Under the pieces are notes generated by a model. The model did not search any database. It saw nothing but the letters and a program-made list of their open reading frames with translations, and had not been told where the DNA came from. The position numbers and the translations under genes are program-made. Of a DNA stretch of 64,000 bases, positions 1-64,000 are shown in pieces. The DNA comes from a virus, in IMG/VR virus record IMGVR_UViG_3300032293_000766, positions 32,001 through 96,000 of that record; one strand, 5' to 3'. Position 1 is the stretch's first letter. The number at the start of each line of letters is the position of its first letter.

Positions 1-1
1 C

Positions 2-253
2 AACGCGGTCATGTGGAACGTACCATCTTCAAATGGCGGCTCCGCAATTACGGGCTACGTTTGGCGAATCGGAAGCGGTTCTTTAACTTCCGTAAGCCCA
101 TCGACCGGCACAAGCCAAGCCTTCAGCAACCCTAATTGGACAGGTGGGCGAGTTGTAGGTTTACCAACGGGTGGCTCTTTCCAAGTCGCTGCCGTAAACG
201 CAATCGGTACTGGGCCGTTCGCTTCAATAACACTGCAACAGGATTGCAACTAA
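2..253 (+). CDS. 3' end of a fibronectin type III-containing virion/fibre protein (partial, begins upstream of window)
   Basis: WNVPSSNGGSAITGY...FQVAAVNAIGTGPFAS matches the FN3 consensus; frame open from base 2; stop TAA 251-253 overlaps next ATG (TAATG). Confidence 0.75.
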   Translation, partial: NAVMWNVPSSNGGSAITGYVWRIGSGSLTSVSPSTGTSQAFSNPNWTGGRVVGLPTGGSFQVAAVNAIGTGPFASITLQQDCN

Positions 254-795
254 TGAACGTTATTCGTATAAGAAACTTTTTGAGCGATAGCGAACGAACT
301 ACGCTACTAGCGTGGTGCGAATCAAACGTCGCGTGTTTTGGAGACGCAAGAACTGCTGACGGTGAAATATATCCGCTTCGTAAAATCTCTAATAGTAACG
401 TAGTATTGGCTACTGGCGGTTTCCCCGAAGTGGCCTATCAAATACAAAATCGTATCAGAGAGCAATTTCCGACATTAGGACCATCTCTACCGCGATTCCT
501 AGACGGTATGACTGTAGGTATTCTTCTGCCTAGCGGCGAGTTTGCTCAACACGTTGACCATCACTTCCGACAGGATGATCTGGTTTGTGTTGGTGTAAAC
601 GCACTCATTGTCGCTCCAGATTCAGGTGGTATAGTGAGCGTTGACGGAGAGGAACAAGAGCAGCAAGAAGGAGACGCACTAATCTACCTTTTGTCGGAGC
701 AGATTCATGGAGTTTCTCAGGTTAATGGTAACGTAAAGCGAGTTGTTTGGTCGTGGCGATTCATTGTTGATCCTACTACTTGGAATGTTGTATAA
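253..795 (+). CDS. 2OG-Fe(II) oxygenase (prolyl-hydroxylase-like)
   Basis: IRNFLSDSE N-terminal motif, HxD (QHVD), distal His (IHGVSQV) and Arg (KRVVWS). Start placed at ATG 253 because of the TAATG overlap, not at 136. Confidence 0.8.
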   Translation: MNVIRIRNFLSDSERTTLLAWCESNVACFGDARTADGEIYPLRKISNSNVVLATGGFPEVAYQIQNRIREQFPTLGPSLPRFLDGMTVGILLPSGEFAQHVDHHFRQDDLVCVGVNALIVAPDSGGIVSVDGEEQEQQEGDALIYLLSEQIHGVSQVNGNVKRVVWSWRFIVDPTTWNVV

Positions 796-859
796 AATAC
801 TTCTTATAACTCCTTGCTTGCATCACCATCGATGAATACTTGATCTTACGCTACAAATA

Positions 860-870
860 GTGTATTAATT
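860..870 (+). promoter_or_regulatory. Putative phage late promoter variant GTGTATTAATT
   Basis: Intergenic, about 35 nt before ATG 906; resembles the GTGTATARTA motif at 3357, 16601, 41801 and 53496. Confidence 0.45.
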
Positions 871-905
871 ATTAAATCAACCAATTACTATAAAGGGATA
901 ATTAA

Positions 906-2180
906 ATGGCAATCATAACATATGAAGGTTTTGAAAATTATAGCTCTTTTGATGCTGTTCAGAATTATTTGAATTATCTTAATTATGGAACCATGAGTTT
1001 TATTAGCGGCATTGACGCCAACAATGTTACTCCACGTAATAATGGAAGCTGTTTAAAATTTGTTTCTCTCAGTAATGCCACATATCCAAAATTTAAATTG
1101 AAATCCCCAAATAATATAGCTAATACTAGTGGGGTTTTTGGCTTCTCTTGGTACAACCTTTTACCCGCTGGTGGAAGTTGGGGAACTTTTACTCCTATAT
1201 GCGGAGTAATTGATAATGTTGGTAAACCTATTTTTTATATTGGGGTTAATAGTAATGGAAATATAGAAGCTAGGAGATGGGTTCGCAGAATTCAAACTGG
1301 CGATTACTCTTATGAAACTTTTGATACTTCTAATACCGTATGGAATTCTTTTTTGAACTTTCAATATCGCTGTGGGAAAAATGGTTGTGATCAGAATTAT
1401 TATTCACTTTTTGATATTACTAATTATAGTTTACTTGGAGCCACAACAAGTCTTGTAACTGCAAATGCTTGGAATTATATTGAAGTTAAGTATAGCCTTT
1501 CTAACACAAGTAGCGGCTATATACATATCAAAATTAACAGAAATAGTAATGACACAACTTTAGATCTAAATCTAAATAATATTGCAACCTCCCCTAGTAC
1601 AAGTCCTGCACTTAGTTTAGTGTTTGGTGTACATAGAGGTCATGCCACAAATCCAATTAACCTTGGAACTAATACAACAATTTATACTAGCTATTTTGAT
1701 GATATTTACTGGGCAGACCTTACAGGATCTAATAATGATTTCCTAGGCAGAGTAAGCTGCAAAAAGTTTAGTTATAATGACGTAATAAGCTATAATATGA
1801 CTACGCCAGCTAGTAGTGGTACTGCGCTTTCTAATTTTAATGAGACTTTTACAGGCTCTGGCGTAATAAATACTAGAAATATAGGCAACGTTGTGGGCCA
1901 AACTCTTGACGTTAGGAGTACAGGAGTTAGTAGTGAGACACTGAGTCCTATATTTGTTCGTCAATATATTCATGGCTATAAGACAGAAGCTAATAGTGAT
2001 ATTGCCCTTGGAACAACCGATGGAGTAAATAGTTTGGCTGTTAGTGGAATTAATCTTAATAATGATTCTATAAGTGGCGTTCTTAAGTATCGTGATTATG
2101 ATAATGCGCCAGACGGAAATGAGTGGACTAACCAAAAAATTGCTAACACAACATTTAGACATACTGTAATTAGTAGTTAA
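906..2180 (+). CDS. Putative virion/tail-associated protein with ConA/lectin-like beta-sandwich
   Basis: MAIITYEGFENY start, WNYIEVKY and YFDDIYWADLTG..DFLG motifs typical of phage tail beta-sandwich proteins; Asn/Ser/Thr-rich. Confidence 0.55.
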   Translation: MAIITYEGFENYSSFDAVQNYLNYLNYGTMSFISGIDANNVTPRNNGSCLKFVSLSNATYPKFKLKSPNNIANTSGVFGFSWYNLLPAGGSWGTFTPICGVIDNVGKPIFYIGVNSNGNIEARRWVRRIQTGDYSYETFDTSNTVWNSFLNFQYRCGKNGCDQNYYSLFDITNYSLLGATTSLVTANAWNYIEVKYSLSNTSSGYIHIKINRNSNDTTLDLNLNNIATSPSTSPALSLVFGVHRGHATNPINLGTNTTIYTSYFDDIYWADLTGSNNDFLGRVSCKKFSYNDVISYNMTTPASSGTALSNFNETFTGSGVINTRNIGNVVGQTLDVRSTGVSSETLSPIFVRQYIHGYKTEANSDIALGTTDGVNSLAVSGINLNNDSISGVLKYRDYDNAPDGNEWTNQKIANTTFRHTVISS

Positions 2181-2187
2181 GAAATTT

Positions 2188-2724
2188 ATGAAAGGTGTTT
2201 GCGCGCTATATAACAATAAAGCATTAGCTTTAGTCGCTCGTAGCAGCAGTCACGCTCTTATGAGTCTTATGCTACCAGAAGTTTATGAAAAGAGAGTAAT
2301 CTTCTTAAAAGAAGATCGTTGGCATCCAATCATGAATTTAGAGGGGTGGGATTTAAGACACGGTTTTCCAGAAGTAGAACAGATATGTGTTATGGTTAGA
2401 AATCCGATTGAAAGATTCGCAAGCAGTATGGCAAGAAGAAAACTAACCTTTGAACAAGCTTTAGAAGTCAAGGATGAAGACGTTCATTTTTGGAGTATAG
2501 AAAGTATGGGACTTATAAATGAAAAATGTAGCCACTTTTTATTCCCAGAACAGATAGATCTATGCGCTCAAATGCTTGGATTAAAAGTACCAGTTTCAAA
2601 ACTCAATGAAGAAGACAATAAACCCAATCTATCTACTAGAGAGATAGAAGTGCTAAAAAAAATTTATAAAGCAGACATAGAACTATATAATAAATTAAAG
2701 GAGAATTATCATGGGCGAATTTGA
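2188..2724 (+). CDS. Sulfotransferase-family protein (Sulfotransfer_2-like)
   Basis: MVRNPIERFASS (3'-phosphate-binding motif), ARSSSHAL (degenerate 5'-PSB), DVHFW and C-terminal IYKADIELY. Confidence 0.7.
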   Translation: MKGVCALYNNKALALVARSSSHALMSLMLPEVYEKRVIFLKEDRWHPIMNLEGWDLRHGFPEVEQICVMVRNPIERFASSMARRKLTFEQALEVKDEDVHFWSIESMGLINEKCSHFLFPEQIDLCAQMLGLKVPVSKLNEEDNKPNLSTREIEVLKKIYKADIELYNKLKENYHGRI

Positions 2725-3295
2725 TGGCAAGGTATTACTAGTAAGAAATTTTATTACTCCAGAAGAATGCTCCGCTCTTAAAAATTGGGCCATAGAGAAT
2801 GCTTCAGAACAATTTGTTGATGGCGTAGGTGGTAATTGGGATACTAAAGAGTTTGTAAGAGTAAAAAATAGATTAACCAACAGAATGGTTGGCAATAATA
2901 TACATTATCCTGATCTTGTTTACTCTATTCAAAATAGACTAAAAGAAACCTTTCCAATTATTAAAGATGCTGAAGTTATTAAATATCATGGAAAAGATGG
3001 CGTGGTTGTCAGCATAACATATAATACTGGTGATGTTTACAAGCATAAAGACCCATCAGTAGATCATCAAGTTCAAGATACTGTAGCGTTAAGATTTAAT
3101 ATTCTTGCTAGTAAAGCTGAAAACGGTGGCGTTATTCACGTTGAAGACAAAACGTATGATCTTAATGAAGGGGATTTGATGGCCTACTTAGTTAGTGAAT
3201 ACTATCACAGTGTTGAAACTTGTTCTGGCAATAATCCAAGAATTTTATTTATGTTTGGCTTTTGTGTCAATAAAGAAACTTGGGAAAATCAGTGA
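2711..3295 (+). CDS. 2OG-Fe(II) oxygenase
   Basis: VRNFITPEEC, HxD (KHKD), GG, EGDL, YHSVETC..PR motifs; clear paralog of 253-795. Confidence 0.8.
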   Translation: MGEFDGKVLLVRNFITPEECSALKNWAIENASEQFVDGVGGNWDTKEFVRVKNRLTNRMVGNNIHYPDLVYSIQNRLKETFPIIKDAEVIKYHGKDGVVVSITYNTGDVYKHKDPSVDHQVQDTVALRFNILASKAENGGVIHVEDKTYDLNEGDLMAYLVSEYYHSVETCSGNNPRILFMFGFCVNKETWENQ

Positions 3296-3356
3296 GCTAT
3301 ATTTACGTTTATAACTAGCTTTATCCTATATCATTACTAATCAATTACGCAATTAA

Positions 3357-3369
3357 GTGTATAGTAAGT
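3357..3369 (+). promoter_or_regulatory. Putative phage late promoter GTGTATAGTAAGT
   Basis: Intergenic, 24 nt before ATG 3394; identical 13-mer at 16601-16613. Confidence 0.6.
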
Positions 3370-3393
3370 CATTAACTTACTCAGGAGAATACT

Positions 3394-3942
3394 ATGTCCA
3401 CATCTGGTATACTACCAACTTCTGGCACACTACATAATAATTCAACAGGTAATTTTGAAATACCAAGCATTGTGCGAACTTGGATAAACGATTTAGATTC
3501 TTCTAGTTATAAATACTCAGATGGTCGCATCAATCAAGTCATTTGTGTTGCAGCAAGATTTGTCCAACAAGACGCTGAATTTAAAACAAGATACAGTATT
3601 GGTATAGATTATATTTCTCCCAATCCAGCAGAACTTGAAGATTTTGATTTTATTAATCTAGTTGGATTAAAAACTGCGTGTATTATACTTGGTGGCGAAT
3701 TAAAGATGGAGGCCGGTAATGCTATATCAATTAAGGATGGACCATCCTCTATTGATTTACGCGGTGTTGCTAGCACTATAGCGGCTTACCGTAACGATAT
3801 ATGCTCACGCTATGATGAATATCTATTAGATTATAAGGTGTTTGGAATACAAGCTGGTCAAGCAGTTCTTGGCCCATACAGTCCTGCTAGCGAATTTGTA
3901 TCACGACGTTACAACGACACAAGAGACGGAAATTATTTTTAG
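3394..3942 (+). CDS. Putative head-tail adaptor/connector protein
   Basis: IVRTWINDLD...KYSDGRI pattern of SPP1 gp15/HK97 gp6-like adaptors; SD caggag; size and context fit. Confidence 0.55.
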   Translation: MSTSGILPTSGTLHNNSTGNFEIPSIVRTWINDLDSSSYKYSDGRINQVICVAARFVQQDAEFKTRYSIGIDYISPNPAELEDFDFINLVGLKTACIILGGELKMEAGNAISIKDGPSSIDLRGVASTIAAYRNDICSRYDEYLLDYKVFGIQAGQAVLGPYSPASEFVSRRYNDTRDGNYF

Positions 3943-3960
3943 AACATTGGAGGATAGAAG

Positions 3961-4947
3961 ATGGCCATTCTTAGTAAACAGGTATTATTAAACAATATAA
4001 CTGTAGATTTAGCTGACAATAATGCTGGATTAATTTCAGCAGCAGATATTAGAAATAATCTTTTTAATACTGTTGATTCGATGAATTCAATTATTGCTAG
4101 TGGAGATTTCAATCTTCAGACTCCATTTGGTAAAAACGTTAGAGTTAAAAGAACCCTTGGTGATACTGGAACTGGGTTTTTTGTTGCTGAAAACGGCATT
4201 AGTTTTCCTAACGCCTCTTCAAGTCTAAAAGACCAGACAGTACCATATCCCGGCCCCACCGGTATTAATCATAATGATTTATCTAATAGAGACAATAACT
4301 CTGCTCACTCCGTCTTTTTAACATTAGACGGTAGTAGAGTAATGGCTGGAAATCTTGGATTAGCTAACAATTGGATCGGCGCTTCTGGGTACTCAAATGT
4401 TGGTCTTCGTTTTCAATATCAAGGTGGTACTAATCAAAGCGTTGGTAAAGAAAATATTTTAGTAGGTAATTCTGGAGAGTTTGTATTTAGTACAGACAAT
4501 TCTAGATTTTCTAGCGGCAAGTCAGTTGCTAAAGCTTGGATCACATTTGATGGTGCGAATAGTGGTGTTCCCACTGCTATTCCTGTAGTCAAAAATTCTT
4601 ACAATATTAGACGTATTACTAGAACATCCCCAGGTAAGTATGTTATTTATCTTAAAAATGGTGTGCTATCTACTGGATCTAATAACTTTGTTGTAGTAGC
4701 TAATAGTAACGCTAGAACCGACAGCGATGACATGAGCGATTTTGAAAGAAATACCGTTGGAACTAAACGTGGATATAATGCTATTGATGGACATTTCTTC
4801 ACATTCGTGGTTCTTAATGAGGCCGGTGAATACGTTGACGCTGAAATAAACGATGCCATTGTTTTCGGAGAAGACCTTGGTTCTACAGTCAATGAGGCTA
4901 GCGGTGTATCAAGTACTTATGCTTCCAATTTTAACCCATTCATTTGA
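3961..4947 (+). CDS. Virion structural protein (fibre/collar-like)
   Basis: AKAWITFDG...SYNI..ITR..PGKYVIY motif common at phage fibre C-termini; strong SD ggagga. Confidence 0.55.
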   Translation: MAILSKQVLLNNITVDLADNNAGLISAADIRNNLFNTVDSMNSIIASGDFNLQTPFGKNVRVKRTLGDTGTGFFVAENGISFPNASSSLKDQTVPYPGPTGINHNDLSNRDNNSAHSVFLTLDGSRVMAGNLGLANNWIGASGYSNVGLRFQYQGGTNQSVGKENILVGNSGEFVFSTDNSRFSSGKSVAKAWITFDGANSGVPTAIPVVKNSYNIRRITRTSPGKYVIYLKNGVLSTGSNNFVVVANSNARTDSDDMSDFERNTVGTKRGYNAIDGHFFTFVVLNEAGEYVDAEINDAIVFGEDLGSTVNEASGVSSTYASNFNPFI

Positions 4948-4966
4948 TCGCTAATAAGGATTAATT

Positions 4967-7900
4967 ATGTCAGATAAAATAGTATTGTATGATAGAATAA
5001 AAGAATTAAGTTATACAACGGGTTCTGGCAATATTATACTAGAAGGCTCTCCAGCCGGATTTAGCTCATTCGCTTCTGTCTATCCGCACAGCGGCGTATT
5101 GTTTTATGCTATTACTGATGGTAATAATTATGAAATTGGTTCTGGTATCTTTTTGAGATCAGATTTTTCCGCCAGTGACAATATACTTAGTAATCAAATT
5201 CAAAGATTTCCCATTAGGACTAGTACCAATTCAATTATCAATTGGTCAACTGGCCTTAAGGAAGTATATGTAACATATCCAGCTAGCCATTCTGTTTATA
5301 CTGGTTCTGGAATAGGGTCTTACAACAACCCGCAAGTTAGCGGATTAGCTATCTGGGGCGGCTCACATACTCTAGATTATGACCCCAACTTAGTTTGGAA
5401 TTCTACATTAAATAGATTAGGTATCAATAAGTCTAATCCTTCGTTTGCTATTGACATTGGCGGTCAGAGTTATGAGTCAATTATTAATGCTTCTGGATAT
5501 ATTGTTGGAAATTCTGGCATTAAATTTGCTTCAGGTACTCAGAGTGAACATTTCCTAAAAAATAAACTAGACATAGATGCATACAACGAATCATTATTGA
5601 GCCAAACAACTGGACTGAGTGACGTTGTTCAGCTTAGTGGTGCTGTAAATCAATACTTATTACTTAAGAAGCAAAACGCTGGATTATTTTTCGCTGGCCC
5701 GCCAAGTGGATGTGGCGCTCCACCATGTAATCCAAATTATCCGTCATTTCGTACAATTACAATGTCTGATTTGCCACCGCTATCGAATACATACGCTTCA
5801 TATTCTAGTGGAGTAAATCACGCTGGCAGAATTACATTTTGGGTTAATAACAATACCATTGGATCAGATCAGTATTTCCAGTGGGACTCAATAAACCATA
5901 AATTATCTATAGGTAAGCCGGGGATTGCTCCAGTAGCAGATGTAGAAATAAGTGGAGTAGTTGATATATTAGGTAGATTGAATATTAGTAGTGGGATTAG
6001 ATTGATTCCATCTAATAATATAGGAAGTGGTAATAGTATTTTATACCAGAATGCAAATAATCAACTTGTTTTTAATAATGAGCCTTATGTTTCATCTGGC
6101 AAAGTTGAACTGATGGTTTCTAATGCTGTAAGTAGCTTTCTACTCAACGATCTTAATCTTAATATAGCTTTATCTGGCAAGTCGTTTATTCCAACTGGTA
6201 CAATTCAGTATAGCGAAGTTTCTGGAGTAAATGGTCAACTTTTATTAGATAATCAATACCTTTATGCCTATACTCCTAGCGGACAATGGAGAAGAATATA
6301 TCTAGGTAATGCTTTTGATATTAGATCATTCGGTGACAACTCTTTCGTTCCACCAGATGCTCCTATTAATTTAAGCGGTGTGCCAAAAAATCAATCTGTG
6401 CATTTAATCTGGACTGCCCCTAATAGTTCCCTAGGCATTATTGATTATATAGTTCAATATAGCGGAGTTGCAAACTCTGGATGGTTAACTTATGGTGGAG
6501 AAAACTCTGAACCAAGACAAAATGTTAATGGTCTTGTTAATGGTCAGACTTACTCTTTTAGAGTTGCTGCTGTTTCTGCTGTTGGCTCTGGTGCGTATTC
6601 CAATACTTTCCAATCTGTTCCCAATCCAACAGTTCCATTTGCTCCTTTAATTACATCTATTGCAAATAACAATATTGATTCTATAACTGTTAACTGGACA
6701 ACTCCAGATAATGGTGGAGCAAATATTAGTTCTTATGAACTAGAGTATACCCCACTAAGCGGTTTAGCTCAATACCTAAACGTTGGATCGGTTAATACAT
6801 ATACGCTAAATAGTACTAATGGTATTCAGGGCGAAGTTGCAGAAAGCCCAAATGGTGGCGCATTTTATACAGTTAGGGTTCGCGCCACTAATAGTGTAGG
6901 TTCTAGTAACTATAGCACACCAGCAAGTTTATTGGTAAGAAGCATTGGCCCACCAAGCCCACCGCGATCAGTTCAGCTAGAAAGCGTAACGTTTGATTCA
7001 GCTACTCTATCATTTATTTTACCAGAATTTGCCGGTCATCCCGGTGAACCAGTTAGCTCTTTAGATTATAGAGCTTTAGTAAGATTTGATAATTTTGACA
7101 ACACAGCTTTCGCTGTTTCTGGTTCGTTTAGTGCAAATAATGGTTATTTTTATCCAGTATATCTTAATAGTGGAATTGCTGCACTTTCTGGTGTTCCAAT
7201 GGCAATTACCATGCAGACATTTAAGAATATTACCTTTTACGGAGTTTCAAGCATCACTCAAAGTGGCGTAGCTTCATATCCAACAAATCAGTACGATCTA
7301 TATAATAGATACGATCAAGTTGTTCCAGATTCTCCATCAGCAGATTTAAGGCGCTCTGTTACTATCTCTAACCTTAATAGAGATAAGTTATATAACATTA
7401 CTCTTCAGTCTTTTAACAATAACTATAATAGTGCCTCAAGTAATATAGTTAACGCAAATACTACAAATCCACCACTAAAGCCAACAAACTTTATTGGTTT
7501 TGCTGAAAGCAATAGTGGCATTATATTAAGCTGGACTAACCCAACTCAGCCACTACCAGTTATAGATCATTCTATTAAGATCGGTACACCTTCTGTGTAT
7601 TGCTTAGATTTTGAAAACCTAAGAGATTTTGATCGTGGAACTACAGAAGATTTAAGAGTATATAATTCAGCCAACTTAGGATCACTCACTGTAAACAAAT
7701 TAGGTTCTGTTAACTATAGCTCAGACTCTGCTGTTGGAACAAAAAGTATTTTACTACAAGGATTAAGCAGTGCTAGAGGTCTTTATGCTGAATCATCTAA
7801 AGATTTGGAATTTGGTCTAAATGACTTTACTGTTGAGTGCTTTGTAAAGTTAGACGATGTAAATAAAGAGTCTATATTATTTGACTTTAGAAAAAACGGA

Positions 7901-10900
7901 TTAAATCCAGACGCAGAAGACCTAGAGGGTGAATACTTCTTGTTAAGAGTCAAGCCAAATGGAAGACTTGAATATAGAGATTCAGAGGCTCAAAGATCTG
8001 GCTTCGTAACTAATACTGTTCTTACGAGCGGTACTTGGCACCATGTCGCATTTTCGCGCTTCAACAACATTAGTAAAATTTTCGTTGATAACATTGCAGT
8101 TTCTAGTGGATATGTAGATAACTTAAAATATTTATCTTCTCCATTCGCTTTTGGTTACGATACATCTTTATCAAATCCATCTAAAAACTTCATCGGCAAA
8201 GTAGACGGAATCAGAGTTACAAACGGTGTTGGATTATATGTTGGTAACTTTACAAAGCCTAATTATAACTTTGTTGATACACAATTCAAGCTAAACCTTA
8301 CAAATTATCAAGCAATTAATCTTAATTTTGAGCAATCTTCTGGGAATAATAATTCTATTGTGCAGATCCCTAATGTCAGAAACCGTTTGATTTTACAAAT
8401 GGATGGGGATAATAACACATTTATTGATAATAGCACAAACCCCAATAGTATTATATCGGTAGGAAACGTTACACAATCAACCAATCAAATTTCTCCAGTT
8501 GGTGGCAAATCTGCGTATTTTGATGGCAACTCTTATCTTGATTGTAATAGCTCAATAGGTACTTTGGTAGGAAGCGAAAACTTTACAATAGAGGCTTGGT
8601 TTTATTTAACTTCTCCAGCATCTGGAATACAAGCAATAGTTGGTAGCAAATCAAGTTTCCCATTTTTGGGTGAATTATCTCATATAGTAGGCATATACAA
8701 TAACAAACCGTATGCTTTCGTAAGCGTTGGTCTTGGCACATTTCCAGTTTTTAATCCTAATGTGCAGGATATCTCACTAAATCAATGGCACAGAATAAAT
8801 TTTAATCGATCAGGAAATACTTATTACCTTAACTTTGACAATGTTGTAATTGCCGAACAGACTATTGGTGGCCTCAATACCACTGGGTCAGGTTCTTTGC
8901 ATATAGGAGCATACGACGGTTTAAATAAATTTAGTGGATATATTGATGGCGTAAGAATACTCGCAGACGATGCATATATAAATATTCCTCAAGACAATTC
9001 AACTCCCACATCCCAGATAGCTATACCTCTCGTTGGTAATGCGCAGCTAGTTCCTTTCCCTAAAAATGGAAATAATTCATTGTTTATACCTGGAAATGGA
9101 AACAATGGATTTTTACAACAATTTAGCAATAATGAATTAGCTTTTGGTGTAAAAGATTTTACTATTGAATCTTGGGTATACCCATTAGCGTTAGATAACG
9201 AATATTTTCTTTTTGACTTTAGACCCACAAATAAAAATTCTGATCCCGGTGGGACTTATTTTCTCCTTACTTTAAATCAAAATAGGGGTCTTAACTACTA
9301 CACAGATGGCAAGGCTAGAATATCTACTAGCGGAAACCTTTCTTTAGGCAATTGGAATAAGGTTGAAGTATCAAGAAATCAAGGCGTAACTAGAGTATTT
9401 GTAAATGGAACAATTGCCGGTTCTTTAGAAAATGACCGTTTCAATTTTCTTAATCAAAATTGCAGAATAGGTTATACATCTTGGAATAATAGGCCAGATT
9501 ATGTAAATCAAAACTTCATTGGTTATATAGATGACTTTAGAGTTTTGAAAGGCGTTGGCTTATATACAACCAATCACTCAGTTAGTCAATCATACAAGAA
9601 TATTCTATACGCTCCAAGTGATTATTCATCTGTTATATTAAACTTTGAAGAAGTAACAGACGATTCATTAAGTATTGAAAATTCTGGAAATTTAGTTAGT
9701 CAATCCACTGCTGTGAAAAAGTTTGGTAATCATAGCCTATTTTTCCCGTCTAGTGGTAATAACGTTGTTTCTAGTGATATATCTTCCAACTTACATTTCG
9801 GTAAAAAAGACTTTACGATTGAATCTTGGATCTATCCAACTGCTATTAGTGGAACAACACCACTCTTTGACTTTAGACCAAGTAATGTCAATAGTTTATC
9901 TATTAATGATGCTGGAGTAGTCGATGGAACATATCTATACTTGACATTAAATAGTGATAGATCTATATCTTACATTACTGATGGATCTACAAGAATACAA
10001 AGTTCTGGTTCTGCAATACCATCTGGTTCTTGGTCGCATGTTGCTCTTTCTAGGAAAAATGGTATTAGTAGATTATTTATAAATGGAGTTCAGCACTCTG
10101 GTGTCTATGTAGATGACAATAATTTCCAGCCTCAGTCATTCCGCTTTGGTAATACAGCTTGGACTTCTGGTAGTTTTAATACATACAAAGGCTATGCTGA
10201 TCTTATCAATGTTTCTAAGGTTGGTCAATACACACAAAACTTTACGCCACCCAATAATACCTTTGTAGAAATCACTAATAATAATTCTTACCCAGCAATA
10301 TTACTAGATTATAACAGCTTAATTGTAGATAAAACTAAACAGTCGCCAATCACCGTAAGGGCTGGAACATCTACTGGTAATATAATTAAATTTGGTTCAT
10401 CTAGCTTGTACATGGGCGTTAGTCCATCCTCTCCACTTGGTATTGAAACAGATGAAAGCTACCTGTTTGCTTTTTCTAAAAACGACTTTACTGTTGAGAC
10501 TTGGATTTATCCTACAGATTTGTCTAATGATCAATCTATCTTTGATTTTAGGCCATCTGTTGGTGGTGGAGAAATCAACTCTACAGATAACGGTACGTAT
10601 TTTCATTTAGATATATCTAGCAATAGATCTTTGAGATATAAGGCTGGAGATTCAACATTATCAAACGTGCCTACTGGCGTAATATCAGAAAACACTTGGC
10701 AACACATTGCTGTTTCTAGATCCAACAATATAACAAGATTGTTTGTTAATGGAACTCAAGTTGGTTCAGACATCGTAGATAACAATAACTTCCTATTTTC
10801 ACGTTTTAGAATCGGCCCGTCTGTAAATGCTAGTAAAAACTTTAAAGGATATTTAGACGAAACTAGAGTTTTAAATGGTACTGGAGCTTATGTAAATACC

Positions 10901-13900
10901 TTTACCACCCAAAGCATACCATTTACGCTTGGTGTAAAAAATGATATAGCATCTCTTACAACAAAATCAGACTCTATTGGACCAAATAATTATTTTACTA
11001 TTGGATCATTAGACGCAAATCAAGAATATCTATTTAAGTTAGCCCCAGAAAGCGTAGCTGGCGTTGGGGAATATTCTGACTTGATTAAAGTTAAAACTAG
11101 CCCCGCTTTTATATCAGTATGGAATACATCTAATGTGACTCTAGACACTTCACTTAACGACGAGGTAAGACTACCTCTAGTTGCTAATGGTAATTATAAC
11201 TTCTACGTTTCTTGGGGCGATGGTAAATTCGATCTCATTACTAACGCTAATTATCTTACTAAGTCTCTTCATGAATATTCTACTCCCGGTCAGTATACTA
11301 TTACAATGCAGGGCGTAATAGATGGTTGGCAATTCAAGGAAGATGGAGATTCTATAAAGATACAAGAAGTTAAATCTTGGGGTCCACTTAACTTTATAGA
11401 TAATGTAGATCGTCAATTCCAAGGTTGCAGCAATCTAGTTATAACAGCTAAAGATTATCCAAAGATTGGCAATACTCTTAGTGCATGTTTCTCAGATTGC
11501 ATTAGCCTAAATGACTCTCTAGAAAATTGGGATGTCTCAAGATGTTTGGATATGAACTTCATGTTTTTAAATTGCGTTGCTTACAATGGAGATATTTCTA
11601 AGTGGGATGTTTCTAATGTTAAGAGCATGAGAGCTATGTTCTTAAATGCCGTGTCTTTCAATAGAGACATTGGAAGATGGAATACTGGTAAAGTGTTTAA
11701 CATGAATTCTATGCTTACAAATGCTTCTAGCTTTAATCAAGATATTAGTCTAATGAGAATTGATAGCTTAGTTGATGCAAACAGAATGTTAATAGGCACT
11801 GATATGAGTAAGCAAAACTATGATAACCTTTTAGAATTTTGGGGTGATATAGATACTCCAAAGCGTTCAGACGTAGCTTTTGGAATTAGCCAAGAATATT
11901 CAAAAAATAGTATATCTGATGCAGCTAGACAAACATTGCGTCAACAATATAATTGGATTATTAATGATTATGGTAGCGACAACTCTTTTGTGTTTAAGAT
12001 TAAGAGTGCTACCGATGATTTTACTTTTGATCTTGGCAATTTCTTTAAGACTAACACTAATGATAGTAGTAGATCTTATGGAGCCATGTATGTCAACTTT
12101 GGTGATGACTCATTCTTAGATATTCCTACCGGTTCTAACTCAATAATAAAAAATTATTACGACAAACTATCACAAGAGCTAACAGTGCGCATCGATGGTA
12201 GTATGAGTAATTTTAACACTAAGTATAATGATTCGCGCATATACATAACAGATATAGCTAGGTGGGGTGGTGTTTCTACATTTATCAATAATATACCAGA
12301 TAGATTTTCTGGATGCACAAATCTATTAAGTGTAACCGCTGAAGATTCTCCACAATTAGCTAATTCCATCATGGGATTCTTTAGTGACTGTGAATCGCTT
12401 GGATCAATTGATGATACTGAAAGTACTAGTAATTTTATACTATCTTTTGGTCTGAATATAAATGGTCAATTAGGATATGATACTTCTACTGCATCTAACC
12501 CATTTCCTAGAAAATCAACTAATAAGAGATGGAGAAAAGTTGCTAATGGTAAGAATCATACTCTTGCTATTGACAATCAAGGATACCTATGGTCTTGGGG
12601 AAATAATAGCTCTGGCCAATTAGGACATGGAGATAGAACTTCGCGCATTACACCAGCTAGAATCAGTAATAAAACTTGGAATCATATAGCTGCTGGGCGT
12701 GATCACAGTTTGGCTATAGATAATAATGGTAGGCTTTATGCTTTTGGCAGTAATGCTTATGGACAAATTGGAGATGGCACTAATAATAATAGATTGTCTC
12801 CCGTACTAATAGATCAAATAGATACACAATGGATTTATGTATCTGCCGGTCATGATTTTAGCATGGCTATCTCTGACGATGGAGAATTATATTGCTGGGG
12901 TAATAATGAATACTCACAACTTGGTACTGGTGATATCGTATTAAGAAATGTACCAACTAAGATCGGTATTAAGACTTGGAAGATGATAGACGCTGGCAGA
13001 GATCATGCTTTAGCTATAGATACATCTGACAACTTATACGCTTGGGGAAATAATGCCTACGGTCAATTGGGCCTAGGTAACAATAATACTGCTAATGTTC
13101 CAACATTATTAAGCGGTTCTACTTGGAAGAAGATTAGTGCTGGTGAATTCTACTCTCTAGCAATTAACTCTTTAGACAAGGCGTATGGATGGGGTAATAA
13201 TGCCTATGGTCAACTAGGCAATCAGCAAGGTAAAAACAGCGGCAATAAGATAAACGCCCCAAGTGTCATTAGAAATGATCTTACATTTACAAATATATAT
13301 GCTGGGTATAGACATAGCGCAGCAATTCAAAGTAATAAAGATATGTGGCTATGGGGTGATAATACATACGGTCAGCTAGGATATCAAACATCTCAACTAT
13401 CAAATAGTGAACTACCAGTTAAACTAAATAGTACAAATAATTTTGGTAATATAGCTTTAGGTGAATATCATACATCATCAATTTTAGATGAACCACCCGT
13501 TTCTTCTACTAGTCTAGAAGATTGGAATTTGGTAAATGTTACTGATATCAGCAATATGTTCAGAAATTGCTCATCATTTAATGTAGATATTGATAGCTGG
13601 AATACTTCTAGCGTAGTAAGCATGAGCTACTGTTTCGCTGGAGCCACAGCTTTCAATAGAAGTCTAAATAGCTGGAATACCAGTAGCGTTATAGATATGA
13701 GTAGTATGTTTGCTGGCGCTATATCTTTTGATGAAGATATTGCAGGCTGGGATACTTATAACGTAAGAAATATGAGTAATATGTTTAACGGTGCTTCTAG
13801 TTTTGATAAGAATGTTGGGTTCTGGGACATAAGTAAAGTTAAAGATATGAGCTTTATGTTTACAAATGCAGTTTCACTAAGCACAAGAACATATAGCAAT

Positions 13901-14056
13901 ATTCTAGTTAGATGGTCTACAGCGCAAGTTCAGCGCGGAGTAGTTCTTCACGCTTCGTCTTATTATGATGGGTCTTCTGTATCAGTCATGTCTGCTCGTA
14001 ACTATCTACTATCTAACGATTGGACAATAAATGATCTGGGGGCCATTAATGTATAA
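4967..14056 (+). CDS. Giant multidomain tail fibre/adhesin (3029 aa): FN3 x4, LamG/ConA x5, PKD-like, DUF285/BspA-like repeats, 7 RCC1 repeats
   Basis: N-terminal DRIKE..TTGSG fibre anchor; FN3 motifs; five FT(I/V)E.(W/F) LamG cores; WDVSNV..M..MF DUF285 repeats; seven (W/F)G.N..(G/S)Q(L/I)G RCC1 repeats. Confidence 0.85.
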   Translation: MSDKIVLYDRIKELSYTTGSGNIILEGSPAGFSSFASVYPHSGVLFYAITDGNNYEIGSGIFLRSDFSASDNILSNQIQRFPIRTSTNSIINWSTGLKEVYVTYPASHSVYTGSGIGSYNNPQVSGLAIWGGSHTLDYDPNLVWNSTLNRLGINKSNPSFAIDIGGQSYESIINASGYIVGNSGIKFASGTQSEHFLKNKLDIDAYNESLLSQTTGLSDVVQLSGAVNQYLLLKKQNAGLFFAGPPSGCGAPPCNPNYPSFRTITMSDLPPLSNTYASYSSGVNHAGRITFWVNNNTIGSDQYFQWDSINHKLSIGKPGIAPVADVEISGVVDILGRLNISSGIRLIPSNNIGSGNSILYQNANNQLVFNNEPYVSSGKVELMVSNAVSSFLLNDLNLNIALSGKSFIPTGTIQYSEVSGVNGQLLLDNQYLYAYTPSGQWRRIYLGNAFDIRSFGDNSFVPPDAPINLSGVPKNQSVHLIWTAPNSSLGIIDYIVQYSGVANSGWLTYGGENSEPRQNVNGLVNGQTYSFRVAAVSAVGSGAYSNTFQSVPNPTVPFAPLITSIANNNIDSITVNWTTPDNGGANISSYELEYTPLSGLAQYLNVGSVNTYTLNSTNGIQGEVAESPNGGAFYTVRVRATNSVGSSNYSTPASLLVRSIGPPSPPRSVQLESVTFDSATLSFILPEFAGHPGEPVSSLDYRALVRFDNFDNTAFAVSGSFSANNGYFYPVYLNSGIAALSGVPMAITMQTFKNITFYGVSSITQSGVASYPTNQYDLYNRYDQVVPDSPSADLRRSVTISNLNRDKLYNITLQSFNNNYNSASSNIVNANTTNPPLKPTNFIGFAESNSGIILSWTNPTQPLPVIDHSIKIGTPSVYCLDFENLRDFDRGTTEDLRVYNSANLGSLTVNKLGSVNYSSDSAVGTKSILLQGLSSARGLYAESSKDLEFGLNDFTVECFVKLDDVNKESILFDFRKNGLNPDAEDLEGEYFLLRVKPNGRLEYRDSEAQRSGFVTNTVLTSGTWHHVAFSRFNNISKIFVDNIAVSSGYVDNLKYLSSPFAFGYDTSLSNPSKNFIGKVDGIRVTNGVGLYVGNFTKPNYNFVDTQFKLNLTNYQAINLNFEQSSGNNNSIVQIPNVRNRLILQMDGDNNTFIDNSTNPNSIISVGNVTQSTNQISPVGGKSAYFDGNSYLDCNSSIGTLVGSENFTIEAWFYLTSPASGIQAIVGSKSSFPFLGELSHIVGIYNNKPYAFVSVGLGTFPVFNPNVQDISLNQWHRINFNRSGNTYYLNFDNVVIAEQTIGGLNTTGSGSLHIGAYDGLNKFSGYIDGVRILADDAYINIPQDNSTPTSQIAIPLVGNAQLVPFPKNGNNSLFIPGNGNNGFLQQFSNNELAFGVKDFTIESWVYPLALDNEYFLFDFRPTNKNSDPGGTYFLLTLNQNRGLNYYTDGKARISTSGNLSLGNWNKVEVSRNQGVTRVFVNGTIAGSLENDRFNFLNQNCRIGYTSWNNRPDYVNQNFIGYIDDFRVLKGVGLYTTNHSVSQSYKNILYAPSDYSSVILNFEEVTDDSLSIENSGNLVSQSTAVKKFGNHSLFFPSSGNNVVSSDISSNLHFGKKDFTIESWIYPTAISGTTPLFDFRPSNVNSLSINDAGVVDGTYLYLTLNSDRSISYITDGSTRIQSSGSAIPSGSWSHVALSRKNGISRLFINGVQHSGVYVDDNNFQPQSFRFGNTAWTSGSFNTYKGYADLINVSKVGQYTQNFTPPNNTFVEITNNNSYPAILLDYNSLIVDKTKQSPITVRAGTSTGNIIKFGSSSLYMGVSPSSPLGIETDESYLFAFSKNDFTVETWIYPTDLSNDQSIFDFRPSVGGGEINSTDNGTYFHLDISSNRSLRYKAGDSTLSNVPTGVISENTWQHIAVSRSNNITRLFVNGTQVGSDIVDNNNFLFSRFRIGPSVNASKNFKGYLDETRVLNGTGAYVNTFTTQSIPFTLGVKNDIASLTTKSDSIGPNNYFTIGSLDANQEYLFKLAPESVAGVGEYSDLIKVKTSPAFISVWNTSNVTLDTSLNDEVRLPLVANGNYNFYVSWGDGKFDLITNANYLTKSLHEYSTPGQYTITMQGVIDGWQFKEDGDSIKIQEVKSWGPLNFIDNVDRQFQGCSNLVITAKDYPKIGNTLSACFSDCISLNDSLENWDVSRCLDMNFMFLNCVAYNGDISKWDVSNVKSMRAMFLNAVSFNRDIGRWNTGKVFNMNSMLTNASSFNQDISLMRIDSLVDANRMLIGTDMSKQNYDNLLEFWGDIDTPKRSDVAFGISQEYSKNSISDAARQTLRQQYNWIINDYGSDNSFVFKIKSATDDFTFDLGNFFKTNTNDSSRSYGAMYVNFGDDSFLDIPTGSNSIIKNYYDKLSQELTVRIDGSMSNFNTKYNDSRIYITDIARWGGVSTFINNIPDRFSGCTNLLSVTAEDSPQLANSIMGFFSDCESLGSIDDTESTSNFILSFGLNINGQLGYDTSTASNPFPRKSTNKRWRKVANGKNHTLAIDNQGYLWSWGNNSSGQLGHGDRTSRITPARISNKTWNHIAAGRDHSLAIDNNGRLYAFGSNAYGQIGDGTNNNRLSPVLIDQIDTQWIYVSAGHDFSMAISDDGELYCWGNNEYSQLGTGDIVLRNVPTKIGIKTWKMIDAGRDHALAIDTSDNLYAWGNNAYGQLGLGNNNTANVPTLLSGSTWKKISAGEFYSLAINSLDKAYGWGNNAYGQLGNQQGKNSGNKINAPSVIRNDLTFTNIYAGYRHSAAIQSNKDMWLWGDNTYGQLGYQTSQLSNSELPVKLNSTNNFGNIALGEYHTSSILDEPPVSSTSLEDWNLVNVTDISNMFRNCSSFNVDIDSWNTSSVVSMSYCFAGATAFNRSLNSWNTSSVIDMSSMFAGAISFDEDIAGWDTYNVRNMSNMFNGASSFDKNVGFWDISKVKDMSFMFTNAVSLSTRTYSNILVRWSTAQVQRGVVLHASSYYDGSSVSVMSARNYLLSNDWTINDLGAINV

Positions 14057-14585
14057 CTATATCGCTGAAAATATATGGTACGCAGTCATACACAACGTAT
14101 CATTAGACATATTATCTTTTGGTAGCTTATATTTTGGCAGAGAGATATCTACTAATCATACTATAAAAATTTTTGATACAGAAAAAAATCTAGAAGAGTA
14201 TGTAGATAGTCGCAAGGGCGACTCTTGGTATAAATCACATAAAAACAACGTAGATACTAATACCCCCATAACCAAACAAATAAAAGAAATAATGATAGAG
14301 CGCGAAAAAGAAATCCTAAATAGTGGATGGCAAACAAGCTTCAACTATAGATTATCTATGAATGATAGCACTTATAATACTCTTATGAATACATTAATAT
14401 CTAGCAAAGACGCATCACTAGAAGATACCGCAAAGATAATGATATTAGACAGTGAAAACATACCAAGACAAATTAAATTCGAAGATTTCAAAAAACTCAT
14501 GTTTGAATATAACCAAGCGCGTATTTTATTTCAAATGTGTTATAACAAGCGTATTAAAGAGATAGAATCTAGGAAAGTACTATAA
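14049..14585 (+). CDS. Hypothetical protein, possible tail-fibre assembly chaperone
   Basis: Directly after the giant fibre gene; C-terminal half resembles DUF4376-like fibre-associated proteins; ATG 14049 overlaps the fibre stop. Confidence 0.45.
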   Translation: MYNYIAENIWYAVIHNVSLDILSFGSLYFGREISTNHTIKIFDTEKNLEEYVDSRKGDSWYKSHKNNVDTNTPITKQIKEIMIEREKEILNSGWQTSFNYRLSMNDSTYNTLMNTLISSKDASLEDTAKIMILDSENIPRQIKFEDFKKLMFEYNQARILFQMCYNKRIKEIESRKVL

Positions 14586-15067
14586 TGCCCGTCAATATAC
14601 CACAAAGCGTATTTGATAAATATTTTGACGTTATAGATTCCACCTTTGATATATTCGGAGTGACATGTCAATTAGTATCAATAGACAAAAAAGAAATTAT
14701 TAATAAAGATCCAAATAATAACTACCCAAATCGTGATACTGTAAATCCACACAGAAGGGGTAATGGTATAGTGAATACTGGGAATACTACTATTATAGAA
14801 ACAGAAATATTAACAGATATCAAACTCAAAGTATATTGGGATAGTAAGCAGTGGGTTAAAGTAACAGACAGTATAGTAGCCCCTAACACTTCTATCCAAA
14901 CTATCTGCTTTATGTCTGATTTACAAAAAATACTTAACGCAAAAGCTTTAATAGTACACAAAGATATCAAAGATAAAAAAGAGATGAGATTTGAAAGAAT
15001 CGGTGAACATATACCTCTAGGTTTAAAACAAAATAGATATTTTGCCTGTTTTTGGAAAAGAGTATGA
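14585..15067 (+). CDS. Putative head-closure/neck protein
   Basis: 160 aa, beta-rich, TAATG-coupled, in head-tail joining position. Confidence 0.45.
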   Translation: MPVNIPQSVFDKYFDVIDSTFDIFGVTCQLVSIDKKEIINKDPNNNYPNRDTVNPHRRGNGIVNTGNTTIIETEILTDIKLKVYWDSKQWVKVTDSIVAPNTSIQTICFMSDLQKILNAKALIVHKDIKDKKEMRFERIGEHIPLGLKQNRYFACFWKRV

Positions 15068-15699
15068 TAACCATAAAGCTGATAGATCCAGTTTCAAAAA
15101 TAACTACCGATATTAATCTCTCTATCGCCCAATATCTGAATGACAGAATAATAAAAAATAGACTTTCCACTATCAATAAAATTAAGAGTTATATACCAGC
15201 TTGGATTAATTCTCAGCCAGAAATAATATCTTTACAGTCTCAAACTACAAATACTCTATTTGCTCTATTTGGATTAAGATCTGGATCTACAAATAGTATC
15301 GTAGACGATATCATAAACAGTGTTGTTAATTCTCTTTCTTTTAGTTTTAATCCTATAGATAATCAATTAAATGGTGGCATAACAATAGAGTTACAGCCAT
15401 CAGATTTTCAAAACTTATTATCTTTACAAAGTGGACACGTAGTATATAGTCAAGGAGATTTACACTGGCTTAACTGGCTATTAACTATGGGAAATTCAGT
15501 TATAATAGCTAATTACAATTACTCGCCACAATCTGGAGCGGGTAGATCTAGACAGGGCATAATGAAATTTGGAGGTTCTTTCAGAATACCCCCACAATAT
15601 TCTGGTACAGATACAGACAATTTTATAACAAGAGCATTAACCGGTTCTGCGCAAGAAGATCAAATAACTCAAATCATAAATACAGAATTATTCAAATGA
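15064..15699 (+). CDS. Putative neck/tail-completion protein
   Basis: ATGA overlap at 15064; LHWLNWLL and GT..DNFITRAL motifs reminiscent of tail-completion proteins; synteny. Confidence 0.45.
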   Translation: MITIKLIDPVSKITTDINLSIAQYLNDRIIKNRLSTINKIKSYIPAWINSQPEIISLQSQTTNTLFALFGLRSGSTNSIVDDIINSVVNSLSFSFNPIDNQLNGGITIELQPSDFQNLLSLQSGHVVYSQGDLHWLNWLLTMGNSVIIANYNYSPQSGAGRSRQGIMKFGGSFRIPPQYSGTDTDNFITRALTGSAQEDQITQIINTELFK

Positions 15700-16646
15700 G
15701 CGACTATACATCCTTAAAAGGATTTAACAGTGTTTTTGAAACAACTCTTGGTAATGAGTTGCAAGATAATATTGTTGAATTTTTTGATTGGGGCTTATTA
15801 CAAAAGGGCAACTATTTTAATGTAACCCTTGGTGAACGCAACGAGAGTAACGAAGATTATAGTAAATTATCTTATGTAGATTTACAAAATGTTAACGGCA
15901 CCGTTTTTCAGGCATTTAGAGGTAATTGGGTTTGGCAAAGTGGAATTAGCTATCCAAACCCACCTGTTTATCCATCGTCTATATACGTAGATGGTCGCCT
16001 CAATGTACAGCCAAGCGGTAGAGATTATAAAATAGACTATTACAATGGTAGAATAATTTTTACTCAGCCAAGTGGATCAAGTAATCCTAATGGTATAAAT
16101 AAAAATAGCATAATACAAGTTCCATACTCATACAAATATATTAATGTTATTTACGCAAACACTTTACCTTGGCTGAAAGAAATTGAGTATAAGTCACTTT
16201 ACAATGTAGATCAAGACCCGAATAAAACTACACCAAGTGAAATGAAAATTCAATTACCGGCCATAGCGGTTGAAATAGTCCCAAACAGAAGAATGTCTGG
16301 ATATCAACTTGGTGGCGGGCAATATATAACTAATCAGATTTTGTTCCATTGTATAGCTGAAAATGACTTTGATCTAAATAGGTTAGTTGATATTGTTTCT
16401 ATGCAAAATGATAAAACGATATATACCTTTAATTCTAATACTATAGCTTCTAGTGGCGCTTTTCCAATTAAGTATGACGGCACCCTATCCTCTAATCCAC
16501 TAAGATATCCAGAACTTATTAAAAATTTCCCAGGATATAGTGTTCGACTAAACAAATGCACGGCTAATGAATCTAAAACCATTAATAGTAACTTATTTTT
16601 GTGTATAGTAAGTATAATGGCAGAAATCATCGATGAAAATATTTAA
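15696..16646 (+). CDS. Putative tail terminator-like structural protein
   Basis: YKIDYYNGRIIF motif and LPAIAVE...YQLGG segment; lies immediately before the major tail gene. Confidence 0.5.
   Translation: MSDYTSLKGFNSVFETTLGNELQDNIVEFFDWGLLQKGNYFNVTLGERNESNEDYSKLSYVDLQNVNGTVFQAFRGNWVWQSGISYPNPPVYPSSIYVDGRLNVQPSGRDYKIDYYNGRIIFTQPSGSSNPNGINKNSIIQVPYSYKYINVIYANTLPWLKEIEYKSLYNVDQDPNKTTPSEMKIQLPAIAVEIVPNRRMSGYQLGGGQYITNQILFHCIAENDFDLNRLVDIVSMQNDKTIYTFNSNTIASSGAFPIKYDGTLSSNPLRYPELIKNFPGYSVRLNKCTANESKTINSNLFLCIVSIMAEIIDENI
16601..16613 (+). promoter_or_regulatory. Putative phage late promoter GTGTATAGTAAGT for the major tail gene
   Basis: Identical to 3357-3369; 64 nt before ATG 16678. Confidence 0.55.
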
Positions 16647-16677
16647 ACTAACAACATATTCTATAGGAGAGTAACTC

Positions 16678-17844
16678 ATGCCTAATAATAAGAGAATTTT
16701 TTATGCCTGCCAAGCTGTTGGCATTTCGGAAATGAATAAAGCTACGCCAGCTATGCACATTTTGCACGGCGTTCAGAGCGTTGGCATTAACACTGCTTTT
16801 AATCTTGAGCAAGTCTTTGAACTTGGTCAATTACAAATTTATGAAAACATTGAAGGTATTCCAGAAGTTGAAGTTACTTTAGAAAAAGTACTAGACGGGT
16901 TTCCCCTTATTTATACAGCCGCCACTTCCTCAAGAGACGCTTTGGGGTTTAATAGTGCTGTTGGTAATGGTTTAGCACAGCGCGCTAATAATCAGTGCTG
17001 TTTGCATTTAGGTATTTTTGATGAGACTAATAATACAGTATCATCTTTTGCGCCCACTACTCAGGTTTATATGTCTGGGATGTATGTCAGTAATGTTAGT
17101 TACACTATGCCAACTGATGGAAACATGACAGAATCTATTACATTAGCTGGAAATCATAAAACATGGGCGCCAGCAACTGCTAATCAGATGACTTCTGCAC
17201 TTACTGTTAAATTGAGCGGTGTCGGTACTACTGGTTCAGCAGCTGATAGAGTTGGTGCCGATCAACCGCGCGATGGCGTAGGCGCAGTTGGTGTTGCAAG
17301 AAGAGAAAATTTCGTAATGGCTTCATCAATTATGCCAAAAAGTATTATTAAGGCTACATCACCAAGTAGGTCCAGTGCTGATATTACAGCAACTAGCGGA
17401 AATGGCTATGACTCTACTACTAATTCTCCCACTGTTCATATCCAATCAGTAACTGTTAGTACAGACTTTGGTCGTGAAGATATTTTCGAACTAGGTCGTA
17501 AGTTTGCTTACTATCGCCCTGCTACATTCCCAGTAGAGGTTACTTGTGAAATGGAAGTTATTTCTAATTCTGGAGACTATGTAAGTGCTTTAGAAGAAGG
17601 CGATCCCGACTTCCATTCAGTCGCAAGAACTAGTGGTAATAACACTAGTGATGAAACTATTAAATTAATCATTAACAATGGTTATACTTTTGATCTTGGT
17701 ACTAAAAATAGATTATCATCAGTTAACTTTGCTGGTGGCGATGCCGGTGGCGGTAATGCTACTATGACATTTAGCTATACTAACTTCAATGATTTAACAA
17801 TAATAGACCAAAACAGTGGCGTACTTACTAGTAATGTACAATAA
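16678..17844 (+). CDS. Major tail (tube) protein
   Basis: Internally duplicated GVQSV...EQVFELGQ and HIQSV...EDIFELGR tube-like motifs; strong SD aggag; upstream of chaperones and tape measure. Confidence 0.7.
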   Translation: MPNNKRIFYACQAVGISEMNKATPAMHILHGVQSVGINTAFNLEQVFELGQLQIYENIEGIPEVEVTLEKVLDGFPLIYTAATSSRDALGFNSAVGNGLAQRANNQCCLHLGIFDETNNTVSSFAPTTQVYMSGMYVSNVSYTMPTDGNMTESITLAGNHKTWAPATANQMTSALTVKLSGVGTTGSAADRVGADQPRDGVGAVGVARRENFVMASSIMPKSIIKATSPSRSSADITATSGNGYDSTTNSPTVHIQSVTVSTDFGREDIFELGRKFAYYRPATFPVEVTCEMEVISNSGDYVSALEEGDPDFHSVARTSGNNTSDETIKLIINNGYTFDLGTKNRLSSVNFAGGDAGGGNATMTFSYTNFNDLTIIDQNSGVLTSNVQ

Positions 17845-17876
17845 AGAATAGCGATTTAGGAAAATAAAGGAAACAT

Positions 17877-17906
17877 ATGAAAGCTCTCGCTGGTGAGGTT
17901 CTATAA
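17877..17906 (+). CDS. Possible 9-codon leader ORF MKALAGEVL
   Basis: AAAGGA SD just upstream of ATG 17877; its TAA overlaps the ATG of 17906 (TAATG). Confidence 0.35.
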   Translation: MKALAGEVL

Positions 17907-18946
17907 TGGACTTTCAAAAGCGAGAGCTTTTTGTATTAAAAATTAGATTAGGTAAAATTAAAATACCAAAATTAAAATGTGAATTATATCCACCCACCAT
18001 TGAGGATAGGTTAGAGTCATGCGAAGTATATGATCAAGCGTACTTCAATGCTCTCAATGAAGAGATGATGACTGAACATCAAATGGCCGAGTGGATGATA
18101 GAACATAACTTATGGAGTCATCACGAAGAAAAAGACTTAGAAGGTATAAGAAAAAACATAGAAGATATTAAAGTAGAAGTATACAAGCTCAATAAAGAAA
18201 AAAATAAAGCCAATCAACTAAAGAGATATCTTAGGTCTATTGAAAAAAAGCTTAATGACCAAATAAACAAAAAAAACTTGTATTACTATAATACATGTGA
18301 AAGTATAGCCAATCTAGAGAAACTAAGATATTTAATTAAGCGTAATTGCTTACAAAATAATAGGATATGTGACTTAGAAGATGACGAATTAGACTATGTT
18401 CTAGATTGTTTCCGTGAGAGTATTTTATCGGAAGAAATAATAAGAGAAGTTTCGCGCAACGAGCCGTGGCGTTCTTTGTGGTTCATTAAAAATCACAATA
18501 AACAAGACGTATTTTTGAATCTAGATAGAGATATTACTATAAATCAACAAAATTTATTATTGTGGTCACAAACATATGATAATATCCATGAATCAATGGA
18601 CTGCCCAAGCGACGATGTTATAGATGATGATGATATGTTGGATGGATGGTTAATATTTCAGTCACGTAAAAGAAAACAGGAAAAGGTAGAGCAGGATATG
18701 GACAAAAAGATGAGTAGTAAAGTTAAAAATTCTTCTGAAGTATATTTAATGGCATCTAATATTGATGAAGCTAAAGATATAGAAAATATTAATTCATATC
18801 ACTCTAAGATGATTAAGAAGCAAAGGCAAGCAGTCATAAAGCACAGCGGTGACGCTGGCGTTACTCAGGATAAATTTCAAGACGAAATATTAGACCAGCA
18901 AGCTAAACAAAATCAACAATTTTTACAGAACGCTAGGAGGAAATAA
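17906..18946 (+). CDS. Putative tail assembly chaperone (paralog A)
   Basis: Charged helical protein between tube and tape measure genes; shares MT..(Q/E)...M...N.W and NT(C/A)E motifs with 19276-20139. Confidence 0.5.
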   Translation: MDFQKRELFVLKIRLGKIKIPKLKCELYPPTIEDRLESCEVYDQAYFNALNEEMMTEHQMAEWMIEHNLWSHHEEKDLEGIRKNIEDIKVEVYKLNKEKNKANQLKRYLRSIEKKLNDQINKKNLYYYNTCESIANLEKLRYLIKRNCLQNNRICDLEDDELDYVLDCFRESILSEEIIREVSRNEPWRSLWFIKNHNKQDVFLNLDRDITINQQNLLLWSQTYDNIHESMDCPSDDVIDDDDMLDGWLIFQSRKRKQEKVEQDMDKKMSSKVKNSSEVYLMASNIDEAKDIENINSYHSKMIKKQRQAVIKHSGDAGVTQDKFQDEILDQQAKQNQQFLQNARRK

Positions 18947-19272
18947 TGTCTCAGGATTATAAAAATATTAGAGATAAAAAATATCAAATTGATTCTAAAG
19001 ATAGGCTATCTAAGATATTGAAAAAGAAAGTTCAAACTACAATGATCGGCGCGTTGAGTACTATGGAAAAATATTTTGGGTTTTTATGGAATAGTGATAC
19101 AGGTAAGTTAACGGAAGATCAGAAGAAAATGCTTGAATTATATCAAGCAATGCGCTCGGAGATATTAGACAAGGGGAATCATCAAGCCAGAAATATTGAT
19201 GCTGAATTGTCTCAGTATAATGTGGAATGGCTAAGATATAATATAACAATGCCAGTTATAAACAAGGAGTAA
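18946..19272 (+). CDS. Hypothetical helical protein in the tail assembly region
   Basis: 108-aa ORF, TAATG coupling, SD aggagg. Confidence 0.6.
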   Translation: MSQDYKNIRDKKYQIDSKDRLSKILKKKVQTTMIGALSTMEKYFGFLWNSDTGKLTEDQKKMLELYQAMRSEILDKGNHQARNIDAELSQYNVEWLRYNITMPVINKE

Positions 19273-19275
19273 AAA

Positions 19276-20139
19276 ATGAAAGAAAAGCAGAGACAAGTTG
19301 AAGTTAAATTGGAAGATGGAACAGTTAAGAAGGTTTTAGTCAAGAAACCTAGTAATAAGTTACTATCAGACGCCCAATTGCTTGGTGCCAAAGTGTGGAC
19401 AAATTGTACACGCGATGGAATTATGACAAAGAAAGAATTAGAAGTTTTTATGCGCAATAGAAACATTTGGGATTCTGAGAAAGATCAACAGCAACAGGCT
19501 TTAGTTGATTCTATATCTAACTTAGAAAGAGAACTTGCGCTAGGTACAGATGGTAAGTTAACTAAAAAGCGCGGTAAAGAAATTGCAATTTCTATGCGTA
19601 GACTTAGATTAATGTTACGTAATCTTATATCTGAAAGATTAAGTCTTGAGCAGAATACTGCCGAAGCTTTATCTGAAAATGCTAAGTTTGATTTTCTAGT
19701 TGCTAACTGCGTTTATCTTGAAGATGGCAATACAAAAGTGTATAATTCTCTAGAAGATTATAGCGCTAAAGCAGACGATGAAGTAGCCTATGCTTCTGCT
19801 AACGCTTTGGCTCAGATGATGTACTCTATAGACAAAGAGTTCGAAGAAAAACTTCCAGAGAACAAATTTCTTAAAAAGTTTAACTTTGTTAATAGTGATT
19901 TAAGCTTAGTAGATGCAGAGAATAACCTCGTAGATATAGACGGTAAAAGAATAGACAGCGAAGGTTATTATCTCAATGAAGATGGCAATAGAGTAGATTT
20001 AGAAGGTCATGTATTAGATTCTGATGGAGCTTTAGCTTTACAAGCAGAATATGTAGATGATGAATCTGAAGAAGTTTCTACTGAAGTAAAAGAGAAAGTA
20101 AAGAAAAAGGCGTCAAAGAAAAAAGAAGCGGACAGTTAA
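19276..20139 (+). CDS. Putative tail assembly chaperone (paralog B) with C-terminal D.(D/E)G repeats
   Basis: Immediately precedes tape measure; SD aaggag; motif similarity to 17906-18946. Confidence 0.5.
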   Translation: MKEKQRQVEVKLEDGTVKKVLVKKPSNKLLSDAQLLGAKVWTNCTRDGIMTKKELEVFMRNRNIWDSEKDQQQQALVDSISNLERELALGTDGKLTKKRGKEIAISMRRLRLMLRNLISERLSLEQNTAEALSENAKFDFLVANCVYLEDGNTKVYNSLEDYSAKADDEVAYASANALAQMMYSIDKEFEEKLPENKFLKKFNFVNSDLSLVDAENNLVDIDGKRIDSEGYYLNEDGNRVDLEGHVLDSDGALALQAEYVDDESEEVSTEVKEKVKKKASKKKEADS

Positions 20140-20170
20140 TAGATAGTGCAGTCATTTCACGGAGAATAAA

Positions 20171-23100
20171 ATGTCCAGATTTGTTTTGACTGCTCAGTTA
20201 CAACTACAAGCACCAAGTAATGTTCGTCAAGTAGTAAATCAGATTCAAAGCCAATTAGCTGGCGTTAATGTTCCTATTAACATTCAGAACTCTGCTGTTG
20301 CTACTAGACAAATTAATCAAATAAAAGCTGCTACTAACGATGCCACTACTGCGGCAGAACGTATGGGTGCAGCTTTTGGTGTTTCGTTAAAAAGATTCGC
20401 TTCATTTTCTATAGCCACAAGGGCGGTAGGATTATTTACTAGCGGTCTAGCTGGAGCTATTAAAGACGCTATAGCTTTTGAAAGAGAATTAATTAAAGTT
20501 GCCCAAGTAAGTAATCAAAGTATAGCTTCATTAAAAGGTTTAACTTCTACTATAACTGAACTTGCTACGAGTTTAGGTGTAGAGTCTAAATCTTTGCTTG
20601 AAGTATCTACAATCTTAAAGCAGGCCGGTTTATCAGCTAATGATACCTCTATTGCTTTAAGAACACTAGCCAAAGCAGCATTAGCACCTAACTTTGATAG
20701 TATTACAGAAACTACTGAAGGTGCTATTGCTATTTTGGCACAGTTCGGATTGGGCGTAACGGCACTAGAAGGCCAACTATCTTCTATCGATGCCGTTGCT
20801 GGCGCATTTGCTGTTGAAGCTTCTGACTTAATTGACGTTATTAGAAGAACTGGTGGCGTGTTTAAATCATCTGGTGGAGATTTAAATGAGCTTATTGCCT
20901 TATTCACCAGCGTTAGAGCAACGACGCGCGAAAGTGCCGAAAGTATTGGTACTGGATTAAGAACAATTTTTACACGTATACAAAGACCAAAAACTATTGA
21001 GTTCTTAAAACAATTTGGTGTTGAGTTAGTTGATCTAGAGGGTAAGTTCGTTGGCCCATTTGAAGCAGTCAAGAGATTAAGTGCTGCATTAAATGGATTA
21101 GGAGAAGGAGATTTAACTTTTATACGTGTTGCTGAAGAATTGGGTGGCTTTAGACAGATCGGCAAAGTTCTCCCACTTTTACAGCAGTTTGCTATTGCCC
21201 AAAACGCTTTGAATGTAGCACAAAATGCTGGTAATGGATTGACACAAAATGCAGTAACCGCCCAACAGGCTTTAGCTATTCGCATTACTAAAGTAAAAGA
21301 AGAATTTCTTGCTTTCGTAAGAGGTGTTACAGAAAGTAAAGGTTTTCAATTATTTGTTAATACTGCACTAAATTTAGCCTCTGCTTTCATTAAGATAGGT
21401 GAAGCTTTAACACCAGTTATTCCACTTCTTACGGCGATGATGGCTATTAATATTAGTCGTGGCATAGGTAGTTTTTTAACTTCTATACCGCGCGGAGTCG
21501 CTTCTAATAGACTTAGTGGTGGTGGTAGAGTCTTAGGTTTTGAAAAGGGTGGAATGGTTCCCGGTGTTGGCAATAAAGATAGCGTACCGGCCATGTTGAC
21601 TCCCGGTGAAATTGTCATGAATCGTGCAGCTGTACAGAAATATGGTGCTGGTAATTTAGTAAAAATGAATCGCTCTGCTAGTGGTGGATATACTGTTGAA
21701 CAACTGAAAGATTCACAGAAAAAAATAATATCTAGAAGTCTTTATCCCACCTCTCCTACATCTCATTTAGAATTAAACGATAAAGTTAAAGCTAATATCG
21801 TACAAATGCCAGCTAACGAGCCACTGTCACCCGAAGAAATTGACAGTATAAGAAAAGCTTATCCAAGTTTAACTCCTGATCAAATGAAAAGAATTAAGGA
21901 TGGGAATCAGCGCAAATCTTTGATAGATATTCGCAAAAATCCACAAAGCGCTTCAAAAGAAGATATTACTTTATCTAAAGAATTTGCTAGAGCAGAACGA
22001 GTCTGGGGGCAGGCTTATGAGCAAGTATTAATAAATAGAAGCAAGGGCAAGGATAGTCAAGGTGAATTAAGCTTGGCAAACTCCGGTGATTTAAATTACC
22101 CAGTAGATGTAAAAAGAGGTAATGCTGGTTCTGAAACTTGGGGAGAAGTCAAGTTTAAAACTAGCAAAGAGCCTAAAAAAGACTTAACTGCTAAACTTCT
22201 TGCAAAAAAAATATTAGATAATCAGATAAATACATTATTTACTGAGAATAAACCAGATCCAAAAATTGACGATGTTGATTTAGGAATATTAGAATATTAT
22301 TCTGGCATATCTAAAGGAGATAGTCATAAATTACAGTTTTATAAAGGTCTAAGTTTAGGTGGTAGGGTTCAAAGATTTGAAGAAGGTGGCGTTGCTCAAC
22401 GCAGAGTTGGTATTATAGATAGTGACGTTCTTAGAGACAAGAAAAATGCAGCAAGAGTAGCTGAAGGCATGAAGCTATTAGATGCTAAATCTGAAGCTGA
22501 CTATGCTATTAAGCTGTCTAAACTAGCTGGCGAAGCAAGGCAGGCTGGCTCATTAAATAAATTTAGAGTTATGACTGGCGCTGCTGCAAATCGTAAAAGC
22601 AGTGTTGCTACTGGTCGCGGAGCTAAAGATGATGCCACATTAAGGAAAACAACTAGAAAACAAATTTTACATCCAGATGATTTAAAAGATGTTGATCAAG
22701 TCATGTCATTAACAACTACCCTAAAAGATTCTAAGTTAGACTATATGGGTATGGCTGATAGAATCTACGTCAAAGATTCTTCTACTGAAGATGAACAAAA
22801 ACTAGTTAAGTTATTTGAAAGACAACGCAATCTTCAAAAAGATCCTACTTTATACGGTAGGGAAACAGGAACTACTGAAGGTTTAAACCCAGACTATGGC
22901 TTACAAACAGCGTCACTAATATCACAATTTGGAACGACAGAAGATCGTACAAATAAAGGTAAGGTGATGACTCTTGGAGAAAAAACTGATCAATCTGGCG
23001 CTCCACGTTTTCAAGTAAGAAGAAAGCGTTTAGAAGAATTGCCAGAATTAGTTAGTGCTAAAGGTCAATTCCCCGGCGCAGCTTCCCCACTTACTAGAGG

Positions 23101-26100
23101 TCACGCTGAAACTGCTGTAGGCACACTACTTGCTAAAGTTAGGGAAAAATATCCAGACGCTACTCATAAAGATTTATTATTTGCTTTAGCTCCAGATTTA
23201 TCTTTGAGTGGTGGATCGCAAGGTAGGGAACATGGTTCAAGATATGGAGAATATCCAGCGTCATTTAGAAGAGATTTAATTAAGCTGGCTTTACCAGAGA
23301 TGATGATTTCCTCTGCCAATAGCGCATCTCAAACTGGTATTAATTCAAGAATTTCTGAAATTGAGAAGGGCGCTACTGGTCGAAGAAGATTTGCGGTAAT
23401 GGAAAAAGACGCCCCAGTTGTTATATCTAAAGCAGAAAATGAAAATCCAGAAGGCGTAATGGAAAGATATAGATCTGCTGGATTAACTCCATATAATATA
23501 GCTAGATCAGCTGATACTGAGGGGGATAGTATTAGCGGTACAGCCACAAGGCAAGCTGTAATTGATAAAGATTATGCCAAGTTAGATTTAGCCGTATTGC
23601 CACAAGTTGGTTCTGCTATTAAAGCTAATCAACCACAATTGCGCAATCGCAGGATGATGGTTCCACTAGTACAACAAGCTTTAGATATTTTTACACAGGC
23701 AAATGCTAGTAAGGTAAACGAACAGGTAGACAGTATATTGCAAAACGCTTCTGGTGGCCCGTTTACAAGGATGACTCCTAAATTTAAGGAGTCTCATCCC
23801 AATCTAGTTAAACAGATTAAACAGCTTAGAAGTAGTAGGGATATATTTGAAAGAGAAGCTTTCCTAGATCCGGCTCATGACTTAATTAGAATAATTAGTG
23901 ATAGATATCCAGATATGTATGGCTTAGATGTATCAAGAAAAGAGCCAGTAGATGTGCCTGTTACTGAAGATATGATTAAACAACATATTGTTGATGCTAG
24001 CAAGTCATCTTCTTATTTTAGACCCGGTTTATCTTTCAATGGTGATGGAATACAATTATCGCCAACATTACAAAAAGTTAAGGACGCTGTTGATAAAGAA
24101 GTAAAATCTGAAGTTGTTGCTGAACCGACAGTAGAGAAAGAAATAGTAGCCCCAAATAGTAGAAGTGACATATTTAAGATTTTATCTAGAGAAGAGGCCG
24201 CAGCTGCTTCTGGCGTGAGTGGAATTAAAGCCTATGATATTATGGGTATACGTAGACCGCTAACCCCAGACGAACAAAAGGTTAAGGATGCTATTAAGGC
24301 TGCATATGTTAAAAAGGTCAAGCGTCAAGGGGCATCAGCTAAAGCCCAGACAACTAAATTAAGAGAAAAGGGATTAGAATTTGGCGCTGCTGGATTATTT
24401 GGAAAAGCTTTTGCAGCTAAAAATATTAAAATTGAATCTGATAAATTGTCTAGCTCAAGAATGGTTAGAGTTAATAGTGGCGTAATGGATCAGGCTACAG
24501 CCACAAGACTTAGTACAACAATGAGCCAAGGCGTTAGTGACATTATTAGTAAAGGTACTAATATAGTTAGGGCTGGACAGTCAAAATCGCCTCCAACGCA
24601 AAATCCACTTCAAGGATTAAATACTAATACTAATGCCACTATTCAGGGTGGATTAATAGAGCAAATAATTCAACAGCTAGGTGGCCCCGGTGCCGTTAAG
24701 GGTAAAGGATTTGACTTTCCAGAAGGATTGCAGGGTGCTGCTAAGTATTTTAATATAGATCCAAGCATTCCAACAGACGTTAAGAGAACTCTATCTGGCC
24801 CCTCTACCATTAAAGATAATATAGTTACTTATCTTAAAAATGTAATGGGTTATAATAGTGGTGGATTAGTACAGAAATTTCCTATAGGTGGCAGAGTATC
24901 TAGAAAAGTACCTTATGACGAGGTTGAGGGCGATCCATTTGCTAAAGCAGCTAATAGTAACACGCTTGGATCTTCAGCTTATGATTTAGAAAAAAGTAGC
25001 GGTTTAAGTCCTACCGAGTTTGAACAAGCTTACCAATACGCTAAGACCGCTCAGTTTAACATTGAAGAATTCAAAAAAGATTTAGCTAGAAGATTAGAAG
25101 CTAAAAAACAAAGATCTCAAATCAAAACTGATTCGTCTAGTATGTTGCAACAATTAATGCAACAAACTAAGACATCTACAGATAAACAAATAGCATTAGG
25201 AAAAACATTACAGGATACTTCTAATGATATAGGGTATAGGCCATCCGAATTAGAAAGAATAGCTCAAGCAAGAGCAGATATTAGTAATGCCATTCAACCT
25301 ACAAGAAGGAGAATGGGTGGTCGCCTTGGTTTTGAAACTGGCGGTACTGTTCCAGCTTTAGTTAGTAATGGTGAAGCTTATGTTCCACCAGCTATGGCTA
25401 AAAAGATAGGTTACGGAAAACTCAATAGGATGAATCAGGCAGACCGTAATGGTATGGGGCGATTTAGCGAAGGTGGCATTAGCGTATTCAAGGGGCCGGG
25501 AAGTGGTACTAGTGATAGTATTCCCACTAATTTACCAGTTGGTAGTTTTATAATACGAGAGAAGGCTACTAAAGCATTAGGATTGAATAGAGGGGGAAGT
25601 GTTGGTGGCGTTAGAAGATTTTTTAAAGGTGGTCAAAATACAAAAGATGCTAGCAGAACAAAGGGTTATACTTCTTATGCAAATATAGAAGATGCTGCAA
25701 ATGATTTTGCGGATATAATTGGTCAATTAGGTCCAAGAATCGCTCAAGATATTCAAAAAAGATTTCAAGGCATTGAAAATGTACAGGCTGGACAAACACC
25801 GAAGCTATCTAAAAAACCTATGAAAGAAGGAATGCGCGGTGCAGCTGTCATTAATTCTCAAGGGCAGACATCAATGGCTTTACAAATACAAGGAGCGAAT
25901 GCTGCTGCTAACAGTAACACACTTGCTCATGAAACTGGTCACTTAGCAGACTTCTCACTCGGTGGAGGTAAAGAACTAGCAAGTAAAACAGAAGGTACTT
26001 TTCAATTTGACTTGGTTGAAAAAGTTAAGCCTATTATGATAAAAGCTTTTGAAGCAGCGGGTGAATCAGCACAAAGAATTGCAGAATATTGCGCTTCAAA

Positions 26101-29100
26101 TGAAGAGTTATTTGCAGAATTTTTTGCTAAAGCTAGTCCAGAAGTTAGGGCTATTATAACATCAACAACGGATTCCAAAAAAGGAATGGAGCAATTAGCT
26201 AATATCTTAGGGAAAACTGGATACACATACGCAGGATTAGAAGCTTCTGATATATCAAAGCCGCGACCTCAAACAAAAGCGGCATCTATGGGTATGTCTA
26301 CTGCTGACGTAATAAATCAAGCAAAAGTTCTGTCTATTCCTTCTTCTTTCAATATAGGTGGGTTAACTGGGCCAACCAGTGTACCAACTGGGTCAACCAG
26401 TGTGCCATCAGCTGGACCGTTACCAGAAGAAGATTGTGTTAAGTTATGTGATCCAGTACTAGATAAATTAAATAGTACTCTTAGTGAGTTACTAAAGGCT
26501 ATACAAGCTTTATCTTCATCTAGCACTCCATTTACGCCTAGCGCATCAGTATCGCCACAACAATCGCAGCCACCAGACCCACAAATGAGTAAAGCAGAAG
26601 CTACAACATTAGCGAGTACACCTAAAAGTGATATGTTTAAAAAGTCTACAGAAGAGTTAAGTACAGCACAAAAGGTCTTACAAGCAGACTTTGCCGCACA
26701 AAGAGACGCTCTTAGAGCAACTGCTACTAGTGCGTCAGAATACAAAAAGAAATTAGAAGAAATTGATAAAGAAGAAAAAAATAGATTAAAAAATATCAAT
26801 AAAGAATTAAAGACTAGAGAAGAAGCCCCAGCTAAAACTGCTGAACGTAAAGCCGAACGTAAAGCTGAACGTGAAGCTGATAACAATTTAAGTAAGGTTA
26901 CAGGAGCAATTAGTAGCGGTCAAGGCTATCAATTAAAAAATGAAGAACTTGTTTCAGCAAATAAAACAGTACAAGATCGTGCTAGTAAAGCTAGAGATGA
27001 AGCTAGACAAACTTCAACTAGTCAAAAAGATTATGATCAACGTGTCAAGACTATTAATGAAAATGAAGACAGTCAACTTAAAGGAATAAATAGAGAAGCA
27101 AAAAATCGTGGCATTAATTTAAGTGGTGGCGAAAAATCTGACAAGGGCATGTTTACTTTCAGTCAAGCTCTTACTGGCGCTAGTGCTGCTTTAAATGGTT
27201 TAATACAAACTGCTGGCGGTACTGATGATGCCTTTGGTCGTATTGCAAGTTCTGTACTATCTTCAGTTACTGCTATTAGTAGTTCGCTTTCTGTATTAGA
27301 ACAATTATCTGGTATTGAAATAAAAGGTTTTGGAGACATAGCTAAAATACCACAAGAATTAGGTAAATCTTTTGCTAATATTGGAGCTACTTTAGATGCT
27401 AAAATATCAGAATTTTCTGGTGGAAGAATATCTAGTTCTTCTGTTGGACTTGAAAAACTCTTTTCTTCCTTGGGTGCTGTTGCCGGTGTCGTTGGCATAA
27501 CTGCCGCTGCGTTTTCCGCAGCTGCTGGCGTGTTGTATTCTACTAGCACAACAGTTGCTGAATATGACAAGGCAATGGCAGATGGGAATATAGCATTAGT
27601 TGGTACTTTATCAGCTAAAAAAACAGCTGAAGAAGATATTATTAATAGTGGAGGAATATTTGCTGCTGGAATAGTTGCAGTTGCTGCGATAGTACCTATA
27701 TTTTTAGCAGCTGTAACATCAATGATACCTCCATTGGCTGGACTTTCAACTAGTTTATACGCTCTTGCTGCTCCAATAGCTGCTACTGTTGCCGTTGTTG
27801 TTGCTGCTGGTGCAATATTTTTATATGCTACTGGTAATTTGGAAAATTTTGCAAATGGAGTTAGAAATATTGCGTCAAGTTTAACCGGTGGTTGGATACA
27901 GAGTACTTCAACAATTCAACAGTTTGCTCAAGCCACTGCTGCTACTTCTCATACAATGAAATTGATGCAAGATCAAGCTAAACAAACTACACAATCTCTT
28001 AAAGACTTATCAGAAGGTAGAAAGAGCGCAAAAGAAGTATTGAATCAATTTTCTGGACAGGCAAAATCTGCTGCCAATGCTCAATTCTTAGCAGAAGCTT
28101 TACCGGAAGATACAGCTAAAGAGAAAAAAGCCAAAGATAAGGCAATTGATGAAGCTAATAAGAATAAAGATAAAGTTTTGTCAGACGCCGCACCAGCTAT
28201 TAATTCTCAAGCTAGAAATATAGCTATCGCTGGCGGAAATTTCGCTGACTTTTTTGCTAGCTTACCAAAAGAATTACAAGCAATTTATAATCAAAATCCA
28301 GAAGAATTAAAATTACTTAAAGAAGCTTTTGGTAATACTGCTAAAGAAGTTGAAGTTGCTAGAAAACAATTTGAAGCAATGAATCTTGGTTTTAGAAATG
28401 TAACTTCTGTAACTGGCGCTGCTGTAAATTCTGTTACAAATTTTACTGCTGGGTTACAAGCTGGGAATTTGGCTGTTGCTCAATCTGCTAATACATTGGC
28501 AGCTTCTCTTACGTCTGCTGGAGCAAATATTAGTACAAATGATTTTAATAATGCTTTGAGTGATGTTACAGGAACTATGGCCTCTCTTGGCGCTAGTGAT
28601 CAACAAATTTCAAAATTTAAAGAAAATCTTACAGCTTTGGCGCAAGTTCAGAGAAATGCTAGTGGAATTTTTGATCAAGTAAAAGATCAAATTAAAGCTG
28701 GTGGATTCCAAGGTATGAGTCCAGAAGCCGCTGGAGAAAGCTTCCGTAAATTAGTTGATGATCAATTAAAAGCTTCTGGAATTGGTGAAGAAGCTCGTAA
28801 AAGAATTGGTGACGCTTTAGGCGATATTGAACTTGGCGATAAAGAGAGGCAACAAATTGCTGCCGGTGATTACAGTTTCTTAACTAAGAAACTAGAAGAG
28901 GCTGGTGTTGGTATGACCGCAGAGGTAAATCAGATGGTATCTGATTTGCAAAAGGTAAATTCTGAATTAAATACTTTATACAAACAAAGAATTGACTCTG
29001 AACGAGCTTTAGTCGAAGCTCAACGTCAAGCTATTTCATTAACCTTAGAAGGTCTTGATATACAAGCCAAATACGGTGGCAATGCCGTCACTCCAGAAAT

Positions 29101-30478
29101 AAGAAAACAAGCAGCATTAGAAAGCGCAAACGTTGGAAGGAGGGCTGCTGGATTAAATGATATAAGAGGTTCAGACCCTGCATCTTTACGTGCTGGATTA
29201 AATCAAATTCGTGGAAATTTTTCTGGATTAGAGCAAAAAGCTTTGCAGGGCAAAGTTTCTGGCCAAGAGGGCGTAAAAGATGAAGGAATGAGAGAAAATC
29301 TCAAGAAAGCCCAACAGGATCAAATAAAGTTAATTAAAGATTTAATATCCGCAGAAGAAGAACAACTAAGACTTACTAAGGAAAAAAATAAGTTAGAAAA
29401 AAGTTCTTTAGAATCATTATTGTCTGGAGATATTGATAAGTTCTTTGAGCAACAGGCTGCTGTTGGCGCAACCGCAGCTATAGCAAGCGGTAATCGCGCA
29501 GCTATTGGTCAGTTTGGAGGTCAAGCATTATCTGGAGCTTATCAGAATTTACAATCTCAAAAAGAAGCTGGAGTAACTGAAGTATTTGGTCAGAGAATAT
29601 CTGGGGCCGGTGGATTACTAGAAAGTTCTGCTATGGCTTCACTTGGAGCTAGGGGCATACAAAATCCAAGAATGGCGCAAATATTAGCTGGTACTACTCC
29701 AGAGGAAGAGGCTAGTAGTAGAAGACTAAGGGAATATGGTGGATTACTAGGTGAAGCTGGTGCCGCTGGTGCTGAAATGGCACAAATGGAATTAGCGCGT
29801 GCAGACATGAATATTGCTAAAGCTACTATAAAAATAGAAAATGGAGGTTTTGATACAGATATTTTAAGTAATGAACCACAAGGTAGAAGTCGCGGTGGAA
29901 TCGTGTATGCTAGTAAAGGACAGCTTATTAATTTTGTTCCAAAGGGAACAGATACCGTTCCAGCCATGTTAACTCCCGGTGAATTTGTAATAAATAGAGG
30001 CGCTGTAAATCGTGGTGATAACTTATCTTTCTTAAGAGCTATTAATAATGGTAATTATACAGCAAGCGCACAAAGATTAAACAGCAACAATACTTCTATT
30101 CCTAATATTATGAAACAATTAGCTGGTAGTCCACAGGTAATACAAACTCAGGATACTCAAAGGAAAATGGTTCAAAATGAACAAAGTATATCAAATGTTA
30201 ATTTTGACGTACAAAAACTTTCTAAGCAACTCGGCAAATTCATGTCAGGATTTGATGGATTTATGGAAAGTTTCTCAAATCAAGTTGGAAAGCTAGGCAA
30301 TACTGAGGTTTCTCATAAGATGGGAGATGTAAATCTTAATATTAATGGAGGCCAGTTCTTACAAAGCATGGCCGATGGATTAAAGCAACAGTTAATGCAA
30401 GATTTAGGACAACAATTGCAGAGTATAAAAATAAATAACGTTGGTAATATTAAACTAGGAAGAACATCTGTATTATAA
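20171..30478 (+). CDS. Tape measure protein (TP901/PhageMin_Tail-type N-terminus) with internal enzyme-like cargo domains
   Basis: AFERELIKVAQV...ESAESIGTGLRTIFTRI tape-measure core; Ala/Gln-rich helical regions; hydrophobic segments about 27470-27830; repeated D(S/T)VPAMLTPGE motifs. Confidence 0.9.
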   Translation: MSRFVLTAQLQLQAPSNVRQVVNQIQSQLAGVNVPINIQNSAVATRQINQIKAATNDATTAAERMGAAFGVSLKRFASFSIATRAVGLFTSGLAGAIKDAIAFERELIKVAQVSNQSIASLKGLTSTITELATSLGVESKSLLEVSTILKQAGLSANDTSIALRTLAKAALAPNFDSITETTEGAIAILAQFGLGVTALEGQLSSIDAVAGAFAVEASDLIDVIRRTGGVFKSSGGDLNELIALFTSVRATTRESAESIGTGLRTIFTRIQRPKTIEFLKQFGVELVDLEGKFVGPFEAVKRLSAALNGLGEGDLTFIRVAEELGGFRQIGKVLPLLQQFAIAQNALNVAQNAGNGLTQNAVTAQQALAIRITKVKEEFLAFVRGVTESKGFQLFVNTALNLASAFIKIGEALTPVIPLLTAMMAINISRGIGSFLTSIPRGVASNRLSGGGRVLGFEKGGMVPGVGNKDSVPAMLTPGEIVMNRAAVQKYGAGNLVKMNRSASGGYTVEQLKDSQKKIISRSLYPTSPTSHLELNDKVKANIVQMPANEPLSPEEIDSIRKAYPSLTPDQMKRIKDGNQRKSLIDIRKNPQSASKEDITLSKEFARAERVWGQAYEQVLINRSKGKDSQGELSLANSGDLNYPVDVKRGNAGSETWGEVKFKTSKEPKKDLTAKLLAKKILDNQINTLFTENKPDPKIDDVDLGILEYYSGISKGDSHKLQFYKGLSLGGRVQRFEEGGVAQRRVGIIDSDVLRDKKNAARVAEGMKLLDAKSEADYAIKLSKLAGEARQAGSLNKFRVMTGAAANRKSSVATGRGAKDDATLRKTTRKQILHPDDLKDVDQVMSLTTTLKDSKLDYMGMADRIYVKDSSTEDEQKLVKLFERQRNLQKDPTLYGRETGTTEGLNPDYGLQTASLISQFGTTEDRTNKGKVMTLGEKTDQSGAPRFQVRRKRLEELPELVSAKGQFPGAASPLTRGHAETAVGTLLAKVREKYPDATHKDLLFALAPDLSLSGGSQGREHGSRYGEYPASFRRDLIKLALPEMMISSANSASQTGINSRISEIEKGATGRRRFAVMEKDAPVVISKAENENPEGVMERYRSAGLTPYNIARSADTEGDSISGTATRQAVIDKDYAKLDLAVLPQVGSAIKANQPQLRNRRMMVPLVQQALDIFTQANASKVNEQVDSILQNASGGPFTRMTPKFKESHPNLVKQIKQLRSSRDIFEREAFLDPAHDLIRIISDRYPDMYGLDVSRKEPVDVPVTEDMIKQHIVDASKSSSYFRPGLSFNGDGIQLSPTLQKVKDAVDKEVKSEVVAEPTVEKEIVAPNSRSDIFKILSREEAAAASGVSGIKAYDIMGIRRPLTPDEQKVKDAIKAAYVKKVKRQGASAKAQTTKLREKGLEFGAAGLFGKAFAAKNIKIESDKLSSSRMVRVNSGVMDQATATRLSTTMSQGVSDIISKGTNIVRAGQSKSPPTQNPLQGLNTNTNATIQGGLIEQIIQQLGGPGAVKGKGFDFPEGLQGAAKYFNIDPSIPTDVKRTLSGPSTIKDNIVTYLKNVMGYNSGGLVQKFPIGGRVSRKVPYDEVEGDPFAKAANSNTLGSSAYDLEKSSGLSPTEFEQAYQYAKTAQFNIEEFKKDLARRLEAKKQRSQIKTDSSSMLQQLMQQTKTSTDKQIALGKTLQDTSNDIGYRPSELERIAQARADISNAIQPTRRRMGGRLGFETGGTVPALVSNGEAYVPPAMAKKIGYGKLNRMNQADRNGMGRFSEGGISVFKGPGSGTSDSIPTNLPVGSFIIREKATKALGLNRGGSVGGVRRFFKGGQNTKDASRTKGYTSYANIEDAANDFADIIGQLGPRIAQDIQKRFQGIENVQAGQTPKLSKKPMKEGMRGAAVINSQGQTSMALQIQGANAAANSNTLAHETGHLADFSLGGGKELASKTEGTFQFDLVEKVKPIMIKAFEAAGESAQRIAEYCASNEELFAEFFAKASPEVRAIITSTTDSKKGMEQLANILGKTGYTYAGLEASDISKPRPQTKAASMGMSTADVINQAKVLSIPSSFNIGGLTGPTSVPTGSTSVPSAGPLPEEDCVKLCDPVLDKLNSTLSELLKAIQALSSSSTPFTPSASVSPQQSQPPDPQMSKAEATTLASTPKSDMFKKSTEELSTAQKVLQADFAAQRDALRATATSASEYKKKLEEIDKEEKNRLKNINKELKTREEAPAKTAERKAERKAEREADNNLSKVTGAISSGQGYQLKNEELVSANKTVQDRASKARDEARQTSTSQKDYDQRVKTINENEDSQLKGINREAKNRGINLSGGEKSDKGMFTFSQALTGASAALNGLIQTAGGTDDAFGRIASSVLSSVTAISSSLSVLEQLSGIEIKGFGDIAKIPQELGKSFANIGATLDAKISEFSGGRISSSSVGLEKLFSSLGAVAGVVGITAAAFSAAAGVLYSTSTTVAEYDKAMADGNIALVGTLSAKKTAEEDIINSGGIFAAGIVAVAAIVPIFLAAVTSMIPPLAGLSTSLYALAAPIAATVAVVVAAGAIFLYATGNLENFANGVRNIASSLTGGWIQSTSTIQQFAQATAATSHTMKLMQDQAKQTTQSLKDLSEGRKSAKEVLNQFSGQAKSAANAQFLAEALPEDTAKEKKAKDKAIDEANKNKDKVLSDAAPAINSQARNIAIAGGNFADFFASLPKELQAIYNQNPEELKLLKEAFGNTAKEVEVARKQFEAMNLGFRNVTSVTGAAVNSVTNFTAGLQAGNLAVAQSANTLAASLTSAGANISTNDFNNALSDVTGTMASLGASDQQISKFKENLTALAQVQRNASGIFDQVKDQIKAGGFQGMSPEAAGESFRKLVDDQLKASGIGEEARKRIGDALGDIELGDKERQQIAAGDYSFLTKKLEEAGVGMTAEVNQMVSDLQKVNSELNTLYKQRIDSERALVEAQRQAISLTLEGLDIQAKYGGNAVTPEIRKQAALESANVGRRAAGLNDIRGSDPASLRAGLNQIRGNFSGLEQKALQGKVSGQEGVKDEGMRENLKKAQQDQIKLIKDLISAEEEQLRLTKEKNKLEKSSLESLLSGDIDKFFEQQAAVGATAAIASGNRAAIGQFGGQALSGAYQNLQSQKEAGVTEVFGQRISGAGGLLESSAMASLGARGIQNPRMAQILAGTTPEEEASSRRLREYGGLLGEAGAAGAEMAQMELARADMNIAKATIKIENGGFDTDILSNEPQGRSRGGIVYASKGQLINFVPKGTDTVPAMLTPGEFVINRGAVNRGDNLSFLRAINNGNYTASAQRLNSNNTSIPNIMKQLAGSPQVIQTQDTQRKMVQNEQSISNVNFDVQKLSKQLGKFMSGFDGFMESFSNQVGKLGNTEVSHKMGDVNLNINGGQFLQSMADGLKQQLMQDLGQQLQSIKINNVGNIKLGRTSVL
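26366..26407 (+). repeat. Imperfect 21-bp tandem duplication (TGPTSVP/TGSTSVP)
   Basis: actgggccaaccagtgtacca followed by actgggtcaaccagtgtgcca. Confidence 0.7.
26840..26880 (+). repeat. Imperfect 12-bp tandem repeat x3 (AERK AERK AERE)
   Basis: gctgaacgtaaa gccgaacgtaaa gctgaacgtgaa gctga. Confidence 0.7.
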
Positions 30479-30487
30479 GGATAATGA

Positions 30488-33400
30488 ATGCCCACATTTT
30501 GTTTTTGCTCATCTAGATTAGACGGCGAAGGCCCAATACCTATAGTTGCATCTAGCTTCTTAGAAGCAGATTTGACTGTACAAATGTCCTACAGCCCTAA
30601 GTTCGAAACATTTTCTAATTTTGGTCTATATATTAAGTCTTTAGGATTAACTAGGTTAATTGCAGAGGCTAGTATACCACAACAGAATTATAACATTACG
30701 CATAGTGTTGTTTCTGCACTTTTAACCAATGCGTCTATAAGCGATAATATTAATGTTGAACTTTATTCTAAATCAAATTTTTCTACAGATTCAGAATTTA
30801 TAGCTTTAGCAGATAAGATTAGTGGTAATATATTTGAAGATAATATAGAGCAACTAGATAATGACAACTTCTTCGCTGCTCCCGTTAATGGTACTCAAAA
30901 GTTATATCCAGTACAAGATTTAATTACGTCGTATAATGGGCAAGTTTTAGTTAATGAAAAATTACAAACCAGCGATCTATTTAACAGTATCAACGGTGGC
31001 ATTTTCGTTGGCGATTTTAGGAGCGATGGTAGAACTATAAGTGACACACTATCTTATATTTTACCATCCTCAGTTAACATTGGTGGACATTATAGATATA
31101 AAGCTGTAGTTGAAAATCCCAGATTAACACCAAAAGAGAGTAGACTGTTTATTAGAGCAGCGGCCCCGCTTTTTGGTTCTAATGATACAGATGAAAGTAT
31201 TCCTAGATACACAATATCGAATATTAAATTTGAAGATCCAAGTGGCAACTTAATTATTCAGTATAGAGATATTGAAGTTCGCGGTGATGCAAATTTTGAT
31301 AACGCTCCAGAGAATATTAGCTACACAACATACATCACTAGACCTATTAAGAATAATGCCATATTAGCAACCCAAGATATTAATTATCCAATATTAAATT
31401 CTAATGGTGACTATACTCTCACGTTTGACATTATTATAGACAGTAATGACGCCCCATTTAATTTAGGTTTTAATGAGGGATTTGATGACGATATTCCAAA
31501 TGATAATGTTATTATTGATGAAGATGATTATTTAAGTATTGGATCGCCTTTTTCTACAATATCACAAGAAGCTATCAATCCTATAAATAGCATAAGAATA
31601 TCAGAGATTGAAATATTTAATTTTGGTGCAGCTAACATAGTTAACGACACATACTTAAATTGTTATACTGAGGTTGATTTAATAGGAGAAAGATTAGAGA
31701 GATTCTTAAGCCCACAAATTCTACTACCATATGACCATAATAATAGAATACATCCAAGCGTTAATACTATTTGGGCATCTTCTCCAGATAGTAGCGGAGT
31801 AAGATTATTTAATACTAATCAAGAATTATCAAATCAAATTGTAGGAAAAATTATTAATGATAGTGATGATGATTATATAGAATTAGTTTCTAGCTCTATA
31901 CTAGATTCTGGCAAGCTACATTTAGTTTTTACTCATAAGACATTAGAATCATTGCTAGTTTATCGCGGTGGAGCATTTAGAGAGTTGAGTAATTCTTTTA
32001 GTTTAGCCGAATTAGTTAACTTGCCTCCTATTAATGAATACTTCTTAGTAGATGAAGTTTATCTTAGAGTCAAAGCCAAAAAAGCTATAGGATCAAGAGA
32101 CTATGCCATAGACGTTGTTGGTTATAGTGATGATAAACTATTAAATGTAACATCTCAAGTCGGTGGATTCTTGCAAAATGATATAGGTGGAAGCGGATCA
32201 ATACCATATGTTTCTGGATTTGCTCCAACTAATTCACTTGGATTATCTAGCGAGTCCATATCTGATAATTATCAGTATTATCAAAGAGACGAGCGACTAA
32301 ATGTTGGTGGAGATCACTATAGATTATCACCAAATATTGTTAACTCAACTTCTTTCAGAGAATACAAAATCCCACTTAAGATATATCAAGATATTGGTAG
32401 ATTAGGTCAACCTCAAGAGTATGGATTAAGCAATTATTTTGAAAGTCTATATCTAGATATCTATCCATTACCTAGTGGAGCCTCTATATCTTCAATACAG
32501 CTTGTTGTTAAGTACAAGCCATCAAATGGTTTAAATATGCATACTATGGGTGAGCCACAGTATAACCAAAAAAATAATTTGAGATTATTCCCAAGAGATG
32601 TACTTTACCCGTCTAATAATTTGCCGCTTTCATATATAGATCTTATTCCACACGCTTATGATACGCCAACTACATTTAAGCAAAATTATTCAAGACGATG
32701 GAGGGGCGCGGAAGGTATATCTACATCATCATTCAAGCAATCAAATTTTGATGACTTTGGCTTTGAGCGATCATACCTTAATTCACCTTTTATATCTAGT
32801 AATTACGAGTTTAAGGATATAAGCAACAACTTAGTTATTCCAGATAAATATACAAGCGGTTCCGGTGTAGCAAACCATACAATCAATAAACTAGAGAATA
32901 TTGGATGGAGATTTAATAGTAATTCATTGTTCAACCAACCAACGCCTTATAGAACTATTGATTGGACTAGCATTAGTGGATATGAGACACACGCCTTACG
33001 CGGTAAGATATCTGACTCATTTGACTGTGCTATTAGAATGTCTGGATCAAATTCTATTGATTTCCAACCATTTGAATCTTCTGGCGGATTTGCGACTTAC
33101 ATAAGATTTTCACCAGACAAAGATAATAATTTTCAATCTGGAGTTTTGTTTTCACATTATAATACCAGCAACGAATTGCTGTTTCTTGTTGGATATTCTA
33201 GCGGATACTTATTTGCTCAAGCTAAAAATAGTAGTGGAAACTTTATTAGTCTATATGATAATACTATTTATAGCAATTACTCTTATCCATTAAATGTTGT
33301 TTTAACATACGACAATAACCTATCAACACTAAATCTATGTACTAAAAACGAGTTAGACAATTTACCTATCAAGATCTTCACTGCTAATAACTTCACTATC

Positions 33401-36400
33401 GCCAACGGCTCTGGCAGTCTATTGCTTGGTGGATTCAATAGTTTTATAACGGATTTTGGTTTTTCTAATCAATGTAATCTACTTACAGTAGATAGTAATA
33501 GCAATGATAAAGATGTTGGTATTTATAGATTCTTTGACGCAATTACAAACAACAAAGCGGTTAACCATAAACTTAGCACATTCATAGATGAAAGCTTAGA
33601 TAGTTGGAGCTTTGGAGAGTTTAGGCACAGAGATTTCGCATCTAGCGAATTCTCAACATTATCTAAGAGAGATGGTTATGACTTTATATACTTTGACATT
33701 AAGAATGACGGGCTTCCATATGCTCAAAAAATAAATACTCCACTAGCATCTGGTTTTTCATCTAGCAATTTGTCATACCATTCTCAAATAGAAAATGATT
33801 TTCTTAGAATTCACTTAAGTGACGCTCCAGACAATTTCTACGCTGCCGCTGTTAGATTAAGTAAGACGTTGCCACAGGGTTATGATTTTGTAGAAGATGC
33901 ACTTTTAGTTGAAACTGTTTTAGAATATACTTCTAGCGGGAACGTTATTTGGCCGAATGGTAAAACTGGCCCCAAATTAATAGTCAGTTTATATACAACA
34001 AATAAAGATCCAAGTAGTTATAGCGCAAAAAACTTTGGATTAATAAATCGCGGTGTGCATTATTTAGACAGTAAAGACGCTATAGTAATGCTACAAACAG
34101 GATTTGATTTTAATTCTTTTGTTGACGATTCAGAATCTTGGTCTATGTTTCCAGAAGAAAAAAGAATAACCGAATTTAATCACAAGTATTTTTCTAAAGA
34201 TTTAGATGATATGTTTATTCAATATGATATTGAGTATCCTTCTGGAAATCCATATTACTCTAATCTTAGAATTAATACTGTAAATGTAAGCTTAGATAGT
34301 TATATATCCAAAAAGCAAAACTTTCAAACAAGCGTTGATATCATTACTAATGGTGCGCAGTATGAGTTTAATTTTCTAAATTTTGTTGTTTCTCCCCACG
34401 AAGAAAACGTACAGAGCTTAATATTGCACGTTGATGGTTGCCCAATTTATTCATTAGATCCAGCATATTTATCTACTTATATAGCTGGCGCTTCTGGCGT
34501 TGAAGACATAAGCCTACCTCTATACATAGGCGCATTTACAGAATCTAGTTTTGGTTCTGACGGAGATTTATTTGGCTCATTGTTTCCAAACGCTATGGAC
34601 TTGTACATCTCTGGTCAATATGTGGAAAATGAATTTTTGGTAATGCGAACACAGGCTCCAGGTTTATTTGTATATAAAATGAACTACAGGTTGCCGCTTG
34701 TGACGTTTGACAAGTTTAGCTACTCCAATAACGCGCTGCCTTTATTTATTAGACCAGAAATAGCTGATGAATTAATATTTAGAGTCAATTCCACATTTAA
34801 TCTATATACAGAAGTAACACAAATAACCGTACTTAATTCTTACCTGAATTTAAATACAGCAAACTATCCCACCATTTATAGCAATGATGCATCATTAAAT
34901 TCTTATATCGAAAGTCGCTATGCTTATGACGGCTTAAAGCAAGGTAAGAAACAATTTTTATGGAATGGAATAGATACTGGGCTAGAAATAGAATTTGATG
35001 ATAATTTTTATGCTAATATACCAGTTGGGAATGAAATTCGTGGCGTAGAACTGATATGCTTTGGTGATTGCAGTAGAAGTGGCACATGCATTGAAAAGGG
35101 CATATATACACATGAAACTCAGTGGACAGAAGATAGATGCGTAGATGGTGGAATTTTTAGAGCAAAATCTACATATACAAACCCCACCGCTTCTGGATTT
35201 GGAAATACGATTGGATATAGTGGTAATTACTATGGAATTAGAAAATATACTGGACTTGTTCCTTCTGCGCCATATTTTATCTCTGCTAAATCACTCACTG
35301 GTAATGATGATTTCAATTTAGTTCCACCAAAATTTGAAGAGTGGGAATACGGCACAAATGATAATGTGGCTTTTTCTGGCACAAAAATTGTAGCACCCAA
35401 TAGGATAGAAAATGCTCAATTTGGTTATTCTATTGCTACAGCAAAAAATGTTGCAGTTGTCGGAGCGCCTAAAGAAACAGTATATGATAATGGTAGCGGA
35501 GTAGATAATGCTGGTGCGCTTTATGTATATAGAAGACTTGATGAACCAACTCTTAATAGTGGCAGTCTTAGTTCAGATAAAACTGGGTGGGGTTTTGAAG
35601 CAAAGCTCACGCTCCCTTCTGGATATATATTAGACTATCCTATTCCATATGGCACTACATCTCCTATACCGGGACTTCCTATTCCTCTTACTAAGTGGAA
35701 TGTTGGTCAAGAGGGAAGAGAGTTAGGCACTTCTGTCGCAATTGGAGTAAATAATGATATAAAATCATATGGAGAAAATAATAGGCAAATCATAGTAGCT
35801 GGTGGGCCTAAAGCAGAGTTTACGCGCACATTTGATGATATTACAACTAATAAGGTAAAGGCTTGCATAATTGTTTTTGCTGATGAGTTCAACCCTAATG
35901 ATGATGGATATTGGCAAAATATGTATGGATTTGATAGACAAATAGGTGAAAAAACAAACAGAAATAATACTCTATATAAGTACTACGCAAGGCCACCCTT
36001 GGAAATAGAAACAAAAATCTTAGTTATTCAACCAACAGGAGCGTTTTCTGAAATATATTACAGTAACTTTAGAAGAAAAAACTACTTATATCACACAACT
36101 ATCCCGCGTACTAATAATAAGCAATATCAACTAAACAAAGCTGCTATAGATAACACAATGCTAAGTGGCGTTATCAATTTATTTCTTGAGGCTTTTCAGC
36201 CTAATTCTGGAATAATACATAATAATATTCCTGTTACAATAGGTATCTTTTGCGATAATAGTAAATCACTTAGTCGCCAATCTGTACAGCCCCTAATTTC
36301 TAATTTTACTAATTGGTATAGAGAATATAGTTACGCTAGTGGCTTGAAAAACTTCTATCAAGTTCCAACTAGTGGTAATGTGTATGAATTTTTTCCTGAC

Positions 36401-39400
36401 TTCAATCTTGCGGAAGATTGGAGAGCTATGTCTAATATCATACTAGACAATTTATTAGATACCGGTAGAATTTCTAATAGCAATGAAACTTTCTTATTTG
36501 CTGAAGATTTTGGATTAGATGCTGTTAATACAAACTTGAGCGAATTTAATGTTCTACCAGACCTAGGCGGCAGAGTATATATTTTTGAAAAAGAAAGCGG
36601 TTATTGGAATGTTATACAAGAAATTTCTTCTACCAATGACGTTAAATACAATGGCTTTGGCCACTCCGTTAACATTAGTGATGATACGCTAGGTATTACT
36701 ATTGGATCACCATACACGAATGAGTCTTGTTATTCTTTACGCTATGACGATTCAGTTAAAAGCTCTATATATAGTAACCTAGGAAATTGGTTGAATTATA
36801 GAGGTAAAATATCTCTTAGATCTCAATACAATCAATTCACTGGTTCTAATTATGATCGCGGATTGAAAATTTATGATTTCTTATCAGCTAAAGAAAAGTT
36901 TGATTATCGTAGAGACTTAGAGTTCTGGGGTGGCACATTGCCAGAAGAGTATAAGGTCAACTTTATTTATAGCTACGACGATATACCTTATACTGGTGGA
37001 GATTATAAGGGCTTAGTACTTAGCCAGCTTAATACATCAAGACTTGGGTGGAGTTCTGCTCTAAATGAAGACGGCAGCATTATCGCTTTCGGTTCCCCAA
37101 CGGATAGCTTAAATAGATTTGATGATACAGACTTATGGTATGGTGGAGAAAATAATCAACTTGTATTTCAAGGTATGTATCCAGCAGAACAATATGCTGG
37201 ATCAGTCAGAGTATTTCAGTCTAGAGACTATTATAGTCATGATGGAGTTGTTTCATTTTCTAGGTTCGGCAATATTGGAGAAGAAAATGGCGACTTACAA
37301 ATACTTGGCAATATTTTTAATGGATTTGGTGGAAATCCTTTACATCGAAAGATGAATTTCTCAGAAATAGAAATACCAAAAAGTGCCGGTTTAGCATTCA
37401 TTACTACTCCTAGTTTAGATGCCGCTAGTGATGAAATAATGCAAAATATAAAAGATTGGCTAGCATTAGGAGATAGAACTTTAGTATTGGTAGGAAACGA
37501 CCCAGTATATGAAGATAATGGACTATATTCTAATTCTAATGATATAGTCAATAAAATTTTATCCAAATTAGATTCTAGAATGAGGTTACATCCCACAAAA
37601 AATAGATATGAATCATTGATTGATTCTGGAAACTGCGCGTCTGATTTAGTAAATATTCTACCTTCATATCAACCTAAAGGTATATCGCCTACATACATAA
37701 ATTTTAATAATACTTTTGTTGGACATGGAGTTTCTGATATTAGAATGCATATTCCAGAACATGCAACAATGTATATGCCAAATTGTAATTTATGGAATGA
37801 TAAATGCTCATTACCTTTAGCTCATCGTGGAGACTTAAGAGCTAACTTTAATTATCCATACGTAGGATATAGAGGAAGAACTCAAATCGGCCAATTGAAC
37901 TGGGCTAGATTATTTGATAAAGATAATAAACCAGAATACGCTAGAAACTGGAATCGCGCAATATACAACTTTCCAAAACAAGAACCTATACCACTATTAG
38001 TAGCTGGAGAGTATGTTCCTTCATATACTATACATTACCCAGCAGAACCCGCGACTTCTGGACTATTTCCTATATATAGAGATGTAACCGTTAGATTACC
38101 AGACCTTATTGCAAATGACGTACAGGAGTTTTGGTATTGGGATGTTTTAGATTCAGTAAACTACAAAGATCAAGTTGTATTTAAAATAGATTTTGAGAAC
38201 GGATCTCCAACATTTAACGGAGATTTCTTTAATCCAGAGCCAACTAATAATAGAGACGCAATTATACAAGGTAGGGCAGAAATTAGAAATTTTGACCCTG
38301 TGCTTGGGTTTGAGTTAAAATATGATAGACAAGTCATATGTTCGGAGGAAATTTATCAAACTCCTAGTGAATCTAATAATAATTCACAAGTTGTTTTATT
38401 AGCTACAGTCCTGTCGGAAAGTAAAGCCAATCTAACGTCTGGTAGTCAAGATATTAATATTCAGTTTTACACAAATCTTATTACCATCAACGGAGAGGAT
38501 TTATCTAAGCTAAGACAATCTACATATTCTTGTAATCTCCCGTCTACTATTGGTATTGTCGGTGGTTGGACAGGAAGGAAAAACTTTAAAGACGGATATA
38601 GCGAATCGTTCTTAGAAGAATTATATGGAGAATTGCCAGAAACGCAAGCAGAAATAAAAGTATTTAGCGAAACCATTCCTAATTATATCAATGTATGCTG
38701 GATACCAAATACTAAAAACGCCCAGCCCACTGACCAAGATATTACCAATCTTAAAAATTGGTTAAATCTAGGTGGTAAAAAACTCATTGTAACTTTTGAC
38801 GATTCTTATGAGTCAGCTTTAGCTGCTAGAAATTTATCTAATAAACTAGGCATAAAGATTCAACCTATATATCTTGAAAATAGGGGAAGATTTGCAAATT
38901 CTTATGATAGAACTATATCTGATAGAAACACAGTCATAGGTCAATGGATATCGCCCAATATCAGCCAATTCAATGTGCAAAGTAAGATAATTAAATCTTG
39001 CTTATATGATGTGGACAATACAACAAATTTAATAGTTAACGAGTTCTATCCACGCAACTTGTTTACTACTGGCTTTGATCCTCCCGTCTCATTTACTCCA
39101 ATATTAGGAAATTTTTATCATCAATCTTTAGATAGCATCAAGGATGTATTAGTAGCAAAATATCCAATATATGACACTGTATTCTTTGATATCCCAGCTA
39201 TATGGGAAATTGATGGGGCTGCAAGCATAAGTATACCAGTAATTCCCAATAGTGGATATACAGTATTTATCAATTATTTGTCAGAGTTTGAAAATGAAAA
39301 AATTCCAATAACTATAGACATTGATAATTTCAGAACATCGGCACGTCCTTCAAATGATCCTGATGACGAAGATGTTGTTCGGGAATTTGTAACACCCAGC

Positions 39401-41974
39401 GGAAGCATATCAGAAGTACAAACTAGTATATTTACCGGTAGAGCATCTAGTAACTCTATCAATATAAACTTTAGATCACGCAACGGCAATCTTGGCTTGC
39501 TAAATGGTACTAACTATGTTCCTCATACTAATAGAATATTGTCTGTATCTGGCATTTTACACCCAATCGGATATTATAGCACAACTACCACCAGATATAT
39601 TCCACAGTTTGCTTATTATAGAGAATTTGTTAAAGATGAATGGAGAATTACTTATGAGGGTCGCCAAGCATATGATGTAACAACGCCTCCAAGGTTTAGA
39701 GCTATAATGAATGATAATACTAGATATTGTCAAGACATATGCGATTATCATTCTGCTGCACAAATTTTACCAGAATTATATAGATCTTCGATAACAAGTC
39801 CAGAATACTATATCTTCTATTGTGATAGGTATGAGATATATAAAAATACAGTCGATGAAGATGGCGGTGGCGTATATCTAGAAGAAGATGGTGGCGAAAT
39901 GTTCAGCACTTACAGCTGCTCAAATAAAGAAATAGAAGATGGCCCAGTGGTTGCGGCGCATGAAAAGGAACATTTCTCTACATTTACTAATGGTTATAAT
40001 AGATCTAATATTGTTTTAATAGGCGATAAAAGCTTAATTCAGGGTGATTGTACAACTGATGTAAACAATTTATTAAAAACAAACGTAATAAATTTTATTA
40101 GAAGTCTTTATCCACCAAACCCACCACAGGAACTAATTGATCGCGGCGGCAAAAGATTTGAAGTTCAATCTAAGATTATGTCGCCAGAACGTGGTAGTAA
40201 TTCTAGATATTATTACGCAAGTGGCTTAAACTATCTTATTTCCTCTTACGGTAATGATAATGAAGATAGATCTAAATATAGATATAATCTTTCTAAATTT
40301 AATCCAAATGCTGTTATTAGAAGAGAAATACCAGATGATGGTCAAAATGCTGCAATAGAAGAATTTGGTAGCAATATAGCTAATCCTTGGCCAAGATGGG
40401 GAGCTTCTGGTATTGTAATAGAATATGACGCAAGTAATAATCCAAGAATAGTAGATTATTCTGAGTATTCTGACGCTATTAATGGCGGCATACCAAAGAC
40501 AGTCTCTAAGCTAGGCTATGACTTTATAGATATACATCACAACAATATTGCTATATCTGGTTTTGTAGGAGACTTGTTTGGATATTCCATTTCTCTTTAT
40601 AAAGATAGATTAGTTGTTGGATCTCCTTTTGCCGCTTTTAACAATCAAGATCAAGCTTTTAATTGGGAAAATATACAAAACAATCCATTGCGATCTGGTT
40701 TAACTATAGGAAACTTTGGTGGTGCTGGTGCGGTTTATGTATTTACAAATAGCAATAGTGGAGTTGATGAAATTGGTAATAATATGAGGTGGGAGCTAAA
40801 GCAAAAACTTAGACCAAAAACAATTAACGTTGGGCAAGACATAACTAGTGTCGCGTTATCACAAAATGAAGCAATATTAGGATCTAATATATATTCTTCT
40901 GGATTCTTAAGAGAATATAGTATGTCTCCAGATAAATTTGGATCTTCTATAGATATGGACGGCGACCTATTATTAATTGGAGCGCCGTGTCACGACTTTG
41001 ACAATTTAATACATAACATCTATAAAAGCGGGGAATTTGTTAGAAAGGAATTTGATTTCCAATTTGATATACCTCTACACAAAGTTTATGACTTAGGATC
41101 TGCTCAGAATAGGCAATTATTACCTAATAGCGGTGTACCTATTTTGAATAGGGGAGCAGTATTTAGTTATGAAAACGATATCATTAATTGGGATACTAAG
41201 GCCCAAGCTTGGACATTAAGGCAAAAATTAGTTCCACAGGGATATAGATCAAATAGTCAAAATTTCTCTGAAAATGACATGTTTGGAAACGCAGTGGCAA
41301 TCGAAAGAGTAGATAGAAAAGATGCTAAATATAACGCATTTGTTACCGCGTCAAATCATAAGTATGGTTTATCTACTAGTTCTGGTATTAATAATGCTGG
41401 GTCTATATACACTTACGACGCTATGATTAGAAATCAACCTCCAGCAATTAGTAGTAAAAATATGTGGTTAGACGCCAAAATCTTTTCTGATGGTAAAAAT
41501 AACTCTAATCTTAATATGTATATCAACAAAGAAATACACACTCAAACTAACCAAAGTATTATTTCTACAGGCTTAGTTTTCTCTAATAAAGACGGTGAAA
41601 TCTATTTAGAAGGTTCGGGTTTTGATGGAAATACATACGGTAACATCTCTAATAGACCCTATATATATAGTATTTACGGGGAAATGGTTAAAGGTACATT
41701 TATAGAAAATGGTATTAGGTTATTTAATATTGGGGCAGATGAGTTCTTACAAAAAAATGGAAGTATGACTTTACAAGTAGTGGCACCGGAAACCGCATAT
41801 GTGTATAGTACATTAGATTTATATACAGATAGCATTATTAGTAGTGGCGTAAGATCGTTGAATTTATTTAATAACGCCGGTACTGTTTCTGGAATTAATA
41901 ATTCACTCAATATTTACATTAGTGGACAAGGATTGTTGCCATCCACTTTATTACTTAGAGGACAAGGTAAATAA
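30488..41974 (+). CDS. Giant virion protein (3828 aa) with LamG-like domain and dispersed FG-GAP (integrin-alpha-like) beta-propeller repeats
   Basis: FGYSIATAKNVAVVGAPKE, FGHSVNIS, LGWSSALNEDG, FGYSISLYKDRLVVGSP, FGSSIDMDGDLLLIGAP and G(A/R/S)(V/L/I)Y motifs; follows tape measure. Confidence 0.75.
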   Translation: MPTFCFCSSRLDGEGPIPIVASSFLEADLTVQMSYSPKFETFSNFGLYIKSLGLTRLIAEASIPQQNYNITHSVVSALLTNASISDNINVELYSKSNFSTDSEFIALADKISGNIFEDNIEQLDNDNFFAAPVNGTQKLYPVQDLITSYNGQVLVNEKLQTSDLFNSINGGIFVGDFRSDGRTISDTLSYILPSSVNIGGHYRYKAVVENPRLTPKESRLFIRAAAPLFGSNDTDESIPRYTISNIKFEDPSGNLIIQYRDIEVRGDANFDNAPENISYTTYITRPIKNNAILATQDINYPILNSNGDYTLTFDIIIDSNDAPFNLGFNEGFDDDIPNDNVIIDEDDYLSIGSPFSTISQEAINPINSIRISEIEIFNFGAANIVNDTYLNCYTEVDLIGERLERFLSPQILLPYDHNNRIHPSVNTIWASSPDSSGVRLFNTNQELSNQIVGKIINDSDDDYIELVSSSILDSGKLHLVFTHKTLESLLVYRGGAFRELSNSFSLAELVNLPPINEYFLVDEVYLRVKAKKAIGSRDYAIDVVGYSDDKLLNVTSQVGGFLQNDIGGSGSIPYVSGFAPTNSLGLSSESISDNYQYYQRDERLNVGGDHYRLSPNIVNSTSFREYKIPLKIYQDIGRLGQPQEYGLSNYFESLYLDIYPLPSGASISSIQLVVKYKPSNGLNMHTMGEPQYNQKNNLRLFPRDVLYPSNNLPLSYIDLIPHAYDTPTTFKQNYSRRWRGAEGISTSSFKQSNFDDFGFERSYLNSPFISSNYEFKDISNNLVIPDKYTSGSGVANHTINKLENIGWRFNSNSLFNQPTPYRTIDWTSISGYETHALRGKISDSFDCAIRMSGSNSIDFQPFESSGGFATYIRFSPDKDNNFQSGVLFSHYNTSNELLFLVGYSSGYLFAQAKNSSGNFISLYDNTIYSNYSYPLNVVLTYDNNLSTLNLCTKNELDNLPIKIFTANNFTIANGSGSLLLGGFNSFITDFGFSNQCNLLTVDSNSNDKDVGIYRFFDAITNNKAVNHKLSTFIDESLDSWSFGEFRHRDFASSEFSTLSKRDGYDFIYFDIKNDGLPYAQKINTPLASGFSSSNLSYHSQIENDFLRIHLSDAPDNFYAAAVRLSKTLPQGYDFVEDALLVETVLEYTSSGNVIWPNGKTGPKLIVSLYTTNKDPSSYSAKNFGLINRGVHYLDSKDAIVMLQTGFDFNSFVDDSESWSMFPEEKRITEFNHKYFSKDLDDMFIQYDIEYPSGNPYYSNLRINTVNVSLDSYISKKQNFQTSVDIITNGAQYEFNFLNFVVSPHEENVQSLILHVDGCPIYSLDPAYLSTYIAGASGVEDISLPLYIGAFTESSFGSDGDLFGSLFPNAMDLYISGQYVENEFLVMRTQAPGLFVYKMNYRLPLVTFDKFSYSNNALPLFIRPEIADELIFRVNSTFNLYTEVTQITVLNSYLNLNTANYPTIYSNDASLNSYIESRYAYDGLKQGKKQFLWNGIDTGLEIEFDDNFYANIPVGNEIRGVELICFGDCSRSGTCIEKGIYTHETQWTEDRCVDGGIFRAKSTYTNPTASGFGNTIGYSGNYYGIRKYTGLVPSAPYFISAKSLTGNDDFNLVPPKFEEWEYGTNDNVAFSGTKIVAPNRIENAQFGYSIATAKNVAVVGAPKETVYDNGSGVDNAGALYVYRRLDEPTLNSGSLSSDKTGWGFEAKLTLPSGYILDYPIPYGTTSPIPGLPIPLTKWNVGQEGRELGTSVAIGVNNDIKSYGENNRQIIVAGGPKAEFTRTFDDITTNKVKACIIVFADEFNPNDDGYWQNMYGFDRQIGEKTNRNNTLYKYYARPPLEIETKILVIQPTGAFSEIYYSNFRRKNYLYHTTIPRTNNKQYQLNKAAIDNTMLSGVINLFLEAFQPNSGIIHNNIPVTIGIFCDNSKSLSRQSVQPLISNFTNWYREYSYASGLKNFYQVPTSGNVYEFFPDFNLAEDWRAMSNIILDNLLDTGRISNSNETFLFAEDFGLDAVNTNLSEFNVLPDLGGRVYIFEKESGYWNVIQEISSTNDVKYNGFGHSVNISDDTLGITIGSPYTNESCYSLRYDDSVKSSIYSNLGNWLNYRGKISLRSQYNQFTGSNYDRGLKIYDFLSAKEKFDYRRDLEFWGGTLPEEYKVNFIYSYDDIPYTGGDYKGLVLSQLNTSRLGWSSALNEDGSIIAFGSPTDSLNRFDDTDLWYGGENNQLVFQGMYPAEQYAGSVRVFQSRDYYSHDGVVSFSRFGNIGEENGDLQILGNIFNGFGGNPLHRKMNFSEIEIPKSAGLAFITTPSLDAASDEIMQNIKDWLALGDRTLVLVGNDPVYEDNGLYSNSNDIVNKILSKLDSRMRLHPTKNRYESLIDSGNCASDLVNILPSYQPKGISPTYINFNNTFVGHGVSDIRMHIPEHATMYMPNCNLWNDKCSLPLAHRGDLRANFNYPYVGYRGRTQIGQLNWARLFDKDNKPEYARNWNRAIYNFPKQEPIPLLVAGEYVPSYTIHYPAEPATSGLFPIYRDVTVRLPDLIANDVQEFWYWDVLDSVNYKDQVVFKIDFENGSPTFNGDFFNPEPTNNRDAIIQGRAEIRNFDPVLGFELKYDRQVICSEEIYQTPSESNNNSQVVLLATVLSESKANLTSGSQDINIQFYTNLITINGEDLSKLRQSTYSCNLPSTIGIVGGWTGRKNFKDGYSESFLEELYGELPETQAEIKVFSETIPNYINVCWIPNTKNAQPTDQDITNLKNWLNLGGKKLIVTFDDSYESALAARNLSNKLGIKIQPIYLENRGRFANSYDRTISDRNTVIGQWISPNISQFNVQSKIIKSCLYDVDNTTNLIVNEFYPRNLFTTGFDPPVSFTPILGNFYHQSLDSIKDVLVAKYPIYDTVFFDIPAIWEIDGAASISIPVIPNSGYTVFINYLSEFENEKIPITIDIDNFRTSARPSNDPDDEDVVREFVTPSGSISEVQTSIFTGRASSNSININFRSRNGNLGLLNGTNYVPHTNRILSVSGILHPIGYYSTTTTRYIPQFAYYREFVKDEWRITYEGRQAYDVTTPPRFRAIMNDNTRYCQDICDYHSAAQILPELYRSSITSPEYYIFYCDRYEIYKNTVDEDGGGVYLEEDGGEMFSTYSCSNKEIEDGPVVAAHEKEHFSTFTNGYNRSNIVLIGDKSLIQGDCTTDVNNLLKTNVINFIRSLYPPNPPQELIDRGGKRFEVQSKIMSPERGSNSRYYYASGLNYLISSYGNDNEDRSKYRYNLSKFNPNAVIRREIPDDGQNAAIEEFGSNIANPWPRWGASGIVIEYDASNNPRIVDYSEYSDAINGGIPKTVSKLGYDFIDIHHNNIAISGFVGDLFGYSISLYKDRLVVGSPFAAFNNQDQAFNWENIQNNPLRSGLTIGNFGGAGAVYVFTNSNSGVDEIGNNMRWELKQKLRPKTINVGQDITSVALSQNEAILGSNIYSSGFLREYSMSPDKFGSSIDMDGDLLLIGAPCHDFDNLIHNIYKSGEFVRKEFDFQFDIPLHKVYDLGSAQNRQLLPNSGVPILNRGAVFSYENDIINWDTKAQAWTLRQKLVPQGYRSNSQNFSENDMFGNAVAIERVDRKDAKYNAFVTASNHKYGLSTSSGINNAGSIYTYDAMIRNQPPAISSKNMWLDAKIFSDGKNNSNLNMYINKEIHTQTNQSIISTGLVFSNKDGEIYLEGSGFDGNTYGNISNRPYIYSIYGEMVKGTFIENGIRLFNIGADEFLQKNGSMTLQVVAPETAYVYSTLDLYTDSIISSGVRSLNLFNNAGTVSGINNSLNIYISGQGLLPSTLLLRGQGK
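41801..41810 (+). promoter_or_regulatory. Putative phage late promoter GTGTATAGTA
   Basis: Matches the motif; lies in the 3' end of the giant gene, about 170 nt before ATG 41978. Confidence 0.4.
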
Positions 41975-41977
41975 CAT

Positions 41978-43759
41978 ATGATATCTGTAAGTGGAGCAAA
42001 AATACCGGGTGGACAAAAATTTATAAGGCCAACGCCACTAATAACTATTACTCAACAGAATAATAGGACAGGCTCTGTTAGATTTGGCAATTCTTACAAG
42101 ATTACATTAAATGGAACTATTATTGCAGGTAGAGGAAATCCTTATAGTAGCGGCATTGGAGTAAATGAAAATCCTTCTTGGTACACTGGTTCTAATTATT
42201 CAGAATATAATAATGATGGAACGTGGACTCACAAAAAGCCTCCTGACCACTATCCACCTCCAGACAAAAGACTAGGTTCTATACTTGTTCAACAAAGAGG
42301 CTTGAGAGAGCTATTTGCTACAGATGGTTTAAACTTACGAGTGTATCACACATACGACACTGGCGGTAATCCAGCCTTTAGTTGTAATTGTGTTGTAGAC
42401 TCTATAAATTTTGAAGAGGGGATTTGGGTAGATACTTGTAAATATACTATTGAATTAACTACATATGTTATATATCATAATGAGCAAGGTCTAACAAACT
42501 ACCCGCTCAATTTACCTCCTGACCATCCAGACGCACATATCTCTGGATTATCTCCAACAAACTTTACTTTTTTGCATGGCGCTAGCGGTTTATCTACTGA
42601 TCGTGGATACGCTAGTGGTGCCTATATCGAAGATTTTTCTGAAGATTGGTCAATTGAAGAAGATGATCAATTTTTTAATGTAGATGACGGTGGGTTTATT
42701 AAAGCTCCAGCATTTAGAGTTACTAGAAACTTATCTTCCACTGGGCGTACAGCTTATTTTGATGATGCTAACATTGCGGGTTGGATTATTGCTAAAGACT
42801 TTGTGAAAAATTATCTTTTAGCATCTGGTGGCGAAAATCTTGCAAACAAAAGCTTAATAGATTTTTATGCGAATACTGGTAATTTAGGTCAGGGTTATTT
42901 TATATCAGCTGTATCTAATGGTGAGTATTTTAATCACACGGTAAGTGAAAATTTCAGCGTTACAGAAGGTACTTATTCACTTTCTGAAACATTTATTATG
43001 TGTTCTGGTGGCTCTCAAAGTGGAGCTATGGAAGCGTATACCATGCAAGTTACTAGCGATCATCAAAATCCATTCATTAATGTAGCTATTAATGGAAGCA
43101 TACAGGGATTAGCGCCTAAACCATCTGGAAATTATAAACCATTGATAGGTGCTTCTGGTAAATATGACATGGCTATAAAGCATTGGGGAAAAATATCTGG
43201 AAGTGGAATTTTTGGAGTTGTATCGCCAATTTATAAAAGAGCTAATAGTGCGGTTGGCGTTGCTCTTAATTCTCAACCCAAAAATATATCTATTGGTTTA
43301 AATAAAATACAGGGTACTATTGACTATGCTATAGAGTTTGATAATCGTCCTAGTAATTTTATTTCCGGTGTATCTCATGAAACTGTATCAATTAATGATA
43401 CATATCCTGGCGATGTTTTCGCAACAATTCCAGTTATTGGTCGAAAACAAGGCCCAATTTTTCAATCTATGGGAACTAGAACAGAATATAGAAGAGATGT
43501 ATCTCTTGAATTTATTCTAGATTATTATGATACTTATTACCCAAGTGGTAACAGTGACGCAAGTAGACTTGCGCTATTAAAAAAACCAATATTGTATCAC
43601 CCATATCGTGGACAAATTCTTGATTTTATTAGTGGGGTTTGCCCGTATAATGAACCTGGAGTAAGAAAATACTTTATGAATCCTACAACTGAAACTTGGT
43701 CGCCCAAGGAGGGCAGGTATTCATTAAATTTAAGTTGGACTTACGAATTGGATAAATAA
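41978..43759 (+). CDS. Virion structural protein (tail tip/baseplate region)
   Basis: 593 aa, beta-rich with repeated G(T/R)Y(S/A) strand motifs; synteny after tape measure. Confidence 0.55.
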   Translation: MISVSGAKIPGGQKFIRPTPLITITQQNNRTGSVRFGNSYKITLNGTIIAGRGNPYSSGIGVNENPSWYTGSNYSEYNNDGTWTHKKPPDHYPPPDKRLGSILVQQRGLRELFATDGLNLRVYHTYDTGGNPAFSCNCVVDSINFEEGIWVDTCKYTIELTTYVIYHNEQGLTNYPLNLPPDHPDAHISGLSPTNFTFLHGASGLSTDRGYASGAYIEDFSEDWSIEEDDQFFNVDDGGFIKAPAFRVTRNLSSTGRTAYFDDANIAGWIIAKDFVKNYLLASGGENLANKSLIDFYANTGNLGQGYFISAVSNGEYFNHTVSENFSVTEGTYSLSETFIMCSGGSQSGAMEAYTMQVTSDHQNPFINVAINGSIQGLAPKPSGNYKPLIGASGKYDMAIKHWGKISGSGIFGVVSPIYKRANSAVGVALNSQPKNISIGLNKIQGTIDYAIEFDNRPSNFISGVSHETVSINDTYPGDVFATIPVIGRKQGPIFQSMGTRTEYRRDVSLEFILDYYDTYYPSGNSDASRLALLKKPILYHPYRGQILDFISGVCPYNEPGVRKYFMNPTTETWSPKEGRYSLNLSWTYELDK

Positions 43760-43760
43760 T

Positions 43761-44576
43761 ATGGCTAATAATCCAAGTAGTAGAGCTAATAATGATGACA
43801 TGTATCCGCATAGCGGTATATATGGACGCATTTTACCAAGTGGGTATGCGCATTTTGCAGATGACCTACAAAATCAAAAAAGTAGACGCGGCTCATCTTA
43901 CATTACTACTTTTCCAAGTGGATGGGATGAAAATGTTGACGCAAAAGAGAGATATCCTAATTTAGACCCTTTACAAAATAGTAATGGGGTATATTTTCCA
44001 GTTTATACAAGTGGGATTAGTTTTACTAGTGCTTCAAGCGTCTATACTGTTACCCCCGACAGTACACCCGGCACTATGTCAAAGCTTTTTGCATCTAGTG
44101 GTGGTTTTAGTAATTCTGAAACAGTATACGATCAAGCAGCTAGTGGTAAGTTTTATTTTGATGCTAGTGGTTTTAAAAACCAAGGCAGCGTTTTAGCTAG
44201 ATCTGGTGAGAGTTTTATGTTTACTAACTCTTTTGCGGCTACCGCTGCTGGTGGTTTTAACTTAAGTGACGCAACGCCACCATTTCAATACAAAGTACAA
44301 TATTCTGGCGTATCTGATATTTTCAATTCTGTTATATATAGATATAGAACGTCCGTTAAGAGTATTGCTAGTGGCATTTATGCTTATCCACCAGCGCCAT
44401 CTCCACCAAGCTTACCGACACCACCACCATCAGAGCCACCATCAGAGCCGCCAGACGGGCCACCAGACGGGCCACCAGACGGGCCACCAGACGGGCCACC
44501 AGACGGGCCACCAGATCTACCACCGGGAGAGATTGTTTGGAATTCAACATCGCAAATATTTACTAGGATAGTCTAA
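43761..44576 (+). CDS. Ser-Gly-rich virion protein with Pro-rich (PPDG)n stalk
   Basis: 271-aa ORF; 10 SG dipeptides in first about 205 aa; PPSEPPSE(PPDG)5 near the C-terminus. Confidence 0.65.
   Translation: MANNPSSRANNDDMYPHSGIYGRILPSGYAHFADDLQNQKSRRGSSYITTFPSGWDENVDAKERYPNLDPLQNSNGVYFPVYTSGISFTSASSVYTVTPDSTPGTMSKLFASSGGFSNSETVYDQAASGKFYFDASGFKNQGSVLARSGESFMFTNSFAATAAGGFNLSDATPPFQYKVQYSGVSDIFNSVIYRYRTSVKSIASGIYAYPPAPSPPSLPTPPPSEPPSEPPDGPPDGPPDGPPDGPPDGPPDLPPGEIVWNSTSQIFTRIV
44424..44510 (+). repeat. In-frame VNTR: CCACCATCAGAG x2 then CCAGACGGGCCA x5 (perfect)
   Basis: Directly readable; 44451-44510 is exactly five copies of the 12-mer. Confidence 0.95.
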
Positions 44577-44728
44577 TATATATCCAGAAGGAAGTGTGAG
44601 CTTTGCTTCAAAACCCCATCCAGTTTTATCTGAACTAAGACTGCCACTGTTACTGGTAATAGAGGACAAACTGGTACAGTTATAACTTAGCGATTTAGAA
44701 TCTGTTTATCTGTAAAGGAACTTAAAGA

Positions 44729-47700
44729 ATGACAAAATTTACTAGAACTGATCCATTAAAACCAAATGGACTTACATATGGATATGGTATAGTTCCAGAT
44801 TCTGGATTTTTTGGAGAACCACCACAATTTAGTGGTGCTAGAAATCTTCCACGAAATACTGCGTTTGTAAACTCTGGCTCATTTCCATCTTCATATTCTA
44901 ATGCTAGTTTTGATTCTTATGTGCAGCAGACTTTTTTAGGTGCTACTATATTAGATTTTTCTATATCTGCTGGATATGGAGATACTGCATCACAGCTATC
45001 AGTCAGTCTTGTAAATGATGAATATAACAATTCTGATGGAACGCCACTAGGCGCTGGGGCTGATATATATCACTCAGGAGTTAGCGGAGATAGATTTAAT
45101 CCACCGCCAATAGGTAGTCCAGTATTTTTTACTTTTGGCAAGGGCGGTTTAGTTACGGCTGAAAAAATATATCAGTGGCAAAGCAGTGGATTACCATATA
45201 TGGATAACTGGATGTCAGGCGTGGGATTAACATTTGATCCCCCAGATGTAAGCGGTAAATATCACTTCGCTTTTGGTGGAATATTACAGGGATGGACTCA
45301 AAATAGAAATATAAACGGGTTTACATTTAATGTTAATGTTGTTGATCCAAGACAAATTTTATCTAGCGTCAAGCTTATATTAAATAACTATGCAGAAGGT
45401 ACTTATAAGACAGAAAATATCATAAATGTATATGGATTTTTAGAACATAATCCTAGTACAACTTTATCCAGCACACTTCAAAGTAATTATACTCAGAGTG
45501 GTATATTAACTAAATACTTTGTTGCAGATTCAGCAGGAAGCTATACAGGTAAGTTTACATACATGGGATTTCCTGTAAGTGGATTATATGACAACTATCA
45601 TAAACCAGCCTACAATGCATCTGTCTCTAATGGTCTACCCAGAAATTTTCCAATAACTGGTACTGGAATGTCTAGACGTTCTCCAGTAGGTATTCCATTC
45701 TATAGAATAATAGATGCTATATCTGCACAAATGAGACTTTTTGGTGATTTGCCACAAGAGTATATAGATTACGGATTTGAAACTTTCATTAGATTTCGTG
45801 GATATAATTACATTATAGATTTTGGAAGTTTACCAACCGAGTATATACCAAGATTATATTATGTTGACTTTGAAGAAGTGTCTATGTTAGATTTTATGCA
45901 AGAGATTTGTGAAATAGTAAATCATGAGCTTTTTGTCTCGTTGTTACCTATCAATGATCACCCAAAATATCAATATATTAAGGCTTGGAACTTATCTTGT
46001 AAAAATAGCTCAGATAGAAACATAAGAAATAAAATTGTAGCTGGCATAATAAGAATTGATGCTATAGATAGAACTCCAGCACAACAGTATGGCAAAATCG
46101 CTGAATACATTCGTGATTTAGATAAAGTATATAGAGATAATGGCACGGTCATAGATTGTAAAGCTACAAATTTAAGTGAAGCTGATATTCAAAAATGCCT
46201 CGCAAAACAAACAGTAACGAGTTCTGATATTGGTTTTGAATTAACGGATGTAACAACAGAAAAATTTGTTGCCGGTGCTAATGAAGTTAATATGCATTTC
46301 TTTACCGGTAATTGTGATAGAGATACTTATCAAACTAACTCACAAAGAGAGTTATTGCAAGCAAGACAATATACTCATGACGAAATGATTACTCAACAAA
46401 TTCTTCCATATTACGGGATGTTAGGATTTGGTGAAAATGCTGGCGTTACAATACCAAGGGGATTCGGTGCATATCAACAAATTTTATTAGATACAACTTC
46501 GCTGAATGTAAATGGAGTTGGAAGTTATTATGTTGCAACTGAAATGGAATTAAGATGTGCTATGGTTTCTTTTGAAAGATGGAAAGAGTTTTTGTTAATG
46601 TACAATGATGTATATATGGAATCCGTTGAAGGAAACGATGTTATAGAGGGTAATGCGCTAGTAGCTACTCCGCAGAGAGGTCAGGTAAACCATCCAACTC
46701 TAAGTAATAATTACGCTGTGACTGTTCCGCGATGCGTTTTTGAATCTGATAGAAATTATTTAGAAGGTGATGGATTACCAGCTAGTCCATGTGCGCCACC
46801 ATACGGATATCCATTATATTATAAACGCGCGCTAAAAATAGGAATACCAGAGGGTGGTTTGGCTAAAGTCACTGCAAATCTAACTCAATCTATTACAGAT
46901 TTAGCTAAAATGAGACAAGAAGCTAAAGAAACTATTAGTAACAGTCAAATGAAAGGTAAAAATTTTAAATACTGGTCTACATGGGGAAATCTCATGTTTG
47001 ATTCATTTCGTGCATTTAAAGGTACTCTGCACCCAAGAAAAGTTGAGTTAATTGATAGTACGCAGGCGAGTTTTACTAGAGTATTTAATTTTTATAACAC
47101 TCTAAATAATAATATTAACAACAATAATTCTGATTACCGCGAATATACAGCGTTAATAGATGATGCCATGACTAATGCTTCTAAGGTCATTAGCATTATG
47201 CCAAGATTGGCTAGGAAACAAAATGAAAATGCAAAAAAGGTTTATAACTTTATCAAAAATATAGCAGAAGAATGTCTAGGCAAAAAGTTTCTTGTTAAGA
47301 TACCAAAATACGCAAATTCATTTTACCAAGACAAAGTTGAATATTCTACTACTGATAATAGTAGGCCATATACTCTTACTAAGGGGCCGTTCGGTTTTAA
47401 GCCCAAGGTATTGAATAGTGCTTTTGAAATTAGTGGTATTAGATATAATACTTTTACCGCTTTAACATCTTTATCGCAATGCCCACCAATGAAATCGTAC
47501 TTAACGTCTGGAAGCTACGATGGTATGCCTGTTAATGGACTGATAAAAGATGGGGCTTTAAAATCTAATTATCAGCCCATAACAGATACTTTTGAATTTA
47601 ATTATGTTCCATCAACTGAGGGTGGTTTTTTTGATTTTGATTTATACGCCAATGTATTTAAGTCTAATGAAATGTTATACATGATGAATAACTATGCAGA

Positions 47701-49531
47701 TAAAGTACCAAGTGGTGTTAGAAATCTTTTAGTTCCACAAGATTTAACACCATTTATTTCAGAAAATGGTAGAGTCTCAGCTTATGTTAGATTTGATTGG
47801 AGTAACTATCTAAGCCTTGAGGGTTTATCATCTAATGATTATACTCAACAGTCTATGTCGAGAAGTAGTTTATTAACAGGTATGATGCCAGACATATCTA
47901 ATACTCTAGATAATGTTGGTGAAGATTTATCTTTTGCTGAAACTAAAGGTTTAGAGAGTGGGGTTAATATAACAAACTGGAGTTGCGCATTCGTCAAGTG
48001 TGACTTAAGCGATAAATTCTACATGTCACCAAAGACATCGGGTAGAAATGTTAAAGTTTTTGCCAGCACTGTTACTGATATAGGTTCTATAGCCCCAGTT
48101 AGACAATTATTTAATGAAGAAACTTGTGAATTTGAGACTAGTTTCTCTTATTATTTAGCGCGTTATATTCCAACGCGAAACGATTCGGGAAATAACAGAA
48201 CTATGACTGAATTCAATAAGATATATGAGCCACTTTTCTCTGGTAATTTAATAGATACGAGAAAACAAGAACTAGATTATAATAATGTATACGCATTAAT
48301 TACTTTACCGGGTCGCCCAATTCCATTAAAAGATATAAGATTTAGAGATGCTGTGTATTTTAGCCAAAATCCAGTTAAAATGAAACATATTCTTACGCAA
48401 GACACAATTAAAGATCCAACTAACATTCTTGGATTTCGAAATCCATCATTTGTAAAAAAACCAACTAATATTCTTAGAGACTATTGTAGTCAATTCAGTG
48501 CGAATACTCTTACTAAATCTTTTCATATATACAAAGAAACAATGAAAGGCTTAACGTTTGGCCTACCACAAAGAATGCATGTAGCAGTTCCGTCACCAGT
48601 TTATCCAGATGTGGTATGCATATCTTTAGAATCTAAAGAGCGATGCTATGGGCCTTGGATAACCACATTGATGAATTCTGGAGATTTAACTCCAGAGTTA
48701 GCCCAAGATTATGGAATATCACAATACAGAAATATTGGTGGAAAGCTGGAATATATACGCGATGAAAACTTAGCACCTTGGAATTATTGTGGTCATGACT
48801 TAATGAATGAAGCTGGCAAACTAAAGGCTTCATATGGTAATAGTTTAATGTTACATTCTGAGCGCGGAGGGTTTGTTTACGCAGATGCCCCAAGTGGTAT
48901 TAGTATTGGTAGAGCATTAATGGAAAGTGGGGCGTATATAACTAGCATAGATGTAAGTGTATCTACAGCCGGTATACAAACTACCGTTAAATTAGATTCT
49001 TATACTGCACAGTGGGGTAAATTAGATAGACAAAAAGAAATTCAAATATCTCAGATAAGTCGTGAGCGTCAAAAATTAAGAGATACAAAAAATCAATTCA
49101 TAAGAAGAGGAATAGGAAAAAGTCAAACTTCTATTAATTATGGAGAAATTTTAGGCTCTATAGAAAAATCTGTAGATGATACGGTTAATCAAGTTAAATA
49201 TAGGGTTGGAAGCATACAAACAGAAAAACAAGATCGCTATAGAACTTCCCCAGGAAATCCTATTTCAAGCGGTGCGATGTATAGTCATAATTTTTATGTA
49301 GGTAATACTAATAATTTTGGTATAACAGATGAGCAGGGATATCATAGAGATGCACAATCTGCCGTAGTAGAACCAGAAAACAAACATGATGTTATAGCTA
49401 CTAGAAATTCGCAAGCTATAAATGGGGCAGTAAAAATGCAAATAGTAAATAATGAATATCGTATGTCACAATACACAGTAGATAGCGACCTTGCTGCGGA
49501 ACAAGGTTGGACTACTCCAGTAATATCCTAG
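44729..49531 (+). CDS. Large tail-tip/baseplate hub-like protein (1600 aa)
   Basis: FLGATILDFSISAGYGDTASQLSVSLVND, FGGILQ.W...VNVVDPR, and C-terminal ITSIDVSVSTAGIQTT motifs resemble hub (gp27/gpD-like) proteins. Confidence 0.55.
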   Translation: MTKFTRTDPLKPNGLTYGYGIVPDSGFFGEPPQFSGARNLPRNTAFVNSGSFPSSYSNASFDSYVQQTFLGATILDFSISAGYGDTASQLSVSLVNDEYNNSDGTPLGAGADIYHSGVSGDRFNPPPIGSPVFFTFGKGGLVTAEKIYQWQSSGLPYMDNWMSGVGLTFDPPDVSGKYHFAFGGILQGWTQNRNINGFTFNVNVVDPRQILSSVKLILNNYAEGTYKTENIINVYGFLEHNPSTTLSSTLQSNYTQSGILTKYFVADSAGSYTGKFTYMGFPVSGLYDNYHKPAYNASVSNGLPRNFPITGTGMSRRSPVGIPFYRIIDAISAQMRLFGDLPQEYIDYGFETFIRFRGYNYIIDFGSLPTEYIPRLYYVDFEEVSMLDFMQEICEIVNHELFVSLLPINDHPKYQYIKAWNLSCKNSSDRNIRNKIVAGIIRIDAIDRTPAQQYGKIAEYIRDLDKVYRDNGTVIDCKATNLSEADIQKCLAKQTVTSSDIGFELTDVTTEKFVAGANEVNMHFFTGNCDRDTYQTNSQRELLQARQYTHDEMITQQILPYYGMLGFGENAGVTIPRGFGAYQQILLDTTSLNVNGVGSYYVATEMELRCAMVSFERWKEFLLMYNDVYMESVEGNDVIEGNALVATPQRGQVNHPTLSNNYAVTVPRCVFESDRNYLEGDGLPASPCAPPYGYPLYYKRALKIGIPEGGLAKVTANLTQSITDLAKMRQEAKETISNSQMKGKNFKYWSTWGNLMFDSFRAFKGTLHPRKVELIDSTQASFTRVFNFYNTLNNNINNNNSDYREYTALIDDAMTNASKVISIMPRLARKQNENAKKVYNFIKNIAEECLGKKFLVKIPKYANSFYQDKVEYSTTDNSRPYTLTKGPFGFKPKVLNSAFEISGIRYNTFTALTSLSQCPPMKSYLTSGSYDGMPVNGLIKDGALKSNYQPITDTFEFNYVPSTEGGFFDFDLYANVFKSNEMLYMMNNYADKVPSGVRNLLVPQDLTPFISENGRVSAYVRFDWSNYLSLEGLSSNDYTQQSMSRSSLLTGMMPDISNTLDNVGEDLSFAETKGLESGVNITNWSCAFVKCDLSDKFYMSPKTSGRNVKVFASTVTDIGSIAPVRQLFNEETCEFETSFSYYLARYIPTRNDSGNNRTMTEFNKIYEPLFSGNLIDTRKQELDYNNVYALITLPGRPIPLKDIRFRDAVYFSQNPVKMKHILTQDTIKDPTNILGFRNPSFVKKPTNILRDYCSQFSANTLTKSFHIYKETMKGLTFGLPQRMHVAVPSPVYPDVVCISLESKERCYGPWITTLMNSGDLTPELAQDYGISQYRNIGGKLEYIRDENLAPWNYCGHDLMNEAGKLKASYGNSLMLHSERGGFVYADAPSGISIGRALMESGAYITSIDVSVSTAGIQTTVKLDSYTAQWGKLDRQKEIQISQISRERQKLRDTKNQFIRRGIGKSQTSINYGEILGSIEKSVDDTVNQVKYRVGSIQTEKQDRYRTSPGNPISSGAMYSHNFYVGNTNNFGITDEQGYHRDAQSAVVEPENKHDVIATRNSQAINGAVKMQIVNNEYRMSQYTVDSDLAAEQGWTTPVIS

Positions 49532-49540
49532 GAAATAATA

Positions 49541-52500
49541 ATGAAAATTGGAATTCAATCTCATGGTGAGAATGGCGCTCACATATTTACAAACGATTCT
49601 CCAGAATTAGAATACGTTGGATTGTCTAGCTATAGCCTTTACCAGCTTAGTGGTATCGTTATGGCTAGCGGACTTTTAAATCTTAAAGCTACGTCTAGAG
49701 ATGTTATTTTTCAAACTTTGATGGGCGAATCAGCATATGGCACCCCTAAATATTTAAAGTTTAATAAGGATACGGGTGGGTTTTCAGAGGTTACTATACC
49801 TAACAATAGAGTAAAAAACCTTATTGAGTGGCACGAATATTTTAATGAAAATCCTAGGTATATATCTTCTCCAACTGGAGGTTTTACTAGAGCAGAGGCT
49901 AGCGGACATTTAATCGATATATCTAATAGTTTATCTGGATGTTTGACATTTTTAGTTAGTGGCACTAGTATCAAAGTTGACTATACTCTTCCAGAAAACA
50001 ATGGTGGTTGTGAAAAAGAATTTTATACTTATATCAATCTACATTTTACACAAAGAAATAATGACAATACTAATCAGATAGTACAAAAGTTTCACGCTAT
50101 GGCTGGTATACCTAATACCCCAGCTGGTACTAAATATAGTTGGACAGGAACTCAAAAAGCAACATCAAGTAAACACATCGGCGTATTAGCTCCAGTTCAA
50201 GATGGTGGCGAAGATAATACAAATAATATGATAGCTGCGCCTATCGCCAAATCTTATTGCTCTAATACTGGAAGATGGGAATTTGGAACTCAGCAAACAT
50301 TAGTAAAACTTTTAACGAACGTTGACCCAGTACAAGAAACAGCTTTAGATGCAGAGACTTTTGATAATTTATCTTTTGAAGAATTGTCCAATCCCGGCTC
50401 TGCATTTTATTTAAGCAATTACAAAACGGGTTACGCATCTCCAATATACCCGCAGAATAAAAATCCTAACCTTGCAATGCCAGCATTTGTTACTAAGTCT
50501 TGCGATGATAAAAACACAAAAGAAAAAATACAGGTTGTTAACAGAAGCACTAGACCCTATGCTATAGGAGAGACAGCAAAGGCTTCATTTATATGTGGAG
50601 AATGGTTGCTATCACCATTATCTGATCCAAAACCACAGGTATTTACCCCAGTTATTAATAGGTGGCGCTTTCAAAAATTTATAGTTGACTCCGACAGCTA
50701 TTTTAAAAATTGGGTATATTATTATTATTTAGACGATGACGGAAAATTAGAAGATGGAAATGAGAAAAAATTTAGTACATACGTTTCTCCAGCCCTGTAT
50801 GAAACAAGCATTACAAGAATGTTTTTTATGGACATGGCTGTTGATAGCACCATATTTGGTCCGACTCATTTAAATACTGTGAACAGCAAAACTAAAATCG
50901 CTAAAGCAAATTTGAATGCTACTAAGTCATTAGAAACTTTACGATCTTGGACAAATGAGGAATGGGATGCATACTCTATACCTGACTCAGCTACTGAAAT
51001 AAATTCAGGAAATATTATAGTTCCATCTGATAGATATTGGCAAAGTACTGTCGCGGATCAAATGGGAACTTGGGCGGGTGGAAATGGTCCTTATAATATT
51101 ATTGGTAGAACTAATATTGCGGTAAATAATAACTCTAGCGAAGAAGATAAAGATAATTGGGCATATAAGTTCAATCACTTTTGGGGGCCAGTTTTTAATG
51201 GTGGATATAATCCTAGTAAAATTGCTAATATAAACAATGGACAAGTAGATTTTAAAACACAAAGAAGTAATTCTACATATTTTAGTAATTCAAGCGGAAC
51301 GCCAATCAATGATAATTCTGAAGCAAAAAATATACAATACGACAGTGGTAGATATATGTTTGCTGATAGTTCAGATGGCAATTGGTCGCAATTTCCAGCA
51401 GAATTGGCTCTTTTGGGTGGCCCTAACGCTAAGAATGGTGGGCCACAGGATTGTTTTGATATAATTAAGAGTGGAATTGGTCCAGCGCTTGCTACCTCCA
51501 ATTGTTATAATGTAATGCAAAAAGTGATGGGTATAAATATAAGTGGCATTCCAGATCGTTGGGATTGGTTGTATATTGATGATGGTAATGATGATGATCC
51601 ACTTGTAAACGATCTCTATGACTTAAAACCTAATAGTTTAGAGTTAACTTTCATGCCTTTGTCAGCCGAAATGGTTGGTAGTTCAGATCAATTCTCTCGC
51701 AGTTTGTTGCAAGTTACTCTTGGCAGTAGAGGTGATTTGAATCCTAGTATTAATATCTTAAGAAGATTATATATGACAGCTAGAGGCTTTAGTGGAAATT
51801 TAGATACAATTGCTGGTCCTGAATTTGGTGCTGGTGCTTTTTATCGATCTAAGTTTCCTTTTTTGAAAGAGACGTATTGGGTAACTGGAACTACTGCTTC
51901 AACACTACCTCATGTTTGGGGAACGAAGTTTTTTCCTAGAGAAAATCTTGCTTCTACATCAATGAAATCTTACAGTGGTGGTATGGTAACTAGAGCTAAC
52001 ATAATACCATATGACTACGCAGTAAAACAAACTGCGGGTCATTCTGCTGGAAGTCCAGGCATTTGGTATGCAAGTAGTCTACTTAATCAAGATGATGATT
52101 TTAGGAGAGTTGGTGGATCTAATGGTAATGCTGACTGCGTTGGTGTTATATGCGCCAAGGTTAGTATGTCTTGGAATCAATCATCTATACCAATTAAAAT
52201 TTCAGAAAGATTTGGTTTAAACGGTGTAGGTGTTACACTTACTCCGACATCTACTAATATTATCAATGTTGGTATTTTTGGAAATACCAGCGGCCCTAGC
52301 GTTGGTCAATCAACAAGATTAACTGAGCCGCAATGGGGTAGCACAATAGATAATGCTCAAGGTTTATATAGCTTTGCAACAAATGCCTTATACGCTAGAG
52401 TTTTTACACAATGGCCTGAGAAACAAACATTATTTGACGGTAGATATTTTGGTGTGTTACATTTTCTACCGGGGGCTTTAAGTGGTCATTCAAATATAGA

Positions 52501-53494
52501 CTCAGAGATAAAAGATGATGATATTACGTATAGTGGCGCTTGGAGTCCTACCGTTGGTAGAAATAGTTCTAATGCTAACCAGAGAACAGCCACTTTACCA
52601 CAGTATGAAAGAAGTGTAGATAAGATTACATATAGTGTTGATTTTAGAATTCCAACATACGCCCATCCTAAAACTCCTGCTTCTGATAATATAATCTGTA
52701 GTGCTGGAACCGTTGTTGATAGATGTGGTCCAGATACTAGAGTATTACGTCCAGAGTCAGAGTGGAGAGTTAATCCTATTAGAAGGGGCCAGATGTTTGC
52801 TGTAGGAGCTAATACTCAGCGTGTATTTAGATATTTTAAGCGTGTAATAGGTGTTAGTAAAGATGTAGCTGATTGGAAGTATGCATATAAAGTTGACTCT
52901 AGTGGAAATGCTGTTACGGGAGCTAGTGCTGATGACGGAAGGGGAAAAGATTATTCAGTAAAAGACTTAATAGGTATAACTGGTGGGGCTGGAAGTTCTG
53001 CACAAATAGAAATTACATCTATTGGTACTAGTGGTGCAGTTACTGGCTTTAAAATTGTTGATCAAGGAGAAGGTTATGTACCAGCTAATTTTAAGGATAC
53101 TAATTGGGGCAGTCGTACTGATAGAAAAGAAGACCCATTAACAGTTCTTACTTCTATAAATATAAAAGTAAAGAATGCTAAAGCTACTGGATTAAAAGTT
53201 GGGCCTATTGTTGGTGAAGTTTATGATAGATTAATGGAAGATAAGGGGCCACTAGAAGTTGCTCCAATGACGAGATTATCAACACCAAGTGCTGCTGGAG
53301 AAAATAATATAATTCAGACAAATAGAACTACGCAAATTCTTATAAATGCTTCAAGTGGAGTCAAGCCTAATTATGATTTATTTTTCCATTATCATAATGA
53401 CATAGGGCATACTTTATCGGCTTGGAGAGAGTGGAGTGTACAAAAGGATAATACTAATGGCTTGGCTCAATATTGCACAATCAATATTGGATAA
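49541..53494 (+). CDS. Large virion/tail-tip protein (1317 aa)
   Basis: Contains G.DYSV.D.I.ITGG.G...ITSI...GAVTG..IVDQGEGY module typical of phage baseplate/fibre proteins. Confidence 0.55.
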   Translation: MKIGIQSHGENGAHIFTNDSPELEYVGLSSYSLYQLSGIVMASGLLNLKATSRDVIFQTLMGESAYGTPKYLKFNKDTGGFSEVTIPNNRVKNLIEWHEYFNENPRYISSPTGGFTRAEASGHLIDISNSLSGCLTFLVSGTSIKVDYTLPENNGGCEKEFYTYINLHFTQRNNDNTNQIVQKFHAMAGIPNTPAGTKYSWTGTQKATSSKHIGVLAPVQDGGEDNTNNMIAAPIAKSYCSNTGRWEFGTQQTLVKLLTNVDPVQETALDAETFDNLSFEELSNPGSAFYLSNYKTGYASPIYPQNKNPNLAMPAFVTKSCDDKNTKEKIQVVNRSTRPYAIGETAKASFICGEWLLSPLSDPKPQVFTPVINRWRFQKFIVDSDSYFKNWVYYYYLDDDGKLEDGNEKKFSTYVSPALYETSITRMFFMDMAVDSTIFGPTHLNTVNSKTKIAKANLNATKSLETLRSWTNEEWDAYSIPDSATEINSGNIIVPSDRYWQSTVADQMGTWAGGNGPYNIIGRTNIAVNNNSSEEDKDNWAYKFNHFWGPVFNGGYNPSKIANINNGQVDFKTQRSNSTYFSNSSGTPINDNSEAKNIQYDSGRYMFADSSDGNWSQFPAELALLGGPNAKNGGPQDCFDIIKSGIGPALATSNCYNVMQKVMGINISGIPDRWDWLYIDDGNDDDPLVNDLYDLKPNSLELTFMPLSAEMVGSSDQFSRSLLQVTLGSRGDLNPSINILRRLYMTARGFSGNLDTIAGPEFGAGAFYRSKFPFLKETYWVTGTTASTLPHVWGTKFFPRENLASTSMKSYSGGMVTRANIIPYDYAVKQTAGHSAGSPGIWYASSLLNQDDDFRRVGGSNGNADCVGVICAKVSMSWNQSSIPIKISERFGLNGVGVTLTPTSTNIINVGIFGNTSGPSVGQSTRLTEPQWGSTIDNAQGLYSFATNALYARVFTQWPEKQTLFDGRYFGVLHFLPGALSGHSNIDSEIKDDDITYSGAWSPTVGRNSSNANQRTATLPQYERSVDKITYSVDFRIPTYAHPKTPASDNIICSAGTVVDRCGPDTRVLRPESEWRVNPIRRGQMFAVGANTQRVFRYFKRVIGVSKDVADWKYAYKVDSSGNAVTGASADDGRGKDYSVKDLIGITGGAGSSAQIEITSIGTSGAVTGFKIVDQGEGYVPANFKDTNWGSRTDRKEDPLTVLTSINIKVKNAKATGLKVGPIVGEVYDRLMEDKGPLEVAPMTRLSTPSAAGENNIIQTNRTTQILINASSGVKPNYDLFFHYHNDIGHTLSAWREWSVQKDNTNGLAQYCTINIG

Positions 53495-53495
53495 T

Positions 53496-53505
53496 GTGTA
53501 TAATA
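53496..53505 (+). promoter_or_regulatory. Putative phage late promoter GTGTATAATA
   Basis: Intergenic, about 30 nt before ATG 53537. Confidence 0.55.
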
Positions 53506-53536
53506 CAATGTATTTTATGTACAAAGGAGACAAATT

Positions 53537-54256
53537 ATGGCTGAAATATTGTTTTTTGCTAACGAAGTAGGATCAAATGGAGATTACCAGATAGCCCACA
53601 CGGCTGGCTCTGGACTTGGATTCTATGGCTTGACATATGGCGCATCTGTACCAATTGGTAATCAACAGTCTACAACATTCGTTACTAATTCTAATGGTAC
53701 ATCAACAGAGAGATTAGAGCTAAACAATACCGCTAAAGTTTCTGTGGGTGATACAACTACTCCCGGTCGCGTTGTAATAAATAGATCTTCTGAAGTAGCT
53801 TTAAATAATCTGCCCAATAATAAATGTCCTCTAAACGTTAGATTTGTGCATAATGAGTCTGTTAGAGTGCAAAATTGTAAGTTAAGAATATTCGATAGAA
53901 ACAATATTAATAATCATGCTTCTGGCGTAACAACATACGTGTACGAAGCAAGACATCCATCTCCAGACCAAGGCGTTAACAATCTTGCGTATCGCGGAAG
54001 AACAGCAAATACTTGGGTTGAATTTGACCCAACTGATGGTGGATCTCCAGCAGATATGTTATGTACAGATTCTCCAGGCATGAGTGGTAAAAATACTTCT
54101 GCTCAAGATACCAATATATCATTAGGATATACAACTACTGAAGGCGCTGCCCACTCTTCACTCAGACATGATTGGTATTTAGCGTTAAGCTCTGAACCAC
54201 AAAGCATAGGAAGTAAAACAAATTACGGACTCTATTTCACCGTAGAGTATCTATAA
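53537..54256 (+). CDS. Putative virion structural protein
   Basis: 239 aa, strong SD aaaggag, preceded by promoter motif, beta-rich, ends HDWYLALS...YGLYFTVEYL. Confidence 0.6.
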   Translation: MAEILFFANEVGSNGDYQIAHTAGSGLGFYGLTYGASVPIGNQQSTTFVTNSNGTSTERLELNNTAKVSVGDTTTPGRVVINRSSEVALNNLPNNKCPLNVRFVHNESVRVQNCKLRIFDRNNINNHASGVTTYVYEARHPSPDQGVNNLAYRGRTANTWVEFDPTDGGSPADMLCTDSPGMSGKNTSAQDTNISLGYTTTEGAAHSSLRHDWYLALSSEPQSIGSKTNYGLYFTVEYL

Positions 54257-54291
54257 AAATACTCGTAGCAAAATTTCTTCTGCTACGAGTA
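54255..54291 (-). terminator. Intrinsic terminator between convergent operons (possibly bidirectional)
   Basis: Perfect 11-bp stem TACTCGTAGCA (54260-54270) / TGCTACGAGTA (54281-54291), 10-nt loop; A-run 54255-54259 gives a U-tail on the minus strand. Confidence 0.8.
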
Positions 54292-54309
54292 CCAAACTAA
54301 CAACAACGA

Positions 54310-54645
54310 TCACTCTGATTGTTCAGTCTTTGGGTTCCACTTCACCCATCCATTGTCAGGTAGCCACTTGCCCTCAGAATCTTTTCTCTTTGGGAAAATG
54401 CCGCCACCCTTCTTATTTACCCCAAATGACAATCTAGCTCCGCAGTCTAAACATCGTAGTTCATAGTATAGATTATCATCTACAGTCCTAACTACAAACC
54501 TTAGATTTTCAGAACCACACTTTCCGCAGACACTTTCATCAAACACTTCTTGAAACTTAGATAGTGACTCAAAAACATCTTTTTGTGATTCACCCTCAAT
54601 TTCTACCTTAAGCCTATTATTCTTTGTAGTATATGTAACTCTCAT
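54310..54645 (-). CDS. Zinc-ribbon protein
   Basis: CGKC...CLDC; start at MRVTY (ATGA overlap with upstream gene). Confidence 0.7.
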   Translation of the reverse strand: MRVTYTTKNNRLKVEIEGESQKDVFESLSKFQEVFDESVCGKCGSENLRFVVRTVDDNLYYELRCLDCGARLSFGVNKKGGGIFPKRKDSEGKWLPDNGWVKWNPKTEQSE

Positions 54646-55418
54646 GCGTTTCTCCAATCTTCGTTATAGCCTAATAAATCACTCGGAATCGTATTTTTGT
54701 CTCTCTGGTATTCATTCAATTGATCGATAATATCACTTGCTATCTTCTTTGATATTTTTCTATTATTATCCACCTTGAATACATCCTTGAATAACTTTGA
54801 TCCATTGATATTTAACTGCTTGCACTTAACGTCTATGAAATTATACTGAGCATCACTCATTCTACCTTGATCATCGTAATCTCCGCTCGTTGAAGTTTTC
54901 TGCTTAGATATATCACGGACTATTTTAGCAGTATCTTTCTTGGTTAATTCTTCTGCTGCAACACCCTTGATCTTAAGTGCTTTCCTTAATGCTCTAGCCT
55001 CTGCTCTTGTGCTTGCAATAGCAACAGCGTATGCACAAAACATATCATCCGTATTACCTTCCCAAGCATCAGCAACTTCTGAGTATGTAGACCCATTAGC
55101 AAACGTTACTGTAAAAACAACAGTAGCTCTACCATGATGGTCTGGCGTTTGAACTGGAAAGACCTGTGTAGGCCCGCTAAACACAACTTGGCCTATTACA
55201 AGCTCTGATACACGCCTTAAACCCGCAACTAGAGGATGACCATCAACCAGTTCGTCCTCACTAAAAAGTTGCATTGCAAAATCATGCCACTCCTTAGATA
55301 GCATACTTGGAGCGTCAGACAATACTACATTCTTAACGGAAGTATCTGTATTAGACGGCGTTTGTAGTTCTTCAACTTGTTCGAACAAATTTTCATCTGT
55401 CATTAGTTTCCCTTTCAT
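54642..55418 (-). CDS. Rad52/Sak-like single-strand annealing protein
   Basis: AIASTRAEARALRKALKI helix preceded by beta strands, and C-terminal MSDAQ..FI...ASDIIDQL module, typical of Rad52-like phage recombinases; start may be 55403. Confidence 0.6.
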   Translation of the reverse strand: MKGKLMTDENLFEQVEELQTPSNTDTSVKNVVLSDAPSMLSKEWHDFAMQLFSEDELVDGHPLVAGLRRVSELVIGQVVFSGPTQVFPVQTPDHHGRATVVFTVTFANGSTYSEVADAWEGNTDDMFCAYAVAIASTRAEARALRKALKIKGVAAEELTKKDTAKIVRDISKQKTSTSGDYDDQGRMSDAQYNFIDVKCKQLNINGSKLFKDVFKVDNNRKISKKIASDIIDQLNEYQRDKNTIPSDLLGYNEDWRNA

Positions 55419-56182
55419 AATTCAATTTCAATATAGCGATTAGATTCCTCTGGATAGTTATCCTCAATATTCTTGAGTACGCTTAATATAGATTGCTTAA
55501 GTTTATCTTTATTAGCATACGTTAGATTGTAGTTAAGGTGCTTGATCCTTATCATAACAAAACCTTTACCCAAAACAAGTCCATTTTTTTCCATGTCAGA
55601 CTTGATTTGTTTTCTTAACTTTTCTTCACCCCATATAGGCTCAAAGTGAGAAGGCCCGTCTACCTCTATTATAGCCTTGAGCGCAGGAATGTACATATCC
55701 ACTTCCAGCTTATTGCCCGTCACAAGATTATCAATATGATACAAGGCATTATAGCCATTTTGTTTTAATATTGATCTCAGATATTTTTCTAACTTCGATC
55801 CCTCTTTACTTGCACGTTGTATTTCTACTAATGCTCTTTGACGCATTTTTTCTTTATCTATATCCGACAAAGTATTCCATCTTTCACGCGCTTTATTGCA
55901 TCGTTCTTCATATTTTTCTGAAGTAATATCTTCCCAGTTTTTACTCAAACCCTTACTGATTTTTAATTTTTCTATATCAGTTCTTTTTCTGCCAAGGGTT
56001 GGTATTACAGAAATTCCCTTTTCTAATGCAATTTTTTGAGCTTCGCTTTTATCTCTAAGTTCTATACCTAGTTTCTTAAGCCTTCTCCTAACTTTATTAG
56101 GATATGTATTAAGAATTCTAGATATTTCATATGGACTATTACCTTCATTATATAGTTTAATTAAGTCACTATCTATTATCAT
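55415..56182 (-). CDS. DUF559/Vsr-like endonuclease with N-terminal HTH and NUMOD3-like motif
   Basis: HTH LYNEG.S..EIS..L...VRRRLKKLGI; GRKRTDIEKLKIS; SKLE...VDMYIP...IIEVDGPSHF...D..KN...GF.MIRI. Confidence 0.75.
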   Translation of the reverse strand: MIIDSDLIKLYNEGNSPYEISRILNTYPNKVRRRLKKLGIELRDKSEAQKIALEKGISVIPTLGRKRTDIEKLKISKGLSKNWEDITSEKYEERCNKARERWNTLSDIDKEKMRQRALVEIQRASKEGSKLEKYLRSILKQNGYNALYHIDNLVTGNKLEVDMYIPALKAIIEVDGPSHFEPIWGEEKLRKQIKSDMEKNGLVLGKGFVMIRIKHLNYNLTYANKDKLKQSILSVLKNIEDNYPEESNRYIEIEL

Positions 56183-56609
56183 AAACCACCTTTACTAGTC
56201 CAACTAGATCTTGACAAGGCTCTAAGGATTCAGAGCCAGTTAATCTATAAAACTCTTTTTTATGTTCTTCTGAGCTTGGGATGATCTTACATCCCCTATT
56301 TACAACATTAAATAGAGATAGCGTATTTCTAATATTTGCTGGCTCATAATAAAAAAATGTTTTGAACCTATTAATTATCTGGTCAGTTTTTAACCATGAT
56401 TCTTCAGAAAACACAACTAAGCTCCCAGTAAATGACCACAGTTCTGTAGAATTAAAAAGCGCAATATCATAACCAAAAGGAAATGGACCAATATTATCAT
56501 AAAATATAGATATATTTGATAGATACTTTTTATTTATTTGTGCTTCAGATACAACCTTGTTAACTAGTTCTTTATCTTGTAGGTTATTTATATAGAATCC
56601 TATGTTCAT
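56169..56609 (-). CDS. Hypothetical protein, possibly a GT-B N-terminal half-domain
   Basis: MNIGFYIN start resembles GT-B first strand; 146 aa; context. Confidence 0.45.
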   Translation of the reverse strand: MNIGFYINNLQDKELVNKVVSEAQINKKYLSNISIFYDNIGPFPFGYDIALFNSTELWSFTGSLVVFSEESWLKTDQIINRFKTFFYYEPANIRNTLSLFNVVNRGCKIIPSSEEHKKEFYRLTGSESLEPCQDLVGLVKVVYDNR

Positions 56610-56658
56610 ATTTTCTTCCTTATTGTATTGTAAACATCACAGTAAAAACATATAATTT

Positions 56659-57357
56659 TTAATCATTTGTAATTTTTTCTCTAGGGAATCCTAATTCTTT
56701 TCTTTTATTATATACCGCCCCATCTCTTCCAGAAAAGAACAAAGTTTTTTTTGCAGCAAAGTCTAGATCTCCAGAATTTATATTACCTTCTCTAGAATAA
56801 TGTTCATGTTTTATAATGATATCTGGCAAGTATTTTACTTTGTTCAAAGCCTTGACCGCTTCCGTAAATTCATTATCACAATATAAACTTTTATAGTCTG
56901 GATGATATATATAACCAAAATAGTCATATAGCTTTTTACCTAATATAGATAGTGTAATCAAGCTATTTTCTGTATATCCATCATTAAAGTGCAAAGCGCC
57001 GTCCAGATTTGGGAAATGTTCTTGCATAGCACAACATATATACTCATCCCACTTATCAACCACTGGTATCATATCATCAGAAGCGCATAGCACAACGTCA
57101 AAATCTACATCAATTTTATCGTTAATGGCACTAATTTTGTTTGATTTTTCTAAGTAGTTAATTCTGTACTTCGCTTTATTTATTAATTTGCTGATCGTTT
57201 GTCTTGTGGACTCATTATTCATCGATCCATCATCTATATCACAGTTGATATTAAAAAATACATTATTATTATCCCCGCAAAGATTGTTGTATTTTTCTAT
57301 GCAATAAATGAATTTCTCTTTTCTGCACAATGTTGGAAATTGTACTAGTAAGTTCAT
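56659..57357 (-). CDS. Glycosyltransferase, GT-A fold (GT2-like)
   Basis: LLVQFPT..R, VLCASDDMIP (DD motif), YHPDYKSLYCDNEF, IIKHEH. Confidence 0.85.
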   Translation of the reverse strand: MNLLVQFPTLCRKEKFIYCIEKYNNLCGDNNNVFFNINCDIDDGSMNNESTRQTISKLINKAKYRINYLEKSNKISAINDKIDVDFDVVLCASDDMIPVVDKWDEYICCAMQEHFPNLDGALHFNDGYTENSLITLSILGKKLYDYFGYIYHPDYKSLYCDNEFTEAVKALNKVKYLPDIIIKHEHYSREGNINSGDLDFAAKKTLFFSGRDGAVYNKRKELGFPREKITND

Positions 57358-58196
57358 AGCGCCCCCACTTTAGTTGCAATATCATGATTGAAATTTGAAA
57401 ATATCGCTTTTACTCTATTGATACCAGTATGTTTACTCTTAATATGTTCTTGTATATCTTTCCACTGGTAATCTTCTTTATTATTAATATCAAAAGTGTT
57501 TTCTGATTTAGTTATATTTTTAATAGCCTGTTTAATCTTTTCATTGCTTGTATGATAGTATGTGGGTACTCCATGATACAAGCTAGTATAAAAAGCTTGA
57601 GATACTATATTACTATCATCATAAATAACAAAGTTTCTATACTTGGTGCATAGCGTTGGTATTTCTAATATAGTACCCTTTATATCAGAGCTTTGCGATG
57701 ATCCAATAGTGTGATATGTTGAAAAATTAGAAGGAACTTTTACTTCTTTGTTTATACTATAGCAGCCAAGATCTATCTTGTATTCAGGAATTTGACTAAT
57801 AATTGGATTATATGGATCAAAACCCAGTGGTATATATTGTAGATTTATTTTTGACTTTAGAGTTTTGTTTATCTCATTAGTATATAATAGGGGGCAATTA
57901 ATATTTTGATCTTTAACAAGACTATTGATATTGTTTATGATGTCTTGATTGAGTCCAGTTACATTAAATACGCACTCTATATTTGTATTACTGGATATAT
58001 ATTCCACAGTTTCCTTTTTCAAAAATGAAGCATGCGTAAAAAATACGTCTGGCTTTACGGTATCAAAAATATCATACGCGCTTATATTATTCTTCCAGTA
58101 TGCTGCACTACACCCACTAATTCTATTTATAGTTTCTGTAATATACATAGACTCAGTACTAAATGCTGTAACATAATTTTGCACGATAGCCTTCAT
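57354..58196 (-). CDS. Divergent CgeB-like (GT-B) glycosyltransferase
   Basis: KPDVFF, YIPLGFDP and C-terminal KHTGINRV (HT..R) motifs; catalytic region poorly conserved. Confidence 0.5.
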   Translation of the reverse strand: MKAIVQNYVTAFSTESMYITETINRISGCSAAYWKNNISAYDIFDTVKPDVFFTHASFLKKETVEYISSNTNIECVFNVTGLNQDIINNINSLVKDQNINCPLLYTNEINKTLKSKINLQYIPLGFDPYNPIISQIPEYKIDLGCYSINKEVKVPSNFSTYHTIGSSQSSDIKGTILEIPTLCTKYRNFVIYDDSNIVSQAFYTSLYHGVPTYYHTSNEKIKQAIKNITKSENTFDINNKEDYQWKDIQEHIKSKHTGINRVKAIFSNFNHDIATKVGAL

Positions 58197-58894
58197 TAAA
58201 TTCCTCCAAAATTATTGATAAAGTGTGTGTGTAGTTTTTGTTTCTTTAATTCTATTAGATCATTGAGTGCTTCGAATATAAACTTTTTCTTATAAGCTTT
58301 ACTAGATACTATGCTTCTTAATGTATTTATGCTATGTATATTGTTTATCCAAAACACTTCCATCCATGAGTTATTTAGGCCAAATCCTAAGTGGTCTAAG
58401 TTTTGTTTCTCATTAGATATTACTCCGACTTCGAATCTTTGGTCTAGTGGCCCAATAATAATCCCAGACTTAGAAAAGTCTATTTTTGAAAGATTATGAA
58501 GTGGAAATAATGTTCCCCCTTTAATAACCACTACTCTGTCATTATTTATGTTATTTAGGCACAATCTAAGACTCTCTGAATCATTAGTATCATTAGCAGA
58601 ATAGTTTTCTACAAATCTTATATTCTTTGAGCTATGCGCTTCTTTGATATGATTCAATAAATCGTGCTGTTCGTTATTTATCGATATTATAATCTCTGTC
58701 ATCTTGAAATTTTCTAGTACATATGATAACTGTATATCAATTATAGACTTGTTCTTGACAGTAGATAAATATGAGATGTTTGTAGATTTTTTATCTCTAT
58801 TTATTTTATCTGCTAGAATAATAACACTAACAAGACGATCCTTAGTAGTATTGTCATTTTTAATGATATGTATGTGTTTTTTTGTTACACTCAT
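58196..58894 (-). CDS. Divergent sugar/choline-phosphate nucleotidyltransferase-like protein (NTP_transferase fold)
   Basis: VSVIILAD, KSIIDIQL, EIIISI, IRFVENY..NDTNDSESLRL, VVVIKGG match the LicC/GlmU-type layout but lack the GxGxR motif. Confidence 0.55.
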   Translation of the reverse strand: MSVTKKHIHIIKNDNTTKDRLVSVIILADKINRDKKSTNISYLSTVKNKSIIDIQLSYVLENFKMTEIIISINNEQHDLLNHIKEAHSSKNIRFVENYSANDTNDSESLRLCLNNINNDRVVVIKGGTLFPLHNLSKIDFSKSGIIIGPLDQRFEVGVISNEKQNLDHLGFGLNNSWMEVFWINNIHSINTLRSIVSSKAYKKKFIFEALNDLIELKKQKLHTHFINNFGGI

Positions 58895-59643
58895 AGTTTT
58901 TTGTAATACCCTACGTCTTTAGATATTTGTATGAAATTATCTAAGGACATCCAATAACTTGGGCATGTATTAAGATAATCCCTAAAACCTTTTGTTAGAA
59001 CAAATACATTCTTATCTGACTCAATAGCAGAAAGTTTCTCCATTTGACTAGTAACTAAATCGTTTATAGTATGCAGGACAGACATATCAAATAGATTTAT
59101 ATCAGTGACAGTATAATAAAGAAAATTATTAGCTATATCGTGTTTCATCACTTGTCTTACAAATAATTTAAATGAATCCTCTACATAGTTCATTGTAATA
59201 GTTTTAATGGGTATACTTGTAAGCTTATGAAATAAATGCAATACATTATGTATATTCTTAGAAGTTACCGCGCTAGCTAATACTATAGTTAACTTAGACG
59301 TTTCATAATTAGATGCTATTATTCTATCAAAGATGCTATCAGCAACTTCCTTGGTCATATTGTTTGTATCTATTATAATACCAAAAGTCAATGCTACTTC
59401 TCTTAAGACTAGATTAGTATCTAATACGCCGTTATTCCATTCATGATTTCTATAACCATTACATACTCTAGTTATTATATATGATTTTTTTTCTTGTTGT
59501 TGAAGTTCATACGCTTCATTTCTTTCTAGAAAATGATCTAGTCGCTTTATTGCGCAATCAGTTTGCTTATTGTCTTTATAAATTGCACAAATGCAATCTA
59601 AGCAGTTAGTTTGATAGCGCTTTTCTTCTTGCTGAGATTTCAT
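58891..59643 (-). CDS. Hypothetical protein: Cys-rich N-terminus plus degenerate GT-A-like domain
   Basis: TNCLDCICA...TDC...VCNGYR; then FGIIID..., IIASNY...KLTIVL; within GT operon. Confidence 0.4.
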   Translation of the reverse strand: MKSQQEEKRYQTNCLDCICAIYKDNKQTDCAIKRLDHFLERNEAYELQQQEKKSYIITRVCNGYRNHEWNNGVLDTNLVLREVALTFGIIIDTNNMTKEVADSIFDRIIASNYETSKLTIVLASAVTSKNIHNVLHLFHKLTSIPIKTITMNYVEDSFKLFVRQVMKHDIANNFLYYTVTDINLFDMSVLHTINDLVTSQMEKLSAIESDKNVFVLTKGFRDYLNTCPSYWMSLDNFIQISKDVGYYKKL

Positions 59644-60034
59644 AATATATATCCTTCATAGTAATTTTTTCTACTGTGATTCCAGACGATTTAAGTATAT
59701 GTCGTATTTCTGACAAGTCAGATATAAAGACTTTATCTTCTATGATATTAGCATATTGTCCCATATTGATATTTCCACTTAGCACATACTGTGATAAAGT
59801 GTGCAAATCTATTCCACTTAACACTAGTTTGCACCCATAGCGCATCTTAGAAAATATAGAGTTAAATGCTTGCGACAAGTCAGCCAGCTTGATTTTTTCA
59901 AGCCCATCGATAAAGATAATTTCTTCACATGAATTATTAGATATATCTTCAAGATTAAACTTTCCATTATTTACTGCTATTGTTTCATAGCCACTTATAT
60001 TTTTACCTACATCGCTCGTAATATATAGTTTCAT
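59606..60034 (-). CDS. Degenerate class I SAM methyltransferase-like protein
   Basis: ISNNSCEEIIFIDGLEKI...FSKMRYGCKLVL resembles Methyltransf_11 motifs; glycine-rich motif I not evident. Confidence 0.5.
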   Translation of the reverse strand: MKLYITSDVGKNISGYETIAVNNGKFNLEDISNNSCEEIIFIDGLEKIKLADLSQAFNSIFSKMRYGCKLVLSGIDLHTLSQYVLSGNINMGQYANIIEDKVFISDLSEIRHILKSSGITVEKITMKDIYYEISARRKALSN

Positions 60035-61020
60035 GTTTGTTCCTCATAAGTTTCATCAAATACATTATTCCAACTGTTTACAAATGCTGATAGAGAAAAT
60101 CTATTTTCAATAGTTTGTCTAGCATTATTTCCAATGGTGCGTCTTAATTCTTTGTCTGCTAATAACTTAACGATATATGATCTTAATTCAGATTCATCGT
60201 TAGATATAAATCCATTTACGCCATTATCTACAATCTCTGGAATCATACAAGTCGCAGTAGATACAACGGCACAACCACAAGACATTGCTTCTAACAATGA
60301 CATGGGTATTGGACTTAATGTAGAAGTGTTGAGATACACCCCACACTCATTATACGCTTTGACAAGCTCTTCTGTATCCTTTGCTGGTTCGGATAAGCCC
60401 TTGGTATCTCCAACAAGTTTAGTTGATAATCCACTTGTTATTCTTTCCCACCCATAATAATTAAGACAATAGTCTCTCTTTATAAAATCATTGGCTACTG
60501 TAAGTATATTGTCCTGTTTTACAGCATTGTTATCCTTAAATGTTTCTGTGTCTAAGCCATGATGTATTATTTTTGTATTATACGTAATACCCCAAGCGTT
60601 TTTAGAATATTCAGATATGAATACATTTTTGTTGCCAATCATCTGTCTCATTTGATCAAATTGTTCTTTACTAATAGTCTGTGGTGTTGGCACAGTGTGT
60701 TCTAAAACAATAATCGGCAACTGTAGCCTCTCGTTTATTTGTTGAGCTACTTGATACTGCCAGAATTTACTTTGAACTAGTATGAAATCGAAGTCAAGAT
60801 AACTTGATACTTCATTTTCTGGTAAAATGTGATAATTGGCTGGAACCTCCACCTGTTCCTTATTCCATTTTTTACTTCCCTTAAGATGGAAGGAATAAAA
60901 CTCATGTCCAGTTTTACACAGCTGAGTCTCATATCTTTCGTGTGTAGGGAATGTTAATATCCTATACTTCTCTGGCTTTGCGCTATTAGCCAAACTAATT
61001 ATCTTGCTTAATTTACTCAT
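60031..61020 (-). CDS. Glycosyltransferase family 4 (GT-B)
   Basis: IHHGLD, PMSLLEAMSCGCAVVST, EIVDNGVNGF; start placed at MSKLS (61020). Confidence 0.9.
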   Translation of the reverse strand: MSKLSKIISLANSAKPEKYRILTFPTHERYETQLCKTGHEFYSFHLKGSKKWNKEQVEVPANYHILPENEVSSYLDFDFILVQSKFWQYQVAQQINERLQLPIIVLEHTVPTPQTISKEQFDQMRQMIGNKNVFISEYSKNAWGITYNTKIIHHGLDTETFKDNNAVKQDNILTVANDFIKRDYCLNYYGWERITSGLSTKLVGDTKGLSEPAKDTEELVKAYNECGVYLNTSTLSPIPMSLLEAMSCGCAVVSTATCMIPEIVDNGVNGFISNDESELRSYIVKLLADKELRRTIGNNARQTIENRFSLSAFVNSWNNVFDETYEEQT

Positions 61021-62125
61021 TGATATAATCCTTAATAAGTTTTCCAATATTTTCATATGAGAACTTTTTACCTTGCTCAAAACCACAATCTTTATTGATA
61101 TTATCTCTATTCTCATAGTAATATCTCATCGCAGCCTTTATTTCTCTTTCGCTAGGAACAAACCACTCTTCTTTTCCCGTAAAAATAAAATCAAAAGCAG
61201 CATCTTTTTGACAACAAACTGAATAAACGCCATTGACTAATGTGCCGCAATTTGTATCATTACTTAGGTATTCTTTTGGGCCACCCTCATTGCAAGCAAT
61301 TGGTGTATTTCCAAAACACATTGCGTCAAATGTAGGTATAGACCACGCTTCTCCATGCGATACATTTATGAAGCAATTGCATGAACTGTGAAGGCTTAAA
61401 ATTTGTTCTTCTTTAAGCGAACCGCATATGATAATTTCTTGCTTATATCTATTTAGATCTTTATGTATTCTTAAATTCTTTTTTATATCAGAACAAAAGT
61501 CATTTACATATCTAAAAAGTACTTCGTCACCAACGCCATACTTCTTTACTTTTAATACCAAGTCTACATTGTCATTTTCTTGAAACTCTGAGTGGAAAGA
61601 CTTGACTATACTCTCTAAATTCTTACGTTCATTTAGATCTAAAATGGTATAGAACTTAAATGTAGATAGGTCTGGAAATGCTATATGATTGTAGAATCCC
61701 CTATACTTTATCATATCAAATGTATGTGGAACTACTTTAACATTAACTAAACCGTCTGATATTAATCTGTTTTTTGCATCTGTGTTAGGAACCCAGACTT
61801 CATCCATTTGTTTGAGTGCGCCCAGCCACGGTATATGCTTAATTGTATTTGACTCAAAAACAAAATATGCAATATTCTTTTTGAATTTTTCAGTAGGCAC
61901 TAAGTGGTGTGGCAAAACGTGCTGAATGCAAACATCTATATCTTGAACATGTTTTTGCTCAAGTTCCAAAATGCGTTTAGGTAAATTTTCAACATTATCA
62001 TTTGTAAGTGTAATATTTCTACAAACTACATTTTCTCCCGCAGCATCTAGAGCTAGAATATAATCTATCGCTGCCTGCGACCAACCACTACTCTCTTTGT
62101 AATGTCCGATATATAATATGTTCAT
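61013..62125 (-). CDS. Glycosyltransferase family 4 (GT-B)
   Basis: SGWSQAA, VDEVWVP-like MDEVWVPN, ERKN, SHGEAWSIPTFDAMCFGNTPI. Confidence 0.9.
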   Translation of the reverse strand: MNILYIGHYKESSGWSQAAIDYILALDAAGENVVCRNITLTNDNVENLPKRILELEQKHVQDIDVCIQHVLPHHLVPTEKFKKNIAYFVFESNTIKHIPWLGALKQMDEVWVPNTDAKNRLISDGLVNVKVVPHTFDMIKYRGFYNHIAFPDLSTFKFYTILDLNERKNLESIVKSFHSEFQENDNVDLVLKVKKYGVGDEVLFRYVNDFCSDIKKNLRIHKDLNRYKQEIIICGSLKEEQILSLHSSCNCFINVSHGEAWSIPTFDAMCFGNTPIACNEGGPKEYLSNDTNCGTLVNGVYSVCCQKDAAFDFIFTGKEEWFVPSEREIKAAMRYYYENRDNINKDCGFEQGKKFSYENIGKLIKDYINE

Positions 62126-62754
62126 TTGATGATATTCCTTAGTACTTCTTCTTTTAATTTAACTTGATCTTTTAAATTTCCATGAGTTGAGCTAATGTTA
62201 CACGCATGATATATAAATTTACCTTCGTGATTAAAAGCTTGTGCTGGAAATATTTCTGTATGTTCTATAATATCATGATGATTACATTTTAACATACGCT
62301 GTAATATTGGTTGCTCATATGATGAAAATCCTGTATTTTTTCCCTGCTGGATCATATCATTAATAATTTGTAAACTATAAGCACTGTTTTTGAAAATTAC
62401 AGCACCAATATTAATATTCCAATATCTTTCTCGCGGATCACAGCTGGTATGACATAGTAATATATCAGCTTTTTCCCTTGACATACTAATGATGTTTCTT
62501 AGATCGATACTTTGATCTACTATAATTGCATCAATATCAAGTAAAAAAATCCAATCGTGGGTTTTTTCTTCTAATAGTTGTTTAACTAAGAAGATTTTGT
62601 CCCAATATTTTTTACTTGTAGATTCTTCACTAGATGTCTTTACTACCTTATAGTCTATTCTATATTTATCAAAATAAACTTTATTATGTGGATATACTAT
62701 ATTGTATATGTCTTGAAAATTATCTTCATAATTAGAAATACATATCAGCTTCAT
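62122..62754 (-). CDS. Glycosyltransferase, GT34/MNN10-GMA12-like
   Basis: YWDKIFLV, DWIFLLDIDAII (DxD), INIGAVIFKN, YEQ, FIYHAC; ATGA overlap at 62754. Confidence 0.8.
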   Translation of the reverse strand: MKLICISNYEDNFQDIYNIVYPHNKVYFDKYRIDYKVVKTSSEESTSKKYWDKIFLVKQLLEEKTHDWIFLLDIDAIIVDQSIDLRNIISMSREKADILLCHTSCDPRERYWNINIGAVIFKNSAYSLQIINDMIQQGKNTGFSSYEQPILQRMLKCNHHDIIEHTEIFPAQAFNHEGKFIYHACNISSTHGNLKDQVKLKEEVLRNIIK

Positions 62755-63998
62755 ATATTCATTGCCTGTATTCTTTTTTGCTCCCAGTGATTCCTTCTTT
62801 CGCACAAAGCTGAAAAATGCTTATAGGCATCTTCAAAAGAGAATGGTGTTAAACGTTTACCATCAAACGCTGCTGAACTTTCATTATAATACATTCCACC
62901 AGTATTAGCGGTAGATGTTTTATATGTTAAATCTCTTGTTAACCTAGCCTCCATAAAAGTATTTAACTTTTCTGGTTCTCTTAAGACTTCAGCTATTAAC
63001 CACTGAGCTAATTGTTGATAATCAGATGTACCTCTTAATTGATCTTCTGTTAGCGGTGGAGCAGATTGAGCAATTCTAGGTGGAGACTTCCAAGATTTTT
63101 CATCTGGAATAATATCTATACTATCGAAATACTTCTCCCACTGCCCACCACTTATATGCCACTGGAAATTCTTTTCAAATAATTCCCTTGTTTTCTTACC
63201 AAGTTCTTCTCGCTCTTCCTTGGTTTTACTGAAGAATTCTAGAAATTTTTGGGCTGCAAAATCATTGTCTGGAACTGCTCTCATGCAACCAGTTTCTAGC
63301 TCTTTATACAAAGCTTTTGGTGTTAGCGGAGTTCCACCAAGTTGCCTTATGACGCTTTCCATAGCTGAGTAATCTGTAGACATAACTGGTATACCGCAAG
63401 CTGCCGCCTCTACTTGTGGAAGTCCAAATCCTTCACAGTTAGCATATTGAACGTATAGATCAAAAAGATTCATTATCATAGATAGATGTTCATAGCTTGC
63501 ACCATTTTTGACACTAGAAATAGTTGCTCCGTACTTTTGAGTAAATGGAGAAACTGTTATAGCACTCCTAAATAAGCTAGGAAATGGCTGTTTAGTGTCT
63601 GGGCATATGTATGTAAAATATACCTTACTAGCTAATTCATTTTCTTGAATTAATTCTGGTAAATCCCATCCTAGATCTGGATAACTTGTGTGACAATATA
63701 GAAAATAATTTTCTGGATCTGGTACTAATGATAAGAACTTCTTAAAAGCTATAAATAGGTCTGGATAAAGTTTTCTACGCTGATTTCTCATCACGGTGCC
63801 AATGATTTTAGCATTAGGGTTTAAACCCAAACTTTGTCTTAACGCTTCTTTATTTTCGATAGGCTTATATGCAGGATCAGCAGAAGGTGGAGAACTTCCT
63901 AGGTAATTAATTCTACCACCAGATTGTTCAGTTAATACCTTACCAGCCCAATCTGAATAAGTAAAGCAGGCGTCAGCGTTTGCATAAGTTGCAATCCA
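62751..63998 (-). CDS. Glycosyltransferase family 4 (partial, continues beyond window end)
   Basis: MRNQRRK, EGFGLPQVEAAACGIPV; the frame is open to the window edge (WIATYANADACFTYSDW...). Confidence 0.9.
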   Translation of the reverse strand, partial: WIATYANADACFTYSDWAGKVLTEQSGGRINYLGSSPPSADPAYKPIENKEALRQSLGLNPNAKIIGTVMRNQRRKLYPDLFIAFKKFLSLVPDPENYFLYCHTSYPDLGWDLPELIQENELASKVYFTYICPDTKQPFPSLFRSAITVSPFTQKYGATISSVKNGASYEHLSMIMNLFDLYVQYANCEGFGLPQVEAAACGIPVMSTDYSAMESVIRQLGGTPLTPKALYKELETGCMRAVPDNDFAAQKFLEFFSKTKEEREELGKKTRELFEKNFQWHISGGQWEKYFDSIDIIPDEKSWKSPPRIAQSAPPLTEDQLRGTSDYQQLAQWLIAEVLREPEKLNTFMEARLTRDLTYKTSTANTGGMYYNESSAAFDGKRLTPFSFEDAYKHFSALCERRNHWEQKRIQAMNI

Positions 63999-64000
63999 TT

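Follow-up and report, generated by a model that had tools for sequence, protein, structure and literature searches.

Known modular proteins of toxins and virions

In MARTX toxins one giant polypeptide holds an array of effector domains; the domains are exchanged between strains and cleaved apart from one another, a cysteine protease domain cuts after leucine, and the toxins are secreted bacterial proteins rather than virion parts. The polyvalent proteins of phages and conjugative elements (Iyer, Burroughs, Anand, de Souza and Aravind 2017, PMC5512222) are very large, virion-associated and extensively mosaic, and string together unrelated enzymatic domains, including ADP-ribosyltransferases and nucleotidyltransferases, with zincin-like metallopeptidases proposed as processors. 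Their frames are of the MuF, portal, N4 virion RNA polymerase, DarB or relaxase type; the main text of that article contains no occurrence of 'tape measure', and no conserved junction peptide fencing each domain is described there. Sle1, a modular effector of a contractile injection system that is related to tape measure proteins (TMPs), likewise uses a TMP-derived frame as a reconfigurable carrier of diverse functional domains; each protein has a single functional domain, at its C-terminus, and belongs to a tail-like particle that is intracellular in Streptomyces (Nagakubo et al. 2026, PMC13277306). As described there, it is not a phage ruler and has no junction-peptide array.

Among phage TMPs, the embedded enzymes described in PMC12617516 and PMC10038345 are cell-wall hydrolases, such as the peptidoglycan hydrolase motifs of mycobacteriophage TMPs. 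T5 pb2 carries a muralytic HExxH metallopeptidase and is cut after R1127, which parts a hydrophobic stretch from the enzymatic domain (PMC10038345), while lambda gpH loses about 14 kDa from its glycine-rich C-terminal region to give gpH* (PMC12617516).

A tape measure frame enclosing separate modules

In the window (the whole 64,000-nucleotide stretch analysed, positions 32,001 to 96,000 of IMG/VR record IMGVR_UViG_3300032293_000766), a single open reading frame encodes a 3,435-residue TMP, P0001. The source phage is uncultured and 135 kb in size. P0001 matches the Pfam profile PF10145 (aa 127-312, E 1.4e-22), TIGR01760 (aa 89-379, E 1.1e-28) and PHROG TMP families (aa 16-440). Our comparison set consists of 120 giant metagenomic TMPs related to P0001 (121 family proteins with P0001 itself), of which 88-117 cover the N-terminal core; identity to P0001 in this core is 91-92% in P0003, P0005 and P0006, and 74-82% for P0002 and P0004, measured over their longer first HSPs only. 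The frame of P0001 comprises this core, membrane-type segments (19-residue Kyte-Doolittle windows reach 2.66), a C-terminal half that is long and helical, and a lambda-like unit at the C-terminus, and it encloses about 1,900 residues of separate modules.

20171..30478, + strand: TMP gene, P0001, 3,435 aa (single ORF; PF10145, TIGR01760, PHROG TMP families)
20171..21508, + strand: conserved N-terminal TMP core, aa 1-446 (coverage in relatives, identity)
27458..27844, + strand: hydrophobic membrane-type segments, aa 2430-2456 and 2489-2558 (Kyte-Doolittle)

Like T5 pb2, lambda gpH and mycobacteriophage TM4, P0001 is a TMP frame with a hydrophobic segment; whereas those proteins have one cell-wall enzyme and one cut, P0001 and its family have at least five modules whose chemistry is of a cytoplasmic type, as many as ten junction regions in one protein and free module exchange. 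The array of exchangeable domains in one giant polypeptide resembles MARTX, to which P0001 has no sequence relation. We found no paper describing a junction-fenced module array in a TMP. Our analysis suggests that P0001 is, somewhat more probably than otherwise, a cassette-type, cargo-carrying TMP whose modules are fenced by conserved junction peptides.

Junction peptides

An earlier note on this DNA had listed eight GG motifs as bounding the modules. All eight are real and in frame, each starting one codon (3 nt) later than placed there (aa 448, 502, 727, 1561, 1713, 1765, 1805 and 3239), and they resolve into two elements: a head, (Y/L/F)xxGGx(V/I)xxFxxGG, and a body of about 40 residues that often follows it, D(S/T)(V/I)PAxLxPGEFV...G..L..N. 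The single motifs SASGG, FSEGG and RSRGG flank body units and do not count as elements of their own. The four D(S/T)(V/I)P..L..GE units of the note lie at aa 470, 1725, 1782 and 3261, two of them degenerate. A boundary of similar kind missing from its list is LSGG at aa 2316-2320.

21509..21688, + strand: junction unit 1, aa 447-506, head, body and trailing SASGG (motif patterns, HSP ends)
22346..22393, + strand: head 2, aa 726-741, GLSLGGRVQRFEEGG (head pattern, HSP starts)
24848..24895, + strand: head 3, aa 1560-1575, GYNSGGLVQKFPIGG (head pattern, HSP ends)
25304..25633, + strand: composite junction, aa 1712-1821, head, body, FSEGG, second body and head (motif patterns, relatives)
29882..30064, + strand: C-terminal junction unit, aa 3238-3298, RSRGG and body DTVPAMLTPGEFV (motif patterns, HSP ends)

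Under a strict head pattern, GG.{1,3}[VIL].{1,3}[FYWLM].{1,3}GG, P0001 contains four heads against 0.13 per shuffle (1,000 shuffles), and four bodies against 0.003; a fifth paired motif (aa 1805-1821) satisfies only a looser pattern. Across the 121 family proteins there are 573 heads and 362 bodies, compared with 20.8 and 0.3 in shuffles. The conservation of V/I at +3 (95%) and F/L/Y at +6 (94%) among 391 heads argues for a role at the protein level rather than for a plain spacer. The heads are predicted to be flexible, those at aa 1560-75, 1712-27 and 1804-21 being modelled by AF2 as coil with pLDDT below 50.

Modules between the junctions

The earlier note's claim of about 1,600 residues that are not tape-like is borne out for aa 447-2040, a region that is modular and not plain coiled coil, with a globular alpha/beta fold in module B1 and a zincin-like module E.

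21689..22345, + strand: module A, aa 507-725, PD-(D/E)xK-like pattern (33-sequence alignment)
22394..23920, + strand: module B1, aa 742-1250 (AF2, structure alignment, motifs)
23921..24847, + strand: spacer and modules B2 and C, aa 1251-1559 (relatives, AF2)
24896..25303, + strand: module D, aa 1576-1711, with a small helical bundle at aa 1600-1655 (AF2, relatives)
25634..26290, + strand: module E, about aa 1822-2040, zincin-like peptidase (29-sequence alignment, AF2, structure matches)
26291..27130, + strand: helical tail of the E cassette, S/P-rich and charged, up to LSGG at aa 2316-2320 (sequence)

The folded domain of module B1 starts directly after head 2. The AF2 model (pLDDT 87.7, pTM 0.83) confidently points to a two-domain enzyme fold, a P-loop-kinase-like domain (aa 742 to about 958) followed by a HIGH-type nucleotidyltransferase (about aa 958-1166), with a helical C-terminal part. 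By VIA-align, the nucleotidyltransferase matches NadM (Z 12.8), NMNAT 1f9a (Z 12.3, rmsd 3.0, 155 aligned), PPAT (Z 11.8) and TmcAL (Z 11.0), and the N-domain matches zeta toxin (Z 7.2). Like NMNAT/NadM, PPAT, TmcAL and the phage 'cytitidyltransferase' genes, B1 has a Rossmann-type fold with the T-x-G-H (T975-x-G977-H978) and I-S-x-T-x-x-R (I1121-S-G-T-A-T-R1127) motifs, whose residues are invariant in relatives; unlike them, it follows a kinase-like P-loop domain in the same chain and lies inside a TMP. The earlier note's P-loop/nucleotidyltransferase module thus stands in its fold and nucleotidyltransferase motifs, but the Walker A is degenerate in P0001 (GAAANRKS versus the family consensus GVAGSGKST), which counts against the cargo reading. 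Among BFVD viral structures there are 22 matches to B1 at E<=0.001, mostly cytidyltransferase-like proteins, and the relative P0168 reaches PF01467 with 26.6 bits (cut-off 21). B1 occurs almost only within giant proteins: 55 of its 67 matches among 1.84 billion representatives lie in proteins of at least 1,900 residues, the shorter ones mostly sit at a protein end, as expected of contig-end fragments, and no stand-alone relative was found by sequence. Two leads to a possible substrate are NMNAT-like salvage of the NAD type and TmcAL-like, RNA-directed adenylate chemistry.

Module E is zincin-like, in agreement with the earlier note. A 29-sequence alignment conserves H1920-E-T-G-H1924 (HExxH) and ELFAEFFA (aa 1979-1986), and the AF2 model has pLDDT 74-92 over aa 1910-2020. 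Its apparent nearest neighbours are M34 peptidases at a weak Z of about 7: PPEP-2 (Z 7.3, rmsd 3.3, 133 aligned) and the anthrax lethal factor catalytic domain (Z 7.0), with a best Foldseek E of 0.059; the weakness of these matches was counted against the cargo reading. HExxH, in at least three sequence types, is found in 60 of the 121 family proteins versus one of 121 shuffled, which excludes a cis-acting zincin as the general processing enzyme; proteins with an E-type zincin have a mean of 3.74 heads, versus 4.97 in those without.

Module A, present in 32 of the 120 relatives, conserves D537, E617, P644-x-D646 and E659-x-K661 in a 33-sequence alignment and has no match in PDB, Atlas or shorter proteins; the nuclease-like assignment, drawn from the E..PxD..ExK pattern, is retained as a candidate. 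The resemblance to it of a second nuclease-like module, in the B2/C region (aa 1251-1559), which a related note had claimed, is not supported (hhalign probability 0.14%). Sharing is widest for module C (aa 1485-1559; 78/120), and AF2 is of low confidence across aa 1480-1597. Module D (40/120; pLDDT 81-92 over aa 1600-1650) gives generic three-helix matches only (Z<=5.8). No module of P0001 matched Pfam at E<=1, which also counts against the cargo reading.

Exchange of modules among relatives

Presence or absence of the six modules gives 31 patterns among the 120 relatives, which gain, lose and replace modules with breaks clustered at the junctions, as the earlier note had expected. HSPs of at least 150 residues have 410 ends, of which 222 lie within 15 residues of junction regions, which make up 12% of the protein, an enrichment whose significance is overstated because BLAST places HSP ends imprecisely and the relatives are not independent of one another. 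HSP ends number 67 at aa 501-510 (junction unit 1), 25 at aa 1571-1580 (head 3, where P0004 and P0005 break at aa 1576) and 45 at aa 1821-1830, after the composite junction, which is covered in up to 101 of the 120 relatives; HSP starts cluster at aa 721-730 near head 2, and the C-terminal unit is bracketed by 152 starts (aa 3231-3250) and 131 ends (aa 3291-3300). Of 25 internal breaks in the five closest relatives, 15 fall within five residues of a GG (12% expected), and all five relatives break at aa 1821; homology restarts at aa 2318-2319 in P0002, P0004 and P0005. In the relative P0048, an ADP-ribosyltransferase domain is flanked by two heads. Two observations count against junction-bounded modules: boundaries without a GG head at about aa 1250, 1440-1500 and 2030, and reciprocal coverage of at least 80% in only 1,391 of 22,970 segment pairs when proteins are segmented by regular expression.

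Possible processing of the junctions and alternative explanations

The body unit is not lineage-specific and reaches lambda gpH and the mycobacteriophage Douge TMP. Junction unit 1 matches the Douge TMP (E 1.8e-5), lambda gpH 732-784 (E 0.13) and a third TMP, the body unit gives a modest match to gpH 733-789 in a one-sequence search (20 bits, E 2.7e-8), and the C-terminal unit has tblastn matches in TMPs of Clavibacter and Nodularia phages. In gpH this region adjoins the glycine-rich region where the protein is cut, and this homology suggests, circumstantially, the cleavage at GG that the earlier note had proposed. We therefore hold tentatively, at a little below even chances, that at least some junctions are processing sites; otherwise they would serve as flexible tethers.

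A competing explanation, which we consider rather unlikely, is that the junctions are never cut and that heads and bodies have a structural role as joints, with glycine hinges on either side of a short strand that would pack or dock in the tail tube, at the tip or on assembly chaperones. The modules would then remain one polypeptide and, if they work at all, do so after ejection as a tethered multi-enzyme protein. In favour, the ancient body unit is present in cargo-free ordinary TMPs (lambda, Douge, the third TMP, the Clavibacter and Nodularia phages), one copy always lies about 150-200 residues short of the C-terminal end, the part by which TMPs dock to the tip, the family has no universal protease, and hydrophobic V and F within GG hinges are as compatible with a strand-addition motif as with a protease site. 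Against this, gpH is cleaved into gpH* and gpHC in the region of the homologous lambda stretch, a single docking site hardly accounts for as many as ten junction regions in one protein, and T5 pb2 is cut three residues before one of just five GG dipeptides, between FVPR and AEGGMMYPG, a likeness seen by eye (the unit profile has no match to pb2 at E<=10).

It is far less probable that the modules serve tail assembly or envelope penetration rather than host-directed cargo: known TMP-embedded enzymes are cell-wall hydrolases (PMC12617516, PMC10038345) and module E is predicted to be peptidase-like, but the B1 nucleotidyltransferase and kinase-like fold would need nucleotides and the P0048 ADP-ribosyltransferase NAD, with no obvious role in periplasm or assembly. 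That the GG motifs lack a protein function and are DNA-level recombination hot spots or scars is barely credible: breaks do cluster at them, but the five heads share only short microhomology (GGTGGT) in their coding DNA, bodies have 38-62% DNA identity, head residues are conserved as amino acids in relatives down to 25-30% identity and the junction unit reaches lambda, so that the recombination joints of the earlier note stand as swap points and look protein-selected rather than like DNA recombination signals.

A proposed cargo-carrying tape measure

Two further points weigh against a cargo-carrying TMP. The junction unit is unresolved in every solved tail, and a lumen of about 4 nm is too narrow for three or six copies of a 55-kDa module in folded form, so that storage would have to be in an unfolded or extended state. 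If P0001 is a cargo carrier, it would leave the tail C-terminus first at infection, its membrane-type segments may help to form a channel, and the N-proximal modules would enter the cytoplasm just ahead of the DNA, before phage gene expression as the earlier note had proposed, where they may act with cytoplasmic cofactors such as ATP (nucleotidyltransferase) and NAD (the P0048 ADP-ribosyltransferase module). The tail would then probably bring a changeable kit of ready-made enzymes into the host.

Tape measure gene and its surroundings

The window lies within a single contig of 135,211 bp and encodes a tape measure protein (TMP), P0001. Our analysis shows a tape measure frame that holds fenced, independently folding and exchangeable modules. 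The features referred to below are as follows.

20171-30478, + strand: TMP gene P0001, one open reading frame (ORF) of 3435 aa
P0001 aa 507-725, + strand: module A
P0001 aa 742-1250, + strand: module B1
P0001 aa 1251-1559, + strand: spacer followed by modules B2 and C (B2/C, aa 1320-1559)
P0001 aa 1576-1711, + strand: module D
P0001 aa 1822-2040, + strand: module E
P0001 aa 2430-2456 and 2489-2558, + strand: membrane-type segments, from hydrophobic windows

P0001 belongs to the TP901 type of TMP, since its N-terminal PhageMin_Tail / tape_meas_TP901 domain scores over the curated cut-offs: PF10145 matches aa 127-312 (E 1.4e-22; 81 bits versus a cut-off of 33.2) and TIGR01760 matches aa 89-379 (100.3 bits versus 28.8). 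PHROG TMP families match aa 16-440, and the composition of aa 2100-3100 is rich in helix formers. No Pfam family besides PF10145 was found in P0001 at E<=1. Megablast of the gene, and tblastn of modules B1 and E, gave no match among 50,697 phage records.

The gene order around the TMP is compatible with a place between tail chaperones and distal tail genes, and almost all neighbours lack a PHROG name. One of the 20 neighbouring ORFs scanned against PHROGs gave a weak tail-fibre match and the other 19 gave none; by this measure the neighbours are very divergent. Immediately 5' of the TMP, in the usual tail-chaperone place, lie two + strand ORFs at 17906-18946 (346 aa) and 19276-20139 (287 aa), neither with a Pfam or PHROG match. 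Directly 3' lies an ORF of 3828 aa (30488-41974, + strand), followed by ORFs of 593, 271, 1600 and 1317 aa; none of these five matched in the PHROG scan. They presumably encode the distal tail or fibre proteins of a phage that is very divergent. A 3029-aa ORF (4967-14056, + strand) upstream of the tail genes combines fn3 and DUF285 with five Laminin_G_3 stretches and with RCC1-like repeats, and resembles a giant adhesin or decoration protein. Near position 54000 of the window the GC skew flips sign, from +0.17 to -0.24, where the genes change from the + to the - strand.

A repeated junction peptide

The eight GG motifs of the earlier note are all present and in frame, each starting one codon later than it had placed them, and they resolve into two elements. 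The first, which we call the head, has the consensus (Y/L/F)(N/S/A)xGG-x-(V/I)-Q-K-F-A-x-GG. The second, the body, has the consensus VPGxGxxD(S/T)VPAMLxPGEFVxNxxAVxxxGxxxLxxxN and is often closed by another xxGG. Head and body together are referred to as the unit, and either or both as a junction. The strict head pattern occurs four times in P0001 versus 0.13 times per shuffle, and the body pattern four times versus 0.003. Taken together, 121 family proteins (533,464 aa) contain 573 heads versus 20.8 in shuffles, and 362 bodies versus 0.3. The 135-kb genome has 214 stop-to-stop frames of 80 aa or more, and in these only two single head-like matches occur outside the TMP. A 420-aa frame (genome 30991-32250, ending at window position 250) has one head-like GGRVVGLPTGG close to its C-terminus, which may be a chance match.

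In the AF2 model the heads at aa 1560-75, 1712-27 and 1804-21 lie in coil with pLDDT<50. The V and F of the head are kept at amino-acid level, while the head-coding DNA shares microhomology only; this argues that a protein, be it a protease or a docking partner, recognises the head.

Module exchange at the junctions

A word-based search for relatives returned 140 giant proteins, of which 120 are listed (1988-6001 aa), most with PF10145. The listed relatives cover the junctions of P0001 well and its modules poorly: aa 451-500 are covered by about 110 of the 120 and aa 551-700 by 32-34, and aa 1751-1800 are covered by 98 and aa 1851-2000 by 28-29. The ends of the matching segments (HSPs) pile up at aa 501-510 (67 ends), 1571-1580 (25), 1821-1830 (45) and 3291-3300 (131). 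For HSPs of at least 150 aa, 222 of 410 ends fall no more than 15 aa from a junction region; these regions account for 12% of the protein. These break counts are to be read with the imprecision of HSP ends and the shared ancestry of the relatives in mind. Module content varies among relatives, as the earlier note had proposed, with six modules occurring in 31 presence/absence patterns among the 120 listed proteins.

The five closest relatives (P0002-P0006) are 74-92% identical to P0001 over the shared frame, apart from one P0003 HSP at 46%. Their break points are at aa 506/527, 708/728, 1576, 1707, 1821 and 2318, the last at an LSGG absent from the earlier list of motifs, and 15 of their 25 internal breaks lie within 5 aa of a GG (expected, 12%). 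Breaks cluster at the junctions; those near aa 1250, 1440-1500 and 2030 lack a head. Cutting the 121 proteins with a regular expression gave 516 internal segments in 255 clusters (170 singletons), with 1391 of 22970 matching pairs reciprocally covered over at least 80%; this clustering was not used and is taken as evidence neither way, because the expression misses degenerate heads and coiled-coil cross-matches inflate the pairs. Overall, the analysis supports a modular protein with swappable cargo.

A nucleotidyltransferase module

Module B1 gives an alpha/beta globular model rather than a coiled coil (pLDDT 87.7, pTM 0.83; 20-row alignment), and in this model the fold starts at the second residue after the head at aa 726-741. 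Model residues 217-425 resemble NMN adenylyltransferases and PPAT, with 2qjo at Z 12.8, 1f9a at Z 12.3 (rmsd 3.0, 155 of 164 residues aligned) and 4nah at Z 11.8, and B1 matches TmcAL with Z 11.0 over 210 aligned residues, including the C-terminal helices. Foldseek against the PDB returns the same families, at E of only about 2e-3 (probability 1.00), and a viral structure library gives 22 matches at E<=0.001, mostly to phage 'cytidyltransferase-like' proteins.

Both the (H/T)xGH and the ISxTxxR motifs of HIGH-motif nucleotidyltransferases are found in B1, on a Rossmann-type fold like that of solved members, as T975-x-G977-H978 and I1121-S-G-T-x-x-R1127. Residues P973, G977, H978, S1122, T1124 and R1127 are invariant in alignments of 34 and 20 sequences, and T975 is nearly so. 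PF01467 matches the TMP of the relative P0168 (26.6 bits versus a cut-off of 21) and has no match in P0001 at E<=1; PF16581 matches below threshold in four of five relatives scanned and in another family TMP, P0048.

The first part of B1 (model residues 3-217, folded within B1) weakly resembles P-loop kinases, namely zeta toxin 6epg (Z 7.2) and 1ukz (Z 6.2). Of the proposed P-loop/nucleotidyltransferase pair, the nucleotidyltransferase is borne out by motifs and fold, but a Walker A motif of the form GxxxxGK[ST] is missing from P0001. The corresponding sequence is GAAANRKS, in which the lysine is retained and the preceding glycine lost; the family consensus, GVAGSGKST, is canonical.

Searching 1.84 billion representative sequences with B1 gave 67 matches. 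Of these, 55 are 1900 aa or longer, and the shorter ones mostly match at an end of the protein and are fragment-like. B1 thus appears to occur almost only within giant proteins; among shorter proteins, only a 598-aa fragment was found. The ESM Atlas gave a weak cytidylyltransferase-like lead (0.75), and a scan of IMG/VR with module B gave no relative. At E<=1 or E<=10, no PDB sequence matched modules A, B (aa 742-1480) or E, or the last 205 aa of P0001.

Zincin-like, possibly nuclease-like and other modules

The zincin motif of the earlier note is present in module E as HETGH (aa 1920-1924) and ELFAEFFA (aa 1979-1986), both more than 90% conserved in 29 sequences. This is the M34-type arrangement of an HExxH with a conserved glutamate helix downstream, a glutamate of which we take, by analogy, to bind the metal. 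E was folded inside a 561-aa segment (aa 1480-2040) whose model is poor overall (pLDDT 59.4). Within it, a small bundle of helices spans aa 1600-1650, and aa 1835-1880 and 1910-2020 form a zincin core. The best structural matches of the core are M34 peptidases, PPEP-2 (6fpc, Z 7.3) and the lethal factor catalytic domain (1yqy, Z 7.0), with 9g0j at Z 6.4; these matches are weak, a Z below 8 being inside the tool's stated background. The best Foldseek match of E has an E-value of 0.059.

HExxH occurs in 60 of the 121 family proteins versus one of 121 shuffled, in at least three sequence types. A second zincin-type motif, (L/F)YHE(L/M)THQL, is found in 23 family proteins (P0003-P0009, P0011, P0016 and others), including four of the five closest relatives (P0003-P0006), which lack module E and carry this type instead. 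A third, GVLAHE(T/S)FHDIQG, is found in four. Putative peptidases are, by these motifs, a common but not universal cargo of the family. The idea that a zincin acting in cis is the family's general processing enzyme was set aside, as HExxH is confined to that half of the family and carriers of the E type have no extra heads.

Module A keeps E617, P644-x-D646 and E659-x-K661, a PD-(D/E)xK-like motif order, in 33 sequences, and searches of the PDB, the ESM Atlas and shorter proteins gave no match; on this motif order A may be nuclease-like. The idea of a second nuclease-like module, in B2/C, was rejected, since hhalign of A against B2/C gives a probability of 0.14%. Elsewhere in the family, the 3965-aa TMP P0048 carries an ADP-ribosyltransferase exoenzyme domain (PF03496, aa 1538-1653; 31.6 bits versus a cut-off of 23.4) fenced by heads at aa 1240-1250 and 1677-1687.

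The unit in lambda and other phages

In the PDB, phmmer with aa 441-512 as query matched the TMPs mycobacteriophage Douge gp16 (E 1.8e-5, two copies) and lambda gpH (residues 732-784, E 0.13) and one other TMP. An HMM of 352 family units matches gpH 733-789 with 20.0 bits (E 2.7e-8 in a one-sequence search), and the unit is homologous in sequence to lambda gpH 732-789. With tblastn, TMPs of Clavibacter and of Nodularia phages and also cyanomyophage proteins showed the unit (22 records). The unit is not special to this clade.

In gpH the unit directly follows a glycine-rich stretch, the region where gpH is cut. For this cut neither site nor protease is known, and residues ~690-817 of gpH are unresolved, according to the published account (PMC12617516). 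In the Douge TMP only residues 1658-1699 are resolved. The T5 TMP, pb2, is reported to be cut after R1127 (PMC10038345). In pb2 (aa 1111-1145) this cut lies three residues ahead of a GG dipeptide, of which pb2 has only five, and the context of the cut, FVPR|AEGGMMYPG...MGEHGTEVV, resembles head plus body by eye only; the unit HMM gave no match to pb2 at E<=10.

Possible delivery and processing

Packaging of the modules in the virion and their transfer with the DNA would follow from the identity of P0001 as a TMP and from the known ejection of TMPs. The modules would be stored in an extended state in the tail tube, the TMP would be ejected C-terminus first, N-proximal modules would enter the host ahead of the DNA, and the delivered modules would then act with cytoplasmic cofactors. 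That the head is cleaved is a tentative proposal, to which we give somewhat less than an even chance. A broader joint reading seems to us unlikely as a whole: that the unit is a multiplied form of an ancient signal for TMP processing, which also underlies the cut of gpH to gpH*, and that the ruler is a true polyprotein cut at every junction, after ejection or during tail maturation. In this polyprotein reading, strain-specific, ready-made enzymes would be released into the host cytoplasm before the DNA and would serve there as a kit for takeover or counter-defence ahead of gene expression. Besides a nucleotide-directed transferase, the kit would comprise zincins, nuclease-like modules and ADP-ribosyltransferases.

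Relation to known systems and significance

TMPs are commonly regarded as rulers and channel formers, with one cell-wall enzyme at most. In at least 120 metagenomic relatives, the ruler carries arrays of cytoplasmic-type enzymes between copies of one junction peptide. P0001 itself combines at least two unrelated enzymatic or effector domains, a kinase-like plus HIGH nucleotidyltransferase module and a zincin-like domain, as polyvalent proteins do. These are the closest concept (Iyer et al. 2017, PMC5512222), and the text of that paper makes no mention of tape measures. Next closest are TMPs that carry one wall enzyme and are cut once, then MARTX toxins and the TMP-related contractile-injection-system effector Sle1. 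Searches of the literature gave no published description of TMPs with cargo arrays.

If the delivery proposed here is true, it would be a general, evolvable way for long-tailed phages to deliver proteins before gene expression, parallel to head-packaged polyvalent proteins and MARTX toxins. Because the junction unit is homologous to lambda gpH next to its cleavage region, the gpH cleavage signal, long unknown, now has a concrete candidate that can be tested. For cargo engineering in phage tails, the junction peptide shows where natural insertion points lie.
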